A stretch of DNA of 64,000 bases. Origin: an uncultured Acidobacteriota bacterium. GTDB lineage: Bacteria > Acidobacteriota > Blastocatellia > RBC074. The notes below the pieces were generated by a model. The model was not told the origin of the DNA and searched no databases. It worked only from the letters and a program-made list of their open reading frames with translations. The first letter of the stretch is position 1, and each line of letters starts with the position of its first letter. The translations under genes and the position numbers were made by a program. This document shows positions 1 through 64,000 of the stretch, piece after piece. The DNA lies in contig CAWEYR010000014.1 in the NCBI GenBank assembly GCA_963813345.1, positions 66,874-130,873 on the forward strand, given 5' to 3'.

Positions 1-269
1 AATAGATGACAAAAGCGTCAAAGATGTTTACGTGATTACATACGAAAAAGCTCGTGCGCTCGGCGATCAAAGCCCGGCGCATAGCGCACCTCAAAATCGA
101 CTCCGGCAACCCTCAGAATATTTCGAAAGAACCATCGCTGAGGCCGGTCGTTTCGTCGAGGATCAATGAAAATCCCGATGAGTACGAGAATGCTGCAAAC
201 GGGAAAGAAGTGAAGAGCGCTCAGTATCCAGACGAGGACAGCGCGGATCGTATAGTATGCCTGCTTCAT
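1..269 (-). CDS. PlsC/LPLAT-family 1-acylglycerol-3-phosphate acyltransferase-like protein. 5' part only; runs off the window start. Frame broken near 40-75.
   Basis: ORF 36..269 gives a hydrophobic N-terminus. After its stop, the neighbouring frame reads [16 protein letters not shown], which carries the NHxxxxD acyltransferase motif. ATGA start/stop overlap with the upstream lipid kinase at 266-269. Confidence 0.6.
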
Positions 270-1165
270 ACCATGACCCGGAGCACCGACGGAAGGACCT
301 CGAGCGAACGACAGTCGAGCGTCATCACCTCGCCGTCAATCATGATGTCAATTGGCTCATCGAGCTCAAATGAGACATGGGTTGCAGGTCCATGCCAGAT
401 CTCGGGGTGCGTAATATGAGACCCGTCATAAACTTTCGGAAAGTTGCGCAGGAAATCGAACCTGCCGGCAGACCATCTTACGATTTCGACCTGACCATCA
501 TTCGTCTCTGCGTGAGGCGCAAGCATCATATTGCCGCCGGTAAACTTGCTGTTATTGAAGATCAATAACGCCGTCTTGTGACTCGAAACCTGAGGCGAGC
601 CATTCACTCTGAGCTTGAAAACCCTTTGCCGGAAGCGGGCCATGCACAGTACTACTGCAAGAAAGTAGCCGGCCGCTCCCAGGCGCTTGAATCGCCGATT
701 GGCGAGGGTGCAAACGTCAGCGACGAAACCAAGGCTAAGAATATTGATGTAATAGACATCTCCACCGCTGTGGTGCAGACGCACGACGTCACAGGGACGC
801 TCACGTGACTCAAGAATTGCGCTCAAGGCAAAATCGACTCCCTCCTTTGTGAAATCACGAAGGAAGGAGTTGCCGGTGCCTAGCGGAAGAAAGCCGAGAA
901 CCGGAGTCTCCGCTCCAGGACTCTGGGGAAAGAGTCCATTTACAATCTCAAAAGATGTGCCGTCACCACCGACTGCGATGAATCTGCGATAACCGTTCGC
1001 ATACGCTTCACGAGCAAGTGCCGTTGCGTCTCCAGCGCGCCTTGTCTCGACGGTATCGAGGACTATGCCCTGCGAACGCAGGCGGTCCAGCACCGGGGCG
1101 AACAACTGCCCGCAACGTCCAAACCCGGCTGCGGGATTGACGATCGCGAGGTATGGTTTACTCAT
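266..1165 (-). CDS. Diacylglycerol-kinase-catalytic-domain lipid kinase (YegS/BmrU-like)
   Basis: 299-aa ORF with AVGGDGT and LPLGTGN motifs typical of the DAGK_cat family. ATGA overlaps at both ends (266-269 and 1162-1165). Confidence 0.85.
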
Positions 1166-2883
1166 AACTCTTGAAGCGCAGTGCTTCGATCGAAGCGATT
1201 GCGGATTGCCTCGGCGAGCGCAAAGCGTTTGATCTTCATCGACGCAGTCCGCGGGAACTCTTCGTTCCAGATTACGTAACCACTCAGGCGTTTGAAATTG
1301 AGAAGTTTGCGATTCCTCGCGAGAATCTCGTCACGAAGCGCGGGTGTCATCTCCTGACCGTCGTCGAGATGAACCACAATCACAAGCTTCTCGCCGAGCA
1401 TCGAACGCTCCGGCCAGATGTAGTTAGCCGCAAAGACACAGAACTCTTTGACCGGTAGACCTTCGAACGCGTTCTCGATATCTTCAGGATAGACGTTCTT
1501 TCCCTCTTCAGTGACGATCATGTTCTTGACACGACCTGAAAGCTGAAGATGACCCATCGAATCGAATCTTCCAAGATCACCGGTCAGCAGCCATCCATCA
1601 ACGATCGTTTCAGCCGTCAGCTCGGGATCGTCGAGGTAATGCGACATGACAGTCCTGCTGCGGATCGCAACCTGACCGATTCCATCTGAGTTTGCATCGA
1701 CGATCCTGACTTCCATTCCCGGCAGCGGCCGCCCGACTGTATCGGCACGAAACGGCTTCAAATCGTTGAGCGTCACGGCCGTCCCGGCCTCTGTGAGTCC
1801 ATACCCATTGGAAACCTGGATACCAAGGTCGTAGAAGAACTTTAGCGTTTCCGGGCTCATGAACGCGCCGCCAACAAAGAGCGTGCGCAGCTCGCCCCCA
1901 AATGCTGAGTGAACCTGCTTGAGCAACTTTCTGCTGAGCTCGAGGTTTGGCGCCTTTTTCGTCAGTGCGCGATTGAGCGCGATAAGCCGGTTGAGCACAA
2001 ATCTCTTTGACGCCGGAAGCGCTGCAAAGCGGGTTCTCAATCCTGTCTCGAGATTCTTGAGAACCATTGGCACAAGAGCCATGTAGGTAATGCGATATTT
2101 CGTGAAAGCCTCACGCACATATTCGGGTCTGAGTGTTCTTAGATGAACAACCGTCGCACCACATACGAAAGGCCCGACAAAACCAACCATGAAATCGATG
2201 GCGTGATTCGTTGGCAGGACACTCAGATACCGTACCCCCGGCCAGAACGGATAGAGCGAAGTAAGTGCGACGCATTGTTCAAGGTAGTTGTCGTGCGTGA
2301 GAATGCAGCCCTTCGGACGCCCGCCCGTCCCTGACGAGTAGACAATGCAAGCCCAGTCGCTGCGTTGGCGTGGCACAAAGGCCGGCTTTTCAGTTGATTC
2401 CCTGGACCTCGTATCCTCCCATCGAATGGCTCCGTACAAGTCAGCCTTCTCTGGGGCGTCGGTCACGATCACGGTGGAGACTTTGAGTGCGGCAAACTCC
2501 GGAAGTGAGGCGATTGCCCGCCAGATATGATACTCGGTGATGAGCACCTCAGCCTTTGAGTGCTTGAGCAGCGTGATGTGCTCGCCGGGCGTCAGCTTGT
2601 AGTCGAGCGGTACGAGGACGCCACCGGAGTAGAAGACGGCATACGCTGCGATCAACCAGCGCGATTGATTCGTCATTATGATTGCAGCGCGCGATCCGTT
2701 GCCGAACGACCGATTCTGTAGGAATCCAGCCAGCGGCAGAGCAGCGTCTCTGAACTGACGATATGTGAGTTGATGATTCTCGCGTTCGCGATCGGCTTCG
2801 ATCAGACACACCTCGTCTGCAAACTGTTCGAGGGCATCCGTAAGGGCTTCACCGAGCGAGTGATACTTCGTCAGGTCCAGCAT
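1162..2883 (-). CDS. AMP-dependent synthetase/ligase (fatty acyl-AMP/CoA/ACP ligase)
   Basis: 573-aa ORF with [22 protein letters not shown] and GRVKNM adenylate-forming motifs. It lies directly downstream of, and is coupled to, the ACP gene. Confidence 0.9.
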
Positions 2884-3125
2884 CAGAGTCGTGATTGGAT
2901 GCGCTCGGCCAGCGTGCGGAAGTCCGATACACCTTGAACTTCGTAGTCCGGGAGCTCGATGCGGAAGTGATTCTCGAGGCGCGTAAGCAGCTCGAGTGCC
3001 TGAAGACTGTCGATCTTCAAGGTCTTGAAGAAGTCATCTGTCGGGCTGAGCTGTTCGCGCGGCACCTTAAAGTGGTTTGACGCAAGCGTCAGAATCTGGT
3101 CAACCGTGTTATCAATGTTCGTCAT
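2883..3125 (-). CDS. Acyl carrier protein
   Basis: The last 80 codons of ORF 2883..3356, starting at the ATG at 3125, carry the [11 protein letters not shown] phosphopantetheine-attachment motif. The upstream part of that ORF is translated repeat sequence. Confidence 0.85.
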
Positions 3126-3177
3126 TTCAACTAACTCTGCCGCGGAGCGGCTTATTGATCCTGGCCACGTTCGAGCT

Positions 3178-3410
3178 GCGAAGCAGCGAATCACCGCGGA
3201 GCGGTGCGAGAACGTAGCCAGGGGTTGAGTCTTCGAAACCCCTGGAATCGATTCCATTGACCAATCGCATCCCGGAGGGATGCGAGAAAGAGCGGGTTGC
3301 ATCGAATATCGTTTCTCGCATCCCTCGCAGGGATCGGCACTACTCGCACAACGCAATCCAGGGGTTTCGAAGACTCAACCCCTGGCTACGATCTTTGACG
3401 CCTCCGGCGT
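3178..3410. repeat. Composite palindromic REP/MITE-like element (family E)
   Basis: About 68 nt (3178-3245, including the hairpin CCAGGGGTTGAGTCTTCGAAACCCCTGG) recur inverted at 3358-3390. Inner hairpins: TCGCATCCCGGAGGGATGCGA at 3265-3285 and GACGCCTCCGGCGTC near 3396-3410. A near-identical composite lies at 59611-59855. Confidence 0.8.
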
Positions 3411-3444
3411 CAAGCGAATCCATACACCAAACTCAGCAAACTTC

Positions 3445-4249
3445 TCATGGCAGGTACGGATGAGCGTCTGTGCTCTCGACAAATTTCTGCAAGCCTGCCT
3501 GCACGGCAGGTTTACGATACAATTCGCAAAACAGGTCCACCTCGCGCCGAAGTTCTGTGTAGGGAACCGGTTTCATGAATCCTTTCGCCGCTTTGCTCGT
3601 AGCTCGGTCAAATTTGCCAGTCTGAACCGAAGCCAACCTTGCGAGTTTCAGAGACTCACCCTCGGCTGCGACCTGGCTCACCAGGCCGAGGGCATGCGCG
3701 CGCGTCGCATTAATGCTTCGGCCCGTTAGTAATAAATCTCGTACGATCGCGTTTCCGAGATCACGACGTAACCTCGGTATTCCACCAAATCCCGGAATCA
3801 GCCCGAGCCGCAACTCCGGAAAACAGAAGCGAGCCATTTTGTCGGCGATGATCAAATCGCAAACAAGTGCCAGTTCAAACCCACCGCCGAAACAGACTCC
3901 GTGTACGGCGGCAATCGTGGTCAGGCTGCTCGAATCGATCGCGTTGAGAACCTTGTGGATGCGCTCGAGAAAGCCCCGCACGCCAGTCGCCGCGTCCTCG
4001 TCTGAAAGCTCCCTGCCTGCGAAATAGAGTTCACGGAGATCGGCACCAGCGCAGAAGCCGGGCTGTCATACGGCTGTAAATGATCATCGCGTGCGCGCTC
4101 TTTTCGAGCTCTTCGAGCGCACCTGCAAATACCTCGAGTTCACCAAGCGTCTCTGTTCCGATCTCATTACAGGGTGCCCGATGCAATGCGACTTCTACGC
4201 ATCCCTCGTTGACGCTCCAACTGATGGCGTTTCCTTCAAAGCTTGTCAC
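3445..4249 (-). CDS. Enoyl-CoA hydratase/isomerase (crotonase) family protein. Frame broken between 4034 and 4065.
   Basis: ORF 4031..4249 is the N-terminus, ending AMIIYS. The frame of ORF 3445..3981 continues upstream as [16 protein letters not shown], the crotonase oxyanion-hole region. The two frames are offset by one nucleotide. Confidence 0.8.
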
Positions 4250-5966
4250 GCTCCGCGTAACTCCTCGGCTTCCTGTTTCTCCTGCTGTCGAGCCTGATAC
4301 ATACCTTCGATCTCTGTTTTGAAAAACTCCGCAATCGAGCCGCGCTTCAGCTTGCCGTTAGCCGTCAACAGTCCGCTCTCGATTGTCAGCGGTTCCTTGC
4401 GAATATGATAGCCACGAACCTGACGATAGTGCGGCATTGCCGAGTTGACAGTTTCAAGCGCAGAACCAACGCTCGCGGTGTCGACATCACCTGTAATGAT
4501 CGCCGTCAGGAATCCTCTACCATTTCCATGAAGGACGACGTTGCTTGCTTTTGGCAATGCCTGTCTGATCTGTTCTTCGATAGGTTCCGGCGCGATGTTG
4601 TGACCCGAACCCAGAATGATCAGATTCTTGATCCGGCCGATGACAGCCCAGTTGCCACGCTCGTCGACCTCTCCCTGGTCGCCTGTGTGAAACCATCCGT
4701 CTGGGATCGAAGCACGAGTCTCCTCGGGCCGGTTCCAATAGCCCTTGAATACGTTGGGTCCGCGTACGAGAATCTCGTCGTTTTCGCCCAACCGCATTTC
4801 TACGCCAGGAATAGCCGGACCAACGCGACCCGGTTCGTAATCGAGCGGATCGTCCATGGTACAGATCGCTGTCGTTTCGGTCAGCCCATAAACCTGTAGA
4901 ACCGGGATGCCGAGCATCATAAAGAACGACTGCGTTTCTTTCGATAGTGGGGCCGACCCGCAGATCAGGGCCTTCAAATTGACGCCGATCTTTTTCCTGA
5001 TTGAATCGAAAATCAGGCGCTGGCCAAGAGACTGCCAGACCATTCCGCTTACGCTCGCGATGCCCATCACGGTTTGCAAGCCACGCGGCTTTGCTTTTCG
5101 CGTAGAGCGTCTTTATCCAGTCCGGTTTCTGTGCAATCTGACCCTCAACACCCGTCCTGATGCGTTCGAGCAGGGCTGGAACATTCAAACAGTATTGAGG
5201 CGATGCAAGCTTGAGCTCATCTGCCAGTTTCTCGAGATTTGTTGAAAGCGTCAGAAGGCTGTTGCGGAGGAGACAAGAAAGAAGCAGTATCCACGATCCA
5301 GCGAAGCAGAAGGGAAGATAGTGAAAGACCTGTTCGGCTGCGGTCTGGCCCTGCATCAGCCTGTCGAGGCGGGCGCCCGTGCACGAAAGCATGTGATTCA
5401 CATTCCCGACATCGAGCACCACACCCTTCGGAACACCTGAGGTGCCTGAAGTGTAGATAATCGAAACCGGATCGCTATCTGCAAGCGGGCTCAATGTGAG
5501 GCTCTTGAGGGGCTTTGCCCGCGACTGAAGCTGGGAACATCTCGTCAAACAATGCAATACGTGGCAACGTAATCGCTGGCAACGCGACATCTGACGCGTC
5601 ACTCCACGCACTTCGTATTGAATCGGCCAGGGTATTTGTGTCAGAGAGGATGAGCGATACCCCTGCGTCCTTCATCATAAAGACGAGCTCGGCTGGAGCT
5701 TGTCGAGCGTACAGCGGCACCACAATGATACCTTCGGCCATGAGCGCGAGGTCAGCTGCTACCCAGCGAATGCTGTTCCCGGCGAGCAGAGCGCAGCGAT
5801 CGCCTTTCTTGAGACCCGTTGACCGCAGAAACTTGCGCGCGGCTTCAACCTGATCGGATAATCCCAGGCCATTTACAGTGACCAGCGCACCATCTCGCAC
5901 TTCGCGCAGAATGGCATCATTGGGGCTGGTAACCAGGCGATCGAATATCTTTTCGAGGAAGTTCAT
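4246..5966 (-). CDS. Long-chain acyl-CoA synthetase-like AMP-ligase. Two frame breaks (about 5055-5085 and 5480-5560).
   Basis: Three consecutive pieces. ORF 5475..5966 is the N-terminus. The upstream part of ORF 4517..5611 carries [16 protein letters not shown] 4246..5079 carries YGLTETT, GWFHTGD and GRIKNLI. Confidence 0.85.
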
Positions 5967-7375
5967 CCGTAGTTCTCGAGAATACGCTGGAGCGTCGGAG
6001 TCAGCGGTGGGAGGTAATCATCCCAGGTTCTGGCACCAGGACGCACCGGGAAATCCGGATAGCATTCGAGGAGCTGCTGTTCAAAAAAGACGCCCATATG
6101 AGCGAGCACCTTGAGGTTGCGGGCTACCGTCTTGCCGATGCCCTCGCGAATGCCTTCGTGTTCCGAAAGCAGCCTGCGCATGATGACCACCAGTTTCTCT
6201 TCAAGCTCCGGGTCGTCAACAGTGAGCATGAGATCAGAGTGTCCGCGTTCGTGCATCAGATTGCGAATCCGCTCATCCATTGTTACCCCTGCAGAGGCTA
6301 CAAAAGCGGGCATGCACGTGACGATGCCATGAAACCGCGAAGAAACCATAAGGTGAGCCTCGCGAAGAATACTGACAAGCTGATACATGTCATACTCCGC
6401 GGACCAGAAAACCGGCACCCCGCCGAGCCTCTCTGACATCCTTCGGCAGGCGTCAATATCGAGGCTTTCCATCGCTACCAGAACTACAAATACATTGTGC
6501 TCCCGGCGGAAACGCTCGACCGCATTCGACATTGCAGAAAGATAGTTCTCGTAGGCGGAGGTCACTTTGGGTCCCGAATTATGGAAGTAGACCGAGCGGT
6601 AGTGGCTCTCTTTGTAGGCTCCAGTCAGGGTTTTTGCGGCAAGTTTTGCGACCGATGCCTTTACCGGCCACCAAAACGGGTTGATAGGACAGACGGCCAT
6701 AACAGGAGTCGATTCATCCCATCCGGAGTCGCGCAACGCCTTGCGGCCAAAGTCTGAAGCCAGAGGCTCGAATGTCCAGGCGGTATCGGTGCCAAGTTCG
6801 GTCGCAACGCCAAGTTTGCCGAGTACAGTTTGCGACTCCTGGTTTCTCGTTATGATCATGGACTGCTTGCAATATCGTGAACACATGTTTGCAAGGGTCG
6901 GATCCATATACCCGGCCTCTGCGCCGTAGCCAATACTCAACTTGTTCTGAGCCGCAGCAATGCCGAGCGACCCGATCATCATCGTTGTCAACGCATTCGC
7001 AAACTTGCTCTTGAACATCGAGCCTTCACACGCGACTACTCCATCATGCTTTGGCACTTCCGAGTAAAGAAACGGTGGAAATATCTGCGGCAGCTCGACC
7101 TGTCTGATGCCATTGAAATAACCGCGCGTCAGCTCGGGATTGTGAGTCAATACACTCAATTCGGAATGGTCATCACCCAGTATGCGCCGGATCTGGCGGA
7201 GCATCTCTTCTACACGCACGTCCGAGCCGGTGTTGCGAGTGCCATTGTAACCCGTAAAAAGCAGCCGCAATTTGCGTCCGGGCTTCCATCGCTGGCCGGA
7301 CCCGAGCATCCATTTGACCTTCGAAAGCTCAACGAGGCCGCTGACCCATGCCTCGAGAGCGAGATCCATACTCAT
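5963..7375 (-). CDS. Polysaccharide-pyruvyl-transferase-like protein (PF04230-like)
   Basis: 470-aa intact ORF. An N-terminal [12 protein letters not shown] motif and a C-terminal SSRFHGIV...GV pattern resemble the pyruvyl transferase family. This is recognition by eye, not an HMM hit. ATGA overlaps at both ends. Confidence 0.6.
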
Positions 7376-8508
7376 CTAACAACCATCTCCTTCTTTTCTG
7401 ACCATTCCCGGTAAGGATAAGTGAAGTTGCCATCCCGGCTGAACTTGAGAAGCGGATAACAGTAGTTCGAGAAAGGTACTGGTTCTGACCCGAGCTCATT
7501 CACAACCCTTGAATTGTCAAATACCGTATTGAATGTGAGGTAGGGCAGGAATACCTTCAGCAGCGAGGCACTCTGACCGATCGCAGTACCGCGACGGTTC
7601 GCAAGAAAATCAACAGTGCTCGAGAACGCCGACTCGAATGAAGGAAAAAATAGTGGCCCCTTCCTATTTCCAGCGCGCGCAATCGCATCCGTCAGCTGGC
7701 GGAAAGTCTGCGATTTCACGCCGGATGAGAGGTGATAGATGTCATGTGAAGGCGAAGGCTTCTGGTGAAGCGTTGCAATTGCGCTGGCTACAAAGTCGAC
7801 GTTGACAATATCAAGCTGGTCGTCCGGTCGAAAAGGAAGCGCCGGAAGTGACGCGAGAAACACGAAACTGCGAACCATTTCGAACTGCGTTGTCTCGGGG
7901 TATCGGCTGTCACCAAGCACGATGCTCGGTCTGAAGACGAGGTGCGAAACATCAGGGAGCAGCTCGTTGACCATATGCTCTGTGAACTTCTTCGTGCGTG
8001 CATACGGATCAAAGTCCGAGAGTTCCCAATTGATGGCAGTGTCTTCTTTTACAGTTTCATTCTGCCGGGCACCGGCGACGGCAACTGTCGAAACGTGGCT
8101 GAAGCGGCGAAGCCCATTTGTGGCCTGCGCAGCCTGCGCCAGTTTGACGACTTCAAGAGTTCCGCGCAGGTTGACGTTCAGGCAACTCTTCTCGCTTCTC
8201 CGGTTGAGAGAGGCAGCGCAGTGAATTACTGAGCTCGTCTGGCGCACCAGGTCGCGGTAGTCAGAATCGCTCAGCCCGAAATGCGGAATCGTGATGTCGC
8301 CTCTGAAGACCTTGATTCGCGAATGGATGAACTCTGAGTACTGATCTTCGCTTAAATGAAGTTGCAGGCCACGCCACAGCCGCGAGAGTGATTCCCGTTC
8401 GTCTTTGGCCCGCACCAGCAGGTTGAGTCGAACCGAATCCTCGGTTAGCAGCTTCGCTGCGACGTGAGCGCCAAGGTAACCGGTCGAGCCGGTTATGAAG
8501 ATCGACAT
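7372..8508 (-). CDS. NAD(P)-dependent reductase, thioester-reductase/NAD_binding_4-type SDR
   Basis: 378-aa ORF starting [13 protein letters not shown] (Rossmann TGxxGxxG), with a YARTK catalytic Y-x3-K. Confidence 0.8.
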
Positions 8509-8515
8509 AGCCTGA

Positions 8516-10933
8516 TCAGGTCCCTACCGTTTCATCTGCGAGGATAGCCCGCCGTCCCGCCCGAGCGGTCTCGGGCTCAGGCTCGGACCGGGCAAGCCTG
8601 ACTTCGCGGCGAGATCGAACGTCACCAGGCCGCCCTTCGATGATCGGGTATGACCATTTGCGGAGAGCCGGAATATGCACGTTTATCCAGTAGTCCCACC
8701 AATCGATGCTCGCGGCATCATAACCGAACTCGCGGAGCTCATCCTGGGGAAGACCAGCCGATAGAATCTCGACATTCCTCGCTTCAAATACGTGGACATT
8801 GTGCAGAATGAATGGTTCGTAAAGCTCGATCAGCTTTTCCACGCGATCAAGGTCGCGTTCCCGGCGAACAAGAGGTGAACGTGCCATTGGCAAAGGCGAG
8901 GTGATTTTTAGCAGAGCCTGAACGACAGCCTTCTGCCGCGGCGCCGACAGCTTCTGGTAGCGCTCTTTTGATACAGGAATTGAATCGAACATCGAAAGCA
9001 GACGATACTCAAAGTCCGGCTGCGCGCGATAATGCTTCCGGTGAGCCAGGCCGGTCAGCTCGATTGAGCGTCGCATATTGCACGGGTTCGATGCAGAAGT
9101 AGCCAGCTGATATATCTGTTCGTGTTTGCGCTCGATGAGAGCAGCTGAGATCAACAGCATTCCACGACAGACAAGGTCTACCGGCACGATGTCGAGACAC
9201 TTCCGCCCATTTGAGGGAAGCTGACGGAAGTATGTGCCAAGGAGGTAAGAGAGAGGTGCCGAAGTGTTCACGCCCTCGTTCCATCCACGGAAAGGATCGT
9301 CAGTCGAGGTTTCAACAATAGAAGGTCGAACGATGGTTATCGGAAGGTTCTTGCCTCGCGACGCGAGAAGGGATTCGGCAAGACTTTTCGTGAGCGTATA
9401 CGTATTCGGCCAGCCGAGCTCAGCAGCGCGCTTCATTCCTGTTTCGATGAGCTCGTCTCTTACCCAGCGGGAGCGCAGCTTCTTCAAGTGAGCGTCGAAT
9501 TCGCTGTCAGACAGAATCTTCTTCGCGCGAGATCGTACTGTTTGACTGAGTTTCTCCGTAATTTCTGTCGAAACCGATCGAGAATCGATCTCGCTGACAA
9601 GGTCTTTTAGATGCAGATACTCGGTCTCTGCACTGAAGTCCTCACGAAATTGCGGGTTATAGTCAGTGTTGAGCTGCTCGCCGATTCGCCCGTCGCGAAA
9701 GCCGACGACATAACATGTCGATAGATGGAGCAGCGCAGCATTGCGGCACTCTTTCTGAAACTCGATCAGATTCGCGACTCCATCGATATTTATTGAAAGC
9801 GCCAGCCTTAAATCCGGATTGAAATCGGTTAAGCCGGAACTATTAATGATTAAATCTACTTCGCTAAGTAGACGGCGTTTTATCTCGGGTGCAATTCCGA
9901 TCCCCGGCAAACTGACGTCACCTTCAATAACTTCAACACGTTCGCGGATGAAATCGGCGAATCGGTCGCGCTGGGTCTCCTGAAGCTCGTCAAAGACAGG
10001 TGACTCTTCGAGTATCTTTTCAAAGCGGCGAGAGGCCGACGTCGATCGCTGTTTGCGGATGAGGACAATGACCCGTCCGATATCGGGAATGCTCTTGAGA
10101 ATCTTGGCAAGCAACACTTTCCCAATGAATCCGGTGAATCCGATCAGGAGTATTGTCTTTCCCTCAAGTGACCCGCGCACCGAGATATTGTTGACACCGT
10201 GCAGAGCATCGAAGAGGACGAGCGGCCCGCGCACACCGGTCATAGTTTCGCGTGATGGTCTGACTGCGCTTGCGAGAATCTCTTCGTGATGGGCAAATCC
10301 GAGTCTCGCTGCAAGTCTTTCCGCGGATATTCGTCCGTCAATCTTTCGTCCGATGATTCGTGCCAGAAACTGGCGCGGTCGAATCACGGGGCTTTCGAGA
10401 CGGCCGGTAGCGAGGCCATCGCGGAACTCGAGCCGGTTGGCTATCAGCCGGTTGACGCCAAGATGCCGTGCGAGTGGCCGCATGACGTGGTCGAGACCCT
10501 GGCTCACGAGGACTACGTTGTCGCCCCTCGATACAATGCCGGACAACATTTCGACTGCCGCGGAGCGCAGTTGAGGCTTAAGAACGTAGTCGAAGTACTC
10601 CTCGCCCAGTAAGTCGAGGCGGTCTCTGCTCACGCCCCGGAGCAGGGTATGAAGGACTCGAGTCGCGAAGATCCGGTCGATCGCATAGAGAAGCGGCCGC
10701 ACAAGGGCGAGGAGAAACAACCCGCCGCGACGCTTCCAGCGCTCCGAGAAGGTCTGCGCGTTCCAGGTAAAATAGGCTACCGGGCGCACTGCGCTCAGAT
10801 TGAGCAGACTCCCCTCTACCCGCCAGTAGATGGTGGGGGACAAATCATTACCCCTGGCTGTCGGAACTTCTGTCACAGCTCTTATTTGACTGACCTCACA
10901 AGCTTTAGTGGAAAAGCGTGAATACGCAACCAA
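8516..10933 (-). CDS. Fusion protein: HAD-IB-like N-terminal domain plus fatty acyl-CoA/ACP reductase (FAR, male-sterility NAD-binding type)
   Basis: 805-aa ORF. The N-terminal ~230 aa are HAD-IB-like. They are followed by [14 protein letters not shown] (FAR Rossmann motif) and a long FAR-like C-terminus. The TTG start at 10933 is uncertain. Confidence 0.8.
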
Positions 10934-10970
10934 CCATGAAACCGTAATGATAACATCAAGTCAAGTGGAC

Positions 10971-11083
10971 GGTGGTCAGTGGTTTGAGTTCGAAGCTTCA
11001 GCTTGTGGTCACAATGTAACCACAAGCTAAAGCTTGAACTCAAACCACGCTTCGACCACTGACCACCGGCCACTGACCACTCC
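10971..11083. repeat. Palindromic REP-like element (family C, GTTCAAGCTTCAGCTTG core)
   Basis: GGTGGTCAGTGGTTTGAGTTCGAAGCTTCAGCTTGTGGT faces its imperfect reverse complement across a 9-nt loop. CCACTGACCAC motifs flank it. Related copies lie at 25028, 53563 and 62117. Confidence 0.8.
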
Positions 11084-11128
11084 CCGCCCGTTGACTCCAC
11101 CTCATAAACCGCCTAGGATCGCGATATC

Positions 11129-11521
11129 GTGTTCAAAACGTTGCGTGCAGGCTTCTTGCTGGTTCTGGCTCTCTGCCAGATAGCTCCGGCCGTCGCCCTG
11201 ATGCAGCCGCCGGCGGTGACCTGCGGAATGGAGTGTTGCCTCGAGAGCGGCGTCGAATGCTGCGTCGTTCAGCATCGCGACGGTGTTGATTCCCACGAAA
11301 GCAAAGTCTCCGCAACCAGAATTACTTCGCCCTGTCCTTCCAACTGTGCCCTCATATCGGCAGGATTTCAGCGTGTCGCTCTTAACTCCGGGCCTCGCGC
11401 CGTGTCGCTCTCTTATGTTGCAACGGCCCTCGTAATTGCTGATCAATTCCCCGGCTTTGAGCGAGATCCTCTGATCATTGGCTCCGTCGCACCTCGCAGC
11501 CCTCCATATAGTCTTTGCTGA
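11129..11521 (+). CDS. Hypothetical small secreted cysteine-rich protein
   Basis: 130-aa ORF with a GTG start, a signal-peptide-like N-terminus (FLLVLALCQIAPAVA) and a CGMECCLESGVECC cluster. Third-position G+C looks coding-like. An antisense ORF (11102..11446) competes with it. Confidence 0.35.
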   Translation: MFKTLRAGFLLVLALCQIAPAVALMQPPAVTCGMECCLESGVECCVVQHRDGVDSHESKVSATRITSPCPSNCALISAGFQRVALNSGPRAVSLSYVATALVIADQFPGFERDPLIIGSVAPRSPPYSLC

Positions 11522-14360
11522 AAATTCGATACGTCAATTGGACAAAGCAGATCTGCGGTGGAACCAGCGGGGTGGTGCGGTGTTCCGTGTACGTTGGGTT
11601 GTCGATAGCTGTTTACTTGTGCGTCTTTGGCTTTCCGTCTTTTGCACAGTCCGTCAGTTCCGCAAACTTGACAGGACTCGTACAGGACGGAAGCGGTAGT
11701 GTCATAGCAGCAGTTCGCATGACGGCGATCAATCTTGAGAAGAACCAGCAGTGGTTTACTACAACCGATTCTCAGGGGCGCTATCATTTTCTTTATGTTC
11801 CGGTGGGGCGTTATCAGCTTCGTGCCGAAAAGGATGGGTTCCAACCTGTAGAGCACAAGATCACGCTTACAATCGGACAGTCGCTCGAAGTGCCAATCCG
11901 TCTCATCGTTCGAGGCATAACGGAACAGGTGAACGTGACCGGTGAATTGCCGCTTCTTGAGTCAACCAGATCAGAGCTTGCCGAAACCATCCTTACACGC
12001 GAAGTTGATAGCCTTCCGCTCAACGGTCGAAACTATCTCGATCTTGCGGCTTTGACTCCGGGTGTCTCGCGTGGGAATCCGGTAGGGAATCAACGCTTCG
12101 CTGAAACGTCTGCAGTGCCAGGTACGCAGATATCCGTAGCTGGTCAACGAAACATCAACAACGGTTTCATAATCGATGGGCTTTCGGGAAATGATGATGC
12201 CGCTGATTTGCCGGGAACTTTCTTCAGCCAGGAGGTCATAAGGGAGTTTCAGGTCATTCCTTCCGGAGGCGTCGCCGAATTCGGCCGTGCGTCAAGTGGT
12301 ATTGTCAACGTCGTTACGCAATCGGGAGGCAACGCCTGGCACGGTCGTTTCTATGGCTTCCTGCGCAATCAAAGGGTGGATGCGCGGAACCCGCTCGCGC
12401 AAACGAAAGACCCGCTAACACAGGCTCAGTACGGGGCGACCGCCGGTGGGCCAATTATTCCCGGAAAGACATTCGTTTTCGGCAATTTTGAACAGACACG
12501 ACTGAACAACTCGGCAGTAGTCACAATCCAGCCGGCCAACGTAATAGCCATCAACAATGTTCTCGATCAAATCGGTTTGTCGAGTGCGCGTATTGCGACA
12601 GGTATTGTCCCAACCGGATATGACTCGACCAACGTTCTTTTAAAGGTTGATCATCGATTGAATGATGCGAACATGCTGGCTGCGCGTTATAGCTTCTATG
12701 ACATAGACAGCTTCAATGCGCGTAGCGTTGGCGGGTTGAATGCCGAGACTCGCGGAACTGCGCTTGTGAATCGTGACCAGACGGTGGCTTTGAGCGGGCT
12801 GACAACATTCTCGAGTCGGACGGCAAATGAACTCAGGCTGCAGTTCACGCGAAGCCGGCTTGGAGCACCTCCCAACGATTTGGTTGGCCCGGCAATCAAT
12901 ATTGCCGGGATCGCGAATCTGGGCACGTCGACTACATCGCCAACCCGGCGCGACATAGACCTCTTCGAGATCGTTGACAACATCACACTGTTGAAGGGTG
13001 ACCACTCGATCAAAGTGGGCATCGATTTTCTCTACAACAGGATCAACATAGGATTTCCTGGTGCGCTCCAGGGCGCGTATAACTTTTCGTCGATCGCCAA
13101 TTTCCGTTCGGGCACATACACACAGTTTCAGCAGGCGTTCGGCGATCCAATTCAATTTCAATCGAACCCCAATCTCGGCATTTTTGTTCAGGATCAATGG
13201 CGAGTAAACCGGACAGTGACTGTCAATGCCGGGCTCCGTTACGACTTGCAATGGCTGCCTGATCCGATTGGAACGGACGCGAACAATGTGGCGCCGCGGC
13301 TGGGGATAGCATGGGCGCCGAACGGCGGGAGTCTTGTAGTTCGAGCAAACTACGGAATCTATTTCGAGCGTATTCCGTTGAGAGCGACATCGAATGCGCT
13401 TCAACGTGATGGATCGAAGTACCGCGTGGCGCTTTTCACATTTGGCCAGACGGGTGCACCGACATTCCCGCAGGTTGCAAGCTCGTATCCGCAAGGATTT
13501 CTGCCGAGTGTAACGACGATTGATCCTTCGATCGACAACGCATACTCGCAACAAGCCAGCCTGCAGCTGGAAAAGAGTTTGACTTCGAACACGACATTGT
13601 CAGCGGGTTACCTGTATACCCGCGGACTGCACTTGATACTGCAGCGTAATGTGAACGTCCCAAGGTTTCCCGCATCGGCAGGCGTTCCAAACCTTGGCCG
13701 GCCAAACCCGAACTACGCAAATATCACTCGCTACGAGAGCTCAGGTGATTCGTATTATCACGGAATGGCAGTCTCGCTGAGCCGTCGATTCAGCCAGTGG
13801 TTTGGCGCACGACTCTCCTATACTCTTTCAAAAGCGATCGACAATACGGGCAATGCTTTTTTCTTTCACGCCGCAGGATAACTTCAATCTCCGAGATGAC
13901 CGTGGGCTGGGAGATAATGACCAGCGGCATTTGCTCGCTGTGAGCGGTACGCTTGAAGCCGCTTTCGCGGATGACGAAAACATCTGGAAGCGAATACTTT
14001 CCGGATTCCAGGCGAGTTATGTCTTTCGATATGGTTCTGCCCTGCCATTCAATATCGTGACGGGAACTGATCGGAACAACGATACGAACGTCAACGATCG
14101 CCCCGTAGGCGTTGGACAGAAACACCGGGCGAGGATTCGACTTTGCGGCGCTCGACTTGCGCCTCAGTCGACAAATCCGCTTGAGCGAGAGATTCAGGTT
14201 GGATGTCATCGCCGAAGCATTCAACATATTCAACCGAGCTAATTACCAGATCCCGAATAACACGTTTGGACCCGGCACTGTTCCTCCGCCCGCGTTTGGC
14301 CGGCCAACAGCTGCCGCTGATCCAAGACAGATCCAATTTGGTCTGAGGATCGTCTATTGA
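11515..14360 (+). CDS. TonB-dependent receptor with N-terminal carboxypeptidase-regulatory-like domain (Oar-like). Two frame breaks (13857-13866 and about 14108-14116).
   Basis: ORF 11515..13881 has a signal peptide plus the DGSGSVIAAV...GRYQLRAEKDGF CarboxypepD_reg pattern. It continues in ORFs 13802..14242 and 14112..14360, which end in the outer-membrane-barrel-type terminus QFGLRIVY. The first break sits in a T6 run (13857-13862). The start may be the GTG at 11572. Confidence 0.85.
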
Positions 14361-14406
14361 AGCAGTAGTGAAATAGTAGTGAACCAGTAAAGAGACCCAA
14401 TCGGAG

Positions 14407-15642
14407 GTGATGCCAGTGTTTCTCATTCTGCCTTGCTTGCTTGCCTTGAATTTCTTGACTGCCGGAGTGATGACCGAGCCGCGAGCTACGAATCTCAAGA
14501 TTGCGGAATTGGTTAATCCGGCGGGTCCTGGCAGTCTGCAGCCCAATCTGACGCGTGCATCAAGAGGACGTCTCGTACTGAGCTGGCTTGAGCCTCAGCA
14601 GGGCAAGGCAGGAAGTTACGCTCTTCGGTTTGCGGTCCTCGACGGAAAGGCATGGTCCCGTATTTATGACGTGGCCGCATCAAGACCATTCAAGACGAGT
14701 CCCTCGGTGCCACCTGCGGTCACGTTTTTGTCCGATGTTGTCGCTGTCGCGTATTGGGCTCAGGGACGTCCGTCGTCGAGCCACTCGAGTACGGGAGGTC
14801 ATAAGCATGTTGAGGATGTTTATGTAACTGTGTCGAATGATGGCGGCAGAACATGGAGCAAACCCGTCATTCCACATAGCGATCGCAGTGAGTCTGAGCA
14901 CAGCTTCGCATCGCTCGTTCCCACCGGAGATCAGACAGCCGAGTTGATATGGCTTGACGGGCGAAAGCGTGGCCAGCAGATGCTGATCGGCGCGACAATC
15001 AAAGCGGACGGTTCGGTCGGTAGCGAAGTGATACTGGATGACGATGTGTGCGCGTGCTGCCCGACAGCGATCGTGCAGACGGCACTAGGTCCGGTCGCGG
15101 CGTATCGAAATCATGAACCTGATGACACGCGCGATATCTCAGTGTTGCGATTGAGAGAGGGGCGTTGGTCGACCTCGAGCCCGCTGTGCCGCGATGGCTG
15201 GAAGATTGCGGGATGTCCCATCAATGGCGTCGATTTAGCAGCAGAGGGAAATGTGGTGGCTGCTGCGTGGTACACGGCGGCAAATAATGCCCAGGAGGTC
15301 CGGGCGGCATTTTCATCGAACGCCGGTGAAACATTCTCATCTCCGCTGAAAATCAACGAAGGTCGAGCAGTCGGACGGTCTTCGATAGCGTTGCTCGACA
15401 ACGAATCGGCCATTGTGCTCTGGGTAGAGGGGGTCGTTGATCGAGATGAGGCGAAATCGTCGACTCAATTGTTATCACGGCGCGTGTCTTCGCAGGGAGT
15501 CAAAGAGTCGCCGGTCGTAATCACGCGGACAGCTCGCGGGTTGGGTTATCCAAGGATAGAGAGTTCAGGTGGTCAGGTTCTTATAGCGTGGACGGATAAG
15601 TCACAGGCGCGGTCGGTAGTGACTGCTCTCGCTGGGGAGTAG
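14407..15642 (+). CDS. BNR/Asp-box repeat (sialidase-like beta-propeller) secreted protein
   Basis: 411-aa ORF with a signal peptide, the Asp-box SNDGGRTWS and a degenerate second box SSNAGETFS. Confidence 0.7.
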   Translation: MMPVFLILPCLLALNFLTAGVMTEPRATNLKIAELVNPAGPGSLQPNLTRASRGRLVLSWLEPQQGKAGSYALRFAVLDGKAWSRIYDVAASRPFKTSPSVPPAVTFLSDVVAVAYWAQGRPSSSHSSTGGHKHVEDVYVTVSNDGGRTWSKPVIPHSDRSESEHSFASLVPTGDQTAELIWLDGRKRGQQMLIGATIKADGSVGSEVILDDDVCACCPTAIVQTALGPVAAYRNHEPDDTRDISVLRLREGRWSTSSPLCRDGWKIAGCPINGVDLAAEGNVVAAAWYTAANNAQEVRAAFSSNAGETFSSPLKINEGRAVGRSSIALLDNESAIVLWVEGVVDRDEAKSSTQLLSRRVSSQGVKESPVVITRTARGLGYPRIESSGGQVLIAWTDKSQARSVVTALAGE

Positions 15643-15661
15643 GACAGAGGGTGTCGCCACG

Positions 15662-15812
15662 CCCTGGGAGCGCCGGTCTCCGACCGGCCCCGAGCCGCGA
15701 AGCGCGCGAGTAGTGGAGAGTCCTTGTGCTGAATCCTCGCACGCTTCGCGGCTCGGGGCCGGTCGGAGACCGGCGCTCCCAGGGCGGCGCTCCCGGGCGG
15801 CGCTCCCAGGGG
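15662..15812. repeat. Palindromic REP-like element (family B)
   Basis: CCTGGGAGCGCCGGTCTCCGACCGGCCCCGAGCCGCGAAGCG and its reverse complement flank a ~35-nt loop. Partial GGCGCTCCC repeats follow. A second locus lies at 34402-34639. Confidence 0.85.
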
Positions 15813-15816
15813 GAAA

Positions 15817-16218
15817 ATGGAAGCTCAGCAGAAGACACTGGACGCCAGACGATCGCTAACCTCGACGGGGCTTGAGCCGAATATTGGTGCGCTGTTGAGC
15901 TATGCGCTGATGGTGCCGCCTATCACGCCGATCATCATGTTGATGATCGAAAAGGATAACCGTTACGTTCGCTTTAATGCCTACCAGAGCCTGCTCCTCG
16001 GCATCTTCACCGTTGGGGGAATCGCTGCACTTGAGATGCTCGCCTTTGCTGCAAGTTCTATAGCTCGCCCACTCGAGATCCTGCTGAACGTCCTTATCTT
16101 CTCAGGGGGCGCAAGCGCCTTCATGCTATGGATATATCTCCTCGCGAAGTCGTTCTATGGCAAGACCGTGAAATTGCCCATCATTGGTGACGAGGCGGCC
16201 CGTCGTGCGTGGAAGTGA
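15817..16218 (+). CDS. DUF4870-like small membrane protein
   Basis: 133-aa ORF with three hydrophobic helices and the KDNRYVRFNAYQSL motif typical of this family (recognised by eye). Confidence 0.6.
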   Translation: MEAQQKTLDARRSLTSTGLEPNIGALLSYALMVPPITPIIMLMIEKDNRYVRFNAYQSLLLGIFTVGGIAALEMLAFAASSIARPLEILLNVLIFSGGASAFMLWIYLLAKSFYGKTVKLPIIGDEAARRAWK

Positions 16219-16773
16219 GCCCGCCAAGCGGCAGACGCGAGAGAACTGTATATCTTGAGCCGGAGCGGCCGAGCTCACTTTGGACAACCAAAAGCTCGTC
16301 AACTACAAAGTCTCTGTCCTGGAATATGTAATCGACGCATGTCGAAAGCATGGCTTCGATTGCTTCAGTCGACTTTATTCGCCCTAAAGTGAGGTGAGGG
16401 CGCAACGGCTTTGAATCGGGCGCGAATCCTTTCATCGCAAGATAGTCATTCAGTCGCGTGGCAAGCGAAACCAGACTGTTCGTTTCTCCTTTAAGTCCTA
16501 CCCAGAGCACTCTGGGTTGCTTTCTATTGGGAAAAACGCCGATTGCATCGAGACGCAGAGAGAATGGGCTGTGCCTTTCGTTGCCCGCTGGCAGGTTTCG
16601 ATCACGGTATCGAGTGACTTGTCATCTATCTCGCCCAGAAACTTCAGTGTCAGGTGAATATTGGCGGGAAGAGTCCAGGTAATACGCGCATTGGATGCGC
16701 GAAGCAGGTTTTGAAGGTCAGCCAGCTCGTTTTGAATGGTGGACGGGATTGTATGAGCAATGAAGACTCTCAT
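16181..16773 (-). CDS. thpR: RNA 2',3'-cyclic phosphodiesterase (2H family, ThpR/LigT). Frame broken around 16510-16580.
   Basis: ORF 16498..16773 carries the first HxTx motif (HLTLKFLGE). The frame of ORF 16181..16510 carries the second (PHLTLGRIK). That frame reads PFSLRLDAIGVFPNRKQPRVLWVGL upstream of its annotated start. Confidence 0.8.
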
Positions 16774-16788
16774 GTGTCAGGCCTGCAA

Positions 16789-16818
16789 AGATTCCGCCTG
16801 AAGGCGGTACAACGTACC
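16789..16818. repeat. REP-like hairpin unit (family A, CCGCCTGAAGGCGG core)
   Basis: AGATTCCGCCTGAAGGCGGTACAACGTACC. The same ~30-nt unit occurs at 32238-32306 (pair), 41442-41470, 43334-43397 (pair), 58754-58782 and 59896-59922. Confidence 0.75.
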
Positions 16819-16835
16819 TGAGTTATAATCGAAAA

Positions 16836-18908
16836 ATGGAACGCAGAATTGTTCGTGGCGCTTGCCCTCACGATTGCCCGGATACGTGCGCACTGCTTGT
16901 TACGGTAGAACGCGGTGAAGCGACTAAAGTTGCTGGTGCTGCCGATCATCCTACAACGGATGGATTTCTTTGCACGAAGGTAAATCGATATCTCGAACGA
17001 ACTTATAGCCCTCAGCGAATCCTCTTTCCTATGAAGCGGGTCGGTCCGAAGGGCAAGGCTATGTTCGCTCGGATTTCGTGGGATGAAGCACTCGACACAA
17101 TTGCGAACCGGTTCCGCGATATCGCCGAATCTGCAGATGGCCCGCAGGCGATCGTGCCGTATAGCTACGCAGGAACGATGGGTCTCGTACAAAGCAGTTC
17201 GATGGACCGGCGTTTCTTCCATCGGCTTGGTGCATCGCTGCTCGACCGCACGATCTGTGCTTCGGCCGGAGCAGCCGGCTACAAGGCGACGATTGGCGCA
17301 TCGGTTGGGACGGATCCTGAGGCCTTTGATGATGCGAAGTTGATTCTCATCTGGGGTTCGAATCCGATCACTTCGAATGTGCATCTGTGGCCGAAGATGC
17401 TCGAAGCGAGACGCAAGGGAGCAAAGCTCGTAGCCATCGACCCGTTTAGAAGCCTGACAGCTGAAAAATGCGATCAACATCTAGCGCTTCGGCCAGGGAC
17501 CGACGGTGCACTCGCGCTTGGAATCATGCACGTGCTTATCGATGAAGGCTTGATTGACCGCGACTACATCGAGCGTTACACGATTGGCTTCGATCAGCTC
17601 AAGGAGCGAGTCCGCGAGTATCACCCTGAGCACGTGGCTTCGATTACTGGACTTGATCGGGAATCAGTGGTGGCCCTCGCTCGCCAGTACGGTCAAACGA
17701 GACCATCAGTAATAAGGCTAAATTACGGGATGCAACGGCATGCCGGTGGCGGAATGGCAGTCAGAGTGATTGCGTGCCTGCCGGCTTTGACTGGCGACTG
17801 GAGGCACGCAGCCGGTGGCGTGCTTCTCTCGAGCTCCGGGACCTTCCCGATAAACACTCACGCGCTGGAGCGCCCGGATCTTATCTGGAACAAGCCGAGA
17901 ACAATCAACATGTCGACGATCGGCGACGCTCTGCTGAACGAAACGCCTCCGATTCGCGCTCTTTATGTTTACAATTCGAATCCGGTTGCAGTCGCACCTG
18001 AATCTCCAAAGGTGATCGCGGGATTTTCGCGCGAGGATCTTTTCACTGTAGTCCACGAGATATTTCCGACCGACACGGCAGACTACGCCGACATTCTCTT
18101 GCCGGCAACAACGCAGCTCGAGCAGTTCGATATACACAAGGCTTACGGCCACCTCTATTTACTGATCAACAATCCGGCCATCGATCCTTTGGGTGAATCC
18201 AAACCGAACAGCGAGGTGTTTCGGCTGCTTGCCGCACGTCTGGGTTTTGAAGAAGAGTGTTTCCGTGATTCCGATGAGGAGATAGCGAGACAGGCGATAA
18301 CGAGCAGCCATAAATGGATGCCGGACGTTTCGTTGGAAGACTTGAAGGAGCGCGGATGGGTGCGTCTCAATGTTGGTGAGCGGTTTGCGCCATTCGAGTA
18401 CGGAAATTTTCTGACACCGTCTGGCAAATGCGAATTCTATAGTGAGACGCTATTGAAACAGGGTATGGACCCGCTCCCTTCCTACATTGCTCCCCGTGAG
18501 TCAAAGGAGAGTGCGCCAGAGCTCGCAGCGCGCTACCCGCTCGCTTTCCTTTCTCCACCTGCGCACAACTTTCTCAACTCGAGTTTCGCTAACCTGCCGT
18601 CATTTCTGCACGCCGAGAAGGAACCATTTCTTCTGATACACCCTGACGATGCCGTGGAGCGTTCGATAGTTGAGGGTGATATGGTGCGCATCTTCAATGA
18701 CAGAGGTTCGTTTACAGCCAAAGCGCGAGTAACAGACAAGTCACGCGAGGGAGTTGTGGTTGCTCCTTCTGTCTGGTGGAGAAAGCTTACAAAGGACCAG
18801 AAGAACGCGAATGAGGTTACTTCACAGAAGTTGACCGACCTCGGTGCCGCCGCTACGTTCTATGACGTCCTGGTCGAGGTGCAACGGAGCGAACGCGGGC
18901 AGGCTTGA
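16836..18908 (+). CDS. Molybdopterin (MGD)-dependent oxidoreductase family protein
   Basis: 690-aa intact ORF. The N-terminal [13 protein letters not shown] is the 4Fe-4S Mo/W-bis-MGD motif. Molybdopterin-binding and C-terminal beta-barrel regions are recognisable. Confidence 0.9.
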
Positions 18909-18909
18909 A

Positions 18910-20736
18910 TTGGCTACGATAACAAAAGCTCCAGTGAGGGTTCGGGCCAGGAGAGAAGGTTCGGCCGCGAGATTGCTCGCGGATCAGGTCTTCTCGCGCG
19001 CAGCAGGTGCGCCTCTTGTTTCTGGTAACGCCGTTCGTCTTCTCCGAGACGGAGAAGGGAACTATACGGCGTGGTGTGATGCGTTCGCTCGAGCAAAGAA
19101 GTCGATCCTTTTCGAAAGCTACATCATTCACGAGGATGAATGTGGCGAACAATTTGCCAGGACCTTTATCGAGTGCGCACGGCGAGGCGTAAAGGTTTAC
19201 ATTCTCTATGACTGGCTCGGCGCTATAGGTAAGACTTCCCTCGGGTACTGGCGGCGCCTTCGCAAGGAAGGTGTCGAGGTCCGCTGTTTCAATCCCTTTC
19301 AGTTCAGCGACCCAATCGGCTCGATAATGCGCGATCATCGCAAGACGGTCGTCGTGGACGGCAAGATAGGATATGTAACCGGACTCTGCATTGGAAAGAT
19401 GTGGCAGGGTGACAAAGAGAGAGCCATCGAGCCGTGGCGCGACACAGGAATCGAAATCGCCGGACCGGCCGTTGCCGACCTGATTCATGCTTTCTCGCGC
19501 GCGTGGGATACGACTGGCGAGGCGTTGCCAGAAAGTGAGCTTGTCACGCGCGATGAGATACCACGAGCAGGTGATGTCGATGTTCGCGTTGTGGCAACAG
19601 AGCCTCAGACGAGCGGTCTCTACAGGCTTGATCAATTGATTGCCGCGGCTGCGCGATCGCGCCTCTGGCTGACCGATGCATACTTTGCTGGCACGCCGGC
19701 GTACGTTCAGGCGCTTATCGCAGCAGCGCAGGACGGCGTTGATGTACGGTTGCTGGTTCCTGGTGCTAGTGACATCCCGGTACTGAGCGGATTGTCGCGC
19801 GTTGGGTATCGTCCGTTGCTTGAGGGTGGTGTTCGCGTTTTCGAATGGAACGGCGCGATGATTCATGCAAAGACAGCGGTTGCCGACGGTACCTGGGCGC
19901 GGGTTGGATCGACGAACCTTAATCTTGCAAGCTGGCTGAGCAATTGGGAGCTCGATGTCGCCGTCGAAAGTGAGCCATTCGCTCGCGAGATGGAAGACAT
20001 GTACATCGATGACCTTTCGCGTTCGACTGAAATTGTTCTCAATGCAAAACACAAAGTAGCTTCCACCGGCCAGAAACGACGACGGGGTGGTCGCGGCTCG
20101 CGGTCAGGAAGTGCGGGAAGAGTGGTGGCAGGTGCGCTCAGTCTCGGCAAGGCCGTAGACGCCGCGATCAGCAAAAAGCGCGAACTCGGTGCCGCAGATG
20201 CCCAGCCCATTACGTTTGTAGCTTTGTTGCTTTTCGTGCTCGCCGCAATCGCGTTCAGATGGCCGCGAGGCATCGCCTACCCTGCCGGCGTAATTGCGGC
20301 CTGGATGGCGCTTGCTCTCTTTCTGCGAGCCGTGCGATTGGATCGACTTGGCCGGCGCAAAGGCGAGCAGGCAATCGCCACAGATAAAAGGTTGAAGAAG
20401 AGGAAGTTCGAGGCATGTCAGAGCCTCATCGAGCTTGACATAGCGAGGTTCGACCATGTTGATTTGCAAGTCGCCAGTCAGCCTGAAGGCGCCGTGCTGG
20501 CAATGCAAAGCGTCGAGTTCAACTCATCAGATGCTACGTTCAAAGCACTGCCACTGAAGGCGCAGCGCAACTGGCGCTCAGGCTCTGCTTCTGACATGAT
20601 TCAGCGTGCCGTTGATTACTCCGCCGAGAAGAATCGAGAGACTTGTAAAATAGAGCCACAGCATCAATACCATGACGCCTCCCAGCACACCGTAGATCGC
20701 ACTGTAATCCGATATTCTTCCCACGTAGAAGCGTAG
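18910..20736 (+). CDS. Phospholipase D / cardiolipin-synthase-like protein with a C-terminal membrane extension
   Basis: Two HKD motifs (HRKTVVVDG and [10 protein letters not shown]...GSTNLN). The reading frame opens at 18844 inside the previous gene; I propose the TTG at 18910 as the start. The last 159 nt overlap the convergent yihY, so the true 3' end is uncertain. Confidence 0.8.
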
Positions 20737-21453
20737 CGTCAGCGAGATCGCGTACCAGAGCAGAATTGCTATCACTGCACCCGGCGTGACCCACTTCCAC
20801 TTCTGCTCGACATTCGGTGCGAAGTAATAGAGCAGGTCCAATCCAAAGAGCAGGCACGCAGCTGAAATCAGCCATCGAGCGATCGCCCATACGACCTCGA
20901 AAGTCTCACCGAAACCGAATGAGCGCGCAATCTGATTCCCTATCGATCCTCCAAAGAACAACATCGACAGAGCGACGATCGTGAGTCCTCCGAGACACAG
21001 CGTCAGTAGAATCGCCAAAAGCCTTTCTTTCACAAGTCCTCGAGATGAGCGCGCCTCATAAGCGACGTTCAACGAAGTGATGAGCGCTTCCATTCCACTT
21101 GATGCGGCCCAGATAACGATGATCAGGCTGAGACCAAAGAGCTCTCGCGGCCGCGCACCTGCAGACGCCTCGAGCGTTGACTTGACCAGAATAAATGACT
21201 GTGTCGGAAGAACACGCTGGAAATAGCCGAGCAGATCTTCAAACAGATGTGGCAGAGGCTGGATCGAAATGAGGATGGCGATAAAAATCAGCGTCGGAAA
21301 CAAGGCAAAGAGAAAGTAATAGGCGAGCTGAGCCGCGCGCGCAAGAATCTCCCCCGAATAGGCCTTCTCGAGAACGAGATGAGCCACATGACTTGCGCCT
21401 GATGAGACCTCTCCCTCATCGTGCTCGACCGCAGGATTGTCTTGTCCTTCCAT
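20578..21453 (-). CDS. YihY/BrkB-family membrane protein
   Basis: [19 protein letters not shown] signature and multiple TM helices. The ATG at 21453 shares one base with the upstream TGA (minus-strand TGATG). The ORF is open to 21546. Confidence 0.8.
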
Positions 21454-22061
21454 CAGGAGAATTTCTGGTAGAAAGAGGTCCCGCTCTTCGACTGTTTCTC
21501 GTCCTTGCCTTCTCCAGCCGTGTTTGGAGTGTAGTCGCCTGAGCACTGTTCAAGCAGTTTTGCCAGATTAATGATGTTGATGATGTCGGCTGCCGCGCGT
21601 CCTGCGTCCTCGGTATCAAAGACTTTCGTGTTCTTATGAACGGGATTGTGCGCGAAGTCGTAGATCAGACGGGAAAGCCATCCAATGAACTTATCAAATT
21701 GAAGTGGTGTGCTGATCCTGGATTCGAGCTGAATCGGCGGTCCGCCCGGTTCCCCAAGGACCATCAACCCACGAAGGCTTCGCGCTCTTTTCTGGATTGC
21801 TTTCGTGTCTTTCGACAGGCGTCCTTTAGAGAGGGCACCGCTCCGATGGTCTCTCAAAAGATTTATGCCGAGAAGTTGTAGTTCGCGGAAGTTTTCGTTG
21901 AATGATTCCTTTGCGGCGCGGCGCTCACGTTCCTGAGCATCTGCCTTACGGTTCTGCAGCGTGAGCGGGTGTGCCATAGCTGAAAGCCCGCAGGCAAGAG
22001 AGAGGCCCCCGGCAAACATCGTTCGCAGGAAACGCTGGAAATGAACGGCTGGTACGTCCAT
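21453..22061 (-). CDS. Hypothetical secreted protein
   Basis: 202-aa ORF with a signal-like N-terminus, stop/start-coupled to yihY. No family recognised. Confidence 0.55.
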   Translation of the reverse strand: MDVPAVHFQRFLRTMFAGGLSLACGLSAMAHPLTLQNRKADAQERERRAAKESFNENFRELQLLGINLLRDHRSGALSKGRLSKDTKAIQKRARSLRGLMVLGEPGGPPIQLESRISTPLQFDKFIGWLSRLIYDFAHNPVHKNTKVFDTEDAGRAAADIINIINLAKLLEQCSGDYTPNTAGEGKDEKQSKSGTSFYQKFS

Positions 22062-22076
22062 TCTCGCTCGTAGAAC

Positions 22077-23396
22077 TCACTGCAGACGCGCCAGTGCTCT
22101 GGCAGCCGCGCCTACGGTTGCGTCAATCAGATCGTCCGAATGCGCCGTCGAAACGAAGCACGCTTCGAACTGTGATGGCGGTAAATAGATTCCCTCGGCA
22201 AGCATGGCGTGGAAATATCGCGCGTAAAGGTCGCGATTGGCCTTGCTCGCACTGGTCCAGTCCCGAACATCCTCGCTCGTAAAGAAGAGAGTGAACATCG
22301 AGCCGACGCGGTTGGCCCGGGTCTCGATGCCCAGCTTTTGAGCTTCCGCCGTGATTCGCGTCACCAGCGATTCGGTGCGCTCAGCGAGCTGTTCATAGAT
22401 GTTGAGTTCTTTTATCAGTCTTAATGCCGTCAACCCTGCTGTCACCGCGAGAGGATTCCCTGAGAGCGTGCCTGCCTGGTAAACAGGACCAACAGGAGCC
22501 AGCTGGTCCATCACATCATCCTTACCTCCAAACGCCCCGACAGGCAGTCCTCCGCCAATTATTTTGCCAAGACAGGTCAGATCGGGCTCGATGGAATAAT
22601 ATTCCTGCGCGCCTCCGCGGGCGATTCGAAACCCGGTCATCACCTCATCAAAGATAAGAAGCGCATTATGCGCGCGCGTCAGACTTCGTACGTGTTCAAG
22701 GAATCCGGAAACCGGCGGGACACATCCCATATTACCGGCTACCGGTTCTATGATAACGGCTGCAATCTCAGATCCAATCGTGTCAAAAACCTCTGTCAGA
22801 GCCTGACTGTCGTTAAAGGGCACAGTGATAGTGGCCTGAGCAAGTTCTGGAAGGACGCCCGGCGAGTCTGGCAGCCCGAGCGTCGCGACTCCGGAGCCCG
22901 CGCGTACCAGGAGGCTATCTCCGTGTCCGTGATAGCAACCTTCGAACTTAACGATCTTCGGGCGGCCAGTAAACCCGCGAGCGAGTCTAAGGGCAGACAT
23001 CGTCGCTTCGGTGCCACTTGAAGTCAGCCGGAGCTTCCTGATCGAAGGAAAAGCCTCGATCACCTCCTCTGCGAGTTCGATTTCGAGTTTAGTCGGGGCG
23101 CCGAAGCTGGTACCACTCTCTGCTGCTTTGCGAACAGCGGCTATGATCTCTGCGCGAGCGTGTCCGAGGATCATTGGCCCCCACGAGCCAACATAATCGA
23201 TATAGCGGCCACCATCCTCGTCGTGAAGAAAAGCTCCACTCGCGGCCTTAATGAAAAGGGGGGTGCCACCAACTGCCTTAAACGCGCGAACTGGACTGTT
23301 CACGCCCCCGGGAATGACAGATCGTGCGCGTTCGAAGAGCTGCTGGGAGCGTGGGAATGTGCTGACCTGATCTGCTTTTTGCATTTTCTTCTTCAC
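22077..23396 (-). CDS. hemL: Glutamate-1-semialdehyde 2,1-aminomutase
   Basis: 439-aa ORF with IPGGVNSPVRAF and the class-III aminotransferase pattern. The start could be the ATG at 23384. Confidence 0.95.
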   Translation of the reverse strand: MKKKMQKADQVSTFPRSQQLFERARSVIPGGVNSPVRAFKAVGGTPLFIKAASGAFLHDEDGGRYIDYVGSWGPMILGHARAEIIAAVRKAAESGTSFGAPTKLEIELAEEVIEAFPSIRKLRLTSSGTEATMSALRLARGFTGRPKIVKFEGCYHGHGDSLLVRAGSGVATLGLPDSPGVLPELAQATITVPFNDSQALTEVFDTIGSEIAAVIIEPVAGNMGCVPPVSGFLEHVRSLTRAHNALLIFDEVMTGFRIARGGAQEYYSIEPDLTCLGKIIGGGLPVGAFGGKDDVMDQLAPVGPVYQAGTLSGNPLAVTAGLTALRLIKELNIYEQLAERTESLVTRITAEAQKLGIETRANRVGSMFTLFFTSEDVRDWTSASKANRDLYARYFHAMLAEGIYLPPSQFEACFVSTAHSDDLIDATVGAAARALARLQ

Positions 23397-23568
23397 TGTC
23401 GGTTACGAATGTAATACGGACCGTCACTCGCCCTCTTTGCAAAGACGTGGCGAGCCTGCTGCCGGTCTCTATCTTGTCCCAATGGCTCACCTTGCGTCAA
23501 AGCGGGTGCCTGTGTGATTATGATCGTTCGTGCAGACGACCTCAATAACCCTATATGGGAGGAATTCT

Positions 23569-24279
23569 TTGAGTCCGGAACTCAGTCAACTGCTCTCCCT
23601 ACAGGAGACAGACCTCGAAATCAAACGCATAACCGACGAAATTGCGACTTTTCCATCCCGCCAGCTAGAAATCGAGCAACAATTCGAAGAATCAGCCAGC
23701 GAGCTATTGAACCTCAAGCGTGAGTTCGAAACTGCGGTTGCGACTCGCATCCGTCTCGAAGCCGACCTGGTTACCGAACAGCAGAAGCACGAGAAATTCA
23801 AAGCTGATCTCATGCGCGCAACCAATGAGAAGGAATACACTACGGCTGTTCGCGAGATCGACGTCACCAAAAGGGCGATTAGTACGTTTGAAACGGAACT
23901 CCTGAAGTTGATGGAGAAGATCGATCAGCTGGACGTCGGTGTCAAAGAGCGGACTCCAGAGCTCGAGCGCCGCAGAGCTGAATTTGACCGCCAGCTTGAC
24001 GAGATCGCGACGTCGGTCGAGAAAGGCCAGCAGCGCCTTTCTTCGATAACGAGCGAACGAGAGCAGCTTTACAGCACGCTTTCCGGCACCGCGAAGGCCC
24101 TTTACGACAGGGCATCCAGGCTTAGAGGTGGAGTTGTACTTGCTGAGGCCCGCGAGTATTCGTGTCAGGCCTGCCGGATGAAGATTCGACCTCAGGTATT
24201 CAATGACATCCGCCGCGGAGACACCATCATCACGTGCGAGAGCTGCGCCAGAGTTCTCTACTATCGGGCTACGGGTTGA
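23569..24279 (+). CDS. Coiled-coil protein with a C4 zinc-ribbon (DUF164/zf-RING_7 family)
   Basis: Long heptad-rich region ending in CQACRMKI...CESCARVLY. TTG at 23569 is preceded by GGGAGG 6 nt upstream. The ORF is open from 23530. Confidence 0.75.
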   Translation: MSPELSQLLSLQETDLEIKRITDEIATFPSRQLEIEQQFEESASELLNLKREFETAVATRIRLEADLVTEQQKHEKFKADLMRATNEKEYTTAVREIDVTKRAISTFETELLKLMEKIDQLDVGVKERTPELERRRAEFDRQLDEIATSVEKGQQRLSSITSEREQLYSTLSGTAKALYDRASRLRGGVVLAEAREYSCQACRMKIRPQVFNDIRRGDTIITCESCARVLYYRATG

Positions 24280-25010
24280 CGGCGCTGCCGGAGCGCTTCA
24301 AAAATCACGATTCCCGCCGCAACGCTCACATTCAGAGAATTCACTTTCCCTTTCATTTCTATCGAGACGATGACATCTGATCGCTCTCGAACAAGCCTTC
24401 GGAGCCCTTTCCCTTCGCTTCCGAGCACCAGCGCAAGAGGCACCTTGAGATCAAACTCTGTGTAGAGAGTCGGTGCGCCGGCTTCTACGCCAACGACCCA
24501 GAAGCCTCGCGACTTGAGCTCTTCGATCAGTGACACAAGATTAGTCACGCGTGCCACCCGCACATATTCGACTGCACCGGCCGAAGTCTTCGCGACCGTC
24601 TCATTGATCGGAGCCGAGCGATGTTCGGGCAGGAAGACTCCATCGACTCCTGCACACTCGCACGTCCTCAGAATAGCACCCAGATTGTGCGGGTCCTCGA
24701 CACCATCAAGCAGTACCACGAGCGGGTGCTCGCTGAGCGAGGCAAGGATGTCTTCCGCGTCGACATACTGCTGGCGGCGGTCTGTGGTGAGTAGAGCGAC
24801 GACACCCTGATGGTTGGCATTCTTTGTGAGCTGATCGAGGTGGCGCTTTTCGCGACGCTCGAATCGCGTACCAGCTTTGCGTGCGAGCGCTTCAATTGCA
24901 TCGATACGCGGGGCTTTGGCCCCCTCAGCCAGAATAAGCTTCGCAATCCCTCGACGCCGCGATTTCAGCGCCTCCTCAACAGGAGAAATGCCGTAGATAA
25001 GTTCCTGCAT
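24261..25010 (-). CDS. rlmB: 23S rRNA (guanosine-2'-O)-methyltransferase RlmB-like (TrmH/SpoU group 3)
   Basis: The start MQELIYGISPVEEAL is the SpoU substrate-binding N-terminus. C-terminal SpoU motifs are LVLGSEGKGL and SLNVSVAAGI. The longer ORF to 25202 is translated intergenic sequence. Confidence 0.85.
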   Translation of the reverse strand: MQELIYGISPVEEALKSRRRGIAKLILAEGAKAPRIDAIEALARKAGTRFERREKRHLDQLTKNANHQGVVALLTTDRRQQYVDAEDILASLSEHPLVVLLDGVEDPHNLGAILRTCECAGVDGVFLPEHRSAPINETVAKTSAGAVEYVRVARVTNLVSLIEELKSRGFWVVGVEAGAPTLYTEFDLKVPLALVLGSEGKGLRRLVRERSDVIVSIEMKGKVNSLNVSVAAGIVIFEALRQRRQPVAR

Positions 25011-25027
25011 TGTAGTAGAGCCTTCAG

Positions 25028-25055
25028 GCAGCAAGCTGAAGCTTGAACTCCGTAC
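25028..25055. repeat. Half-unit of REP family C
   Basis: CAGCAAGCTGAAGCTTGAACTCCGTAC matches one arm of the 53563-53637 palindrome. No partner arm is nearby. Confidence 0.6.
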
Positions 25056-25089
25056 ATGAATTATACCGGTTTGATTTTGAATCGTTGAG

Positions 25090-25956
25090 GTGAATAATCG
25101 GATTGTGGTGAACAAGCGAGATTTAGCCGTAGCGGCAGCCGTTCTGGGTATGTTTTGCATTTCAGCAGCATGCGCGATAACCCGCCCTGAAGGCGATGTC
25201 ACGGCGCAATCTACAATCGAGGGCTATCCCGCCATAATTGAAGCCACTCCACAGCGCCGTCAGAGCGGCAATATCGCGTGGCGACTTTTTCTTGCCGAAC
25301 ATGGGGCCAGGCAAATCGACCCCGATCTTCATCCGATTTTGAGGACTCCGGTCTCATTGCCCTCCGAACTCGCCGGCAGGGTCAAGCTTGTGTCCGGATC
25401 CACTGAGCTGACAGAGGAGAGTGCACGCGAAGCGCTACGTGTCTTTATCGAGCGGCAGATGCCGATACTCTCTGGACGAGATCGTACGGCTGCTCTCTCG
25501 CTGAAGGATCTTTCGCTGGTGAAGTTTGTAAGCGATGCTTCGAGTTTCTCAGCGATTTATCAGCAGATGAATTTTGGATATCCATTATCCGGTGAGATGG
25601 GCAAACTTGAGATTGCCATCAGCAAGTCAGGTGAGCTTGTTTCCCTGAAGAGCCTTCTCGTTCCGCGCCTTGACCTTCCTCGAAAGCCTCAAATCGAAAA
25701 CACAGGACTTGCTGAAAAGATGCTCGAGCGCGAGTTCACATATTCGGCAATCGATGGGCGGCCGCTTACCTACAGGGTTCGTGGCGTGGAAGAGGTGAGC
25801 GTCAAGGGGATTGTTGTTTATCCGAAGGAAGAGAACGATCGAATGCTCCTGTATCTTGCCTATCCCGTTGAGGTGGGTCGCGGAACAACCTGGACCATCT
25901 ACATTGACGCGGTGACCGGTAACGAGATTGCTGTGGTCCAAAACTTCGTCACCTGA
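25090..25956 (+). CDS. Hypothetical lipoprotein
   Basis: 288-aa ORF with the lipobox-like ISAAC after a hydrophobic stretch. No confident family. Confidence 0.6.
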   Translation: MNNRIVVNKRDLAVAAAVLGMFCISAACAITRPEGDVTAQSTIEGYPAIIEATPQRRQSGNIAWRLFLAEHGARQIDPDLHPILRTPVSLPSELAGRVKLVSGSTELTEESAREALRVFIERQMPILSGRDRTAALSLKDLSLVKFVSDASSFSAIYQQMNFGYPLSGEMGKLEIAISKSGELVSLKSLLVPRLDLPRKPQIENTGLAEKMLEREFTYSAIDGRPLTYRVRGVEEVSVKGIVVYPKEENDRMLLYLAYPVEVGRGTTWTIYIDAVTGNEIAVVQNFVT

Positions 25957-25973
25957 GATCGGGTGGAACATCA

Positions 25974-26861
25974 ATGAAAATCTGGCTTTCGTTTTTCGTG
26001 CTGGTCTGTATCTTTGTCCCGATACCGGCCCAACACCGTCTGGAGAGTGCGCGCGAATCGGTAGAGAAATTGATCCGGGAGAGTGGAGCGCAGGACGTTG
26101 CGGTCGCAGTCAACCGCAGCAGTTCGCACGAACGACTGTTAATCAACGAGCGCGTCATTCTTCACGCTGCAAGCACGATGAAGCTTCCGGTAATGATGAA
26201 GATCTTTGAGCTGGCAGCAAAAGGCAAGCTGTCTCTGGAAGGAGCGATCGAAATCAGGAATGAATTCCCGAGCATTGTCGATGGAACTCCGTATTCGCTT
26301 CGAAAGGAGGATGATGGCGAACAAACGTTGTATGCGCGTGCGGGCGAAACTGCAACCATACTTGATCTTGTAGACAAGATGATTGTCAGGAGCAGCAATC
26401 TCGCAACGAACCTGCTCATCGAGAAGGCCGGCGCCGAGAGCGTTACACAACTGATTCGTAATCTCGGAGGCCGGGATATGACAGTTAGAAGAGGCGTGGA
26501 AGACGGCAAAGCTTTCCGCGCGGGAATCAACAACACGACGACTGCTTACGATTTAATGATTTTGCTGGACGCGATTGCGGAGACGCGCTTTCTCGACAAG
26601 CAATCGTGCGATCAGATGATCGGAATTCTGAGCAGGCAGGAATTCAACGAGGGGATTCCAGCAGGTTTGCCCCCAGGAACGCGTGTTGCGCACAAGACCG
26701 GATCCATTACTGCGATTCGACACGATGCGGGGATCGTCTTTCCGCACGGAAAGAAACCATACGTTCTGGTGATACTCACTCGTGGAATCAAAGATGAAAA
26801 GCGCGCAGATGAACTGATCGCAGGCATTACGCGAATCATTCACCGCGCGCTTGAGAACTAG
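25974..26861 (+). CDS. Class A beta-lactamase-related serine hydrolase
   Basis: Signal peptide plus the SxxK (ASTMK), SxN (SSN) and KTG (HKTGS) motifs in canonical order. Confidence 0.8.
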   Translation: MKIWLSFFVLVCIFVPIPAQHRLESARESVEKLIRESGAQDVAVAVNRSSSHERLLINERVILHAASTMKLPVMMKIFELAAKGKLSLEGAIEIRNEFPSIVDGTPYSLRKEDDGEQTLYARAGETATILDLVDKMIVRSSNLATNLLIEKAGAESVTQLIRNLGGRDMTVRRGVEDGKAFRAGINNTTTAYDLMILLDAIAETRFLDKQSCDQMIGILSRQEFNEGIPAGLPPGTRVAHKTGSITAIRHDAGIVFPHGKKPYVLVILTRGIKDEKRADELIAGITRIIHRALEN

Positions 26862-26864
26862 TGC

Positions 26865-26962
26865 CCTATTTGGAGTGCGGCGACTCGGCGCCGCTTTAGT
26901 GTCCCCACGAATAGTGCGGCACGAGACTAAAGCGGCGCCGAGCCGCCGCACTCCAAATTCGG
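26865..26962. repeat. Palindromic REP-like element (family D)
   Basis: CCTATTTGGAGTGCGGCGACTCGGCGCCGCTTTAG and its reverse complement flank a ~25-nt loop. It sits between convergent genes. A second copy lies at 59495-59592. Confidence 0.85.
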
Positions 26963-27763
26963 TACTACTTTCGCACGTAATTCGACGTTTCCAGAGATCG
27001 ACTTGAGTGTCAGTTTGCGGGCTCCGCCACCCACCACACCCGTAGCTCGTTGGCCCGGTCCATGTTCCTTCTTTTCAATGTTCAGCGGGAAATCGGTCCT
27101 CAGGTCACCACTCAGCACCGACATCTCAACAGTTGCATCGAGACTGCCGGGAAGCTTGACGTTCACATTTCCGCTGGTCGATGCGAATTCCATGCCTTCG
27201 GCACCAGACAACTTGTTGATTGACACTTCTACATTCCCACTGACCGACTTACCGCTGACACTTCCAGCGATTTCGCCGACTTCGACATTTCCACTTGTCG
27301 ATGAGGCATTTATGTCACCCGTGACGTGCTGGACCGCGACGTTGCCGCTCACCGACCTGGCTTTCAGACTGCCGGCAACCCCGGAAACTTTAACATTGCC
27401 GCTGACGCTCGAAATCGCGTCAAAGCGGTACTTTACGGATGTTGGTACCTGTACTTCGAAACGAATCGAAGCGTCGCAATCACACCTTTCCGGATACGCA
27501 ACACTGATATCTACTCGGTTCGCCCCGCTGTTGTCTACGACCTGAATCTTGTCACGGTCGCGCCCTTCCCGAAAGCCCTTAACAACAACGACTTCGCCCT
27601 CGTAGCCGGAGACGGCGACATCTCCCGATATGTTCTTGATACTGACGGTCCCATCCGGACCGAGAGTGAACGTCCTTGTAAAGTCCTGAGCCGAGACCGT
27701 AAGTCCGGCCATCACCAGCACCACCATTGATAAGGCAAGCGCGCGCAATAATTTCGATTTCAT
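26927..27763 (-). CDS. DUF4097-like repeat protein (putative adhesin/beta-helix), secreted
   Basis: Signal peptide MKSKLLRALALSMVVLVMAGLTVSA, then repeated SGDVAV/SGNVKV/SGNVAV/SGNVEV units. The last ~12 codons lie inside REP family D. The ORF is open to 27817. Confidence 0.7.
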   Translation of the reverse strand: MKSKLLRALALSMVVLVMAGLTVSAQDFTRTFTLGPDGTVSIKNISGDVAVSGYEGEVVVVKGFREGRDRDKIQVVDNSGANRVDISVAYPERCDCDASIRFEVQVPTSVKYRFDAISSVSGNVKVSGVAGSLKARSVSGNVAVQHVTGDINASSTSGNVEVGEIAGSVSGKSVSGNVEVSINKLSGAEGMEFASTSGNVNVKLPGSLDATVEMSVLSGDLRTDFPLNIEKKEHGPGQRATGVVGGGARKLTLKSISGNVELRAKVVPNLECGGSAPL

Positions 27764-27813
27764 CTGCGGAGAACTCCTTTCGTAATAACCGTAGTTGAGC
27801 CTGATTTTTCCGT

Positions 27814-28560
27814 TCACCGCAGTGAGTGATGCTCGATCACAAAAGGTTTCAAACTCAGCACCGCAGCGCTCAGCACCTTTTCCCGAATGTGAAGAGCAAG
27901 CTTACTCAGGTCTGATGGAAAGAAGACCGGCAGGTGGGTGTCCACAATTCCGTCAAGCGCCAATCCTTCCGAGGAATTGAAGACTACGTCGATCTGTCCT
28001 TTGCGCAGCGCCCGAAGGGCAGTCGATTTGAGCCGATTCTCTGGGCCTGACAGCGTAAGAATCGAAACCGACGGGCGCAGGAACTCGAGGATGCTCGTGC
28101 CTTCAATAAGAACGCCAGGGCCCTTGACGCGTTCCAATGCGAGTTCGATTCCACGCTCGATCTGGCTTGTAGTAGCGATCAGCCAGTGGACATTGCTCGC
28201 GCCGGCATCCCAAAAGCGCCCGGTATCTTTGGTTGGAATGTCCGTGAGATTTCGCTCCGACAAAACTTTGGGAGCATTTCCAAGTAAATGGCTGACGCAG
28301 CAGATATCGGGATCCCGGCCACACGAGCGATAGTGTCCCCGCGTTACCTTGATCGCTTCCCAGCCAGGAAAATGCTTGAGCAGTTGGCAGACGAGCGTCG
28401 TCTTTCCAACGTTCGACGACGCTCCCGCAACTACTACGACCGGGATTTGCATATTTGAAGTGGCCTGTAGTACCGCCTTGACCGCGGAATTTGAGATTAG
28501 AGAATTGAGATTTGATATCAGCATAGTTAGTGTTCTTAGCACTCTCGGAAACGTATTCAT
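27814..28560 (-). CDS. P-loop NTPase, MobB-like (putative)
   Basis: VVVAGASSNVGKTTLV Walker A motif near the N-terminus. An alternative start is the ATG at 28452. The family call is tentative. Confidence 0.5.
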   Translation of the reverse strand: MNTFPRVLRTLTMLISNLNSLISNSAVKAVLQATSNMQIPVVVVAGASSNVGKTTLVCQLLKHFPGWEAIKVTRGHYRSCGRDPDICCVSHLLGNAPKVLSERNLTDIPTKDTGRFWDAGASNVHWLIATTSQIERGIELALERVKGPGVLIEGTSILEFLRPSVSILTLSGPENRLKSTALRALRKGQIDVVFNSSEGLALDGIVDTHLPVFFPSDLSKLALHIREKVLSAAVLSLKPFVIEHHSLR

Positions 28561-28614
28561 CTGACAACTCTCTGCATTCTCTGCGGTGAAAGGCGGTACT
28601 ACATCCCGTCCTCT

Positions 28615-31398
<2,784 letters not shown>

Positions 31399-31414
31399 TA
31401 TTGACTTCTTCTCC

Positions 31415-32183
31415 TTATTGATTGTTATTTGTGACGCGTAGACGGTCGACAAAAGCGACCGACTTCAAATCGCGTTCAATAGTGCGGCGTATTAATTTTG
31501 AGGCGAGTGTGCCGATCTGCTGGAGCATCCGGCTATCGCGCTTGATTGAGAAAAAATCGACTGGGTTCCTGGTTAGGATATCTTTGAGTCCTGCAAGCAC
31601 TTCGCGCCGTAGTTCGTCCCCGCGCCTCCCACTGCAGGACAGACAAAGCGGGGCGCCTTCACTGGTCATCCACACGGATTGCTCCTGCGGAGAGGCTGCG
31701 GCTGCAGACGTGACAGGTGCTGAGATCAGCCAAAAAGCCCGAAAGCCTGAGCATCCATACCTCGAAATAGCGCGAGATTGCAGGAAGCTCGCGTGCGCCC
31801 GATAAACTCATTGCTTCAATCGTTGCTCCTACCAATCTGTAGACCCGTTCATTTGGCTCGTGATCGGGAACAAACTCAATGACGAGCTCGGCAATATAGT
31901 GCAGTGCTCCGAGCCGTTCGGAGGTGATTTCGTCACTGAACTGCGGCCTGATAATGTCGCAGGTCGAGATCGAAACAAGTTCCTGATTCTCCTTCTGATA
32001 GTAGCTCAAAGCGACCTCAGTCAGCGGCTCGAGACTCGAGCCAAAGCGGCTGCGGAGCTTTCTGGCTCCCTTGGCGACTGCGCGCACCTTGCCTGCATCT
32101 CTCGTAAACAGGACACATATCTTGTCTGCCTCTTTCAGCGTATAGGTCCGCAACACAAAGGCGTCGGTCCGGTGAAGCGGCAT
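31415..32183 (-). CDS. recO: DNA repair protein RecO. Frame broken around 31660-31715.
   Basis: The start MPLHRTDAFVLRTYTLKEADKI is the RecO OB-fold N-terminus. The CHVC...CLSC zinc motif is split between ORF 31659..32501 and ORF 31415..31675. Confidence 0.85.
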
Positions 32184-32237
32184 AAACCAACATTTTATCG
32201 ACTGGAGCAGGGTTAGTAAATGGAAGCAGGTTCCAGG

Positions 32238-32306
32238 GCATGTAGTACCGCCTTCAGGCGGAATGGTTGGCACGGAAGATTCCGCCTGAAGGCGGTACAA
32301 CGTGCC
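32238..32306. repeat. Inverted pair of REP family A units
   Basis: GCATGTAGTACCGCCTTCAGGCGGAAT, a 14-nt spacer, then ATTCCGCCTGAAGGCGGTACAACGTGCC. Confidence 0.8.
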
Positions 32307-32482
32307 TAAAACGGCAGGGGATAGAGTACCCAGGCGATGGCGAGGCCCAGGAGAACGAAGTACCCGAAGACTTTCGCTCCGTAGCGCAGACGTTGCGCCG
32401 GCGTCGGGTGATCTGACGAAAGTGCGGCGAAAACGATCGAAACGAGCAGACTGTAGAGAAGAAGAGCCAGAAAATGGGTCAT
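32306..32482 (-). CDS. Small two-helix membrane protein (58 aa, not in the ORF track)
   Basis: Hand translation: MTHFLALLLYSLLVSIVFAALSSDHPTPAQRLRYGAKVFGYFVLLGLAIAWVLYPLPF. Its ATG overlaps the TGA of the upstream gene (ATGA at 32479-32482). Confidence 0.45.
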   Translation of the reverse strand: MTHFLALLLYSLLVSIVFAALSSDHPTPAQRLRYGAKVFGYFVLLGLAIAWVLYPLPF

Positions 32483-32940
32483 CCCTTCCTCCCCACCGCA
32501 ATATCGAAAGCGTCGAGGGTTGCCAGCATATTTAATGCTCCCGCAACCATCAAAAACGTGTTACCGTATTCGAAAGTGATCTTCGCGGCCTGGGTCGGGT
32601 CGACTTTGAATCCGATATCGGCTGCGAGGCAGACGAAATAAGCGAGGCCTATGCCGGTGTCAAGAAAGCTGAAGAACCATGTCAGCCACTCCCCGGCCAC
32701 GGGGAAATAGAGATGACCTTCCATGAGAAACCCCAGGAGGAACATGGCGATGATTCCCGACCCTATTAGGACGCCACGCGTGTAACGCCGCAGAAGCACG
32801 TGTCCCAGCCCCGGTAAGACGAGGGCCGCGACACAAACCACTATCTGCCGGGTTCTCGAAACCGGCATGGGAAGTGGGACTGAAGTTATTGACGGCGAGC
32901 GTTCCTCTGCGGCCAAGCGATCTCCGATAAACTTAAACAA
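32479..32940 (-). CDS. Hypothetical integral membrane protein
   Basis: 153-aa ORF with about four hydrophobic helices and the GLGHVLLRRYTRG motif. No confident family. Confidence 0.6.
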   Translation of the reverse strand: MFKFIGDRLAAEERSPSITSVPLPMPVSRTRQIVVCVAALVLPGLGHVLLRRYTRGVLIGSGIIAMFLLGFLMEGHLYFPVAGEWLTWFFSFLDTGIGLAYFVCLAADIGFKVDPTQAAKITFEYGNTFLMVAGALNMLATLDAFDIAVGRKG

Positions 32941-32999
32941 GCATTAGCCTTGGAGAGTCATTCTAAGTACGCTCTCGTGGGCTGTCAAACGTAATCGCT

Positions 33000-34398
33000 A
33001 TGAGTGAAAAACAAAGCAGCACTATGTCTATGATTCGCGAAGCTCTTATGGGCACGCAACGCGATTTTACAGAAGACAGCATCGGCCGCGCGATCTTCAT
33101 CCTCTCGGTTCCCATGGTCCTCGAGATGTGTATGGAATCGCTATTCGGCATCGTCAATGTCTTCTGGGTTTCCCGGTTGGGCGCTGACGCGGTTGCCGCG
33201 GTCGGAATTACGGAATCGCTTCTCACGATAATCTTTGCCATTGCGCTGGGCTTGAGCATGGCGACAACTGCGGTCGTCGCACGTAGAACCGGCGAAAAAG
33301 ACAGCAAGGGCGCAGCCATTGCCGCAGTGCAGGGGATTATCCTGGGAGTAGCCGTGTCAGTGCCGATCGGGCTGATTGGGCTCCTCTTTGCGACGGACCT
33401 TCTGCGAGTAATGGGAGCCACGCCTGAAGTCATCACGACTGGTAGCAGCTACACGAAGATTGTGCTTGGGCTTAACGTCGTGGTCATGCTCCTTTTTCTG
33501 GTCAACGCGGTATTCCGTGGAGCGGGCGACGCGACCGTGGCTATGCGGTCACTTTGGCTCGGGAATCTGATAAATCTTGTTCTCGATCCCTGTCTGATCT
33601 TCGGTCTTGGCCCGTTCCCTGAACTGGGAGTAATGGGATCAGCGATCGCGACCACCATCGGCAGAGGAGCCGGTGTCGTCTATCAGTTTGCGATGCTGTT
33701 TTCAAAGCGAAGCAGAATCGTGCTGCGTCGCGACGACATCAGGTTCGAGCCGGAGATTGCGCTGAACATGCTTCGCATTTCACTGGGAGGGATGTTTCAG
33801 TACCTTGTAGCGACAGCAAGCTGGCTGGCGTCTCGTCCGCATCGTCGCAGTTTTTGGGAGTGCGGCCCTTGCGGGTTACACGATCGCGATCAGGATCATC
33901 ATCGTTGCCCTTCTGCCATCGTGGGGAATGAGCAACGCAGCAGCGACGCTTGTGGGCCAGAATCTTGGCGCCGCAAAACCGGATCGCGCAGAAAAGTCGG
34001 TCTGGATCACGGGGCTCGCCAACATGGTCTTCCTGGGAATCGTCGCGATCGTCTTCATCTTTCTTGCGGAGCCGGTGATTGGCATCTTCACTTCAGACCC
34101 GGATGTAGTTCCGTATGGCGTGGCGTGTCTGCGTTACATCAGTTACGGCTACATCTTCTATGCCTTCGGAATGGTGATGGTCCAATCGTTCAACGGCGCA
34201 GGTGACACATTCACTCCAACGTTGATCAATCTGTTCTGTTACTGGCTCTTTCAGATTCCGCTGGCGGCCTATCTGGCACTAATGACGAGACTCGAAGCAA
34301 GAGGCGTCTTTCTGGCGATCACGTTCTCCGAGTCCGCGCTTGCACTGGTCGCAATGTGGGCCTTCCAACGCGGCACGTGGAAGGAAAAGAAGGTGTGA
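33000..34398 (+). CDS. MATE-family efflux transporter. Frame broken at about 33811-33834.
   Basis: ORF 33000..34205 is MATE-like up to ...[10 protein letters not shown]. The +1 frame then reads [24 protein letters not shown]...[15 protein letters not shown], which is the frame of ORF 33928..34398. Confidence 0.9.
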
Positions 34399-34401
34399 CG
34401 A

Positions 34402-34639
34402 CCTGGGAGCGTCGCCGCTCCTGGGAGCGCCGGTCTCCGACCGGCCACGAGCCGCGAAGCGTGCGAGTCTTCAGCACAAGGACTCTCCAGGACTCGCACG
34501 CTTCGCGCCTGGGAGCGCCGGTCTCCGACCGGCCACGAGCCGCGAAGCGCGCGAGTCTTCAGCACAAGGACTCTCCACGACTCGCGCGCTTCGCGGCTCG
34601 TGGCCGGTCGGAGACCGGCGCTCCCAGTGCGCTCCCAGG
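34402..34639. repeat. REP family B locus: one truncated and one complete palindrome
   Basis: The left arm CCTGGGAGCGCCGGTCTCCGACCGGCCACGAGCCGCGAAGCG occurs twice in direct orientation (34420 and 34508). The full reverse-complement arm ends at 34627. The locus sits between convergent genes. Confidence 0.85.
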
Positions 34640-34641
34640 TA

Positions 34642-34962
34642 CTAAGGAGTCCGGTTCGAGAGGCGCTTGTAGTACTCGTCCACTAGTTTGCGGTATTTCT
34701 CAGGCGCCTCGCCCTGATCGGATAACCTCAAGTTGTTCTTTCCGAGTCTGGCTTGAAGCCGCCGGCTGAATTCCATCTCGACGCCACGAATTGGATCGAC
34801 TACCTGGGCTTTCAGCAGTGCTGCCGTTTGCATGTCGTCCTTATACTGGGCGTTGGTCATCTGCCTGAGCGCTTCGATTGCCTGGTCGAGCCCGCGTGTC
34901 AGTTCTCGATCCCGTCCGATAGATCGACGAAGGTCCTCGAGATCACGCAAGCGATCCCGCAT
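34642..34962 (-). CDS. Conserved C-terminal module, probably the true 3' end of the large DUF4175-like gene upstream (or a separate 106-aa gene)
   Basis: Clean ORF in the same frame as 35101..38388, separated from it by a TGA at 35101-35103. Its ending EKYRKLVDEYYKRLS looks like the conserved tail of this protein family (by eye). Confidence 0.55.
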   Translation of the reverse strand: MRDRLRDLEDLRRSIGRDRELTRGLDQAIEALRQMTNAQYKDDMQTAALLKAQVVDPIRGVEMEFSRRLQARLGKNNLRLSDQGEAPEKYRKLVDEYYKRLSNRTP

Positions 34963-35100
34963 CTCTGCCTCGACCTGACGGGTGCCGGTGCAGGAGGTCC
35001 ACCTCCGGGCATCATTTCTCCTGGCTGCATAACCTGCGGCGTTCTTGAATTTGATGGATTCCTTCCACCTGGACCAGATTGTCCACGCGCCTCCTGGCCT

Positions 35101-38100
35101 TCACCTTGACGTTCTCCGCCCTGTTGCTGTCCCTGACCTTGCTGCTGTCCCTGACCCTGCTGTTGACCCCGCTGACCCTGCTGCTGCTCCTGCTGCTGTC
35201 CCTGACGTCCCTGTTGCCCTTGCTGAGCCTGTTGTTGACCTTGCTGCTGTCCTTGTTGCCCGGCTTGCTGACCCGGTCGCTGTCGCTGGCCCTGTTGCTG
35301 ACCCTGTTGCTGACCCTGTTGCTGACCCTGTTGTTGTCCCTGCTGTTGGCCTTGCTGCTGTCCCTGCTGGCGCGCCTGTCGCTGGCCCTGATCTGATGAT
35401 TGTTGTCCGGGCTGATTTCTGCCGTCCGTTTCGCTGGCGCTGACCTTGCTCGTTCAATCGCTGTTGAAGTGAATCAAGGTTGTCGCCTATCTTGCGCGTT
35501 CGATCGAGCGCTTCCTCAGTCTGGTCTCCAGCCGATCGGCGCGAAGCCGATTTCTGGGCTTCGTCAAGTATCTGCGCAACTTCATCGAGATTCTGTTGCA
35601 CCATCCGATCTCCGGCTCGCGCGCCCTCGAGTGAATTCTGATCAAGCATCTGCCGCGTCGCGCGGATGCGTTCAGCAACCCTGTTTCTGCGCAGCGATCC
35701 CGCTGCTTCTCTCAGTTGTTCGCCGGTCTGCTGCTTGTCACTTCCGAAGTTGCGCGATGCCTGGTCGAGGTCACGCTCGAGATTGCCGACGTCGTTTGCA
35801 AGCTGGTTTTTGCGGTCCGAGAGTTGTTGCCTCTCGCGTTGTGTAGCCGATTGTGCTCCCTGTCCCTTGCGCGCCATCTCGTCGACCTTTTCGGTGATAT
35901 CACGCTGTTGCGCCCGCGCATTTTCGGCTCTTCGCTTCAGGTCCTCGACGCTGCTTGCGCCTCCGGCTCGGTTGTTCTGCTCCATTCGCCGCTGCGCATC
36001 TTCAAGTTTCTGGAGTGCGCGCATGTTCTGAGCAATCGCTTCGGTTGAGTTTTTGTTCTGTCCTGCGGCCTGAGCGCGTTGCATCTCATTTGCCGCTTCG
36101 TTGAGCTGCCGGCTCATCTCAGCAAGCTGCGGGTCGCGGCGCTCGCGCGACAAGCGCTCGAGCTCGCGGGCTGTCTTTCGGGTTTCATCGATCAGCTCCT
36201 GCTGCTGTCTGCTCGAGCCACCGCCTCCGCCTCCGGAATTCTGTTGCGCCTGTTGTGCTCGGCGCTGTTGCTCTTCGAGTTGCTTTTGCTGTCTCCTGGC
36301 CAATTCCTCGAGCTTGCGCTTTGTTTCGTCATCCTGTTGGTTTGCCTGCTGGCGCTGCTCGCGTTGCAACGTTTCGTACTGATTCTTCATCTTGTCGAGC
36401 TCGAGCTCGAAAAGATCCGCCAGCTCTTCTGCGCGTTCGTTCTGGCTTCCTCCGCCAGATCCTCCCTGATTCTGCGCAACCTGAATGTCTCTGAAAATCG
36501 CGTCCGCACGAAGCAACTGCTGCAGAGACCTTTGTTCGGCCGGCAATGCATCCTTTGACTTCTTGTTTCTCAGCTCGACGATCGCGGCTTCCATCTCTTT
36601 GGTTGCCTTTGTAAGGTGATCAACAAGCTTCGAGAAGTCTCCCTGACCGTTCAGCTGTTCGCCCAGCCGTCGCTTGATGCGTTCGATCAGGACATTGGTA
36701 TCGTCCCGCAGTTTCTCCTGTCCGAGTGTGACGGTATTGTAGTTCTCGTTGCGCTCGGCTTCGCTGTAAGTGCTTTCTTCCCGTTGAATGCGAAACGTTG
36801 CCGCAATCAGTTCCTTTTGCCGTTTTGGAAGAGCATTCTCCTGCTGGCCCTCGCCGCCTGCGCCCGGGGGCTGCTGGGACTGGCGATACTCGCGCTCGAA
36901 CGGTTTGACCTCGATGAAATAGATGTCACTTGTCGCTTCACGTCGCGCATCTCGCGCCTTCGCGTAATATGAAATGAAATCCCCCGGCTCGAGGCCATAC
37001 TCTTCCAGGAAGAACGTGTGTGTTGCTTTCATCGAACGCGAGGCTTCGCGCTGTAGATGCTGGAGATCGACCTTCTTTTCTTCGCCTCCATTCACCGAAA
37101 AGAACATTTCGAGCGAAGCGACGCCGTAGTCGTCCTCGGCTTTGGCTTCGGTAAATATCTCTTCAACGCTGGTCGCGCGCGCGTCGCGCCCCGGTTTTTC
37201 AAAGCTCACAGTTGGCGGCTGATCGTCGAGCAGAACGATGTCGAACTCGCTGGAGCCGTTGTAAGTCTCGCCATCGACGCTCACAAGCTCGATGTGATAC
37301 GACGTATTGCGCGTGACTGTCACGTTTCCGGCAAAATCCTTCTCACCCTCTAGCGTCATTTCAATCTTTTCGCCGTCCTTGAGCACGATTCTCGCGCTCT
37401 TAGCCTTTGCCGTCATCCGCGCAGTGATTTTGACTACCGAGCCTTGCAGTGCTGCAACCTCACCGCTGTCCTCGATTGTTTTCGATGGGAGGCCGGTATA
37501 GGACGGGAAGTTTATGACCACATCCAGCTGCTTCACATATGGCAGGTCCGCAACGTCGAGTTTATAGGTTTGCGACTTGATGCCGTTGGATTCGACAAAG
37601 TACTCGACCGCATCCTGGATGTTGAAAATATAGAATTGAAAATCCTGCTTGTTCTTCCCGGGCTCCATACTCTGGCCGACCCACTGGTCGTTTCCGGAGC
37701 CGATCTTGCGCGTGAAAACCGTCACGGGCTCGACATAGAAGTTGTTGAGTGTAGCGAGAAGTCGCTGGTCAGAATTCTTGGGCACGCGTGCATTACCCGG
37801 TTTAACCGAGATGCTCATCGCACTTGATGTAGCAGCTTCACTTGCCGGAGCAAGCAGATTGGCTATCCCGCCCCGAATCTCTGAAGGACCGAAAAAGAAC
37901 GTACCTATTCCCAACAGGAGTGCTGCGACCGCTGCAGCGCCCCACTTCGCGAGAGTGCTGCCAGGCACGATCTCGTCAAGCTGAACTGCTCGTGCCGAGG
38001 CGTCCGCATCGCTCAAGAGACGATCGACTATTACTGGCGATGAAGCTCCAGGCTGGTCTTTCACCTCGACCGCGCTCACGAAGCGCTCGTCGAGCCCATG

Positions 38101-38388
38101 GTGCCGCTCTTCCACAAAGCGAGCGATCTGAGACTCGCTCGGCTTTCTTCGCACACCTCGCACGATGAAAAAGTAGACCGCCGCCACCAGCGCCGCGAAC
38201 GCGACAATGCGAAGCGAGATAAGCGCGCCAGTATTGGCACGATATCGGTATGAAAGCCAACCGAGTGCAATCACCGAAAGACTCGCTACCGCCAGTACCC
38301 CAGCCAGTCCCTTGAGGAGTGCGACGTAGAACCGTCGACGCTCGACACCCTGGATTAGATGGAATAGTGATTGGTCCTGGTATTTCAT
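35101..38388 (-). CDS. Large membrane-anchored coiled-coil protein, DUF4175-like
   Basis: 1095-aa ORF with two N-terminal TM helices (LAGVLAVASLSVIALGWL and LRIVAFAALVAAVYFFIV). A beta-rich middle is followed by a long Q/E/R-rich coiled coil. The reading frame of the 3' end is ambiguous (see findings). Confidence 0.75.
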   Translation of the reverse strand: MKYQDQSLFHLIQGVERRRFYVALLKGLAGVLAVASLSVIALGWLSYRYRANTGALISLRIVAFAALVAAVYFFIVRGVRRKPSESQIARFVEERHHGLDERFVSAVEVKDQPGASSPVIVDRLLSDADASARAVQLDEIVPGSTLAKWGAAAVAALLLGIGTFFFGPSEIRGGIANLLAPASEAATSSAMSISVKPGNARVPKNSDQRLLATLNNFYVEPVTVFTRKIGSGNDQWVGQSMEPGKNKQDFQFYIFNIQDAVEYFVESNGIKSQTYKLDVADLPYVKQLDVVINFPSYTGLPSKTIEDSGEVAALQGSVVKITARMTAKAKSARIVLKDGEKIEMTLEGEKDFAGNVTVTRNTSYHIELVSVDGETYNGSSEFDIVLLDDQPPTVSFEKPGRDARATSVEEIFTEAKAEDDYGVASLEMFFSVNGGEEKKVDLQHLQREASRSMKATHTFFLEEYGLEPGDFISYYAKARDARREATSDIYFIEVKPFEREYRQSQQPPGAGGEGQQENALPKRQKELIAATFRIQREESTYSEAERNENYNTVTLGQEKLRDDTNVLIERIKRRLGEQLNGQGDFSKLVDHLTKATKEMEAAIVELRNKKSKDALPAEQRSLQQLLRADAIFRDIQVAQNQGGSGGGSQNERAEELADLFELELDKMKNQYETLQREQRQQANQQDDETKRKLEELARRQQKQLEEQQRRAQQAQQNSGGGGGGSSRQQQELIDETRKTARELERLSRERRDPQLAEMSRQLNEAANEMQRAQAAGQNKNSTEAIAQNMRALQKLEDAQRRMEQNNRAGGASSVEDLKRRAENARAQQRDITEKVDEMARKGQGAQSATQRERQQLSDRKNQLANDVGNLERDLDQASRNFGSDKQQTGEQLREAAGSLRRNRVAERIRATRQMLDQNSLEGARAGDRMVQQNLDEVAQILDEAQKSASRRSAGDQTEEALDRTRKIGDNLDSLQQRLNEQGQRQRNGRQKSARTTIIRSGPATGAPAGTAARPTAGTTTGSATGSATGSATGPATATGSASRATRTAARSTTGSARATGTSGTAAGAAAGSAGSTAGSGTAARSGTATGRRTSR
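35121..35390 (-). repeat. Imperfect 12-nt tandem repeat inside coding sequence (Gln/Gly low-complexity region)
   Basis: The plus strand shows about 22 units of CTGYTGCTGNCC. Three perfect CCTGTTGCTGAC units lie at 35291-35326. The repeat core carries no stop codon on either strand. Confidence 0.85.
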
Positions 38389-38415
38389 AGTCTTACTCCG
38401 CGTCCACTGCAGTTA

Positions 38416-40458
38416 TCAGTTGATAATGCGGGCAGTCTTCAACCTGCGAGCAAGTATCGCCTCACTGACGAAAAGCACGAAAGCAGCCAGAAGAAGTATC
38501 CACCAGACACGCTGTCCGGATTCGATCTCTTCACTGGTTGCCGTACGTTGAGTCATGGTTTCGCGACGTGATGCGTCTTGCGCGTCAACTCCTGTGACAG
38601 CTGCGATAAACTCTGTCACGTCCATCTTCTTCAAATCCGATTCGAGCGTCGGAACATTCACCCCTTCATAGTCGCTGGCCTGTGGCAGTCGGATCCTGTA
38701 AAAGCCGGGCTCCTGGGGATTCACTATCAGGTCTCCGAGCGAGGATTGAGTGCGATCGGTCAATCGAGCACCTCCCGGCGAATCGACCGCGGGCAGGGAA
38801 GCATCCTCGAGGGCAGCTACCGTAAATGGTTGACCTGTCGTATGCCATGGCCGCTCGTCGCGCTCACCCAGGTAACGAACAATCTGTCTCACGAGCGGCA
38901 GGTAGACCGGTGACAGCGGCAGATCGTTCCAGAAAGAGTCAAAGGTAGAAGTGAAAAGGATGACTTTGCCCTTTCCAGTGCCTGCCTCGACGATTGCTGG
39001 TGATCCATCCTGGAACCTTGCAATAACAGATGAAGCTTCTCGAGGCGCAGAACGAAAGTATCCGCCAAACCTTATCGAAGCCAGCCGGCCGCTTTGTCGA
39101 AATACCTCGAAGACTGGATGATCGGTCCTGATCTCGCTGAGCGTAACTGGCGATGTTCGCACCTGTACCGCTTCCTCCAGCACAGCCGGTGCCAGTGTGC
39201 CGAAACTTCTGTTGAAAGCATCGGCGCGCGTGTGAGGTCCGGTTGAGACGACCAGACCGCCGCCTTTCTCAACAAACTTCAAAAGTTCACTCGCCAGTGC
39301 GCCACTGATCTCTCCGGGATCGTTGAGTATTACAACGCCATATTCTGAAAGTTCGGCGGGATTTGTCGATCCAGAGCTCTTCACCGTCAGCGCGAAGGGG
39401 AGATTTTCGCCAGTCGTGAGGGCGTTCTTAAGGTAAAAACTCTCGCTCTGGCCCCTTGTGGACGTTTCAATGACGAGGACCTTGACCTGAGGTGCTCGTC
39501 TGATCGTGAACGAGAACCGGTTGTCGAACGTGAATGCGTCATCTGTAACTTCGAGCTGGCAGCGATTGACGCCGTCGTTCACATTGAAATCCGTGAACTC
39601 GAGGGTTTTCGATTCACCGGCAGGCACGTCGATTTCGCGCTTCTCGATGACGGAGTCATTGATGTGAAACGCGAGTCTTACTCCCTTCCGGTCTTCAAGT
39701 CCAAAGTTTGTCAACTTGGCGGTAAGCTTGTCACTGTATTTCTGCTGGTAAACCAGGCCGTGAACTCCCAGGTCAGATATGGCGACGTTTTCAATCGACT
39801 CGTCACTGACATCCACAAGTTCGAGTTTTATGTCACCCTTGAGTCTGAAATCGTTGCTCGCTTCGCCCTTGCCGGATGCCTGAAAATCGCTGATCAGGAA
39901 AATGCGTTTCGCGCCCGCAGTATCATCTACGAAAAGTGATTCAGCGCCCTTGAGGGCCTGCATAATGTCCGTTCCGAGGTTCGTAGGTTGAAGACCTGTT
40001 ACCGCCGCGCGTAGCTTGCCAGTGTCCGTGCTGAACTTTTCCAGAACTTCATAACCTCGATTGAAAGTGACAAGCGCGCCTTTCTCGCCCTGAATATCGG
40101 AAATGATGCCGAGAGCGCGCTGTCTTGCCTTCTCAAAGCGACCACTCTGACGCATGGTCAACGAGTTATCGAAAAGAATGACATTGGATCGATCACGCTG
40201 CATGGCCTCAGCGCCGCTTCCCGGTAGAAACGGTCTTGCGAACGCCAGTACTACCAGCATGAGTGCGAGTGCACGAAGTGCGAGAAGAAGAAGATTGTGA
40301 AGGCGCTTGCGCCGGATTGTCCTCTGCGGGACACGGCGTACAAACATCAGCGAAGGAAAGTCCACCTGCGGCGCCCGCGTGCGCCGCACCAGATGCACTA
40401 TCACCGGCACTGCAAGCGCGCCCAATCCCAGCAGAAATAGTGGACTCAACAAAGACAT
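38416..40458 (-). CDS. BatA-N (N-terminal double-transmembrane domain) protein with a VWA-like region
   Basis: It starts MSLLSPLFLLGLGALAVPVIVHLVRRTR...FPSLMF, the aerotolerance-regulator N-terminal signature. A C-terminal TM helix is present. Confidence 0.8.
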   Translation of the reverse strand: MSLLSPLFLLGLGALAVPVIVHLVRRTRAPQVDFPSLMFVRRVPQRTIRRKRLHNLLLLALRALALMLVVLAFARPFLPGSGAEAMQRDRSNVILFDNSLTMRQSGRFEKARQRALGIISDIQGEKGALVTFNRGYEVLEKFSTDTGKLRAAVTGLQPTNLGTDIMQALKGAESLFVDDTAGAKRIFLISDFQASGKGEASNDFRLKGDIKLELVDVSDESIENVAISDLGVHGLVYQQKYSDKLTAKLTNFGLEDRKGVRLAFHINDSVIEKREIDVPAGESKTLEFTDFNVNDGVNRCQLEVTDDAFTFDNRFSFTIRRAPQVKVLVIETSTRGQSESFYLKNALTTGENLPFALTVKSSGSTNPAELSEYGVVILNDPGEISGALASELLKFVEKGGGLVVSTGPHTRADAFNRSFGTLAPAVLEEAVQVRTSPVTLSEIRTDHPVFEVFRQSGRLASIRFGGYFRSAPREASSVIARFQDGSPAIVEAGTGKGKVILFTSTFDSFWNDLPLSPVYLPLVRQIVRYLGERDERPWHTTGQPFTVAALEDASLPAVDSPGGARLTDRTQSSLGDLIVNPQEPGFYRIRLPQASDYEGVNVPTLESDLKKMDVTEFIAAVTGVDAQDASRRETMTQRTATSEEIESGQRVWWILLLAAFVLFVSEAILARRLKTARIIN

Positions 40459-40465
40459 GCGTTAC

Positions 40466-41432
40466 CTACTTCCTCGCTCGTTTGGCAAGGAAGGAAAAGA
40501 GAGCAAAATCCAGGGGTTTGTCCGTCGTCAGAAGCTCGTAATCAATACGATTGCGGGAAGATCCTTCACTAAGTTCGTCGAGATGCTTCCGGAATGTATC
40601 GCGGTAACCTTCGGCCAGAATGTCGGGCAACACGTGAATCATCTCGTCTGTCTCGAGGTCGCGGAGCAGAACCGGCTCAGAGAATGTGAAATCGACTTCA
40701 TTCGGGATCGAGCACGTGAAAGACGATGACATCATTTCCCTTGAAGCGGAGATGCTCGAGCGCATTCAAGATTGCCTGCGGTTCATCGTAGAGATCGGAA
40801 ATCAGCACAATAATTCCACGTCGCGTAATTCTCTCGGCAACCTGGTGCAGAACGTTGCCTACGCGCGTCTCGTTTACGGCCGATACCTGCTCGAGATTCC
40901 CAAGTATCGTGCGCAGGTGTCCGCTTCTGTTGTGTGCTGGCACGTGAACGCGCACATTCTGATCAAATGCCATCAATCCAACGGCATCCTGCTGGCGACT
41001 GGCGAGATAGGCAAGTGACGCGGCAAGGCACTTGCCATATTCGAGTTTGCTCATCGGCCCGGTCGAGTACGACATCGACGTGCTCGCATCGAGCAGAATG
41101 TGACACTGCGAGTTTGTATCGGCGCGATACTTCTTTATGAAGTACCTGTCAGTTCTCCCAAGCAGTTTCCAGTCGAGATGCCGGATATCGTCGCCGGGCA
41201 TGTACTGTCGATATTCAGCAAACTCTGTCGAGAAACCGGTAAAAGGAGAACGATGAAGCCCGGAAATAAAGCCTTCAACGACGGTCCGTGCCAGCAATTC
41301 GAGAGAACTGATTCGCGCGAGAACTTCCGGCTCGAGAAAACGAGGTGTTCCACCACCAGAGAAATGGGGAGCATCGACAGTCTGCGACTGCACTCCGCGG
41401 TCAGTTTTTCCTTTTCTTGAGAATGACCACAT
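40466..41432 (-). CDS. DUF58 domain protein. Frame broken around 40700-40765.
   Basis: ORF 40698..41432 contains PGDDIRHLDWKLLGRTDRYFIKKY, the DUF58 hallmark. The C-terminus continues in ORF 40466..40765 as ...NEVDFTFSEPVLLRDLE. Confidence 0.85.
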
Positions 41433-41441
41433 TGTTCTTTT

Positions 41442-41470
41442 GTACGTTGTACCGCCTTCAGGCGGAATCT
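41442..41470. repeat. REP family A unit between moxR and the DUF58 gene
   Basis: GTACGTTGTACCGCCTTCAGGCGGAATCT occupies most of the 49-nt intercistronic gap. Confidence 0.75.
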
Positions 41471-41481
41471 TCCTTCCGCCC

Positions 41482-42501
41482 TTACAATCCCGACTTCGGT
41501 TCCGGGACGCTTTCGATCAACTTCGAGATCACCTTGTCCGTATCGACCTTCTCAGATTCTGCCTGGAAATTCAGCAATATACGGTGGCGCAACACGGGAT
41601 AGGCCATTGCGCGAACATCCTCGCACGAAACGTTGTACCGGCCGTGAAGGATCGCTCGAGCCTTACCTCCGAGGATCAGGAACTGCGATGCGCGGAGCGA
41701 TGCGCCCCACGTGACCCATCGCTTTATAAAGTCGGGCGCCGTGTCATTGACGGGCCGGCTTGTGCTCACAAGGCGAACGGCATATCGCGTAACAGCATCA
41801 GCAGAAGGCACCTTGCGAACCAGCTTCTGAAAGGCCAGTATCTCGTCCGCCGATATCTGCCTTTCGAACTGGATATCCTGAGGCGAAGTTGTCATGCGGA
41901 CGACGGTCACCTCGTCTTCCTCCGGTAGATACCCAATCCGAACGTTGAACATAAAGCGGTCGAGCTGCGCCTCGGGAAGGGGATAGGTTCCTTCCATCTC
42001 GATCGGATTTTGAGTTGCAAGTACGAAAAACGGGCGTGGGAGATGATAGGTTGTACCCTGAACCGTGACGCTGAACTCCTGCATCGATTCGAGCAGCGCG
42101 GCCTGTGTTTTTGGAGGCGTCCGGTTGATCTCGTCAGCAAGGATAATGTTGGCGAAGACGGGGCCACGAATAAACTGCAATGCGCGATGTCCCGTGGACC
42201 GGTCTTCTTCGATGATTTCCGTGCCCGTGATATCAGCAGGCATGAGATCGGGCGTGAACTGTATTCGTTTGAACGAAAGGTCCAGCACATTCGCGATCGT
42301 GCGAACAAGGAGCGTCTTGGCCAGACCGGGAACGCCGGTGATGATCGTATGGCCCCCTACAAAGAGCGAGATCAGTACCTGCTCAACCACTTCGTCCTGA
42401 CCCACAATCGTTTTGCGGATTTCGTGAAGAATTCGTTCGCGAGCTGAAACCAGCCGGTCCAGCAGCTCCTCGTCGCGAATCGTTGTTGTGTCAACTGCCA
42501 T
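41482..42501 (-). CDS. MoxR-family AAA+ ATPase
   Basis: 339-aa intact ORF with Walker A GVPGLAKT, Walker B ILADEINR and the typical MoxR length and C-terminus. Confidence 0.95.
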   Translation of the reverse strand: MAVDTTTIRDEELLDRLVSARERILHEIRKTIVGQDEVVEQVLISLFVGGHTIITGVPGLAKTLLVRTIANVLDLSFKRIQFTPDLMPADITGTEIIEEDRSTGHRALQFIRGPVFANIILADEINRTPPKTQAALLESMQEFSVTVQGTTYHLPRPFFVLATQNPIEMEGTYPLPEAQLDRFMFNVRIGYLPEEDEVTVVRMTTSPQDIQFERQISADEILAFQKLVRKVPSADAVTRYAVRLVSTSRPVNDTAPDFIKRWVTWGASLRASQFLILGGKARAILHGRYNVSCEDVRAMAYPVLRHRILLNFQAESEKVDTDKVISKLIESVPEPKSGL

Positions 42502-42545
42502 TAACTCTCCTTTGTCTTCGCTGGAATCTTGAAATAATCAGTTTA

Positions 42546-43327
42546 TCAGTGCGTCAGAGCATAAACGATGTAATTAACCCCGAACTTGTATGACTCGTTG
42601 GTCTCCTCGATTGGTCGAAAGGGGTTATCCGACCATTGCCAGTAGTCGCTCATATCGTAGTTGTAATTGATCATTACGAAGAGACGCCCGTGCTCATCCT
42701 CGATGCCGTGAAACTCCGGAGTGTAGTATCCGTACATCGGGTTGAGATCGAGACTCTTGATCGAAAAGAAGCAGTTGAAAATCGGGTGAGAGATGTCGAG
42801 CCGCTTCATTTGAAATTCGGGGAAAGCGCGCTGCAGATTGTGTTGTAGCGAGCCAGCTCCCCTGCAGTCCTGAAGTCGTCGACAAGCACGAAGCCGCCTC
42901 TCAGGCAATACTCGCGAAGTCCCGCAATCTCCTTGTCGTTCAAATCCATGAATCCGACTTCACACAGATAGATAAACGGGTACTTGAATATCTCGGGGTC
43001 GTCAAATGTGAATATGGGTTCGTCTCTGTCGAGCGTCAGGTCGGCTTTCGAAAGCTCTGACATGATCTTCATCAGATGACGGCCGGCTATCGGGTAATCG
43101 TGAGACCACGGAAGCCCGCCGTCACCGAGATGAGTGCGCATTCCAAAGCCGCTGAACATGCTGACGTCGAAGCGAGCGCGAGCGAAGGTGACCCTGCCTG
43201 AAAGATCTTCGGTGTTCTGTGGCACATCCGTTATCCGCGGCAGATTTGATTGCGGCTTGCGAGGCGGGCGCTGTGCAGGAGCGAGTCCAACAAGCATGCT
43301 CATGATGCAGGCGATGAATGCCAGCAC
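42546..43327 (-). CDS. DUF4159-like secreted protein. Frame broken around 42810-42905.
   Basis: ORF 42806..43327 (signal peptide, ...WSHDYPIAGRHL...) continues in ORF 42546..42908 (...FPEFQMKRLDISHPIF...). The family call is by eye. Confidence 0.7.
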
Positions 43328-43333
43328 TTTAAG

Positions 43334-43397
43334 GATGTAGTACCGCCTTTAGGCGGAAGTTCGCTGCCGAGATTCCGCCTGAAGGCGGTAAACATGC
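43334..43397. repeat. Inverted pair of REP family A units inside the MoxR operon
   Basis: GATGTAGTACCGCCTTTAGGCGGAAG, a 13-nt spacer, then ATTCCGCCTGAAGGCGGTAAACATGC. It fills the gap between 43327 and 43428. Confidence 0.8.
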
Positions 43398-43427
43398 TTT
43401 GCTTGTGCTTTTCCATTTCCAATTCCG

Positions 43428-46077
43428 TCACGGTTTCGCGATCCGCAACAAAAGCTCCTGAGCCTGCTCGTACCCGGGCGCGGCTTCGAGTGACCGGAGA
43501 ACTGATTTCTTTGCGTCCGCGGTCCGGCCCGATGCGAGCTGTGCCCTCGCAAGATTGTAATGCGCTTCGGCGACATTCGGGGGATTCAACGACAAAGCGA
43601 TCTGATATTCGCGAAGCGCCTGATCCGATTCCTTCCGCTCAAGATGGATGGACCCCGCAAGTGCGTGCGGCGTGTACTCGAACGGATTCAGATAAAAGCC
43701 CAGACGAAGCGCTTCAAGCGCTCGCGCCTTATCGCCCTGCTCGAGACGGATCTGAGCGAGGCGCTTCAATGCTTCATAGTTGTTCTCGTCGACTTTGACG
43801 AGTCCCTCAAGTGCCTCCGCTTCGGCCCCTTTGTCGCCTTTCTTCTCATAAATCTTCGCTAGCTGCGCGTAAGCACTCCCTTCTCCTTCCTGGAAAGGGA
43901 AGAGCTCTATCGAGCGCTTCAAGTGCACAATTGCTTTTTCGATGTCACCGTCTGTTTGATAAATAGTTCCGGCTCTGAGATTGAGCAGAAAGTTATCCCC
44001 GTTTGATGCCACTTCCCGGAGGACATCCGCCTTCTGCATTTGCGCTATGGCCTGGGATCTTGCCGCCGTCTCGAGCGCCTTTATGTAAGGCCCGACTTTC
44101 GACTTGATGAACTCGTTGAAGGCTCGATCAAAGTCAGCCTCCTTAAGTTTCAGTACCTGTTCGATGACATCGCGGGTCTTTGCGCGTTCTCGAAAGCGCT
44201 TCAACATTTCAAGAATTGCGTCAAAACCGTAGCGCTCGACTATGAACTCGCAGACTTGAGACGCCTGAAAATAGGCAAGTGGCACATCATCAGGTCTCTT
44301 CGGGCGCGTGAACCCGGCGTCAAGATCGGCGATCTTGAACCATCGCCCGTCTGCGAATGAGCGAAGAAAAGCGGGATTCCAGTCGTCTCCCCAACCGGGA
44401 CGGCCGCGCCGCTCCTCGTACACCGAGAGGCCCTCGGAAAACCACCTGGGCACGAAATGATCCGTTGTCTGCAGAGTAATCACATGCGTGAACTCGTGCC
44501 AGAGGGTGCTTCCCCAGTTGAACTCTCCTCCCGGTCGAGCTGACGGAGAGTCCTGAGCGATCACCTGACCAAAGCAGACTCCCAAAGCCCCAAGACCTGG
44601 CATGCCAAGTGTTCTCACGGCAAAATCTTCGTGGTTTGCAAAGAATTCAACACCGATCGGCCCGCGAGGCTTGAACTTGTACTTTGCCGAAAGAGTGCGC
44701 TCCGCCTCTTCAAGCAGATCGCCGGCATATACCGCAAGCGCCTGACTCTCCTTATCGGAGGCCTTGATCACGAACATCCCACGCGTAACCGAAGGATACT
44801 CTTTGAGCGAATCAAGAAGGTCCAGCGTGTTCTTTGCCCAGATGTTGAAAGGATCGCCTTCAAACGCCTTTTCGATCGATGCGCGCCCTTCATCGAACTT
44901 TCCGAGACGGAGCAAGCCGATTCCAAGACTGAGGTGAGACGCCCAGAGATCGGGTTCGAGAGCGATCGCCTTACGGGAGAACTCAACGCCCTGCGAGTAT
45001 TGTCGAGTGATCGTCGCGAAATGAGAGAGAGTCTCGTAAAGCTCGCCGTATCTCGGATTGATCGCGAGTGTCGACTTGACCGCAGCATCAAAGTCCGCGG
45101 CCTGGTTCTGGATATAGAACATCGCAGCCCGTACCGAGTGCGCTTCGAGTGAATTGGGATTTATCTTCAGCGCCGATGCGAGATGAGCCTCAGCGCTCGA
45201 GAAAGACTCGGCCTCGAGATCGAGCGAAGCTGCGAGAACCTTGGCATCGACATAGTTCGGGTTGATCTCGAGTGCGCGTGTCAGTGCAGTGCGTGTCTCT
45301 TCGGCTCCCTGGATGCGTCGATTGCGGGCAACGCCAAGATGGCGCGCGCGCACTGTTCTTGTTGAGAGCAAGCGCATCGCGAAAGAATTCCGCAGCTTCG
45401 GCATACTGGTACTTCGTTGTGAAAAGCTCGCCACCTGTGAGATGAGCCTCGAGATAGCCTTTGTCAGTGTCGATCGCGTTGAGAACGACCTCGTTGGCTT
45501 CTTTGAACCTTTCAAGGTGCGTCAACGCGAGTGCCGCTGCGGTCTCAGTCTCGGCTGTCGATTTCTCCTCCGCTTCGTACGCTTCGACTACTGACTCGAA
45601 AAGCTTGTCGGCGGCGACGCGGTCTCCCACGATGTCGAGCATCTCACCCTGGCGAAGCTCTGCGCGAATCTTCAAGCTGCCTTTGGTGTTTGTGGCAGCC
45701 TGTCGATACTCCTCGACTGCGTCACGATACTTGCCGGTTGCGGCCAGTGATTCTCCGAGAGCAAAATGTGCGGCTGCGCTCGAACGGTTTGACTGAAGAA
45801 ACTTTCGCGCAATCGCTTCTGCTTCGGCGTACTTTCCAGTCTCGATATAGGCTCTGGCCAGGCCACCGAGCGCGGCCTCATCCCCAGGCGCCTGCGTCAA
45901 CCGCTTCTCGAGAGCGCTGATCGCAACTTCGTAATTTCCACGCGAGACTTCTACGAGAGGGTCTTGTGCAGCCTGTTGCACCGAGCTGCATCCCACCAGC
46001 ATCCAGAGCAAAGCAGGAAGCCACGCCGACAGCGTGACTGTCGCTCCTCGAAATCTTGTCCTTCTCGTGTCTCTCAT
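43428..46077 (-). CDS. TPR-repeat lipoprotein with an HExxH metallopeptidase-like domain. Frame broken at 45341-45352.
   Basis: The N-terminus has the lipobox LVGC. TPR repeats are present in both halves. WHEFTHV (44481-44501) plus a downstream SEGLSVYEE form a zincin-like motif. ORFs 45190..46077 and 43428..45515 join as ...ALALNKNSARA|HLGVARNRR... across a (GC)5 run. Confidence 0.75.
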
Positions 46078-47164
46078 CTATTTCTTTTTAGATCGGATTT
46101 TCTGGCTGACGGTTGCAAGGTCCAAAAGAAGCTTTTCAAGCTCGGCTTCATATTCGGCATCGCTTTTGAGCTTCTTTTCTTTGCCTGCCTTCAATTGCGC
46201 GATTTCTCCTTCAAGACGCGCGCGCTCGGCAAAAAGTGTCGCAAGCTCGACATCGCCACCCGCCTGCATCTTCGGCATCGAATCAAAAAACGTTGTCAGC
46301 GCAAGGCCTCCGTCGCCGGCTTCGACCTTTGGGTGTCCGACTCCGTCACCATTGTCGTCAAGAAGCGCGTGCTCGGTCGCGAGCCGTCCCTCTCCTTCAT
46401 AAAACGCTGCCGTCATCCTGCGTGGCGTAGCTGAAAGCTTCACCGACGGAAATGCGACCATTCTTGTCAGCGTCGGCATCAGTCTTCGTAAGAGCGGAGA
46501 CGAAGTACTCGGGAAAACGCGTGGCGTTCTGTTCCTGACCACTTCTCGTCGCGGTGATTACAATCGCTCCGTTGGCAGAAAGGGGCTTTACAAACTCACC
46601 GCTGGCGCTCGACATGTTGACGATGATCTGGCGGCGCGTTGGAAGCGATTTGACGTGCAATGCGAGTTCTTTAGCGGTCAGGTCGGGGCCGACCAGCATG
46701 AACTTTGCTTCCTTGTCGCTGAAGCTGCCGTGCCCGATGAGAAAGATGAAGACTGTCGAATCTGGTTTGGCTGTGGTCTTAAGGCTCGTGAAGACTCGCC
46801 TCAGCTCTTCGGTCGTCGCCGGGCGTTCGAACTCGGTCGAAGGCTTTTCAACGAGCAATGCCGTCTGGTTCTGTGGAAATGAAAGCTTGTCGACCAGTTC
46901 GGAGCGGAGCGCGTTTGCCCACGTCGAGAACTGTGTGCTGTAGGCGGGTTCGCCACCGATTCCGCAAACAATGATCGCGAACTTACCCGGGTCCGCTTCG
47001 GGTCTCGTGGTCGTAGACGGGGCAGGGGTTTGCGCCTGTTGAGCTTCCTGTACGCTCTTCGCTCCCGGCCGTCTGACAGGATCAACATCCTGAGCGCACG
47101 CCGAGACGCTGCACACACAAGCGAGAACCATAACCATCAAAAAGTGTCGTTTTGCAAAGATCAT
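46078..47164 (-). CDS. Secreted protein with a possible caspase/legumain-like fold and a C-terminal coiled coil. Frame broken around 46400-46540.
   Basis: Signal peptide with CSVSAC. The FIFLIGHGS and VNMSSASGEF segments resemble the His and Cys strands of clan CD peptidases, with Ser in place of Cys (by eye). ORFs 46397..47164 and 46078..46542 join as ...EAFSYAT|RRMTAAFYEGEG.... There are zero-nt gaps to both neighbours. Confidence 0.5.
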
Positions 47165-49453
47165 TTAGGCGAGTCCACTCCGCTTTCTCAGGAACCACTC
47201 GCCGCCAGCGAGTCCCACAAGCAACAAAAGGTTGAAAGGCATGTCCCAAAGGTCCTTGCTGACCTTCTGGGAGTTTTTGCCCTCGAGATAAGAGACTTCT
47301 TCAGGGAGCTCACCTGACTTCGAGCTTTCGAAGTACTTGCCGCCGGTCTCCGCTGCGATCCGTTTGAGCAACTCCACGTTCTGCCGCGCGTCATTGTATT
47401 CGCGCGACTTCTCGCTCCGGAAAAAGCTCGTCGCCGCCCGCCCAATTTCAGCACCCTTCTGCTTTGCGATGATTTCAACCCGGTGAAGCCCGTTCTTCGT
47501 TGGCTTGTATTGGGAACGGAAATCAGGAGAGTTCTCTCCAAGACCAAAAACCAGCACCAGTTCCTCGGTCGATCCTTCGGGGTCGGTCACTCGAGCAAGA
47601 ACCTGGGCGTCTTTGATAATCTCGAACTTCTTGTCATTTACCTCGGCACGAATGGTGACTGTGTCGCCCGCATAGTAGACTTCGCGCTCTGTAGCCACCT
47701 CGATCGGCCCCGGCGTAGAACTTACCAGGTAGCGCAGCAACTGCCGCCAGAATGTTTCGTGCGATGTATTCTTCGAGTCGAGCATCATGCGCCAGCGCCA
47801 CGTATCACTGGCTGTCAGGACCAGTGTCCGGCCACGACCGTATCGCTCTTCCGCAAGAAGGGGAACTGTTCGAGCACGATCGGCGAGACTCCGCGCTTCG
47901 AGAATGATTGTCGCCCCGGGTTTGATCTGAGGCAGCACCTCAGGGACGGTGATCGGAGGAAGCTCTTCCCACGCCTTGGCGCTCAGATTGCGATCTTCGT
48001 TGAGTCTCGTGACGGCGTGGGTTCGCCCTCGAGCTGTCAGTTCCGCCTTGAAGTTTGAAACGGCGGGCATCTCGGATTCTTCGATCCGATCGTCCAAATC
48101 CAGAGGAAGCATCCCTGCCACCGGCGTATTCCCGTATCTTCCGGCGTCGAATGAGCGCGTGCCACCGAGCGCGAGGAAGCCGCCACCGCGGCGCGCCACA
48201 AACTGTTCAATCATCTTGAGCTGCTCGTAAGTAAAGAAGTTCGCTTCCATGCTTCCAAGCATCAATCCCTGGTAAGCGAACAGGTCTTCTTCGGTCTTCG
48301 GGAATCCGGATTCGAGCTCAAGACCGCTTTCCACCCCCTGCCGGTAGAACTTTCCATCCGCAGAGCGCAGCACTGACACGAGAATCAGGTTCTTCTCGTT
48401 CTTTGCGAGCGACGAACGCATCTTTCCGTACTCCCAGCGCGGCTCGCCTTCGATGTAGAGAACTTTGGGCCGGGTGTCAGTGACTTCTATGAGCGCTTCC
48501 TGGAGATTGTTCTCGTAGGTCATCTCACCGTCGAGATTCTTGATCTCGAATGTATAACGATGAACGCCGGCAGTGGCAGGAGTGAACTCAACGTTCGCTG
48601 ATTGAGCCTCAGCTCCGCGAACGTCGACGGTTTCCGTCTTGATCGCGCGGCCGTCTTCGCTCACCGCCACCATCACTTTTGCCGGGGCCCCATCTCCAAA
48701 TCCGGTGACGCGAAGAAGGACCTCTGCATTCACGGCAGAACCGACAAGCACCCGTCGCGGCGTATTAACGCGGACCATTTCGGCGTCTTTGAAGCTCTTC
48801 GTGCTCCCGTAGCCAATTGTATAGACGGGAATGCTCCGCGCTCTCAGCTCTCTCAGTTCGGCACTCAAATCGGCCGTTGTGTTGGCGCCTCCGTCACTCA
48901 TAAGGATTACCGCCGACAAAGGCACTCCGCCGGTATCTTTCGATGCCTCCCTCAAAGCTCCGGTGATGTCAGTTGCGGCACCCGTTGCAGCAAGCTCGCC
49001 CGGCCCATTGACGCGATCAATCGTGTCGGCAAAGCGATGAAGCCGAACTTTGAACTTTGCGTCGAGATCGGTGGAGAAACGGCCACTGAGCGTGTTCTTA
49101 AGCGCGTCCATGCGGCTTTGCCCGTTCTCGTCCTTGAGCTCCATGCTCCTGGACGCGTCAGCGACGATGGCCACAGACGTGCTTTGAGGGATGACCGACG
49201 AAACGACCAGAACGGGGCGCATCAGGAGGAAGGCGATCAAGCCGAGCAGCACGACTCGGAGCGAAATCAGCGCAGCCTGGCGTCCCTGCGTGATCCGGTA
49301 ATGGGGACGCACATAAACGAAATAAACGAGGGCTCCAAGAGCCAGGGCGACAAGCAGGACTATGATCCAGGCGGGGCGTCCGGCAAGTTGCAGGTCCCCC
49401 TTCGAAAAGAGTGACCACTTGTACTTGAAGAAAAACTGCAGCAATTGATCCAT
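47165..49453 (-). CDS. Membrane-anchored VWA-domain protein with a glutamine-amidotransferase-like module
   Basis: 762-aa intact ORF with N-terminal TM helices and the MIDAS-like ADASRSM motif. GGFLALGG lies in the later domain and there is a C-terminal TM helix. It is the first gene of the MoxR operon. Confidence 0.75.
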   Translation of the reverse strand: MDQLLQFFFKYKWSLFSKGDLQLAGRPAWIIVLLVALALGALVYFVYVRPHYRITQGRQAALISLRVVLLGLIAFLLMRPVLVVSSVIPQSTSVAIVADASRSMELKDENGQSRMDALKNTLSGRFSTDLDAKFKVRLHRFADTIDRVNGPGELAATGAATDITGALREASKDTGGVPLSAVILMSDGGANTTADLSAELRELRARSIPVYTIGYGSTKSFKDAEMVRVNTPRRVLVGSAVNAEVLLRVTGFGDGAPAKVMVAVSEDGRAIKTETVDVRGAEAQSANVEFTPATAGVHRYTFEIKNLDGEMTYENNLQEALIEVTDTRPKVLYIEGEPRWEYGKMRSSLAKNEKNLILVSVLRSADGKFYRQGVESGLELESGFPKTEEDLFAYQGLMLGSMEANFFTYEQLKMIEQFVARRGGGFLALGGTRSFDAGRYGNTPVAGMLPLDLDDRIEESEMPAVSNFKAELTARGRTHAVTRLNEDRNLSAKAWEELPPITVPEVLPQIKPGATIILEARSLADRARTVPLLAEERYGRGRTLVLTASDTWRWRMMLDSKNTSHETFWRQLLRYLVSSTPGPIEVATEREVYYAGDTVTIRAEVNDKKFEIIKDAQVLARVTDPEGSTEELVLVFGLGENSPDFRSQYKPTKNGLHRVEIIAKQKGAEIGRAATSFFRSEKSREYNDARQNVELLKRIAAETGGKYFESSKSGELPEEVSYLEGKNSQKVSKDLWDMPFNLLLLVGLAGGEWFLRKRSGLA

Positions 49454-49645
49454 GAAACCTTACTCCGCCTCATAAGCAGCTCGGTGGATAAGACTGCAAC
49501 CGGTCGACCCCTTCATTATAACCAACGCAAGACTTTAGGGTAAAACTAATCGCCCTTAAGATGCCCGTTTTCGGGCGGGCGTGCATTGATTGTCGATTAT
49601 TTGGACTTTTTGACAAATAGTTTGGAACGCGAGGCGGAATGTCAA

Positions 49646-49786
49646 GGGGTTCGAATTCGTGCAAAAGCCATCACGCGAAGCCGCGAAGACGCGAAAAGAA
49701 CCACAGAAATGCCGTCGTGGAATCACTGTTATTCTGTTTCGCGTCTTCGCGCTTCAGCGTTAGCTTCTGCACGAATTCGAACACCC
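49646..49786. repeat. MITE-like inverted repeat (family F, CACGCGAAGCCGCGAAGACGCGAA core)
   Basis: Arms of ~48 nt (GGGGTTCGAATTCGTGCAAAAGCCATCACGCGAAGCCGCGAAGACGCGAAA and its imperfect reverse complement) flank a ~40-nt loop. A shorter relative lies at 63636-63725. Confidence 0.8.
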
Positions 49787-49789
49787 TGG

Positions 49790-51303
49790 CTAACTCGCTT
49801 CTCTCGAACCATCATCCACCTGATGATCCGAATGTGCCAGCTCATGCGCGCTGCCGGCCGGGATCAGCAGCGAAACTACCAGGGCGCAGATTGCCGCTAC
49901 GAGCACGGCTGCGAACGCAAGTCGCAATGAGCTCGCGAACGCTCGCTGGAGAATCTCGATCGACTCTCGGCTCATCGCCTGTCTCGGTCTGAGGGAGCAC
50001 GCTCGCAGCCAGGTCGTGACCGCGAGCTTCCAGGAATCCCTTTCCGCCCTGGCTCAGCTCTCTTTCAAGGCGCCAATTCATCAGCGCTCCCATTATCGCC
50101 GTACCGGTCGCTGCTCCGATGCTCCGCGCGAAGAGAACAATCGACGTCGTCGTTCCAAGCTGCGTTCCTTTGACCGCGTGTTGAGCCGCAATCATGAGAC
50201 TCGCCATTGTGAATCCGCCACCGACACCGAGCAGCGCAACATAGACTGAGAGCCAGAGAGTCGAAGTCTCCGTGTTCATCCTCGCAAGAAAAACTGCGCC
50301 GACGATGATGAAAGCCATCCCGCAGAGTACAACACGGCGGTAGCCGAGCTTCAGCACGAGACGGCCACCCGTAGTCGCGGCAACGACCCAGGGAAGGATG
50401 TAGGGCATCAGAATTCTGCCCGCCGCGATTGCGTCAGTTCCGTGAACTGATTGCACAAACAACGGTAGGAAGTTGAGAGTGCCCACGAGTGTCATCGCTG
50501 CGAACACTCCGTGCAGGCTCGCCAGACTCACGATCCGGTTGCGAAAAATGTCGAGAGGAATCAGCGGCTCAGGGCTTCGAAGCTCAACAAAAATGAAGAG
50601 CCCGGCGAGCACGAGTCGCGCCGCCCAAAGACGCTGCAAAAGCGATGGGCGAGATGGCGGTCCCCTGGAAGCACAGAAGCAGAAGCGTCAGTGTGGCGGC
50701 CAGGACGATCGCGCCGGCATAGTCGACCTTGATGTCCTTTCGACGCTCGTATCGCTCGCGGTACGTCATAAAGACGATGATTCCAGCAAGAATCCCGAAA
50801 GGAAGCGAGAGGTAGAATATCCAGCGCCACGAGAGGTAGGTCGCAAGATAACCTCCGACGAGAGGCCCGGCGAGGCTGGCAACGCCCCACATTGCACTGA
50901 AGAGTCCGATAACTTTTGCCCGCTGCTCGAGTGTTAAAAGATCGGAAGCGATCGTCATGCCAATGGGAAATAGTGCTGCTGCTCCGAGACCCTGGAGTGT
51001 CCGGAAGGTGATCAGCTGTGACATCGATGTCGACGCTCCGGAAAGCGCAGAACCGATGATGAAACACGCAAGACCTCCGAAAAATGCCGGGCGGCGGCCT
51101 GCGAGGTCGGCCATCTTTCCCCAGATCGGGGTCATAACGGTTGCGGCAAGGATGTATGCCGAAAAGACCCAGCTGTAGTACTCGATACCACCAAGCGACC
51201 CGATCACGGTCGGCATTGCCGTGCCGGCGACGGTGTTTTCGATTGCTCCCATGAAGATCGCGAGCGCGACTCCGGCGAGTGTGAGGCGGGTGTTTCTATT
51301 CAT
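49790..51303 (-). CDS. MFS transporter (DHA2/EmrB-like). Two frame breaks (about 49975-50000 and 50585-50640).
   Basis: ORF 50584..51303 is the N-terminal half ([11 protein letters not shown] motif). ORF 49842..50639 is the C-terminal half. The last TM helix ([20 protein letters not shown]) lies in ORF 49790..49975. Confidence 0.85.
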
Positions 51304-51331
51304 TGCAAACGTTATCGGAGCGAGGACTGAG

Positions 51332-52101
51332 CTACGTTTTCTTCAAGAACTTGCGAATCCCTTCCTGACAGTCGGGAGTTGCGCGAGCAATGGCATTCAT
51401 CGCGACGCCCGCATCGACGGCCTGTTCGAAGGTCATTCCATCGATATGATATAGAAGAGATTTGGTAAGCATTACCGCCGACCCGCTGACGTTCGTGATC
51501 TCATTCACGATGCGTTCAACCTCGGCCTCGATCTGGGAGTCTTCAACAACGCGATTGATGAGACCGATTCTTTCGGCCTCGTCGGCACTCAGCACTTTTG
51601 CCGTAGTCAGCAGCTCAAAGGCTCGCTTCTCTCCGAGATTGCGCCTGACCACCGCGAGCACCATTGCCGGTACGAATCCGATTCGCACCTCGGGATAAGA
51701 GAACTGTGCCGAGCGCGCCGCAATCACAAGGTCGCACGCCGAAGCAAGACCGGCGCCTCCAGCAAAAGCTCTCCCCTGGACAACGGCAATCACACACTTG
51801 CGAACAGTCCGAATTTGATTGAGTAGCGATCGCAAACTCGCGGGCGTCGTCGAGATTGTCGAGCACATGAGCGGTTTGAGACTTCTTCGAGTTGGGCAAG
51901 ATCTGCCCCCGCACAGAAGTCTTTTCCCGCTCCACGAATGAGAATCACTCTCGCTTCTTTATCCGTGGCCGCGATCTCAATTGCACCGCTGATCTCGCCA
52001 ATCATCGTGGAGCTGAGCGCATTCCTCTTTTCCGGGCGATTGAGCACGATCCGCGCCACGCTACCGCTGGTTTCAAACTGGATATGACTAAAGGTTGGCA
52101 T
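51332..52101 (-). CDS. Enoyl-CoA hydratase/isomerase family protein. One or two frame breaks within 51790-51870.
   Basis: ORF 51790..52101 ends ...[22 protein letters not shown] 51332..51868 carries ...[27 protein letters not shown] third frame ([15 protein letters not shown]) plausibly bridges them. Confidence 0.8.
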
Positions 52102-52119
52102 TGAATTTGGATCGACTCC

Positions 52120-53544
52120 TTAGCGGTTTGCTTCCGTTCCTGACATCTGTCGGAGTGGTGGCTGTTGAGTATAGTTTGTCAGATTCCCGGTTATAGTTCC
52201 CTGCGTCGTTTTGGCGACCAGCCGCACTGGGATGCGGCGCGCGTCGTCCGTTATCCAGACATGCAGCGTGCCCTGCCGGGTTGGATAGTAGCGGCCCGGA
52301 CCGAAGACCTTGGCCTCGACCTTTACCGTCTTGACATGCTCGCGCCCAATTTCGATGACTTCACGATTGCGAACAATGATCTCGAACTCATGGTTCCGCT
52401 CGTCCTCGCTTAAGGGCATGCAAAGCACTTCGCCATCGCGCAGCGATTGCAGTCGCAAATAGTAAAGGCATGACACAAGGGTCTGAGTGCCATCCCGAAG
52501 TGGAAGGTCAATGGTCTTTGGAGGAGCCTGGGGTTTGGTCAGATCGCGGGTTTCGTAATGAATCTTCTTGAGAATCGGATCGAATTCGGCTGTCTGAGCA
52601 ATTTTCTTTTTGCTGTACTTCTCCTCCTTGAAGTGCAGACGAGCAGCAAAATTGTGCTTTGCAAGTATCGTTTCAAATCGACCTTGAAGATCAATCCCGA
52701 GCAGACCGATAAGAAATCCCTGTGATACGGCCGTTGCCCGGATCCCAACGTAGGTCTCGCCCTTAAGTTGATTCAGCTCGATTGAGCCACGCCCATATCC
52801 ATCGGCGCTAGTGATCGAAATCTTTGAAGAGTTGGGGTTCGGTTCGAGAGGTCCCAGATAATCGAAAGTGATTGCTCCAACTGTAGCGTTGATTGGAAAG
52901 CGCGAGAACCGGAGTTCAAAGATCAGCTTCTCGTTTACCGGAAACGGTATCGACAGTTGATTCTGATTGGGAGATTGCCACGTCTCCGCCCGAAGGACGG
53001 GTGTGACCACCTTGAACGCAAGAATGACAAAAACTGCAATGACGCCGGCGAAAGCACGATATTCGCGATGTTTGAGGTAGAGAGTCGTGTCAAATGCCGC
53101 TTCGGTGCGCGCACGATATGCGGTCAAGCGCGGCAGGAAGAGCGGCACTTCGCTTGCCCAGTCCCGGTATTCATTCTCGAAGAGATGGCGCATGTGATCG
53201 CTCTCGGACTTCATGACAGGAACGTAGACTATCAGGAAAATCGCAACGATGAAGAGTGCAAGGAACCAGCTTCCTCCACCAAGACAGCATCCGATGAGCA
53301 TCACAAAGCTGCCAAAATATAGCGGGTTTCTCGTGTAGGCGTAGGGCCCGCTTGTCGCAAGTGCACTGTTTTTGCGGAGATGACCTGAAGCCCACGCCCT
53401 CAGAGCTACGCCAGCGAGAGCCACGGGAAGCCCCGCTGCAATCGTCCTCCACGTCGGCTCCGAGAACACGACAAAGATGATGGCGATGAGAAAACCAAGC
53501 GGTACGCGGAGTCTGCTCAACAGATTCCTTCTGTTGCTGCTCAA
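52120..53544 (-). CDS. Fusion of an ICMT/phospholipid-methyltransferase-like membrane domain with a DUF3108-like domain
   Basis: The N-terminal half has TM helices and SGPYAYTRNPLYFGSF. The C-terminal ~270 aa are DUF3108-like (by eye). I propose the TTG at 53544, preceded by GAGGAAGGA, as the start. The ORF is open to 53745 through a REP element. Confidence 0.65.
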   Translation of the reverse strand: MSSNRRNLLSRLRVPLGFLIAIIFVVFSEPTWRTIAAGLPVALAGVALRAWASGHLRKNSALATSGPYAYTRNPLYFGSFVMLIGCCLGGGSWFLALFIVAIFLIVYVPVMKSESDHMRHLFENEYRDWASEVPLFLPRLTAYRARTEAAFDTTLYLKHREYRAFAGVIAVFVILAFKVVTPVLRAETWQSPNQNQLSIPFPVNEKLIFELRFSRFPINATVGAITFDYLGPLEPNPNSSKISITSADGYGRGSIELNQLKGETYVGIRATAVSQGFLIGLLGIDLQGRFETILAKHNFAARLHFKEEKYSKKKIAQTAEFDPILKKIHYETRDLTKPQAPPKTIDLPLRDGTQTLVSCLYYLRLQSLRDGEVLCMPLSEDERNHEFEIIVRNREVIEIGREHVKTVKVEAKVFGPGRYYPTRQGTLHVWITDDARRIPVRLVAKTTQGTITGNLTNYTQQPPLRQMSGTEANR

Positions 53545-53562
53545 TCCTTCCTCTTTCTCCCT

Positions 53563-53637
53563 GTATTGGAGTTCAAGCTTTAGCTTGCTCCTGGCTGATA
53601 GCCTAGCCAACAGCAAGCTAAAGCTTGAACTCCATAC
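53563..53637. repeat. Palindromic REP-like element (family C)
   Basis: GTATTGGAGTTCAAGCTTTAGCTTGCT and its reverse complement (AGCAAGCTAAAGCTTGAACTCCATAC) flank a ~22-nt loop. It overlaps the 3' end of the GT9 gene. Confidence 0.85.
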
Positions 53638-54672
53638 TGATCTGCAGTCTCGTGTCGCCGAACGATCGCTTCCCAAACGGCCTCTGTAGGAATATCCATG
53701 CAAGAGATGTGATCGCAACTGCGACGATAACATCCAATCCGGCATTCGAGATCGTTGCGTTCAACAACAATATCCCGATCATCAAAAGGTCCGTTCCGGC
53801 GCGATGATGTCGGCCCGAAGAGCGACACAATCGGAGCTCCGGCGGCGGCAGCAAGAAACATCGGTCCGGTGTCTCCTCCAATGAACATCGTGGCACGTCC
53901 GGCAAGCGCAAAGAACTGCTTAAGTGTCGAACGGGTGGCAAGCGCCGATCCGGCCGACGATCCTGCAACTACGGATTCCGCGAGCTGCTCTTCGCCAGGT
54001 CCAAACGTGATCAAGCTCTTCATTCCCAGCTCACGCCAGAGCCTATCAGCAATCATCGCGAATCTCTGCGGGTCCCAGAGCTTTGTTATCCAGCCGCCGC
54101 CCGGGTTTAGTATCGCAAACGCTCCACCAAGACGTTTGGCGATCGTGTCAGCGAACAAGCTGTCATCGTCCGAAATGGCGAGGGGGAACCGGTAGCCATT
54201 CGTCTGACCGCACCCGATATGGCGAGCGAGCGAAAGATTCTTCTCAATAATATGGCCCGAATCGTTGGCGGGAATTCTCTCTGAAAGCAGAAGTCCTGAT
54301 GCCGGTTCTCTCAGTGCCGCGAAGTCAAATCCGATACGACGGGGGACGCGAGCCAGCCACGGAATCAGTGCTGACTTGAGCAAGCCCTGAAAATCGAGTG
54401 AGAGATCGAAGTGAGCATTACGAAGCCTACTCAAAGTTTCACCCGCTTCGGCTCTTGCAGCCGAGTCAAATCTCTCTTTGCGCCAGCGTCGCCATGTCGA
54501 CCGGCACCAGATCATCGATCAAAGGATTGCCTTCAAGAAGAGTTTGACTCGGGCCTCGTTCGACTACCCAGGTGATAGTCGCATCTTCAATCTCAGCCTT
54601 TATTGCGGCAAGCGCTGGCAACGTGCAGATCACGTCACCGATAGCGCCAAGTCTGATGATCAGTATACGCAC
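53580..54672 (-). CDS. Glycosyltransferase family 9 (LPS heptosyltransferase-like). Frame broken within 54469-54515.
   Basis: ORF 54466..54672 starts MRILIIRLGAIGDVICTLPAL. ORF 53580..54515 carries FDLSLDFQGLLKSAL and GGDTGPMFLAAAAGAP. The last ~15 codons are REP sequence. Confidence 0.8.
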
Positions 54673-54705
54673 TTCTCAGTCTGATGTTGGGTAGCACAAC
54701 GTACC

Positions 54706-55279
54706 TTACTTCGTTTGAACGATGATCCATCGCGCTGCGTCAAGCACGTCCTGCGCGATGAAATCGGGTCGTTCGTTGCCCTCCGCCGTTGCGGTTTCCA
54801 CCTCAGATTTTCCGTGACCAGTGAGAACCAGTATGCCCTTCGCCCCAACCGCATGGGCCATCTGGATGTCGTGGTATCGATCGCCGACGACAAAGCACTC
54901 TCTCAATGTCAGATCGTGCTCGCGGGCCGCTCGTTCTATCAAACCTGTGCCCGGCTTGCGACAGTTGCACGTTATCCTGAAGGGCGGCGTTCCGACCTCC
55001 GGATGGTGTGGACAATAATAAATAGCGTCAATCTTTGCTCCTGATGCCAGAAAGCCGATCCTGCATTGAGGAATGGATCGAATGCAGGACTCCCTCGGAA
55101 ATCAACCCGCGCGCGACTCCCGATTGATTCGTAATCACGATGATCTTGAATCCGTGGTCGGCGAAAGTTCTCAGGGCGTCGATGGCAAAAGGCAGGAGAA
55201 TCAGAGATTCAGGCCGCGTGACGTGACCGACCTCCTCGTTCAAAGTACCGTCCCGATCAAGGAACACTGCTCGAGCCAT
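54706..55279 (-). CDS. gmhB: D-glycero-beta-D-manno-heptose-1,7-bisphosphate 7-phosphatase (HAD-IIIA). Frame broken around 55040-55060.
   Basis: It starts MARAVFLDRDGTLNEE (HAD motif I). The adjacent frame reads IDAIYYCPHHPEVG...CNCRKPGTGL (GmhB zinc/Cys motif), followed by VGDRYHDIQMA. Confidence 0.85.
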
Positions 55280-55299
55280 TTCCTGAATTCTAGCGCAAT

Positions 55300-56385
55300 T
55301 CAGCTCAGAAAGCGGCGGGCACTGTCGAGAACCGCATCGACAGATATCCTCTCCATGCAGCGATGGTCGATCGGGCACTCGCGAAACATGCATCGCGCAC
55401 ACTCGATGCCGTCAGCGCGAACGATTGCGGTCCTTGGTCCAAGCGGAGCGGTTTCGAATTCGTTAGTCGGCCCAAAGATAGTGACCGTGGGCCGGCCAAG
55501 GGCTGCCGACACGTGTGCAGGACCCGTATCATTGCCGATCAGAAGGTCTGACACGTGGAGAACTCCAATGAGCGTGCTCATATCGGTGAGCCCTGCAACG
55601 TTGGCGACGCGTGCCTTGCTCACCTGAGATTCGATGCGCGAGGCAAGATCACGTTCGGGCGGGCCGCCGATCAACAGTATCTGCGCGCCAAATCGTTCTG
55701 AAAGTGCATCGGCAAGCGCGGCGTAGCGGTCTTCTCCCCAACATTTTGCTTTGGAATTGGTCGCGCCTGTATTTAGGGCAACTATTGGCCCTGCTGATGG
55801 AGATATATTGTGGCGTCCTATAAAAGCTATGGCCTTTTCGCGCGTGTCGGAGGTGACTTTGAGCACTGGCATCGGCGGTGCAAAAGACACGTCCGGTGAA
55901 TGGCTCTGATCACCGAAATGTTTCAGGGCAACGTTAGCAAGGTCAATGTAATCAAATACCTGATGCCTGACATAGTCGCTGGATCGCAAAGGAACAGAAT
56001 TGGTCAAGAGCGGTGTCCGGTATTGAGCGGCGAAGCCAACACGGTGCGGTATCGAAGCAAGAAATGACATAAGGGCTGCTTCGAAAGCATTTTGAAAGAG
56101 TATAGCGAGGTCGAATCTCGCCCTTCTTACGCGTGTTTGCATCGCAAGAAACTCAGTCGCTCCACGTTCTTTCCTTTTGTACACAAGGACTTCGTCAACA
56201 TAGGGGGTCGACTTTACGAGGTCTGCGTTACCGGGCGGAGTAATGACAGCAATTCGAGCGTCAGGGAAACTTTGTCGAAGCAGATTGAGCGCCGGCAGCG
56301 TCATGACAGTGTCGCCAAGCCAGTTGGCGCCCCTGACGAGTATTTTTTCGATCTTTTTTGAGCGTCGAACGCCGGAGTCGGTCAT
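55300..56385 (-). CDS. Glycosyltransferase family 9 (heptosyltransferase II/RfaF-like)
   Basis: 361-aa intact ORF with ILVRGANWLGDTVMTLPAL at the N-terminus and GNDTGPAHVSAALGRP near the C-terminus. Confidence 0.85.
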   Translation of the reverse strand: MTDSGVRRSKKIEKILVRGANWLGDTVMTLPALNLLRQSFPDARIAVITPPGNADLVKSTPYVDEVLVYKRKERGATEFLAMQTRVRRARFDLAILFQNAFEAALMSFLASIPHRVGFAAQYRTPLLTNSVPLRSSDYVRHQVFDYIDLANVALKHFGDQSHSPDVSFAPPMPVLKVTSDTREKAIAFIGRHNISPSAGPIVALNTGATNSKAKCWGEDRYAALADALSERFGAQILLIGGPPERDLASRIESQVSKARVANVAGLTDMSTLIGVLHVSDLLIGNDTGPAHVSAALGRPTVTIFGPTNEFETAPLGPRTAIVRADGIECARCMFRECPIDHRCMERISVDAVLDSARRFLS

Positions 56386-56545
56386 CGCAATGATTGGATA
56401 TTAGTCTAACGATATGAGAGTAGCCAGAAAACTACGACTGAAGGGCTTGAGGTTGAAACGCGCGTTAACGCGTTTCACGCGGCAATCATAAGGTTGGAGT
56501 GTTATAATCTGGCAGGTTGCTGAATTCAGAGGTGGTGGCGAAGGA

Positions 56546-58716
56546 ATGGCAAAAAGGTATCTCCTGGTAGCAGTTCTCCTTGTGGTCGCTTGCTCCATCG
56601 GCGTAAGTACGTTTGGAGCGCGAGCACAGGAACCGAGCGTCAACATCGACGTTCAACACTATGTAATAGATGCGCAGCTTGTCCCATCCGAGCAATTGCT
56701 GCGGGCAAGGGCAGATGTGGTTTTCGTGCCAGCCGGCGAGACGAGATCGGCGGTTTTCGAGCTAAACGGGTCGCTGGCTGTCAAACGCATTACGCGGGTC
56801 GCAGGTCCTGTGATGGCAACTACGACGACCCCGCCCGCGGGAAGTACACCTTCACGTAAGGAAACTTCACAAAAGAAATCTTCGTCTTCTACAGGCAATC
56901 AGTCCGGTCAGTCCAATCCTTCGGCGGCTCGCGTCCGGACGCAGTCCGCACAGCCAGGCGAATTGCAGTTTATACAGGACAATCGCGAAAGCATGAACGT
57001 GCGCGTAGACCTTGGCACGGTCGTGCCGGCTGGGCGACCCGTAACCCTCAGATTTGAATACGAGGGAGCGCTTGAGTCGGCTCAGGGTGGGCCCATTCAG
57101 ACAGCGCGACTCGCATATGTTGGCGAGCAGGTATCGTATCTGTTCTATGCTGCAAGATGGTTTCCGTTTCACAACTACGCTGCTGATCGCGCAACCTACG
57201 ATATCAGGATCACCGTTCCGAAAGGTTTTACGGTAGTTGGCTACAGCGAGAGTCCGGTGAGTCCGACTGCGGGAGCGACGCCTGACTCGCAGACATTCGC
57301 ATTCACTTCGAAGACCCCCACCTTGCCGGGCAATATTGCGGCGGCGAAGTATGTCACTAACAGCACGAAGGCGGGTGGATTTCGATTGATGTCTATTACA
57401 AGGCAGGCAATGAGCGATGGGCTGAGCATGCGGCTGAGATCGTCGGAAAGCGTCTCGAGTTCTATTCGTCGAAGTTCGGAGGCTACGCATATGGAAATCG
57501 TGTGATCGTTGCTGAAACGGACGAGGAAACGTTACCGGCATACAGCGGCGCAGGAATCATCTTTATCTCTCCGCGGGCAGTGACAGAAGGATTCGACGAG
57601 ACGCTGGCCCGTGAAGTTGCATATCAGTGGTGGGGAAACACGGTTGGAATCAAGTCGTTTGATGATGTCTGGCTGGTTCAAGGTCTGGCGGAATTCAGCT
57701 CCCTGCTGTATGTGCGTGACAGTCAGAATGAATCGCGCTTTCAGCAGGCAGTCCGGGCAGAGCTCGAACGCGCCCTTGCATTCGAGCAGTCCTCGTCGAT
57801 TCGGAACGCTCCAAAACAGCTTGATGATCAGACACCGGCGTTCCGATCAATCATTGTGTATAAGGGTGCACTGGTTTTTAACATGCTGAGGCGGCTGCTG
57901 GGTGACGATAAATTTGATGCGATGATGCGTGACTACTACGCGAAGTATAAAGGGCGCAACGTAAGCATCGATGAGTTCGAACAGTTTGCCTCGCAGGCTG
58001 CCGGGCGCTCGCTCAGGTTCTTTTTTGGCCAGTGGGTTGATTCAACAGGCGTGCCGGAGTTTCGCGCAGATTATCGAATGGTGCGGACGAAGGAAGGATT
58101 CCGCGTTCCGGGAACGGTCAAGCAGGATCTGGACACGTTCGAGATGCCGGTGGACATCCTTTTGAAGACCGAAACTGGAAACGAGCGCGACACGGTTCTA
58201 ATGAAAGGCACCTCAGCCGATTTTGACCTCACGACCAAGAGTAAGCCGGTGGAGATCATTGTTGACCCGGACGCGAAGATCATCAGAAGCTCAGACGAGT
58301 TGCGACAGGGAGTAATTGTCCGTCGAGGGATCGAGCACGTTCGTGAGCAGGAGTTTCTCGAGGCGGAGCAGCAGTTCCAGGCAGCCATCAAGCTCAATCG
58401 CAGCCTCTCGTGGGCCTGGTACAATCTTGGCGTGCTTTATTTGACTCAGCGGAACTACGCGAAGGCTTTGGATACCTTTGACCAGGCGCTCAATGGGGAT
58501 CTCAGACCAGACTGGGTCGAGGTGTGGAGTTACATCTACCGAGGCAATGCATGGGATGCGTATGGTAATCGCGAGCGGGCTGTGGCCGAATACAACCGGG
58601 CAGTGAGTAACGGTAACAATTTCAATAACGCTCAAGCAATTGCGCAACAGTATCTCGCGACGCCATTTGATCCGAAACGTACGCGCCAGTCGGACAGTTC
58701 AAGCCAGACGAAGTAA
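56546..58716 (+). CDS. M1-aminopeptidase-like protein with degenerate zinc site and C-terminal TPR repeats. Frame broken within 57361-57390.
   Basis: ORF 56546..57505 (signal peptide, M1 N-terminal beta domain) continues in the frame of ORF 57502..58716, which is open from 57361 ([14 protein letters not shown]...). [10 protein letters not shown] replaces HExxH-type HELAHQWFGN. TPR-like repeats lie at the end. Confidence 0.8.
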
Positions 58717-58738
58717 AAGAACAAAACGAACCTGACGT

Positions 58739-59491
58739 ATGCCTGAGACCCAAAGATTCCGCCTGAAGACGGTACTACATGCATGGTTGATTATGGTTGG
58801 GCTTGGCACGGCGCTGTTTGCGCAGGTGCCAGTCGAAAGCGTCGAGAAGAAGGTCGACAAAGCCGACAAGATAGGAAAACTCGAGAAAGGTTCAAGCTTT
58901 CGTACTGCCGAGAGCCAGAGCCGTTACAGCTACGTCTTCGAGAATGAGCGCTTCACGACGCCACTGGTCGAAGTTGAATTTGATGCTGGCGGGCACGGCA
59001 AGTTCCACTTCAAGAAGAAAGACGGTCGTGAGGTGACCAACGATCTCGCGATATCGGGTGCGCTGGTTGCGCAGGTAAAGAGCCTGTTTGAAGAGGTGGG
59101 CTTTCTCGGGAGCACGGAAGACTACCAGCACAAGAAAGATTTCTCACATCTGGGCAAAGTCACTATTCGCTACTCTGATGGCGGCCGCGAGCGGGAAGCT
59201 TCATTTAATTACACTGACAATCCTGCGATGAACAGGCTCGTCGATATCTTCCGAAACATTGCCACGCAGGAAAACCGTGTCTTCGAAATCCAGACGATGC
59301 GCGAGAATGACCCGCTTTCGATGCCGGCTCAGATGCGAATGCTCGAGTCTGAGCTCAGGTCAAAACAGATTGCAGATCCCCGTCAACTCATCACGCTGCT
59401 CGAAGAAATCCGCCTGGATGAGGGTCTTCCTCTGATAGCGAGAAACCACGCGGAACGCCTCATCAAATCGATCGGCAAAACCAAATCGTGA
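58739..59491 (+). CDS. Hypothetical secreted protein
   Basis: 250-aa ORF with a signal-like N-terminus. No family recognised. Codons 6-15 lie inside a REP family A unit. Confidence 0.6.
   Translation: MPETQRFRLKTVLHAWLIMVGLGTALFAQVPVESVEKKVDKADKIGKLEKGSSFRTAESQSRYSYVFENERFTTPLVEVEFDAGGHGKFHFKKKDGREVTNDLAISGALVAQVKSLFEEVGFLGSTEDYQHKKDFSHLGKVTIRYSDGGREREASFNYTDNPAMNRLVDIFRNIATQENRVFEIQTMRENDPLSMPAQMRMLESELRSKQIADPRQLITLLEEIRLDEGLPLIARNHAERLIKSIGKTKS
58754..58782. repeat. REP family A unit (degenerate stem)
   Basis: AGATTCCGCCTGAAGACGGTACTACATGC. One stem mismatch relative to the other copies. Confidence 0.7.
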
Positions 59492-59494
59492 AGA

Positions 59495-59592
59495 CCTATT
59501 TGGAGTGCGGGGCTCGGCGCCGCTTTTGTCTCCCGCCGAGTGATCCGATCGGGACACTAAAGCGGCGCCAAGCCGCCGCACTCCAAATTCGG
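59495..59592. repeat. Palindromic REP-like element (family D)
   Basis: CCTATTTGGAGTGCGGGGCTCGGCGCCGCTTT ... AAAGCGGCGCCAAGCCGCCGCACTCCAAATTCGG. Homologous to 26865-26962. Confidence 0.85.
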
Positions 59593-59610
59593 CTCGCGAT
59601 TGTCCAACCA

Positions 59611-59855
59611 GCGCTGCAATCACCGCGGAGCGGTGCGAGAACGTAGCCAGGGGTTGAGTCTTCGAAACCCCTGGACCGATGCGTGGACAAGTTTGCATCC
59701 TGGAAGGATGCGAGAAACGACGACGGTTCACGGATCCGTGTCTCGCATCCCTCCGGGATGCGACCTTTCTCAACACCTGCAACCAGGGGTTTCGAAGACT
59801 CAACCCCTGGCTACGTTCTCGCACCGCTCCGCGGTGATGCGCTGCTTCGCGGCGC
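59611..59855. repeat. Composite palindromic REP/MITE-like element (family E)
   Basis: A 64-nt arm (59611-59674) is repeated inverted at 59783-59855. Inner hairpins lie at 59695-59711 and 59743-59763. The architecture matches 3178-3410. Confidence 0.85.
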
Positions 59856-59895
59856 ATTGTCGCGACTCCTCGCCATCTTTCGCCCGCACGAATGT

Positions 59896-59922
59896 TTCCG
59901 CCTGAAGGCGGTACAACGTACC
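59896..59922. repeat. REP family A unit
   Basis: TTCCGCCTGAAGGCGGTACAACGTACC, abutting the stop codon of the next gene. Confidence 0.75.
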
Positions 59923-60558
59923 TAATTACTCAGCCCGAGACGCTTGAGTGCATGAGCGGTAGGGTAGCCTGTTGCATCAATTCGTTCTTTGACTTGAAAC
60001 GCCTTCATACCCTCGATGGTTTCATCGTCGTAAATGCCAGAGGGTTCGGATGAATAGAAACCACGGTCCTTCAGCGCCTTTTGGATCTGTATCACTCTCT
60101 GTGGTTCGATCTCGACATCTATCCGCCTGGTCGAAATTCCATGGACTCCGCCCGGTTTTGCCTCCGCGGTTGTCACCGGAACGGTCGTATTAGCAGATTT
60201 CCGATACTCGATGACATCGATCTTATCTGTGGGTTGGGGGACTACCGTGGGCTGCACGGGTATTGGTTGAATCTGCGTTGGTGGTGGCGCAACGGAAGGC
60301 GTGACTGGTGGAGCCTTGGGGACACTAGCGGTAGTGGTGGTAGTGGTAGTGGTCAGCAGGGGCGTTCTTCTTCGGTTCGGGCTTCTTCGCAGAAGCGGCA
60401 ACACCCTTCTTGCCTTTCTTGACCGGGGTTTGCTGGGTTTTGTTTTCGCGGTTTTGGCGCTGAGACTGGTATGCCAGGCTACTAAACGGGATTGACGCAA
60501 GCGACAGGACGGCGATAGCGGCAACTGAAATCAGAACTCGAATGCGCAGCACTCGCAT
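59922..60558 (-). CDS. Secreted peptidoglycan-binding-domain protein with Lys-rich and poly-Thr/Pro-rich linkers. Frame broken near 60359-60362.
   Basis: ORF 60325..60558 supplies the signal peptide and Lys-rich segment. ORF 59922..60524 supplies TTTTTTTT, a Pro-rich linker and the C-terminal PG_binding_1-like IQKALKDRGFY...GYPTAHALKRLGL. The junction is at a C4/G4 run. Confidence 0.7.
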
Positions 60559-60579
60559 GTAATAACCCGCACCGGCGCG

Positions 60580-62093
60580 CTATGGTTTGGTCAGCGATAT
60601 GAATCGCCTCGGCAAAGGGGATCTGCGCCGATATACCTGCAGGACAATTGCATCCCCTGACTGAATTCGATCGATCGCGCGCTTGAACAGGGCCGAAGTC
60701 GTCACGGCCGCGCGATTGACTCGCTCGATGACATCGTCACGACGGAGGTCCGCGTCTTCAGCAACGCTGCCGGGATCCACTCGAGATACGATGACACCAG
60801 CGATGCCAGCGATATCAAATGCACGCTGAATAGTGGGCGACGGACCTGTTACGTCGATACCAATGCCCCTGGGCTGCTCGCCGCTAACCTGCCGGATTGC
60901 TGTCACAGTGTCAGGTTCCGTAGCCGCCGTTGCGCGGCGCCCAATCACGGCGCGGAGAGTCAAATCCTGACCATCTCGATACACTTTGATTGGCACTTCG
61001 GCGCCCACCGGAGTAGCAGCGACTCTCCGCACAAGATCCTGGCTGTGGCGAATTGGCTCGCCTCGGAATTCGGTAATTATGTCGGCGATCCTGAATCCGG
61101 CGCGGACAGCGGGTGTGGGCATTTGCTTTCCGTTGTCCTCATAGGTATCAGAGATCACACTCACAATGGCGCCACGCGCTGTGCGAAGGCCGAAGACATT
61201 GGCTATCTGGGGCGTTACAGGATCAGTTCCAACGCCAAGGAATCCTCGCACGACACGACCGCCGGGCTTAAGTTGTCGGTAAATCGCGAGCGCTTCGTTT
61301 GACGGCAGGGCAAAGCAGATTCCGTTGTAGTCTCCTGTAGTTGTAGCGATCGCCGAATTGATAGCAATGACTTCACCAACCAGATTGATCAGCGGCCCAC
61401 CAGAGTTGCCGCGATTGATTGCGGCATCGGTTTGCAGAAAGTGTTGCGCGCTCGGGCGATTACTGAGCTCGTTGGCCTCGCGATCCTTCGCGCTGATGAT
61501 ACCTGCAGTCACCGTTTGATCCAGACCGAACGGAGAACCGATGGCGAGTACCCAATCGCCTACCTGAATTCGGTCCGAATCGCCAAGCTTGGCGGCCTTT
61601 AATTGAATCTGTGGTTCGAACTTGAGCACCGCAAGGTCTGAGTCACGATCGCTTCCGACGACGCGGGCAGCGTACTCGAGCCCGTCGAACAATCTCACCT
61701 TTATGCGGTCAACACCGTTGACTACATGATGATTTGTCAGGACGAAGCCGCCAGGATCGACGATCACGCCGCTCCCAATTCCTCGTCGCACGCGCTCAGT
61801 TGTCACGCCGTCATTTGAAGTGTCGCCAGGCTCGCGTGTGGGCTGCACTACCGTGCTGATATGAACCACGGACGGTTCAACCTGTTTTGCAATATTGACA
61901 AAGGCTGAAGTTACTTCAGGTGGGAGGACGCGGTCACTTGCGATAGCGACGTGACGATCAGCGCGAAGATAGAACCCAGGAGCACTCCAACAAGAAGCGC
62001 GATCGCGGCAATTGCGAATACGGACGCTATCAGTGCACGGCGACGGTACGCGATGATAATGCTTCGGATTCTGTCGCGCTCGTGAGAGGTCAT
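60580..62093 (-). CDS. htrA: Do/HtrA-family serine endopeptidase with PDZ domains. Frame broken around 61911-61990.
   Basis: The catalytic triad context is HVV, DLAVLK and GNSGGPLIN, with two PDZ-like regions. The N-terminal TM anchor is in ORF 61911..62093 (ATG at 62093); the rest is in ORF 60580..62106. Confidence 0.9.
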
Positions 62094-62116
62094 GTTCAGG
62101 GGCCACGTTGTGCCGT

Positions 62117-62199
62117 CTTCAGGAGGTTTGAGTTCAAGCTTCAGCTTGGGGTTGCACTTCCAATCCCAAGCTGAAGCTTGAACTCAAACCTCCTGAAGG
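62117..62199. repeat. Palindromic REP-like element (family C), near-perfect
   Basis: CTTCAGGAGGTTTGAGTTCAAGCTTCAGCTTGGG and its reverse complement flank a ~15-nt loop. Confidence 0.9.
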
Positions 62200-62224
62200 C
62201 GTACTACACTGCCCAACCTCGACG

Positions 62225-63481
62225 TCAGGGCTTTTTCGCCCTGGTTGCCCTGGATCTCGCTCCGGAATCTGCTTTCGGAGCTTGCAGATTGTTGCCAACG
62301 ATCAGATCTTTCATCACGGTCTTTGCCTCGGCTACCCTTGGATCGGTTTCAGGCGCGCGATCAACAAACTTCTGAAGAGTATTGGCCGACTCCTGGAAGT
62401 TGCCGATGCCGACATATGCAAGTCCGAGACTGTAGAGAGCTTCGATGTTGTCTGGATCTGTCTGCAGAATCTCCTGGAAGGCGGGGACTGCTTTGTCAGT
62501 CAACCCGGCGTCAAAGAGCGTCTGGGCGCCCTTGAGGTTAAAGGATTTCTTCTCCTCAGGAACCTCAGAAAGGCTTGCCGCCGTCTTGTAATCGGTCACG
62601 GCCGCCTGGGCTGCCTCGGCATTGCCAAAGCGTTTTGCAAGAACTGATTCGGCGTCGGCACGAATCTTCAGGTAACTGAGCTTGTTCTTCTTTCCCTCAA
62701 CTGCTTTGGCCGGGTCGGCAAGAGTAGGTTCGACGATGGTCAGGGCTCTGGTCGAAGCAGCCACAGAATCTGTGAAATCCTGTTTCGCGGGATCCCGCTC
62801 GCCTGCATTCAGTTTTGTCGCCCCTCGATTGTAGAGAGCAAGCGCCAGATTCGCCGGTACCACGTGCTGTTCTGCATCCAGCTTTTCGGCCTCGGTGAAC
62901 TTGGTAATAGCTCCCGCATAATCCTTGTTGCTTGCGAGAACCCGGCCCTCCTCGAAAGACTTTTTCATATTCTCGAAGTCGGCCTTTTGCTTCTCGATTT
63001 CGGCCTTCTTCTTTTCAAACTCAGCCTGCTGCTTCTTCACTTCTTCTGCCGAGGGTTGTTTTGCTGCGGGTGCACCTGCACCACCTCCGCCAGATTTCGC
63101 TTGAGCAGCCTGTGCTTTGACCTCGTCAATCGTGATCTTTCGGCCATCACCTGGGGCGAGCTCGATCGTCAGCAATCTCACCTGTAGGCCGGATTCCACT
63201 GTCAGATAGGTCGGCGAGCATTCAGGTGCAGACACGAGCAACGTGTAGGTTCCGGTATATGGAACTCCCGCGTGAAGGAAATGTCCCTTCTTGTCGGTTG
63301 GCACCGTGTAGCTGCCTTTGATGTCCATCCTGACTATTTCGACTGTTGCGTTCGTTATCAGTTCGCCTGAGCCCTGCTTCTTCACGTCGCCTTCGATGCG
63401 ACCGACCTGCGCAAGTGCTGTCGCAGTAAGCAAAATGGCGAAGCCGATTGTTGCGACGCCCCAAGTTATCCTTGCTTTCAT
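62225..63481 (-). CDS. Secreted carboxypeptidase-regulatory-like domain plus TPR-repeat protein
   Basis: The ATG at 63481 is preceded by AGGAGG. A signal peptide is followed by the GRIEGDVKK...TDKKGHF CarboxypepD_reg pattern, a Lys/Glu-rich linker and TPR repeats. The ORF is open to 63502. Confidence 0.7.
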   Translation of the reverse strand: MKARITWGVATIGFAILLTATALAQVGRIEGDVKKQGSGELITNATVEIVRMDIKGSYTVPTDKKGHFLHAGVPYTGTYTLLVSAPECSPTYLTVESGLQVRLLTIELAPGDGRKITIDEVKAQAAQAKSGGGGAGAPAAKQPSAEEVKKQQAEFEKKKAEIEKQKADFENMKKSFEEGRVLASNKDYAGAITKFTEAEKLDAEQHVVPANLALALYNRGATKLNAGERDPAKQDFTDSVAASTRALTIVEPTLADPAKAVEGKKNKLSYLKIRADAESVLAKRFGNAEAAQAAVTDYKTAASLSEVPEEKKSFNLKGAQTLFDAGLTDKAVPAFQEILQTDPDNIEALYSLGLAYVGIGNFQESANTLQKFVDRAPETDPRVAEAKTVMKDLIVGNNLQAPKADSGARSRATRAKKP

Positions 63482-63635
63482 CTTGTCCTCCTGGTGGAAC
63501 AACCCCGCGCTATTGCAGCTTCTCTAAAGCCGATACAACCTTAGTCTATCAGCTCGCAAAGCAAGTTCAGCGCCGGAATAACTCGATTTTACCGCAGCAA
63601 TAGACCGCTTTCAACAACGTCTGCCAAAAACAGAT

Positions 63636-63725
63636 ACTCACGCGAAGCCGCGAAGACGCGAAGCGGAGGACCGCTTCTACGCCATTCTTCGTTCTTCTTC
63701 ACGTCTTCGCGCCTTCGCGTGAGAC
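63636..63725. repeat. Palindromic REP-like element (family F)
   Basis: TCACGCGAAGCCGCGAAGACG ... CGTCTTCGCGCCTTCGCGTGA. It shares the core of the 49646-49786 element. Confidence 0.8.
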
Positions 63726-63740
63726 TCTTCAACACCGTGT

Positions 63741-64000
63741 CTATCCGAGCTTCTCCTGGGGAGGCTTAACACCTTTCAGACGGAGGTAGATCGTTGTCTG
63801 ACCTCGATGGTGGGTCTGATGTTCGAAGAGCATCGCGAGAATCTGCCATTTCGGGCGGTTATAGCCGAAAAATGCGATCTTCTCATCGAGCTTCGCTTCA
63901 GTTGTTGCCTTCAGCCCCGCGATGACATAATCGTAGCTTTCAAGGACGATCTTGGTGCATGCCCCTTTCGATTTGAGCTCGGCCATGGTCTCCAGGTTCT
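63741..64000 (-). CDS. DinB-family protein, 3' part (5' end beyond the window)
   Basis: The C-terminal FEHQTHHRGQTTIYLRLKG is the DinB/YfiT-type metal-binding helix. The frame stays open to the window edge. Confidence 0.7.
   Translation of the reverse strand, partial: NLETMAELKSKGACTKIVLESYDYVIAGLKATTEAKLDEKIAFFGYNRPKWQILAMLFEHQTHHRGQTTIYLRLKGVKPPQEKLG

Follow-up and report, generated by a model that had tools for sequence, protein, structure and literature searches.

A conserved Acidobacteriota operon as a candidate elb-type route to fatty-alcohol-derived glycerolipids

A nine-gene operon in an uncultured Acidobacteriota bacterium (Blastocatellia; RBC074) may encode an aerobic pathway of the elb type that converts fatty acids into fatty-alcohol-derived (alkyl or ether-type) glycerolipid precursors. 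We give this reading, which rests on sequence comparison, a probability of about one half. The operon occupies positions 1-10933 of the window, by which we mean the whole 64,000-nucleotide stretch analysed here (contig CAWEYR010000014.1 of assembly GCA_963813345.1, positions 66,874 to 130,873 of the forward strand). The operon is one of many copies, its gene order being retained in hundreds of Acidobacteria species, and it offers a testable lead on how ether-linked membrane lipids are synthesized in aerobic soil bacteria.

All nine genes are read from the minus strand. In order of transcription they encode a HAD-like/FAR fusion, a thioester-reductase SDR, a pyruvyl-transferase-like enzyme, AMP-ligase 1, a crotonase, an acyl carrier protein (ACP), AMP-ligase 2, a lipid kinase and a PlsC-type acyltransferase (Table 1), as a first-pass annotation of the same DNA had described. 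Its ATGA start/stop overlaps are present at 266, 1162, 5963 and 7372, and the one it placed at 4246 is GTGA. The 1-nt overlap at 2883 (a TGATG junction, where the start of the AMP-ligase 2 gene shares a nucleotide with the ACP stop) and the 7-nt gap at 8509-8515 were both found in the junction sequences. Within 1-10933, this copy holds no ketosynthase, glycosyltransferase-annotated or radical-SAM gene, again in agreement with the annotation.

Table 1. Genes and repeat element of the operon, in order of transcription
Feature	Position in window	Strand	Basis
Gene 1, HAD-like + FAR fusion (NAD_binding_4 + Sterile C-terminal domain)	8516..10933	-	Pfam, tblastn to L004 orthologue, alignment
Gene 2, stand-alone thioester-reductase-type SDR	7372..8508	-	Pfam NAD_binding_4, 155.9 bits
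Gene 3, pyruvyl-transferase-like GT-B-fold enzyme, 470 aa	5963..7375	-	Pfam, NCBIfam, family alignments, AlphaFold, Foldseek
Gene 4, AMP-ligase 1, ACSL/FadD11-like with AMP-binding_C_3	4246..5966	-	Pfam AMP-binding
Gene 5, crotonase/enoyl-thioester hydratase (ECH_1)	3445..4249	-	Pfam; GTG start at 4249, GTGA overlap
Palindromic MITE-like repeat, crotonase-ACP gap	3126..3444	.	50-nt inverted arms, inner 15-nt palindrome
Gene 6, acyl carrier protein, 80 aa, DSL motif	2883..3125	-	Pfam PP-binding
Gene 7, AMP-ligase 2, long-chain fatty-acid ligase type	1162..2883	-	Pfam 239.8 bits, NCBIfam
Gene 8, YegS/BmrU/Rv2252-family lipid kinase (DAGK_cat + YegS_C)	266..1165	-	Pfam, NCBIfam
Gene 9, PlsC-type acyltransferase, 5' part	1..269	-	Runs past window start; orthologues 253-254 aa with PF01553

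Profiles from Pfam and NCBIfam back the domain calls for all nine products, some at scores below cut-off; the FAR, thioester-reductase and pyruvyl-transferase assignments survived this search. Gene 1 matches HAD (PF12710, 51 bits), NAD_binding_4 (PF07993, 187 bits) and Sterile (PF03015, 34.5 bits against a cut-off of 35.4). Its start had been placed at 10933; tblastn to the L004 orthologue and alignment indicate that it is probably the GTG at 10876, the protein having 788 aa in relatives. Its HAD motif I, compared in a motif survey of 67 orthologues, is YWRVEGSL, with Arg in place of the nucleophile Asp. Gene 2 contains the GxxGxxG and YxxxK motifs and reaches 138 bits with the thioester-reductase profile TIGR01746, under its cut-off. 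It is 92% identical to its L004 orthologue, and the ACP is 99% identical to its own. The crotonase retains both catalytic-Glu motifs, as in its closest solved hydratase homologue, and among solved structures it comes nearest to 3-hydroxyacyl-CoA dehydratases/hydratases, one of them a 3-hydroxypropionyl-CoA dehydratase. It is the sole beta-oxidation enzyme of the operon. The kinase scores 134.4 bits with TIGR00147, above the cut-off of 118.65.

What does the pyruvyl-transferase-like enzyme do in a lipid operon? Its relatives CsaB, Pvg1p and WcaK (PF04230) belong to polysaccharide loci and act on sugar diols, whereas the acceptor proposed for gene 3 is a fatty alcohol. Gene 3 scores 33.4 bits with PS_pyruv_trans (cut-off 25.3) and 67.5 bits with the CsaB model TIGR03609, a match that is nearly full length (profile positions 2-291 of 301) but lies far under the equivalog cut-off. 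Its subfamily is a distinct one, whose proteins have about 470-500 aa and are extended by helices at both the N and the C terminus. The AlphaFold model (pLDDT 79) has a GT-B fold; Foldseek gives generic GT-B matches only (TM 0.4-0.5), the solved pyruvyltransferase Pvg1p is not among the 50 matches listed, and a sequence search against the PDB gave no match. Family alignments identify R177, D197, D306, R347, H349, D367 and R369 as invariant. By motif spacing, R177, R347-x-H349 and R369 correspond to R148, R306-x-H308 and K328 of CsaB; the PEP-binding residues of CsaB and Pvg1p are published (CsaB mutagenesis paper). Fusions of the transferase occur in other lineages, either with AMP-ligase 1 beside a thioester reductase (TR) or with the FAR Sterile domain, followed by ECH-ACP-AMP-ligase.

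By domain families, the operon looks like a taken-apart and extended version of the myxobacterial elb genes. In Myxococcus xanthus, ElbD unites FAR, ACS, ACP and AGPAT domains in one polypeptide beside the HAD-like ElbB and the NAD-epimerase-type ElbE (PMC9131029); ElbA is also of the NAD-epimerase type. The first-pass annotation had described ElbD correctly, and the domain calls bear out its claim that the ElbD inventory is divided among separate genes here. Common to both systems are a HAD-like protein, FAR, an adenylating enzyme, ACP, a PlsC/AGPAT-type acyltransferase and an epimerase/NAD_binding_4 SDR, and on both sides the organisms are aerobic and have iso-branched alkyl ether lipids. 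Here, in contrast, each ElbD domain has its own gene, HAD is fused to FAR, and there are four extra conserved genes: the pyruvyl-transferase-like enzyme, a second AMP-ligase, the crotonase and the YegS-type kinase. An uncharacterised elb-like cluster, including a split elbD variant, has been described before in subdivision-4 Acidobacteria, which make abundant ether lipids; the annotation had missed this.

Other routes to alkyl lipids share less with the operon. The FAR/GNPAT/AGPS route (animals, M. xanthus MXAN_1676-1674) likewise derives the alkyl chain from FAR and uses an acyltransferase on a C3 phosphate backbone, but the operon and its flanks hold no AGPS-type flavoenzyme, so ether-bond formation must go by other chemistry. 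The anaerobic PlsA/PlsR and Ger systems, which reduce esters to ethers, yield the same product class (bacterial alkyl or alkenyl glycerol ethers), yet have no homologous gene here; they are oxygen-sensitive and reported absent from subdivision-4 genomes. Carboxylic-acid reductases and NRPS-like A-T-R enzymes also use an AMP-ligase, a carrier and a thioester reductase to convert a carboxylate to an aldehyde or alcohol, whereas the proteins here stand alone, with two ligases and two reductases per operon.

How might these enzymes work together? AMP-ligase 2 would load a fatty acid onto the dedicated ACP, and the HAD-like/FAR protein would reduce the bound chain to an alcohol. The pyruvyl-transferase-like enzyme could then transfer a C3 (enolpyruvyl) unit from PEP to the alcohol oxygen, creating the ether bond. 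By analogy, the chemistry would resemble the enolpyruvyl-to-lactyl ether formation of MurA-MurB, although the MurA fold is unrelated. AMP-ligase 1 would convert the new carboxylate to a thioester, the crotonase would hydrate the 2-alkoxy-acrylyl thioester at C3, and the thioester reductase would act on C1 to give an O-alkylglycerol. The YegS-type kinase would phosphorylate this product and the PlsC-type enzyme, where present, would acylate it.

That a fatty chain is reduced, joined to a C3 backbone, phosphorylated and acylated had already been proposed from the sequence. The PEP-site residue spacing, the fusions, the crotonase Glu motifs and the conserved kinase support it indirectly, and the kinase fits a backbone made unphosphorylated. 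The regiochemistry does not: attack at C2 of PEP predicts a 2-O-alkyl ether, whereas the monoethers reported from Acidobacteria and M. xanthus are 1-O-alkyl (for M. xanthus, PMC9131029). This counts against the specific PEP route to the backbone, which we consider unlikely. The transferase also weakens the case for the proposed pathway, since it matches Pfam and CsaB poorly and its structural matches are generic.

The operon itself is more than a chance cluster, because genes 1-8 keep the same order in 42 of the 47 fully flanked loci that come from other species of Acidobacteriota (both Blastocatellia and Terriglobia-type MAGs); all nine are kept in 16. Orthologues across syntenic loci are 46-81% identical, with gene 3 among the most conserved. 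In favour of the pathway, a Nannocystaceae (Myxococcota) MAG shares a four-gene core of HAD-like protein, FAR, TR and transferase (36, 37, 55 and 52% identical to the acidobacterial proteins). Four aspects of this distribution weigh against the pathway. The operon is not confined to subdivision 4, the classic ether producers, but reaches Terriglobia-type MAGs. Many of those loci have no PlsC-type gene after the kinase (in one checked in detail, unrelated genes follow). The Nannocystaceae core has no ligase, ECH or ACP nearby. Finally, remoter transferase-family members lie in unrelated gene contexts.

An alternative closer to Elb starts from a pre-formed backbone: a fatty aldehyde or alcohol supplied by AMP-ligase 2, ACP and the reductases would be joined to glycerol-3-phosphate or DHAP, as proposed for ElbD/ElbE, and the transferase, AMP-ligase 1 and crotonase would be accessory (chain or head-group modification, salvage). 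It would yield the reported 1-O-alkyl lipids, its inventory is that of ElbB/D/E, the transferase annotation is weak, and in M. xanthus the i15:0 aldehyde depends on ElbD (PMC9131029). We nevertheless judge it unlikely, for it assigns no necessary function to the strictly conserved transferase, ligase 1, crotonase and kinase. Elsewhere the transferase forms one protein with FAR or ligase 1, and a kinase is superfluous when the backbone is already phosphorylated.

Less likely again is a product derived from the fatty alcohol or aldehyde that is other than a glycerol ether. It could be a wax-type neutral lipid, an ether lipid of the pyruvylated (ketal), lactyl or glyceric-acid kind, or some further envelope lipid new to Acidobacteria. 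Classical members of the transferase family do form pyruvate ketals on diols (CsaB mutagenesis paper), and the Terriglobia-type distribution and the regiochemical conflict would both fit. Our literature search found no paper in which ether-lipid (elb) genes are connected with a pyruvyl transferase, and none giving an experimental product for such a cluster in Acidobacteria. On the other hand, a wax synthase/DGAT gene is absent, the kinase and PlsC-type acyltransferase indicate a phosphatidic-acid-like intermediate, and both the elb parallel and the plentiful ether lipids of subdivision 4 speak for an ether glycerolipid.

Contrary to the first-pass description of the genes, three of the nine are frameshifted in this copy, by four frame-disrupting insertions within 11 kb, and the PlsC-type gene also leaves the window. 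Insertions of 4 nt at 5500-5503 and of 1 nt at 5057 spread AMP-ligase 1 over three frames (its orthologues, of 549-566 aa, are intact); a 1-nt insertion at about 4060-4066 breaks the crotonase (orthologues 267 aa); and the PlsC-type gene shifts at about 56-68, leaving its HX4D motif, NHVNIFD, in another frame at 17-37. These frameshifts are probably assembly errors, because genes elsewhere in the window (a TonB-type receptor, peptidase M1 and a second ECH) are frameshifted as well. Five related loci (L001-L005) have this operon too; the genes broken here are mostly intact in them, and they share none of the four insertions. In near-identical assemblies the breaks fall in other genes: L003 has its HAD-FAR gene in four pieces, and a 60-kb ENA contig has a split transferase gene. 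A decaying pseudogene cluster, in which the frameshifts are real and the pathway inactive in this genome, is thus improbable: the concentration of insertions absent from L001-L005 and a mobile repeat between two operon genes would suit it, but the interruption of genes outside the operon, the breaks in other operon genes on related long contigs, typical of indel-prone assemblies, and the frames beyond the shifts, which stay open and resemble relatives, argue against it.

The repeat fills the gap at 3126-3444, as had been noted, and is predicted to fold strongly as RNA (z = -10.3); a second copy lies at 59618-59853. The operon had been described as lacking a condensing enzyme, which is true of this copy but depends on the lineage, since in 15 sister Blastocatellia loci a FabH gene separates the crotonase gene from the ACP gene. 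The repeat occupies the site where those loci hold the FabH gene.

Nine consecutive minus-strand genes lie within positions 1-10933 of the window, in the order that the first-pass annotation gave: a HAD-like domain fused to a fatty acyl reductase (HAD-FAR), an SDR of the thioester reductase (TR) type, a pyruvyl-transferase-like protein (here 'the transferase'), AMP-ligase 1, a crotonase, an ACP, AMP-ligase 2, a YegS-type lipid kinase and a PlsC-type acyltransferase that runs off the window start. Profile searches (Pfam/NCBIfam), the check that annotation had proposed, back every one of its domain assignments. Its account of the junctions needs one correction. ATGA overlaps occur at 266, 1162, 5963 and 7372, a TGATG at 2883 and a 7-nt gap at 8509-8515; the remaining overlap, at 4246-4249, is GTGA rather than ATGA. 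The kinase is the sole operon gene to exceed an NCBIfam cut-off (118.65 bits for TIGR00147) and, this kinase subfamily aside, NCBIfam has no equivalog name for any of the nine. Promoter and terminator scans gave background levels only.

Operon genes and the FabH gene of related loci, with profile matches
Feature	Position	Strand	Profile match or remark
Gene 1, HAD-FAR	8516-10933	minus	HAD PF12710, 51 bits; NAD_binding_4 PF07993, 187 bits; Sterile PF03015, 34.5 bits
Gene 2, TR-type SDR	7372-8508	minus	NAD_binding_4 PF07993, 156 bits; Epimerase PF01370, 56 bits; TIGR01746, 138 bits, below cut-off
Gene 3, transferase	5963-7375	minus	PS_pyruv_trans PF04230, 33.4 bits; CsaB TIGR03609, 67.5 bits, model positions 2-291 of 301
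Genes 4 and 7, AMP-ligases 1 and 2		minus	AMP-binding
Gene 5, crotonase		minus	ECH_1
Gene 6, ACP		minus	PP-binding
Gene 8, lipid kinase		minus	DAGK_cat and YegS_C; TIGR00147, 134 bits
Gene 9, PlsC-type acyltransferase		minus	runs off window start
FabH gene of related loci	L021 14116-15147		also in L007, L009, L010, L012, L013, L015-L019, L022-L024, L028

The operon is not a chance cluster, and at least two classes of the phylum have conserved it. Close matches to the transferase family number more than 7600, labelled mostly Acidobacteria or Blastocatellia, and when one genome for each GTDB species was scanned, at least 578 loci proved to encode a relative. The best 80 of these carry mostly Acidobacteriota labels of Blastocatellia and Terriglobia types (the latter Terriglobales, 'Acidiferrales' and Sulfotelmatobacter), with a few others. 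When the nine proteins were compared by tblastn with the 47 loci that have full 10-kb flanks, genes 1-8 had the same order and strand in 42, and the remaining five kept at least genes 1-5. Orthologues are 46-67% identical for HAD-FAR, 64-75% for the transferase and 65-81% for the ACP. All nine genes are kept in 16 of the 47; in many Terriglobia-type loci tblastn showed no PlsC-type gene after the kinase, and in the one inspected in detail (L050) unrelated genes follow it.

The first-pass annotation described the operon as lacking a condensing enzyme. In 15 Blastocatellia-type loci, a FabH-type KAS III gene (Pfam ACP_syn_III and ACP_syn_III_C; about 80-84% identity among the 15) sits exactly between the crotonase and ACP genes, at the position of the repeat element in the window. 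It is absent from the window, from the close relatives L001-L005, from L008 and from all Terriglobia-type loci. The description is therefore true of the window copy and its near relatives, not of the operon family.

Outside the phylum a smaller core persists. A Nannocystaceae (Myxococcota) MAG encodes HAD-like, FAR, TR and transferase proteins as a four-gene core, 36, 37, 55 and 52% identical, respectively, to the acidobacterial proteins. In one metagenomic lineage the transferase and an AMP-ligase-1-type enzyme form a single fusion protein, and a TR gene adjoins; in another the FAR 'Sterile' domain is fused to the transferase, and genes for a crotonase, an ACP and an AMP-ligase-2-type enzyme come next. 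Through these two fusions the transferase is linked in function both to the reductase and to ligase 1. Family members that are more distant have unrelated neighbourhoods, so the lipid link is limited to this subfamily. A profile of these distant members matched proteins from Nannocystaceae, Myxococcales, Planctomycetes and Pseudomonadota MAGs, with no Myxococcus protein among the matches; likewise, a transferase search of the representative library returned no representative named as myxococcal.

What might these enzymes do? Gene 1 has the marks of a FAR: a PF07993 match and the motifs GFTGFIG (GxxGxxG) and YTLTK (YxxxK). In the window its Sterile domain misses the cut-off by 0.9 bits; orthologues are listed with this domain. 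HAD phosphatases carry the motif DxDxT with a nucleophilic aspartate (motif I). In 65 of 67 orthologues this motif reads [YF]WRVEGSL, and it is likewise degenerate (FFRAEGVL) in the Nannocystaceae protein; since the nucleophile is lost, the HAD domain is probably not a phosphatase. Gene 2 falls short of the TIGR01746 cut-off (213.35 bits) and matches PF07993 clearly, and its product is predicted to be TR-like from that family match.

The transferase is a member of the PF04230 superfamily and not a CsaB equivalog by profile score, because it passes the PF04230 cut-off (25.3 bits) and fails that of TIGR03609 by a wide margin (213.1 bits). A confident AlphaFold model (pLDDT 79, pTM 0.81) has a two-domain GT-B fold, and its best PDB structure matches are generic GT-B enzymes with TM scores of 0.4-0.5. 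Searching PDB sequences with two profiles of the family yielded no meaningful match. Residues invariant in 25-58 diverse family members include R177, D197, D306, R347, H349, D367 and R369. In CsaB, R148, R306, H308 and K328, and in Pvg1p, R217, R337, H339 and K361, have been assigned to PEP binding by mutagenesis and docking (PMC10435577). The spacing of R177, R347, H349 and R369 in the transferase, R...R-x-H...(20)...R, mirrors that of the CsaB residues, and we infer that these four may form a PEP-binding-like site. The correspondence with the residues of these pyruvyltransferases is positional, one of motif spacing.

The crotonase retains both catalytic-glutamate motifs, GGGxELAL and PE(L/V)xLG, in the window fragment and in an intact orthologue, and they align with those of the 3-hydroxybutyryl-CoA dehydratase 5jbw. 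Its closest solved relatives (3-hydroxybutyryl-CoA dehydratase, EchA8 and 3-hydroxypropionyl-CoA dehydratase) are genuine hydratases or dehydratases. No other beta-oxidation enzyme is encoded in the operon.

The nearest characterized system is that of Myxococcus xanthus, where elbA-E (MXAN_1527-1531) encode two NAD-epimerase-type proteins (ElbA and ElbE), the HAD-like ElbB, ElbC (MXAN_1529) of unknown function and ElbD (ABF88003.1), a single FAR-ACS-ACP-AGPAT polypeptide (PMC9131029; PNAS 2026). As the first-pass annotation recognized, the ElbD inventory is present here as separate genes; Pfam identifies FAR, adenylation, ACP and AGPAT-type domains in the window or in intact orthologues. The families are thus common to both systems, whereas the one multidomain protein of M. 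xanthus corresponds to genes 1, 6, 7 and 9 in the window and the related loci examined. By family, ElbB has its counterpart in the HAD domain (PF12710), here fused to FAR, and ElbE in gene 2, which matches both Epimerase and NAD_binding_4. Judged by domain inventory, the operon would work like a dissociated and extended elb system. A search with the Nannocystaceae FAR found stand-alone reductases of 560-580 aa only and no ElbD-like multidomain protein. The locus is not a new class: subdivision-4 Acidobacteria have abundant glycerol ethers, an elbB-E cluster, including a variant with split elbD, has been reported in them, and a candidate elb-like link to ether lipids in Acidobacteria is already in the literature, whose authors state that the role of these genes was not demonstrated. 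The literature searched contained no paper linking a pyruvyl transferase to elbD or to ether-lipid genes. Neither the nine genes nor their immediate flanks include one for AGPS (alkylglycerone-phosphate synthase); this route and that of PlsA/Ger are absent here.

We read the operon as a pathway that leads from fatty acid to fatty alcohol and ends in an alkyl-type glycerolipid precursor, a reading to which we assign a probability of about 0.5. It is built on enzyme families, fixed gene order, fusions and conserved residues; the mechanistic steps are inferred. The earlier interpretation along these lines is supported in part: its domain families hold; the lack of a condensing enzyme, which it also noted, is not family-wide.

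A more specific proposal, which we advance tentatively and with more doubt than belief, is that ether lipids arise in aerobic Acidobacteria, and in some Myxococcota, through a previously undescribed route, in which the C3 backbone is built on the fatty alcohol from phosphoenolpyruvate rather than taken from glycerol phosphate. Ligase 2 and the ACP would activate a fatty acid, which HAD-FAR would reduce to the alcohol. The transferase would then attach a PEP-derived enolpyruvyl unit to the oxygen of the alcohol, giving an alkyl enolpyruvyl ether whose new carboxylate would be adenylated and thioesterified by ligase 1. Hydration of the resulting 2-alkoxy-acrylyl thioester at C3 by the crotonase, followed by reduction of C1 by TR, would yield O-alkylglycerol, to be phosphorylated by the YegS-type kinase and acylated by the PlsC-type enzyme. 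This is the sole scheme we found that gives every conserved gene a job: it accounts for features that are odd otherwise, namely the pairs of ligases and of reductases, the hydratase that stands alone and the kinase. A gene for pyruvate phosphate dikinase, a PEP-forming enzyme, lies at 28615-31464 of the window, probably by coincidence.

The main objection to the PEP route is regiochemistry. Attack on C2 of PEP gives a 2-O-alkyl ether, and the reported monoethers of Acidobacteria and M. xanthus are 1-O-alkyl. Diethers and brGDGTs also need an ether at sn-2, and the PEP route would naturally yield ether bonds of this type. The main rival keeps glycerol phosphate as the backbone: an aldehyde or alcohol would be transferred to it in an ElbD-like manner, with the extra genes as accessories. 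The shared ElbD families suit such a route; the kinase is odd under it, because a backbone that is glycerol phosphate from the outset needs no phosphorylation. We consider this rival unlikely, at roughly one chance in four. Other pathways were rejected: a polysaccharide pyruvylation locus, as sugar genes are missing and the synteny with lipid genes is fixed; a beta-oxidation operon, for want of acyl-CoA dehydrogenase, 3-hydroxyacyl-CoA dehydrogenase and thiolase; an Ole-type olefin pathway, with no OleA or OleB and an OleD match of only E = 1.7e-4; and a sphingolipid cluster, with no serine palmitoyltransferase.

The operon bears on how aerobic bacteria form ether bonds. The brGDGTs, which serve widely as palaeothermometers for soils and lakes, are presumed to derive from the ether-linked and membrane-spanning lipids of Acidobacteria. 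If true, the PEP route would add a third, chemically distinct way of forming ether lipids to those of AGPS and PlsA/Ger. Even if that route is wrong, this operon remains the best defined candidate locus for alkyl lipids in Acidobacteria. The transferase, ligase, hydratase and kinase extension, with its phylum-wide synteny and its fusions, offers a concrete, testable hypothesis for the biosynthesis of bacterial lipids and brGDGTs.

Is the copy in the window intact? Three of its nine genes are interrupted. AMP-ligase 1 lies in three frames, and alignment to three orthologous loci reveals a 4-nt insertion at 5500-5503 and a 1-nt insertion at 5057, both specific to the window. One extra base at about 4060-4066 splits the crotonase gene (ATGACAGCCCGG, against ATGGC-GCCCGG or ATGAC-ACCCGG in relatives). 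In the PlsC-type gene the frame changes at about 56-68, with the HX4D motif (NHVNIFD) in a different frame at 17-37, before the gene leaves the window. That this is a real pseudogene cluster we hold to be improbable. Genes outside the operon are split alike: a TonB-type OMP_b-brl_4 receptor (11512-13881 and 13781-14242), a peptidase M1 (56492-57505 and 57361-58716) and a second crotonase, an enoyl-CoA hydratase (51533-52083). This suggests either indel errors across the whole assembly or a pseudogene-rich genome. The contigs of close relatives are broken at other genes (HAD-FAR in four pieces in L003, the transferase in two in a 60-kb ENA contig), and most of the nine genes are intact in the short-read-style contigs L004 and L005 and in the MAG locus L001, although the L004 crotonase gene has an 8-nt deletion of its own. 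On these grounds we think that the frameshifts are assembly errors rather than operon decay. Programmed frameshifting was rejected: the shift sites have no common motif and relatives lack the shift.

The gap at 3126-3444 does hold a repeat element, as first annotated. It belongs to a palindromic, MITE-like family whose members measure about 230 nt and have inverted arms of 50 nt and an inner palindrome of 15 nt. The window has another copy at 59618-59853 (the two are 80-83% identical), and a third occupies a non-homologous site on a related contig (L003, 1757-1971); none was found in the other loci examined. The 3126-3444 element folds far better than shuffled sequences (z = -10.3), and its RNA would fold into a very long hairpin within the operon transcript. 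Other insertions separate operon genes elsewhere. The closest named MAG (L001) has an IS605-type element at 7031-8698, with OrfB/TnpB-like and Y1 transposase genes, between genes 1 and 2, and several further loci have insertions of 0.6-2.6 kb, such as ABC-transporter fragments in L007.

In the window, a molybdopterin oxidoreductase gene and then one for a two-HKD PLD-like protein of the cardiolipin-synthase type occupy 16764-20736. This pair flanks the operon in L001 and L003 too, and synteny thus reaches past the nine genes. A short minus-strand ORF upstream of gene 1 (11114-11275) shares 57% identity with a 79-aa ORF that L004 and L005 have in the same place, with no counterpart found in the 80 loci that are more distant; a leader peptide is one possible reading, a regulatory region under conservation another. 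Farther away, an ORF at 52120-53760 combines a phospholipid N-methyltransferase (PEMT) domain with DUF3108 and adjoins a family-9 glycosyltransferase gene. The predicted methyltransferase would fit a methylation route to phosphatidylcholine, a head group reported for subdivision-4 Acidobacteria. A region of unusual composition (34000-38412; GC 0.60, AT skew -0.33) coincides with the gene for a 1103-aa DUF4175 protein, which adjoins BatA/VWA and MoxR-type AAA genes (38416-42537) that make up a Bat-like aerotolerance operon.

Follow-up and report, generated by a model that had tools for sequence, protein, structure and literature searches.

AGPS forms sn-1 ethers by exchanging the acyl group on DHAP for an alcohol. 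PlsA/Ger, which also leads to alkyl ether glycerolipids, reduces existing esters under anoxic conditions (PMC13159169). How ether bonds are formed in aerobic Acidobacteria, those of brGDGT precursors (paleoclimate proxies) included, is unresolved, and the only candidate so far is the elb cluster reported from some subdivision-4 genomes, whose ether-forming step is itself unknown (PMC13159169, PMC11868695, PMC10087280). This elbB-elbE ether-lipid cluster was described in Myxococcus xanthus (Lorenzen et al. 2014, as reviewed in PMC9131029) and has been reported also in subdivision-4 Acidobacteria (PMC13159169).

A second group of described proteins is relevant here. CsaB of Paenibacillus alvei, WcaK of Escherichia coli, and Pvg1p of Schizosaccharomyces pombe belong to the PF04230 superfamily and have a GT-B-like fold. 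In characterized PF04230 members, vicinal or 4,6-diols are the sites of ketal formation (PMC10435577, PMC6801904), and the use of PEP by CsaB is lost or altered when R148, H308, or K328 is mutated (PMC10435577). MurA, the UDP-GlcNAc enolpyruvyl transferase whose product is reduced by MurB, joins PEP to a single hydroxyl to give an enolpyruvyl ether (summarized in PMC10435577).

We analyzed a 64,000-nucleotide stretch of DNA, hereafter the window, from an uncultured soil bacterium of the Acidobacteriota (assembly GCA_963813345.1, contig CAWEYR010000014.1, positions 66,874 to 130,873), in which a pyruvyl-transferase-like gene lies among genes of lipid metabolism. The encoded enzyme probably acts in a lipid pathway not yet described, joining a PEP-derived three-carbon unit to a fatty alcohol by a mechanism that we infer below.

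A Pyruvyl-Transferase-Like Gene Within a Lipid Operon

As can be seen in Table 1, nine genes follow one another on the minus strand of the window. The pyruvyl-transferase-like gene is a single uninterrupted frame, and it is joined to its neighbors at both ends by ATGA overlaps: at 7372-7375 the overlap is between its ATG, preceded by a GGAG some 12 nt away, and the TGA of the reductase gene, while at 5963-5966 its own TGA overlaps the ATG of the first AMP ligase. Start/stop overlaps are also found in the closest relative and in two more distant relatives.

Table 1. Genes of the operon in the window, in order of transcription
Feature	Coordinates	Strand	Remarks
HAD-like domain + alcohol-forming FAR (NAD_binding_4 + Sterile), 805 aa	8516..10933	-	Operon's first gene
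Stand-alone thioester reductase (SDR, NAD_binding_4), 378 aa	7372..8508	-	Stop overlaps start of pyruvyl-transferase-like gene
Pyruvyl-transferase-family enzyme, PF04230-like, GT-B fold, 470 aa	5963..7375	-	Proposed PEP-dependent C3 transferase on lipid alcohol
Long-chain acyl-CoA-synthetase-like AMP ligase (FadD11-like, AMP-binding_C_3)	4246..5966	-	Three frames here
Enoyl-CoA hydratase, crotonase fold	3445..4249	-	PF00378, 110 bits
Acyl carrier protein (ACP), about 80 aa	2883..3125	-	PF00550
Second AMP ligase, 573 aa	1162..2883	-	Directly behind ACP; PF00501, 239.8 bits
YegS/BmrU-type lipid kinase (DAGK_cat + YegS_C), 299 aa	266..1165	-	
PlsC-type acyltransferase, N-terminal part	1..269	-	Runs off window; tblastn with 253-aa PF01553 orthologue

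The assignments of the flanking genes rest on profile matches. The HAD-FAR protein matches PF12710, PF07993 (187 bits), and PF03015, and the thioester reductase matches PF07993 (155.9 bits) and TIGR01746 (138 bits). An 80-aa ACP orthologue covers 3125..2886 at 82% identity in a tblastn search; the listed ORF of this gene, 2883-3356, starts at an upstream TTG. Three genes are interrupted, at positions that DNA alignments to relatives about 70% identical give approximately: the first ligase is spread over the frames 5475-5966, 4517-5611, and 4246-5079, with breaks near 5485-5640 and near 5066, the hydratase occupies two frames with one break near 4070, and the acyltransferase stub changes frame near 58. 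In the closest relative all three are intact (549, 267, and 253 aa, respectively), and in the intact hydratase orthologue the oxyanion sequence GFCAGADL is present, as are the two motifs with the catalytic Glu residues (GGGFELAL and FPELRLG). The breaks are probably assembly errors; if they were real, the operon would be decaying in this genome.

Besides the lipid genes, the neighbors in the window are a TonB-dependent receptor, a BNR-like protein, a molybdoenzyme, and a PLD-like gene. The operon contains no sugar-nucleotide genes, either here or in the closest relative, and there are no glycan genes in the gene lists examined, which cover this locus and some related ones. A sequence-only reading of the window had described an intact 470-aa ORF, coupled on both sides, in a lipid operon free of polysaccharide genes. 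The frame and its setting are borne out, the flanking genes being those for FAR, thioester reductase, ligases, ACP, lipid kinase, and, often, PlsC. The coupling stands as regards the overlaps at both ends, but the downstream AMP ligase is not one open frame here.

Conserved PEP-Binding Residues on a GT-B Scaffold

The 470-aa protein is a member of the pyruvyl transferase superfamily. It matches PF04230 with 33.4 bits, above the gathering cut-off of 25.3, and TIGR03609 (CsaB) with 67.5 bits over residues 38-379, which is far from the equivalog cut-off of 213.1 bits. Among 60 diverse relatives, 55 match PF04230 in a Pfam search (best E 1.2e-17) and none matches another Pfam family. When the family is aligned by hhalign with E. 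coli WcaK, the probability is 96.9% (E 1.7e-10). The sequence-only reading, which had noticed the resemblance to polysaccharide pyruvyl transferases in SSRFHGIV and in a second segment, is thus in agreement with these matches, and both segments are present. A sequence search of the PDB with the single protein found no match, and a search with the family profile found Pvg1p at E 2.1 only.

The PEP-binding residues of the PF04230 family are kept. R177, D197, P237, D306, H349, and D367 are invariant across the 60 relatives, which share 25-79% identity, and R347 and R369 are nearly so (>90% conserved). The hhalign alignment places R177, R347-x-H349, and R369 on the Arg, Arg-x-His, and Lys of WcaK, which correspond by motif and spacing to R148, R306/H308, and K328 of CsaB; the spacing of 20 from the His to the basic residue is the same as in CsaB. 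In common with ketal-pyruvyl transferases, the protein thus has this Arg / Arg-x-His / Lys(Arg) PEP site, as well as the N-terminal G-Y-x-G-x-x-N-x-G motif (PMC10435577). Its length, however, exceeds that of CsaB, WcaK, or Pvg1p by some 70-140 residues, and the structural model shows extra N- and C-terminal helices. An insert of about 35 residues (229-268), in which the motifs N-P-F-W-W-P and H-Y / F-H are invariant, also sets it apart, these motifs falling where WcaK has gaps.

As for the structure, the predicted model (pLDDT 96.3) displays a two-domain GT-B fold. Its best structural matches, with Z scores of 19-21, are GT-B glycosyltransferases and UDP-GlcNAc 2-epimerases, including the lipid-acting PimA, whereas Pvg1p (5ax7_B) ranks 31st with the wider structural aligner (Z 16.6, rmsd 3.9 over 260 residues). 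The top 50 Foldseek matches in the PDB are generic GT-B enzymes and include no pyruvyl transferase. Since the GT-B fold is common to many glycosyltransferases, a fold match alone does not discriminate; what the model confirms is the fold, not the subfamily. The fold search proposed in the sequence-only reading consequently gave the GT-B fold without separating pyruvyl transferases from ordinary GT-B enzymes; neither it nor the profile searches placed the protein in an unrelated family. A predicted complex of the reductase with the pyruvyl-transferase-like enzyme scored 0.00 against a mark of 0.32, which speaks neither way on binding.

These structural matches, together with the modest Pfam score, would suit a GT-B scaffold that glycosylates or otherwise modifies the lipid using a donor other than PEP, for example a nucleotide sugar or a different phospho-donor, its resemblance to pyruvyl transferases reflecting ancestry only. 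We find this improbable given that sequence profiles match only PF04230 and CsaB, that four PEP-binding positions are conserved and aligned with those of WcaK, and that the operon is devoid of sugar-nucleotide genes.

Conservation of the Operon

The best 80 matches of a locus scan with a 12-sequence alignment, all from acidobacterial metagenome-assembled genomes, have the genes in the same order: HAD-FAR, thioester reductase, pyruvyl-transferase-like gene, ligase, hydratase, ACP, ligase, and lipid kinase. When only loci reaching far enough are counted for each gene, the HAD-FAR lies upstream in 62/62, the thioester reductase directly upstream in 72/72, the first AMP ligase is found in 73/73, the enoyl-CoA hydratase in 66/66, and the lipid kinase in 47/54, while PlsC is detectable in 18/54. 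Co-occurrence with FAR and PlsC genes, a check proposed in the sequence-only reading, holds in these loci without exception for FAR but in a minority for PlsC.

The gene also occurs in 49 of 401 Myxococcota genomes, and several of the operon's carriers in this phylum have closed chromosomes. The 12 Myxococcota loci that we examined have the operon in a full or partial version, with the thioester reductase directly upstream in all 12 and both the kinase and an acyltransferase in seven; the first AMP ligase is absent from three of them and from a Myxococcales locus (L095). A relative that is 48% identical is likewise accompanied by the full operon, kinase and acyltransferase included. The most constant neighbor, even in minimal clusters, is the reductase gene. 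In one variant cluster, a FabK/NMO-type enzyme takes the place of the hydratase beside the reductase and the pyruvyl-transferase-like enzyme, a thioesterase being the only other lipid-related gene. Some relatives of 27-50% identity lie in nonlipid contexts, next to a TPP enzyme with an AurF-like gene, to PEP carboxylase, or to no clear partner, and the acceptor is thus not fixed across the wider family.

Relatives are annotated in databases as "polysaccharide pyruvyl transferase family protein," and the gene could in principle encode an ordinary transferase for a polysaccharide or cell-wall polymer that adjoins lipid genes by chance of place. This is very improbable: the same lipid gene order is present in 80/80 acidobacterial loci and is repeated, complete or in part, in another phylum, the start/stop overlaps recur in relatives, and the TIGR03609 score is far below the equivalog level. 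Orthologues consistently next to exopolysaccharide genes, an outcome that would have spoken against the sequence-only reading, were not found, lipid genes flanking all 80 acidobacterial loci. Since, in contrast to the PF04230 ketal-pyruvyl transferases, the setting here is a lipid operon without glycan genes, the acceptor is probably not a sugar.

Relationship to the elb Cluster

Judged by gene content, the operon is related to, but not the same as, the elb cluster, from which it differs only in a small module. Both have a HAD, an alcohol-type FAR, an acyl-AMP ligase, an ACP, and a PlsC-type acyltransferase, both lack an alkyl-DHAP synthase, and the YegS-type lipid kinase that is part of this operon is found nearby in elb loci. 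However, FAR, ACS, ACP, and AGPAT are fused in ElbD (about 1,500 aa) and are separate genes here. In the genome of the window, the best match of a search with fused ElbD is the HAD-FAR gene only (E 6.7e-84, ElbD residues 26-567). The second AMP ligase shares 29-32% identity with the ACS part of fused ElbD proteins, of which, by this similarity, it is the counterpart.

The variable module consists here of the thioester reductase, the pyruvyl-transferase-like enzyme, the extra ligase, and the crotonase, whereas elb has a LarA-like (Lar_N) protein at the elbC position, which lies between the HAD gene and ElbD, followed by the NAD-dependent SDR ElbE. A LarA-like gene (PF09861, 124 bits) is near or directly upstream of ElbD in three of four Myxococcota and in all six Blastocatellia ElbD-type loci. 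There is none in the window, and the LarA homologue of this genome, 26% identical, is on another contig. The stand-alone reductase is 24-27% identical to genes at the ElbE position; a HAD domain is present but fused to the FAR. Orthology of the pyruvyl-transferase-like protein with ElbC was considered and rejected, the elbC position being LarA-like and the ElbD-type loci examined containing no relative of the protein.

In a class sample of 120 genomes, each at least 90% complete, the two systems are split by family. The pyruvyl-transferase-like gene is present in families f1 (21/30), f5 (3/3), f99 (5/5), and f3 (5/26), and full-length fused ElbD in f2 (31/31), f101 (7/7), and f98 (1/1); none of the 120 genomes has both, an exclusivity behind which there are few independent lineages. 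This family-level split and the LarA-like protein at the elbC position are new observations. The occurrence in different families and never in the same genome as ElbD suggests, from gene distribution, that the pyruvyl transferase operon is an alternative module to elb for a similar job.

Taken as a whole, the reading that we prefer, with a probability of roughly 0.4, is that the gene encodes a soluble enzyme of a distinct, strongly conserved PF04230 subfamily, with a GT-B fold and an intact PEP-binding site, that this enzyme has a fixed place in the nine-gene lipid operon and no role in polysaccharide decoration, and that it would catalyze a PEP-dependent step there, the operon being a functional alternative to the elbB-E of sister families.

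A Possible Route to Ether Lipids

In the scheme that we propose, the first ligase and the HAD-FAR would produce a fatty alcohol from a fatty acid, and to this alcohol the pyruvyl-transferase-like enzyme would transfer the enolpyruvyl group of PEP, as MurA does, yielding an O-alkyl enolpyruvate (2-alkoxyacrylate) and phosphate. Because such an acceptor would offer a single hydroxyl, the reaction would stop before ketal closure; we know of no PF04230 enzyme that stops at an enol ether or accepts a lipid. The second ligase would load the O-alkyl enolpyruvate on the ACP, the crotonase would hydrate its terminal double bond to give a 2-O-alkylglyceroyl thioester, and the thioester reductase would release this as 2-O-alkylglycerol, which, phosphorylated by the lipid kinase and acylated by the PlsC-type acyltransferase, would become an ether analogue of phosphatidic acid. 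Hydration by a crotonase is known for methacrylyl-CoA. PEP would thus be the donor, a fatty alcohol the acceptor, and an alkylglycerol the product. That the ether bond is made via enolpyruvate from PEP, the crotonase, ACP-ligase, and reductase then turning the pyruvyl moiety into the glycerol backbone, is a tentative part of our reading.

The likeness to MurA/MurB lies in the proposed chemistry only, in that a second enzyme acts on the C=C bond. MurA is unrelated in fold and family, our protein being GT-B and without an EPSP_synthase-type match in Pfam and NCBIfam searches; in addition, a lipid alcohol would serve as acceptor, and in the main operon the fate of the double bond would be hydration instead of reduction. 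The end would be the same as with AGPS and PlsA/Ger, an alkyl ether glycerolipid, but with a PEP-derived backbone and the ether at C2.

An alkylglycerol made from a PEP-derived C3 unit and a fatty alcohol had already been suggested in the sequence-only reading, whose scheme left the enoyl-CoA hydratase without a role. As it stood, that route requires an additional hydration step for the third oxygen, and the always-adjacent hydratase fits this. Moreover, since in enolpyruvyl transfer the new C-O bond is formed at C2 of the three-carbon unit, the expected outcome would be a 2-O-alkyl product rather than the 1-O-alkylglycerol of alkyl-DHAP synthase routes. 2-O-Monoalkylglycerols exist in bacteria (PMC5552659), whereas the acidobacterial monoethers that have been described are 1-O-alkyl (PMC10087280), in contrast to the predicted C2 ether.

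Two further features of the loci bear on the nature of the product. The first is the variant cluster: FabK/NMO-type enzymes and enoyl-CoA hydratases both act on alpha,beta-unsaturated acyl thioesters, and an activated enolpyruvyl ether would be one. The presence of a FabK/NMO-type enzyme parallels the MurA/MurB chemistry that leads to a lactyl ether and, along with the detection of PlsC in only 18 of 54 acidobacterial loci, would accord with an enolpyruvyl ether whose end product is no glycerolipid but an O-alkyl-lactate or O-alkyl-glycerate lipid acid, or the reduced alcohol, serving as surfactant, signal, or storage. We judge this quite unlikely for the operon as a whole. The lipid kinase is found in most acidobacterial loci, its pairing with an acyltransferase, seen in seven Myxococcota loci and beside the 48%-identical relative, indicates a product resembling phosphatidic acid, and six functions are common to the operon and the elb membrane-lipid cluster.

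The second feature is the dedicated lipid kinase, which would be needless with a glycerol-3-phosphate backbone and so implies an unphosphorylated lipid alcohol intermediate. It is also one of the components that sit poorly with a true ketal-pyruvyl transferase acting on a diol of a lipid made by the operon, where the C3 unit would be a decoration and the product pyruvylated and negatively charged; candidate acceptors would be the free 2,3-diol of a monoalkyl- or monoacylglycerol or a lipid-linked polyol head group. All characterized family members do form ketals (PMC10435577, PMC6801904), and the kept PEP-site residues and the lipid context hold equally for such an enzyme. Still, it appears unlikely, for it would leave the kinase unexplained, provide no role for the always-adjacent hydratase or the second ligase/ACP pair, and not account for the family-level exclusivity with the elb cluster.

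Significance

Our analysis identifies a second cluster type in the same class of Acidobacteria as elb, mutually exclusive with it in the class sample. The two share fatty-alcohol, carrier, kinase, and acyltransferase parts and differ in the module around a putative PEP-dependent transferase, which offers a concrete, testable biochemical hypothesis for ether-bond formation. A search of one literature library found no paper linking pyruvyl transferases with ether lipids. If the proposal is true, it would widen PF04230 chemistry from sugars to lipids and provide ether glycerolipids without oxygen, AGPS, or PlsA/Ger, on a backbone derived from neither glycerol phosphate nor DHAP. Many uncultured Acidobacteria and Myxococcota of soil would use such a route as the alternative to the elb pathway.

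The Target Gene Encodes an Intact Member of the Pyruvyl Transferase Family

The sequence-only reading described an intact 470-aa ORF, start/stop-coupled to an SDR reductase and an AMP-ligase. The ORF is indeed uninterrupted (470 open codons, minus strand) and contains both motifs that had been quoted from it. Its start codon and the stop codon of the preceding 378-aa gene share an ATGA, with a GGAG ~12 nt upstream, and its stop codon and the ATG of the following frame share another. Both couplings were therefore found, but the downstream AMP-ligase gene is not a single frame, since it lies in three frames in this assembly (5475-5966, 4517-5611, and 4246-5079). The enoyl-CoA hydratase behind it occupies two frames, the PlsC stub at the window edge also changes frame, and the TonB-dependent receptor beside the operon is split, which brings the breaks to five in ~14 kb, the AMP ligase accounting for two and each of the others for one. 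Because the receptor is split too, and because the genome is 82.9% complete in 33 contigs, these breaks are probably assembly indels rather than signs of decay. The AMP-ligase, hydratase, and PlsC genes are all intact in the closest relative (protein 79% identical).

Searches of Pfam with the target returned only PF04230 (33.4 bits, cut-off 25.3), the family proposed from the sequence, which is also matched by 55 of 60 relatives (25-79% identity), none of which matches another family. In NCBIfam, only the CsaB model matched, with 67.5 bits, far short of the 213.1 set as its equivalog cut-off. The relatives' alignment yielded an AlphaFold model of very high confidence (pLDDT 96.3, pTM 0.94), which has a two-domain GT-B fold. 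Among solved structures, it matches GT-B glycosyltransferases and UDP-GlcNAc 2-epimerases at Z 19-21 and Pvg1p, a pyruvyl transferase of yeast, at Z 16.6 (rmsd 3.9 over 260 residues). The fold search suggested in the sequence-only reading thus establishes the fold class of the target and not its subfamily.

For placing the target, we consider a profile-versus-sequence comparison decisive, in which its family matches WcaK, the colanic-acid pyruvyl transferase of Escherichia coli (96.9% probability, E 1.7e-10, 240 columns). In this alignment, R177, R347-x-H349, and R369 of the target correspond to an Arg, an Arg-x-His, and a Lys of WcaK, which by motif and spacing are R148, R306/H308, and K328 of CsaB. 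Mutagenesis of CsaB has shown that R148, H308, and K328 are required for PEP use and that K328R is still active (PMC10435577). As these PEP-site residues are conserved in the target family (R177 and H349 are invariant, R347 and R369 >90%), the target very probably still binds PEP. In contrast to WcaK, the family has a ~35-residue insert (229-268) with an invariant N-P-F-W-W-P and aromatic/His positions, which could plausibly be the site for a different, hydrophobic acceptor.

The Target Lies in a Conserved Lipid Operon

A scan of species-representative genomes identified relatives of the target in ~590 species, and neighborhoods were taken from the best 80. By identity and context, these are all acidobacterial MAGs (Blastocatellia, Terriglobales, and Acidiferrales), a few of the loci carrying other taxon labels. 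Where the contig suffices, the neighbors keep a common strand and a fixed order, and between-class protein identity is unusually high (64-76%). Across these loci, the co-occurrence with FAR and PlsC genes that had been proposed as a check is complete for HAD-FAR and partial for PlsC (see table).

Operon genes, frame-broken regions, and LarA-like genes. Plain coordinates are window positions, and L numbers are comparison loci. Presence is counted over loci among the best 80 whose contig extends far enough.
Feature	Product	Position	Strand	Presence
Operon gene 1	HAD-FAR, 805 aa		-	62/62
Operon gene 2	Thioester reductase, stand-alone, 378 aa		-	72/72
Operon gene 3	Target enzyme, 470 aa	5963..7375	-	
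Operon gene 4	Ligase 1, long-chain acyl-CoA-synthetase-like		-	73/73
Operon gene 5	Crotonase (enoyl-CoA hydratase)		-	66/66
Operon gene 6	ACP		-	56/60
Operon gene 7	Ligase 2		-	52/56
Operon gene 8	YegS-type lipid kinase		-	47/54
Operon gene 9	PlsC-type acyltransferase, beginning only	window edge	-	18/54
Frame-broken region	AMP ligase	4246-5966		
Frame-broken region	Crotonase	3445-4249		
Frame-broken region	PlsC	1-269		
Frame-broken region	TonB-dependent receptor	11515-14242		
elbC-position gene	LarA-like	L142:12952-14598	-	
elbC-position gene	LarA-like	L141:12801-14369		
elbC-position gene	LarA-like	L139:3-1205		
elbC-position gene	LarA-like	L148-L153, upstream of ElbD		

The sole sizeable gap in the operon (3126-3444, crotonase to ACP) contains a repeat element, within which the listed ACP start (3356) falls; 3125 is probably the true start. 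The operon of the closest relative is split between the HAD-FAR and reductase genes by an IS200/IS605 pair (Y1 transposase and OrfB/TnpB; L001:7031-8698).

Outside Acidobacteriota, the nine-gene operon is complete and tightly packed around a 48%-identical relative whose taxon is unknown, and the target gene occurs in 49 of 401 sampled Myxococcota genomes. Among 12 Myxococcota loci, the reductase is directly upstream in all 12, the crotonase is downstream in 11, and the set is complete through PlsC in seven. Ligase 1 is dispensable, since it is absent from three of these loci and from the Myxococcales locus L095, while ligase 2 and ACP are retained.

More distant relatives (27-50% identity) are found in other contexts, some adjoining a TPP enzyme and an AurF-like gene and others with no clear context. 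One has a minimal cluster of reductase, target relative, and FabK/NMO-type enzyme. A 50%-identical relative in Schlesneria paludicola (Planctomycetota) is solitary and immediately precedes the gene for a PEP carboxylase (L092:10001-14652), a weak hint of a tie to PEP metabolism. A distant branch (27-39% identity; Massilia aurea and a metagenome contig; L007:10001-14595 and L010:2393-7828) is coupled to a TPP-dependent enzyme, with AurF-like, DCC1-like, or luciferase-like genes close by, and looks like a separate small-molecule pathway with a pyruvyl unit.

The Target and Fused ElbD Occupy Different Families in a Class Sample

In Myxococcus xanthus, elbB-E are required for alkyl ether lipids, the function of elbC being unknown; the cluster is also present in subdivision-4 Acidobacteria, and how it forms the ether bond is unknown (PMC9131029, PMC13159169, PMC10087280). 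Fused ElbD, which combines FAR, AMP-ligase, ACP, and acyltransferase in ~1,500-1,600 aa, occurs in many Myxococcota genomes. Among 120 genomes of the window's class, each at least 90% complete, the target is present in families f1 (21/30), f5 (3/3), f99 (5/5), and f3 (5/26), all lacking full-length ElbD, and full-length ElbD is present in f2 (31/31), f101 (7/7), and f98 (1/1), where the target is absent (0/31, 0/7, and 0/1). No genome of the 120 has both, ~46 have neither, and the two occupy different families of the class, although kinship reduces this sample to a handful of lineages rather than 120 independent observations. Phylum-wide, the target is scattered, occurring in 14 of 399 good genomes, and a few Myxococcota have both cluster types.

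We rejected the idea that the target is ElbC, as the elbC position is taken by a LarA-like gene and the ElbD loci examined have no target relative, including the six in the window's class. These six all read HAD, LarA-like, ElbD, with ElbE downstream in five. In Myxococcota, a 548-aa LarA-like protein (Lar_N, 124 bits) is encoded near ElbD in three of four loci; in two of the three its gene immediately precedes ElbD, with the HAD gene immediately on the other side in one. The ~548-aa protein in this HAD, X, ElbD, ElbE order is 55-60% identical between Myxococcota and Blastocatellia. A nickel-pincer, "hidden redox" enzyme of this kind could supply the step missing from the elb pathway, either forming the ether or processing the backbone; among the literature matches listed, no paper unites LarA, lactate racemase, and ether lipid. 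The C terminus of ElbD has a weak match to the SCP2 sterol/lipid carrier (~20-21 bits, just below the cut-off of 21.3; L139:7813-12513 and L140:7803-12560), which is absent from the ElbD domains given in the reviews consulted.

The elb cluster and the target operon share HAD, FAR, ligase, ACP, acyltransferase, and lipid kinase but differ only in a small module, which is a LarA-like protein and an SDR in the former, and thioester reductase, target, optional ligase, and crotonase in the latter. Because LarA enzymes work on 2-hydroxy acids (PMC7583248), both modules may, by analogy, point to C3 alpha-oxy acid chemistry, a parallel that is suggestive and not evidence.

A Tentative Route to Alkylglycerol

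The route that we infer, in every step, would begin with FAR, supplied by ligase 1 or the cell's acyl-thioester pools, yielding a fatty alcohol. In the target, the single hydroxyl of this alcohol would attack PEP and, there being no second hydroxyl for closure, give an O-alkyl enolpyruvate rather than a ketal. MurA likewise ends at an enolpyruvyl ether, although we know of no member of the target family that acts on a lipid or halts at an enol ether. Ligase 2 would load the product on ACP as a 2-substituted acryloyl thioester, which has the shape of methacrylyl-CoA, a compound that crotonase is known to hydrate at the terminal carbon. The operon crotonase, which keeps the oxyanion motif together with the two catalytic glutamates, would then form a 2-O-alkylglyceroyl thioester, from which the thioester reductase would free 2-O-alkylglycerol. 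Lipid kinase and acyltransferase would turn this into the ether counterpart of phosphatidic acid. Such a route would assign a role to every operon gene; its release of 2-O-alkylglycerol would account for a kinase that acts on a free lipid alcohol, and it would explain how a FabK-type enzyme can replace crotonase in a variant cluster. The main rival, in which the target pyruvylates a lipid diol to a ketal, would retain the known chemistry of the family but leave crotonase, the ligase 2/ACP pair, and the kinase without a role. The alkylglycerol route would place the ether at C2, unlike the 1-O-alkyl acidobacterial monoethers named in PMC10087280; 2-O-monoalkylglycerols are known from bacteria (PMC5552659).

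What was first seen in the sequence thus stands, and the interpretation given to it is borne out in part, the passage from fatty alcohol to alkylglycerol being a conjecture that we rate as less likely than not. We put at about 0.6-0.7 the probability that the target is a PEP-dependent transferase acting on a lipid of this operon. Within a known enzyme family, we class it as a new subfamily associated with lipids, whose conserved operon is a parallel to the elb ether-lipid cluster.
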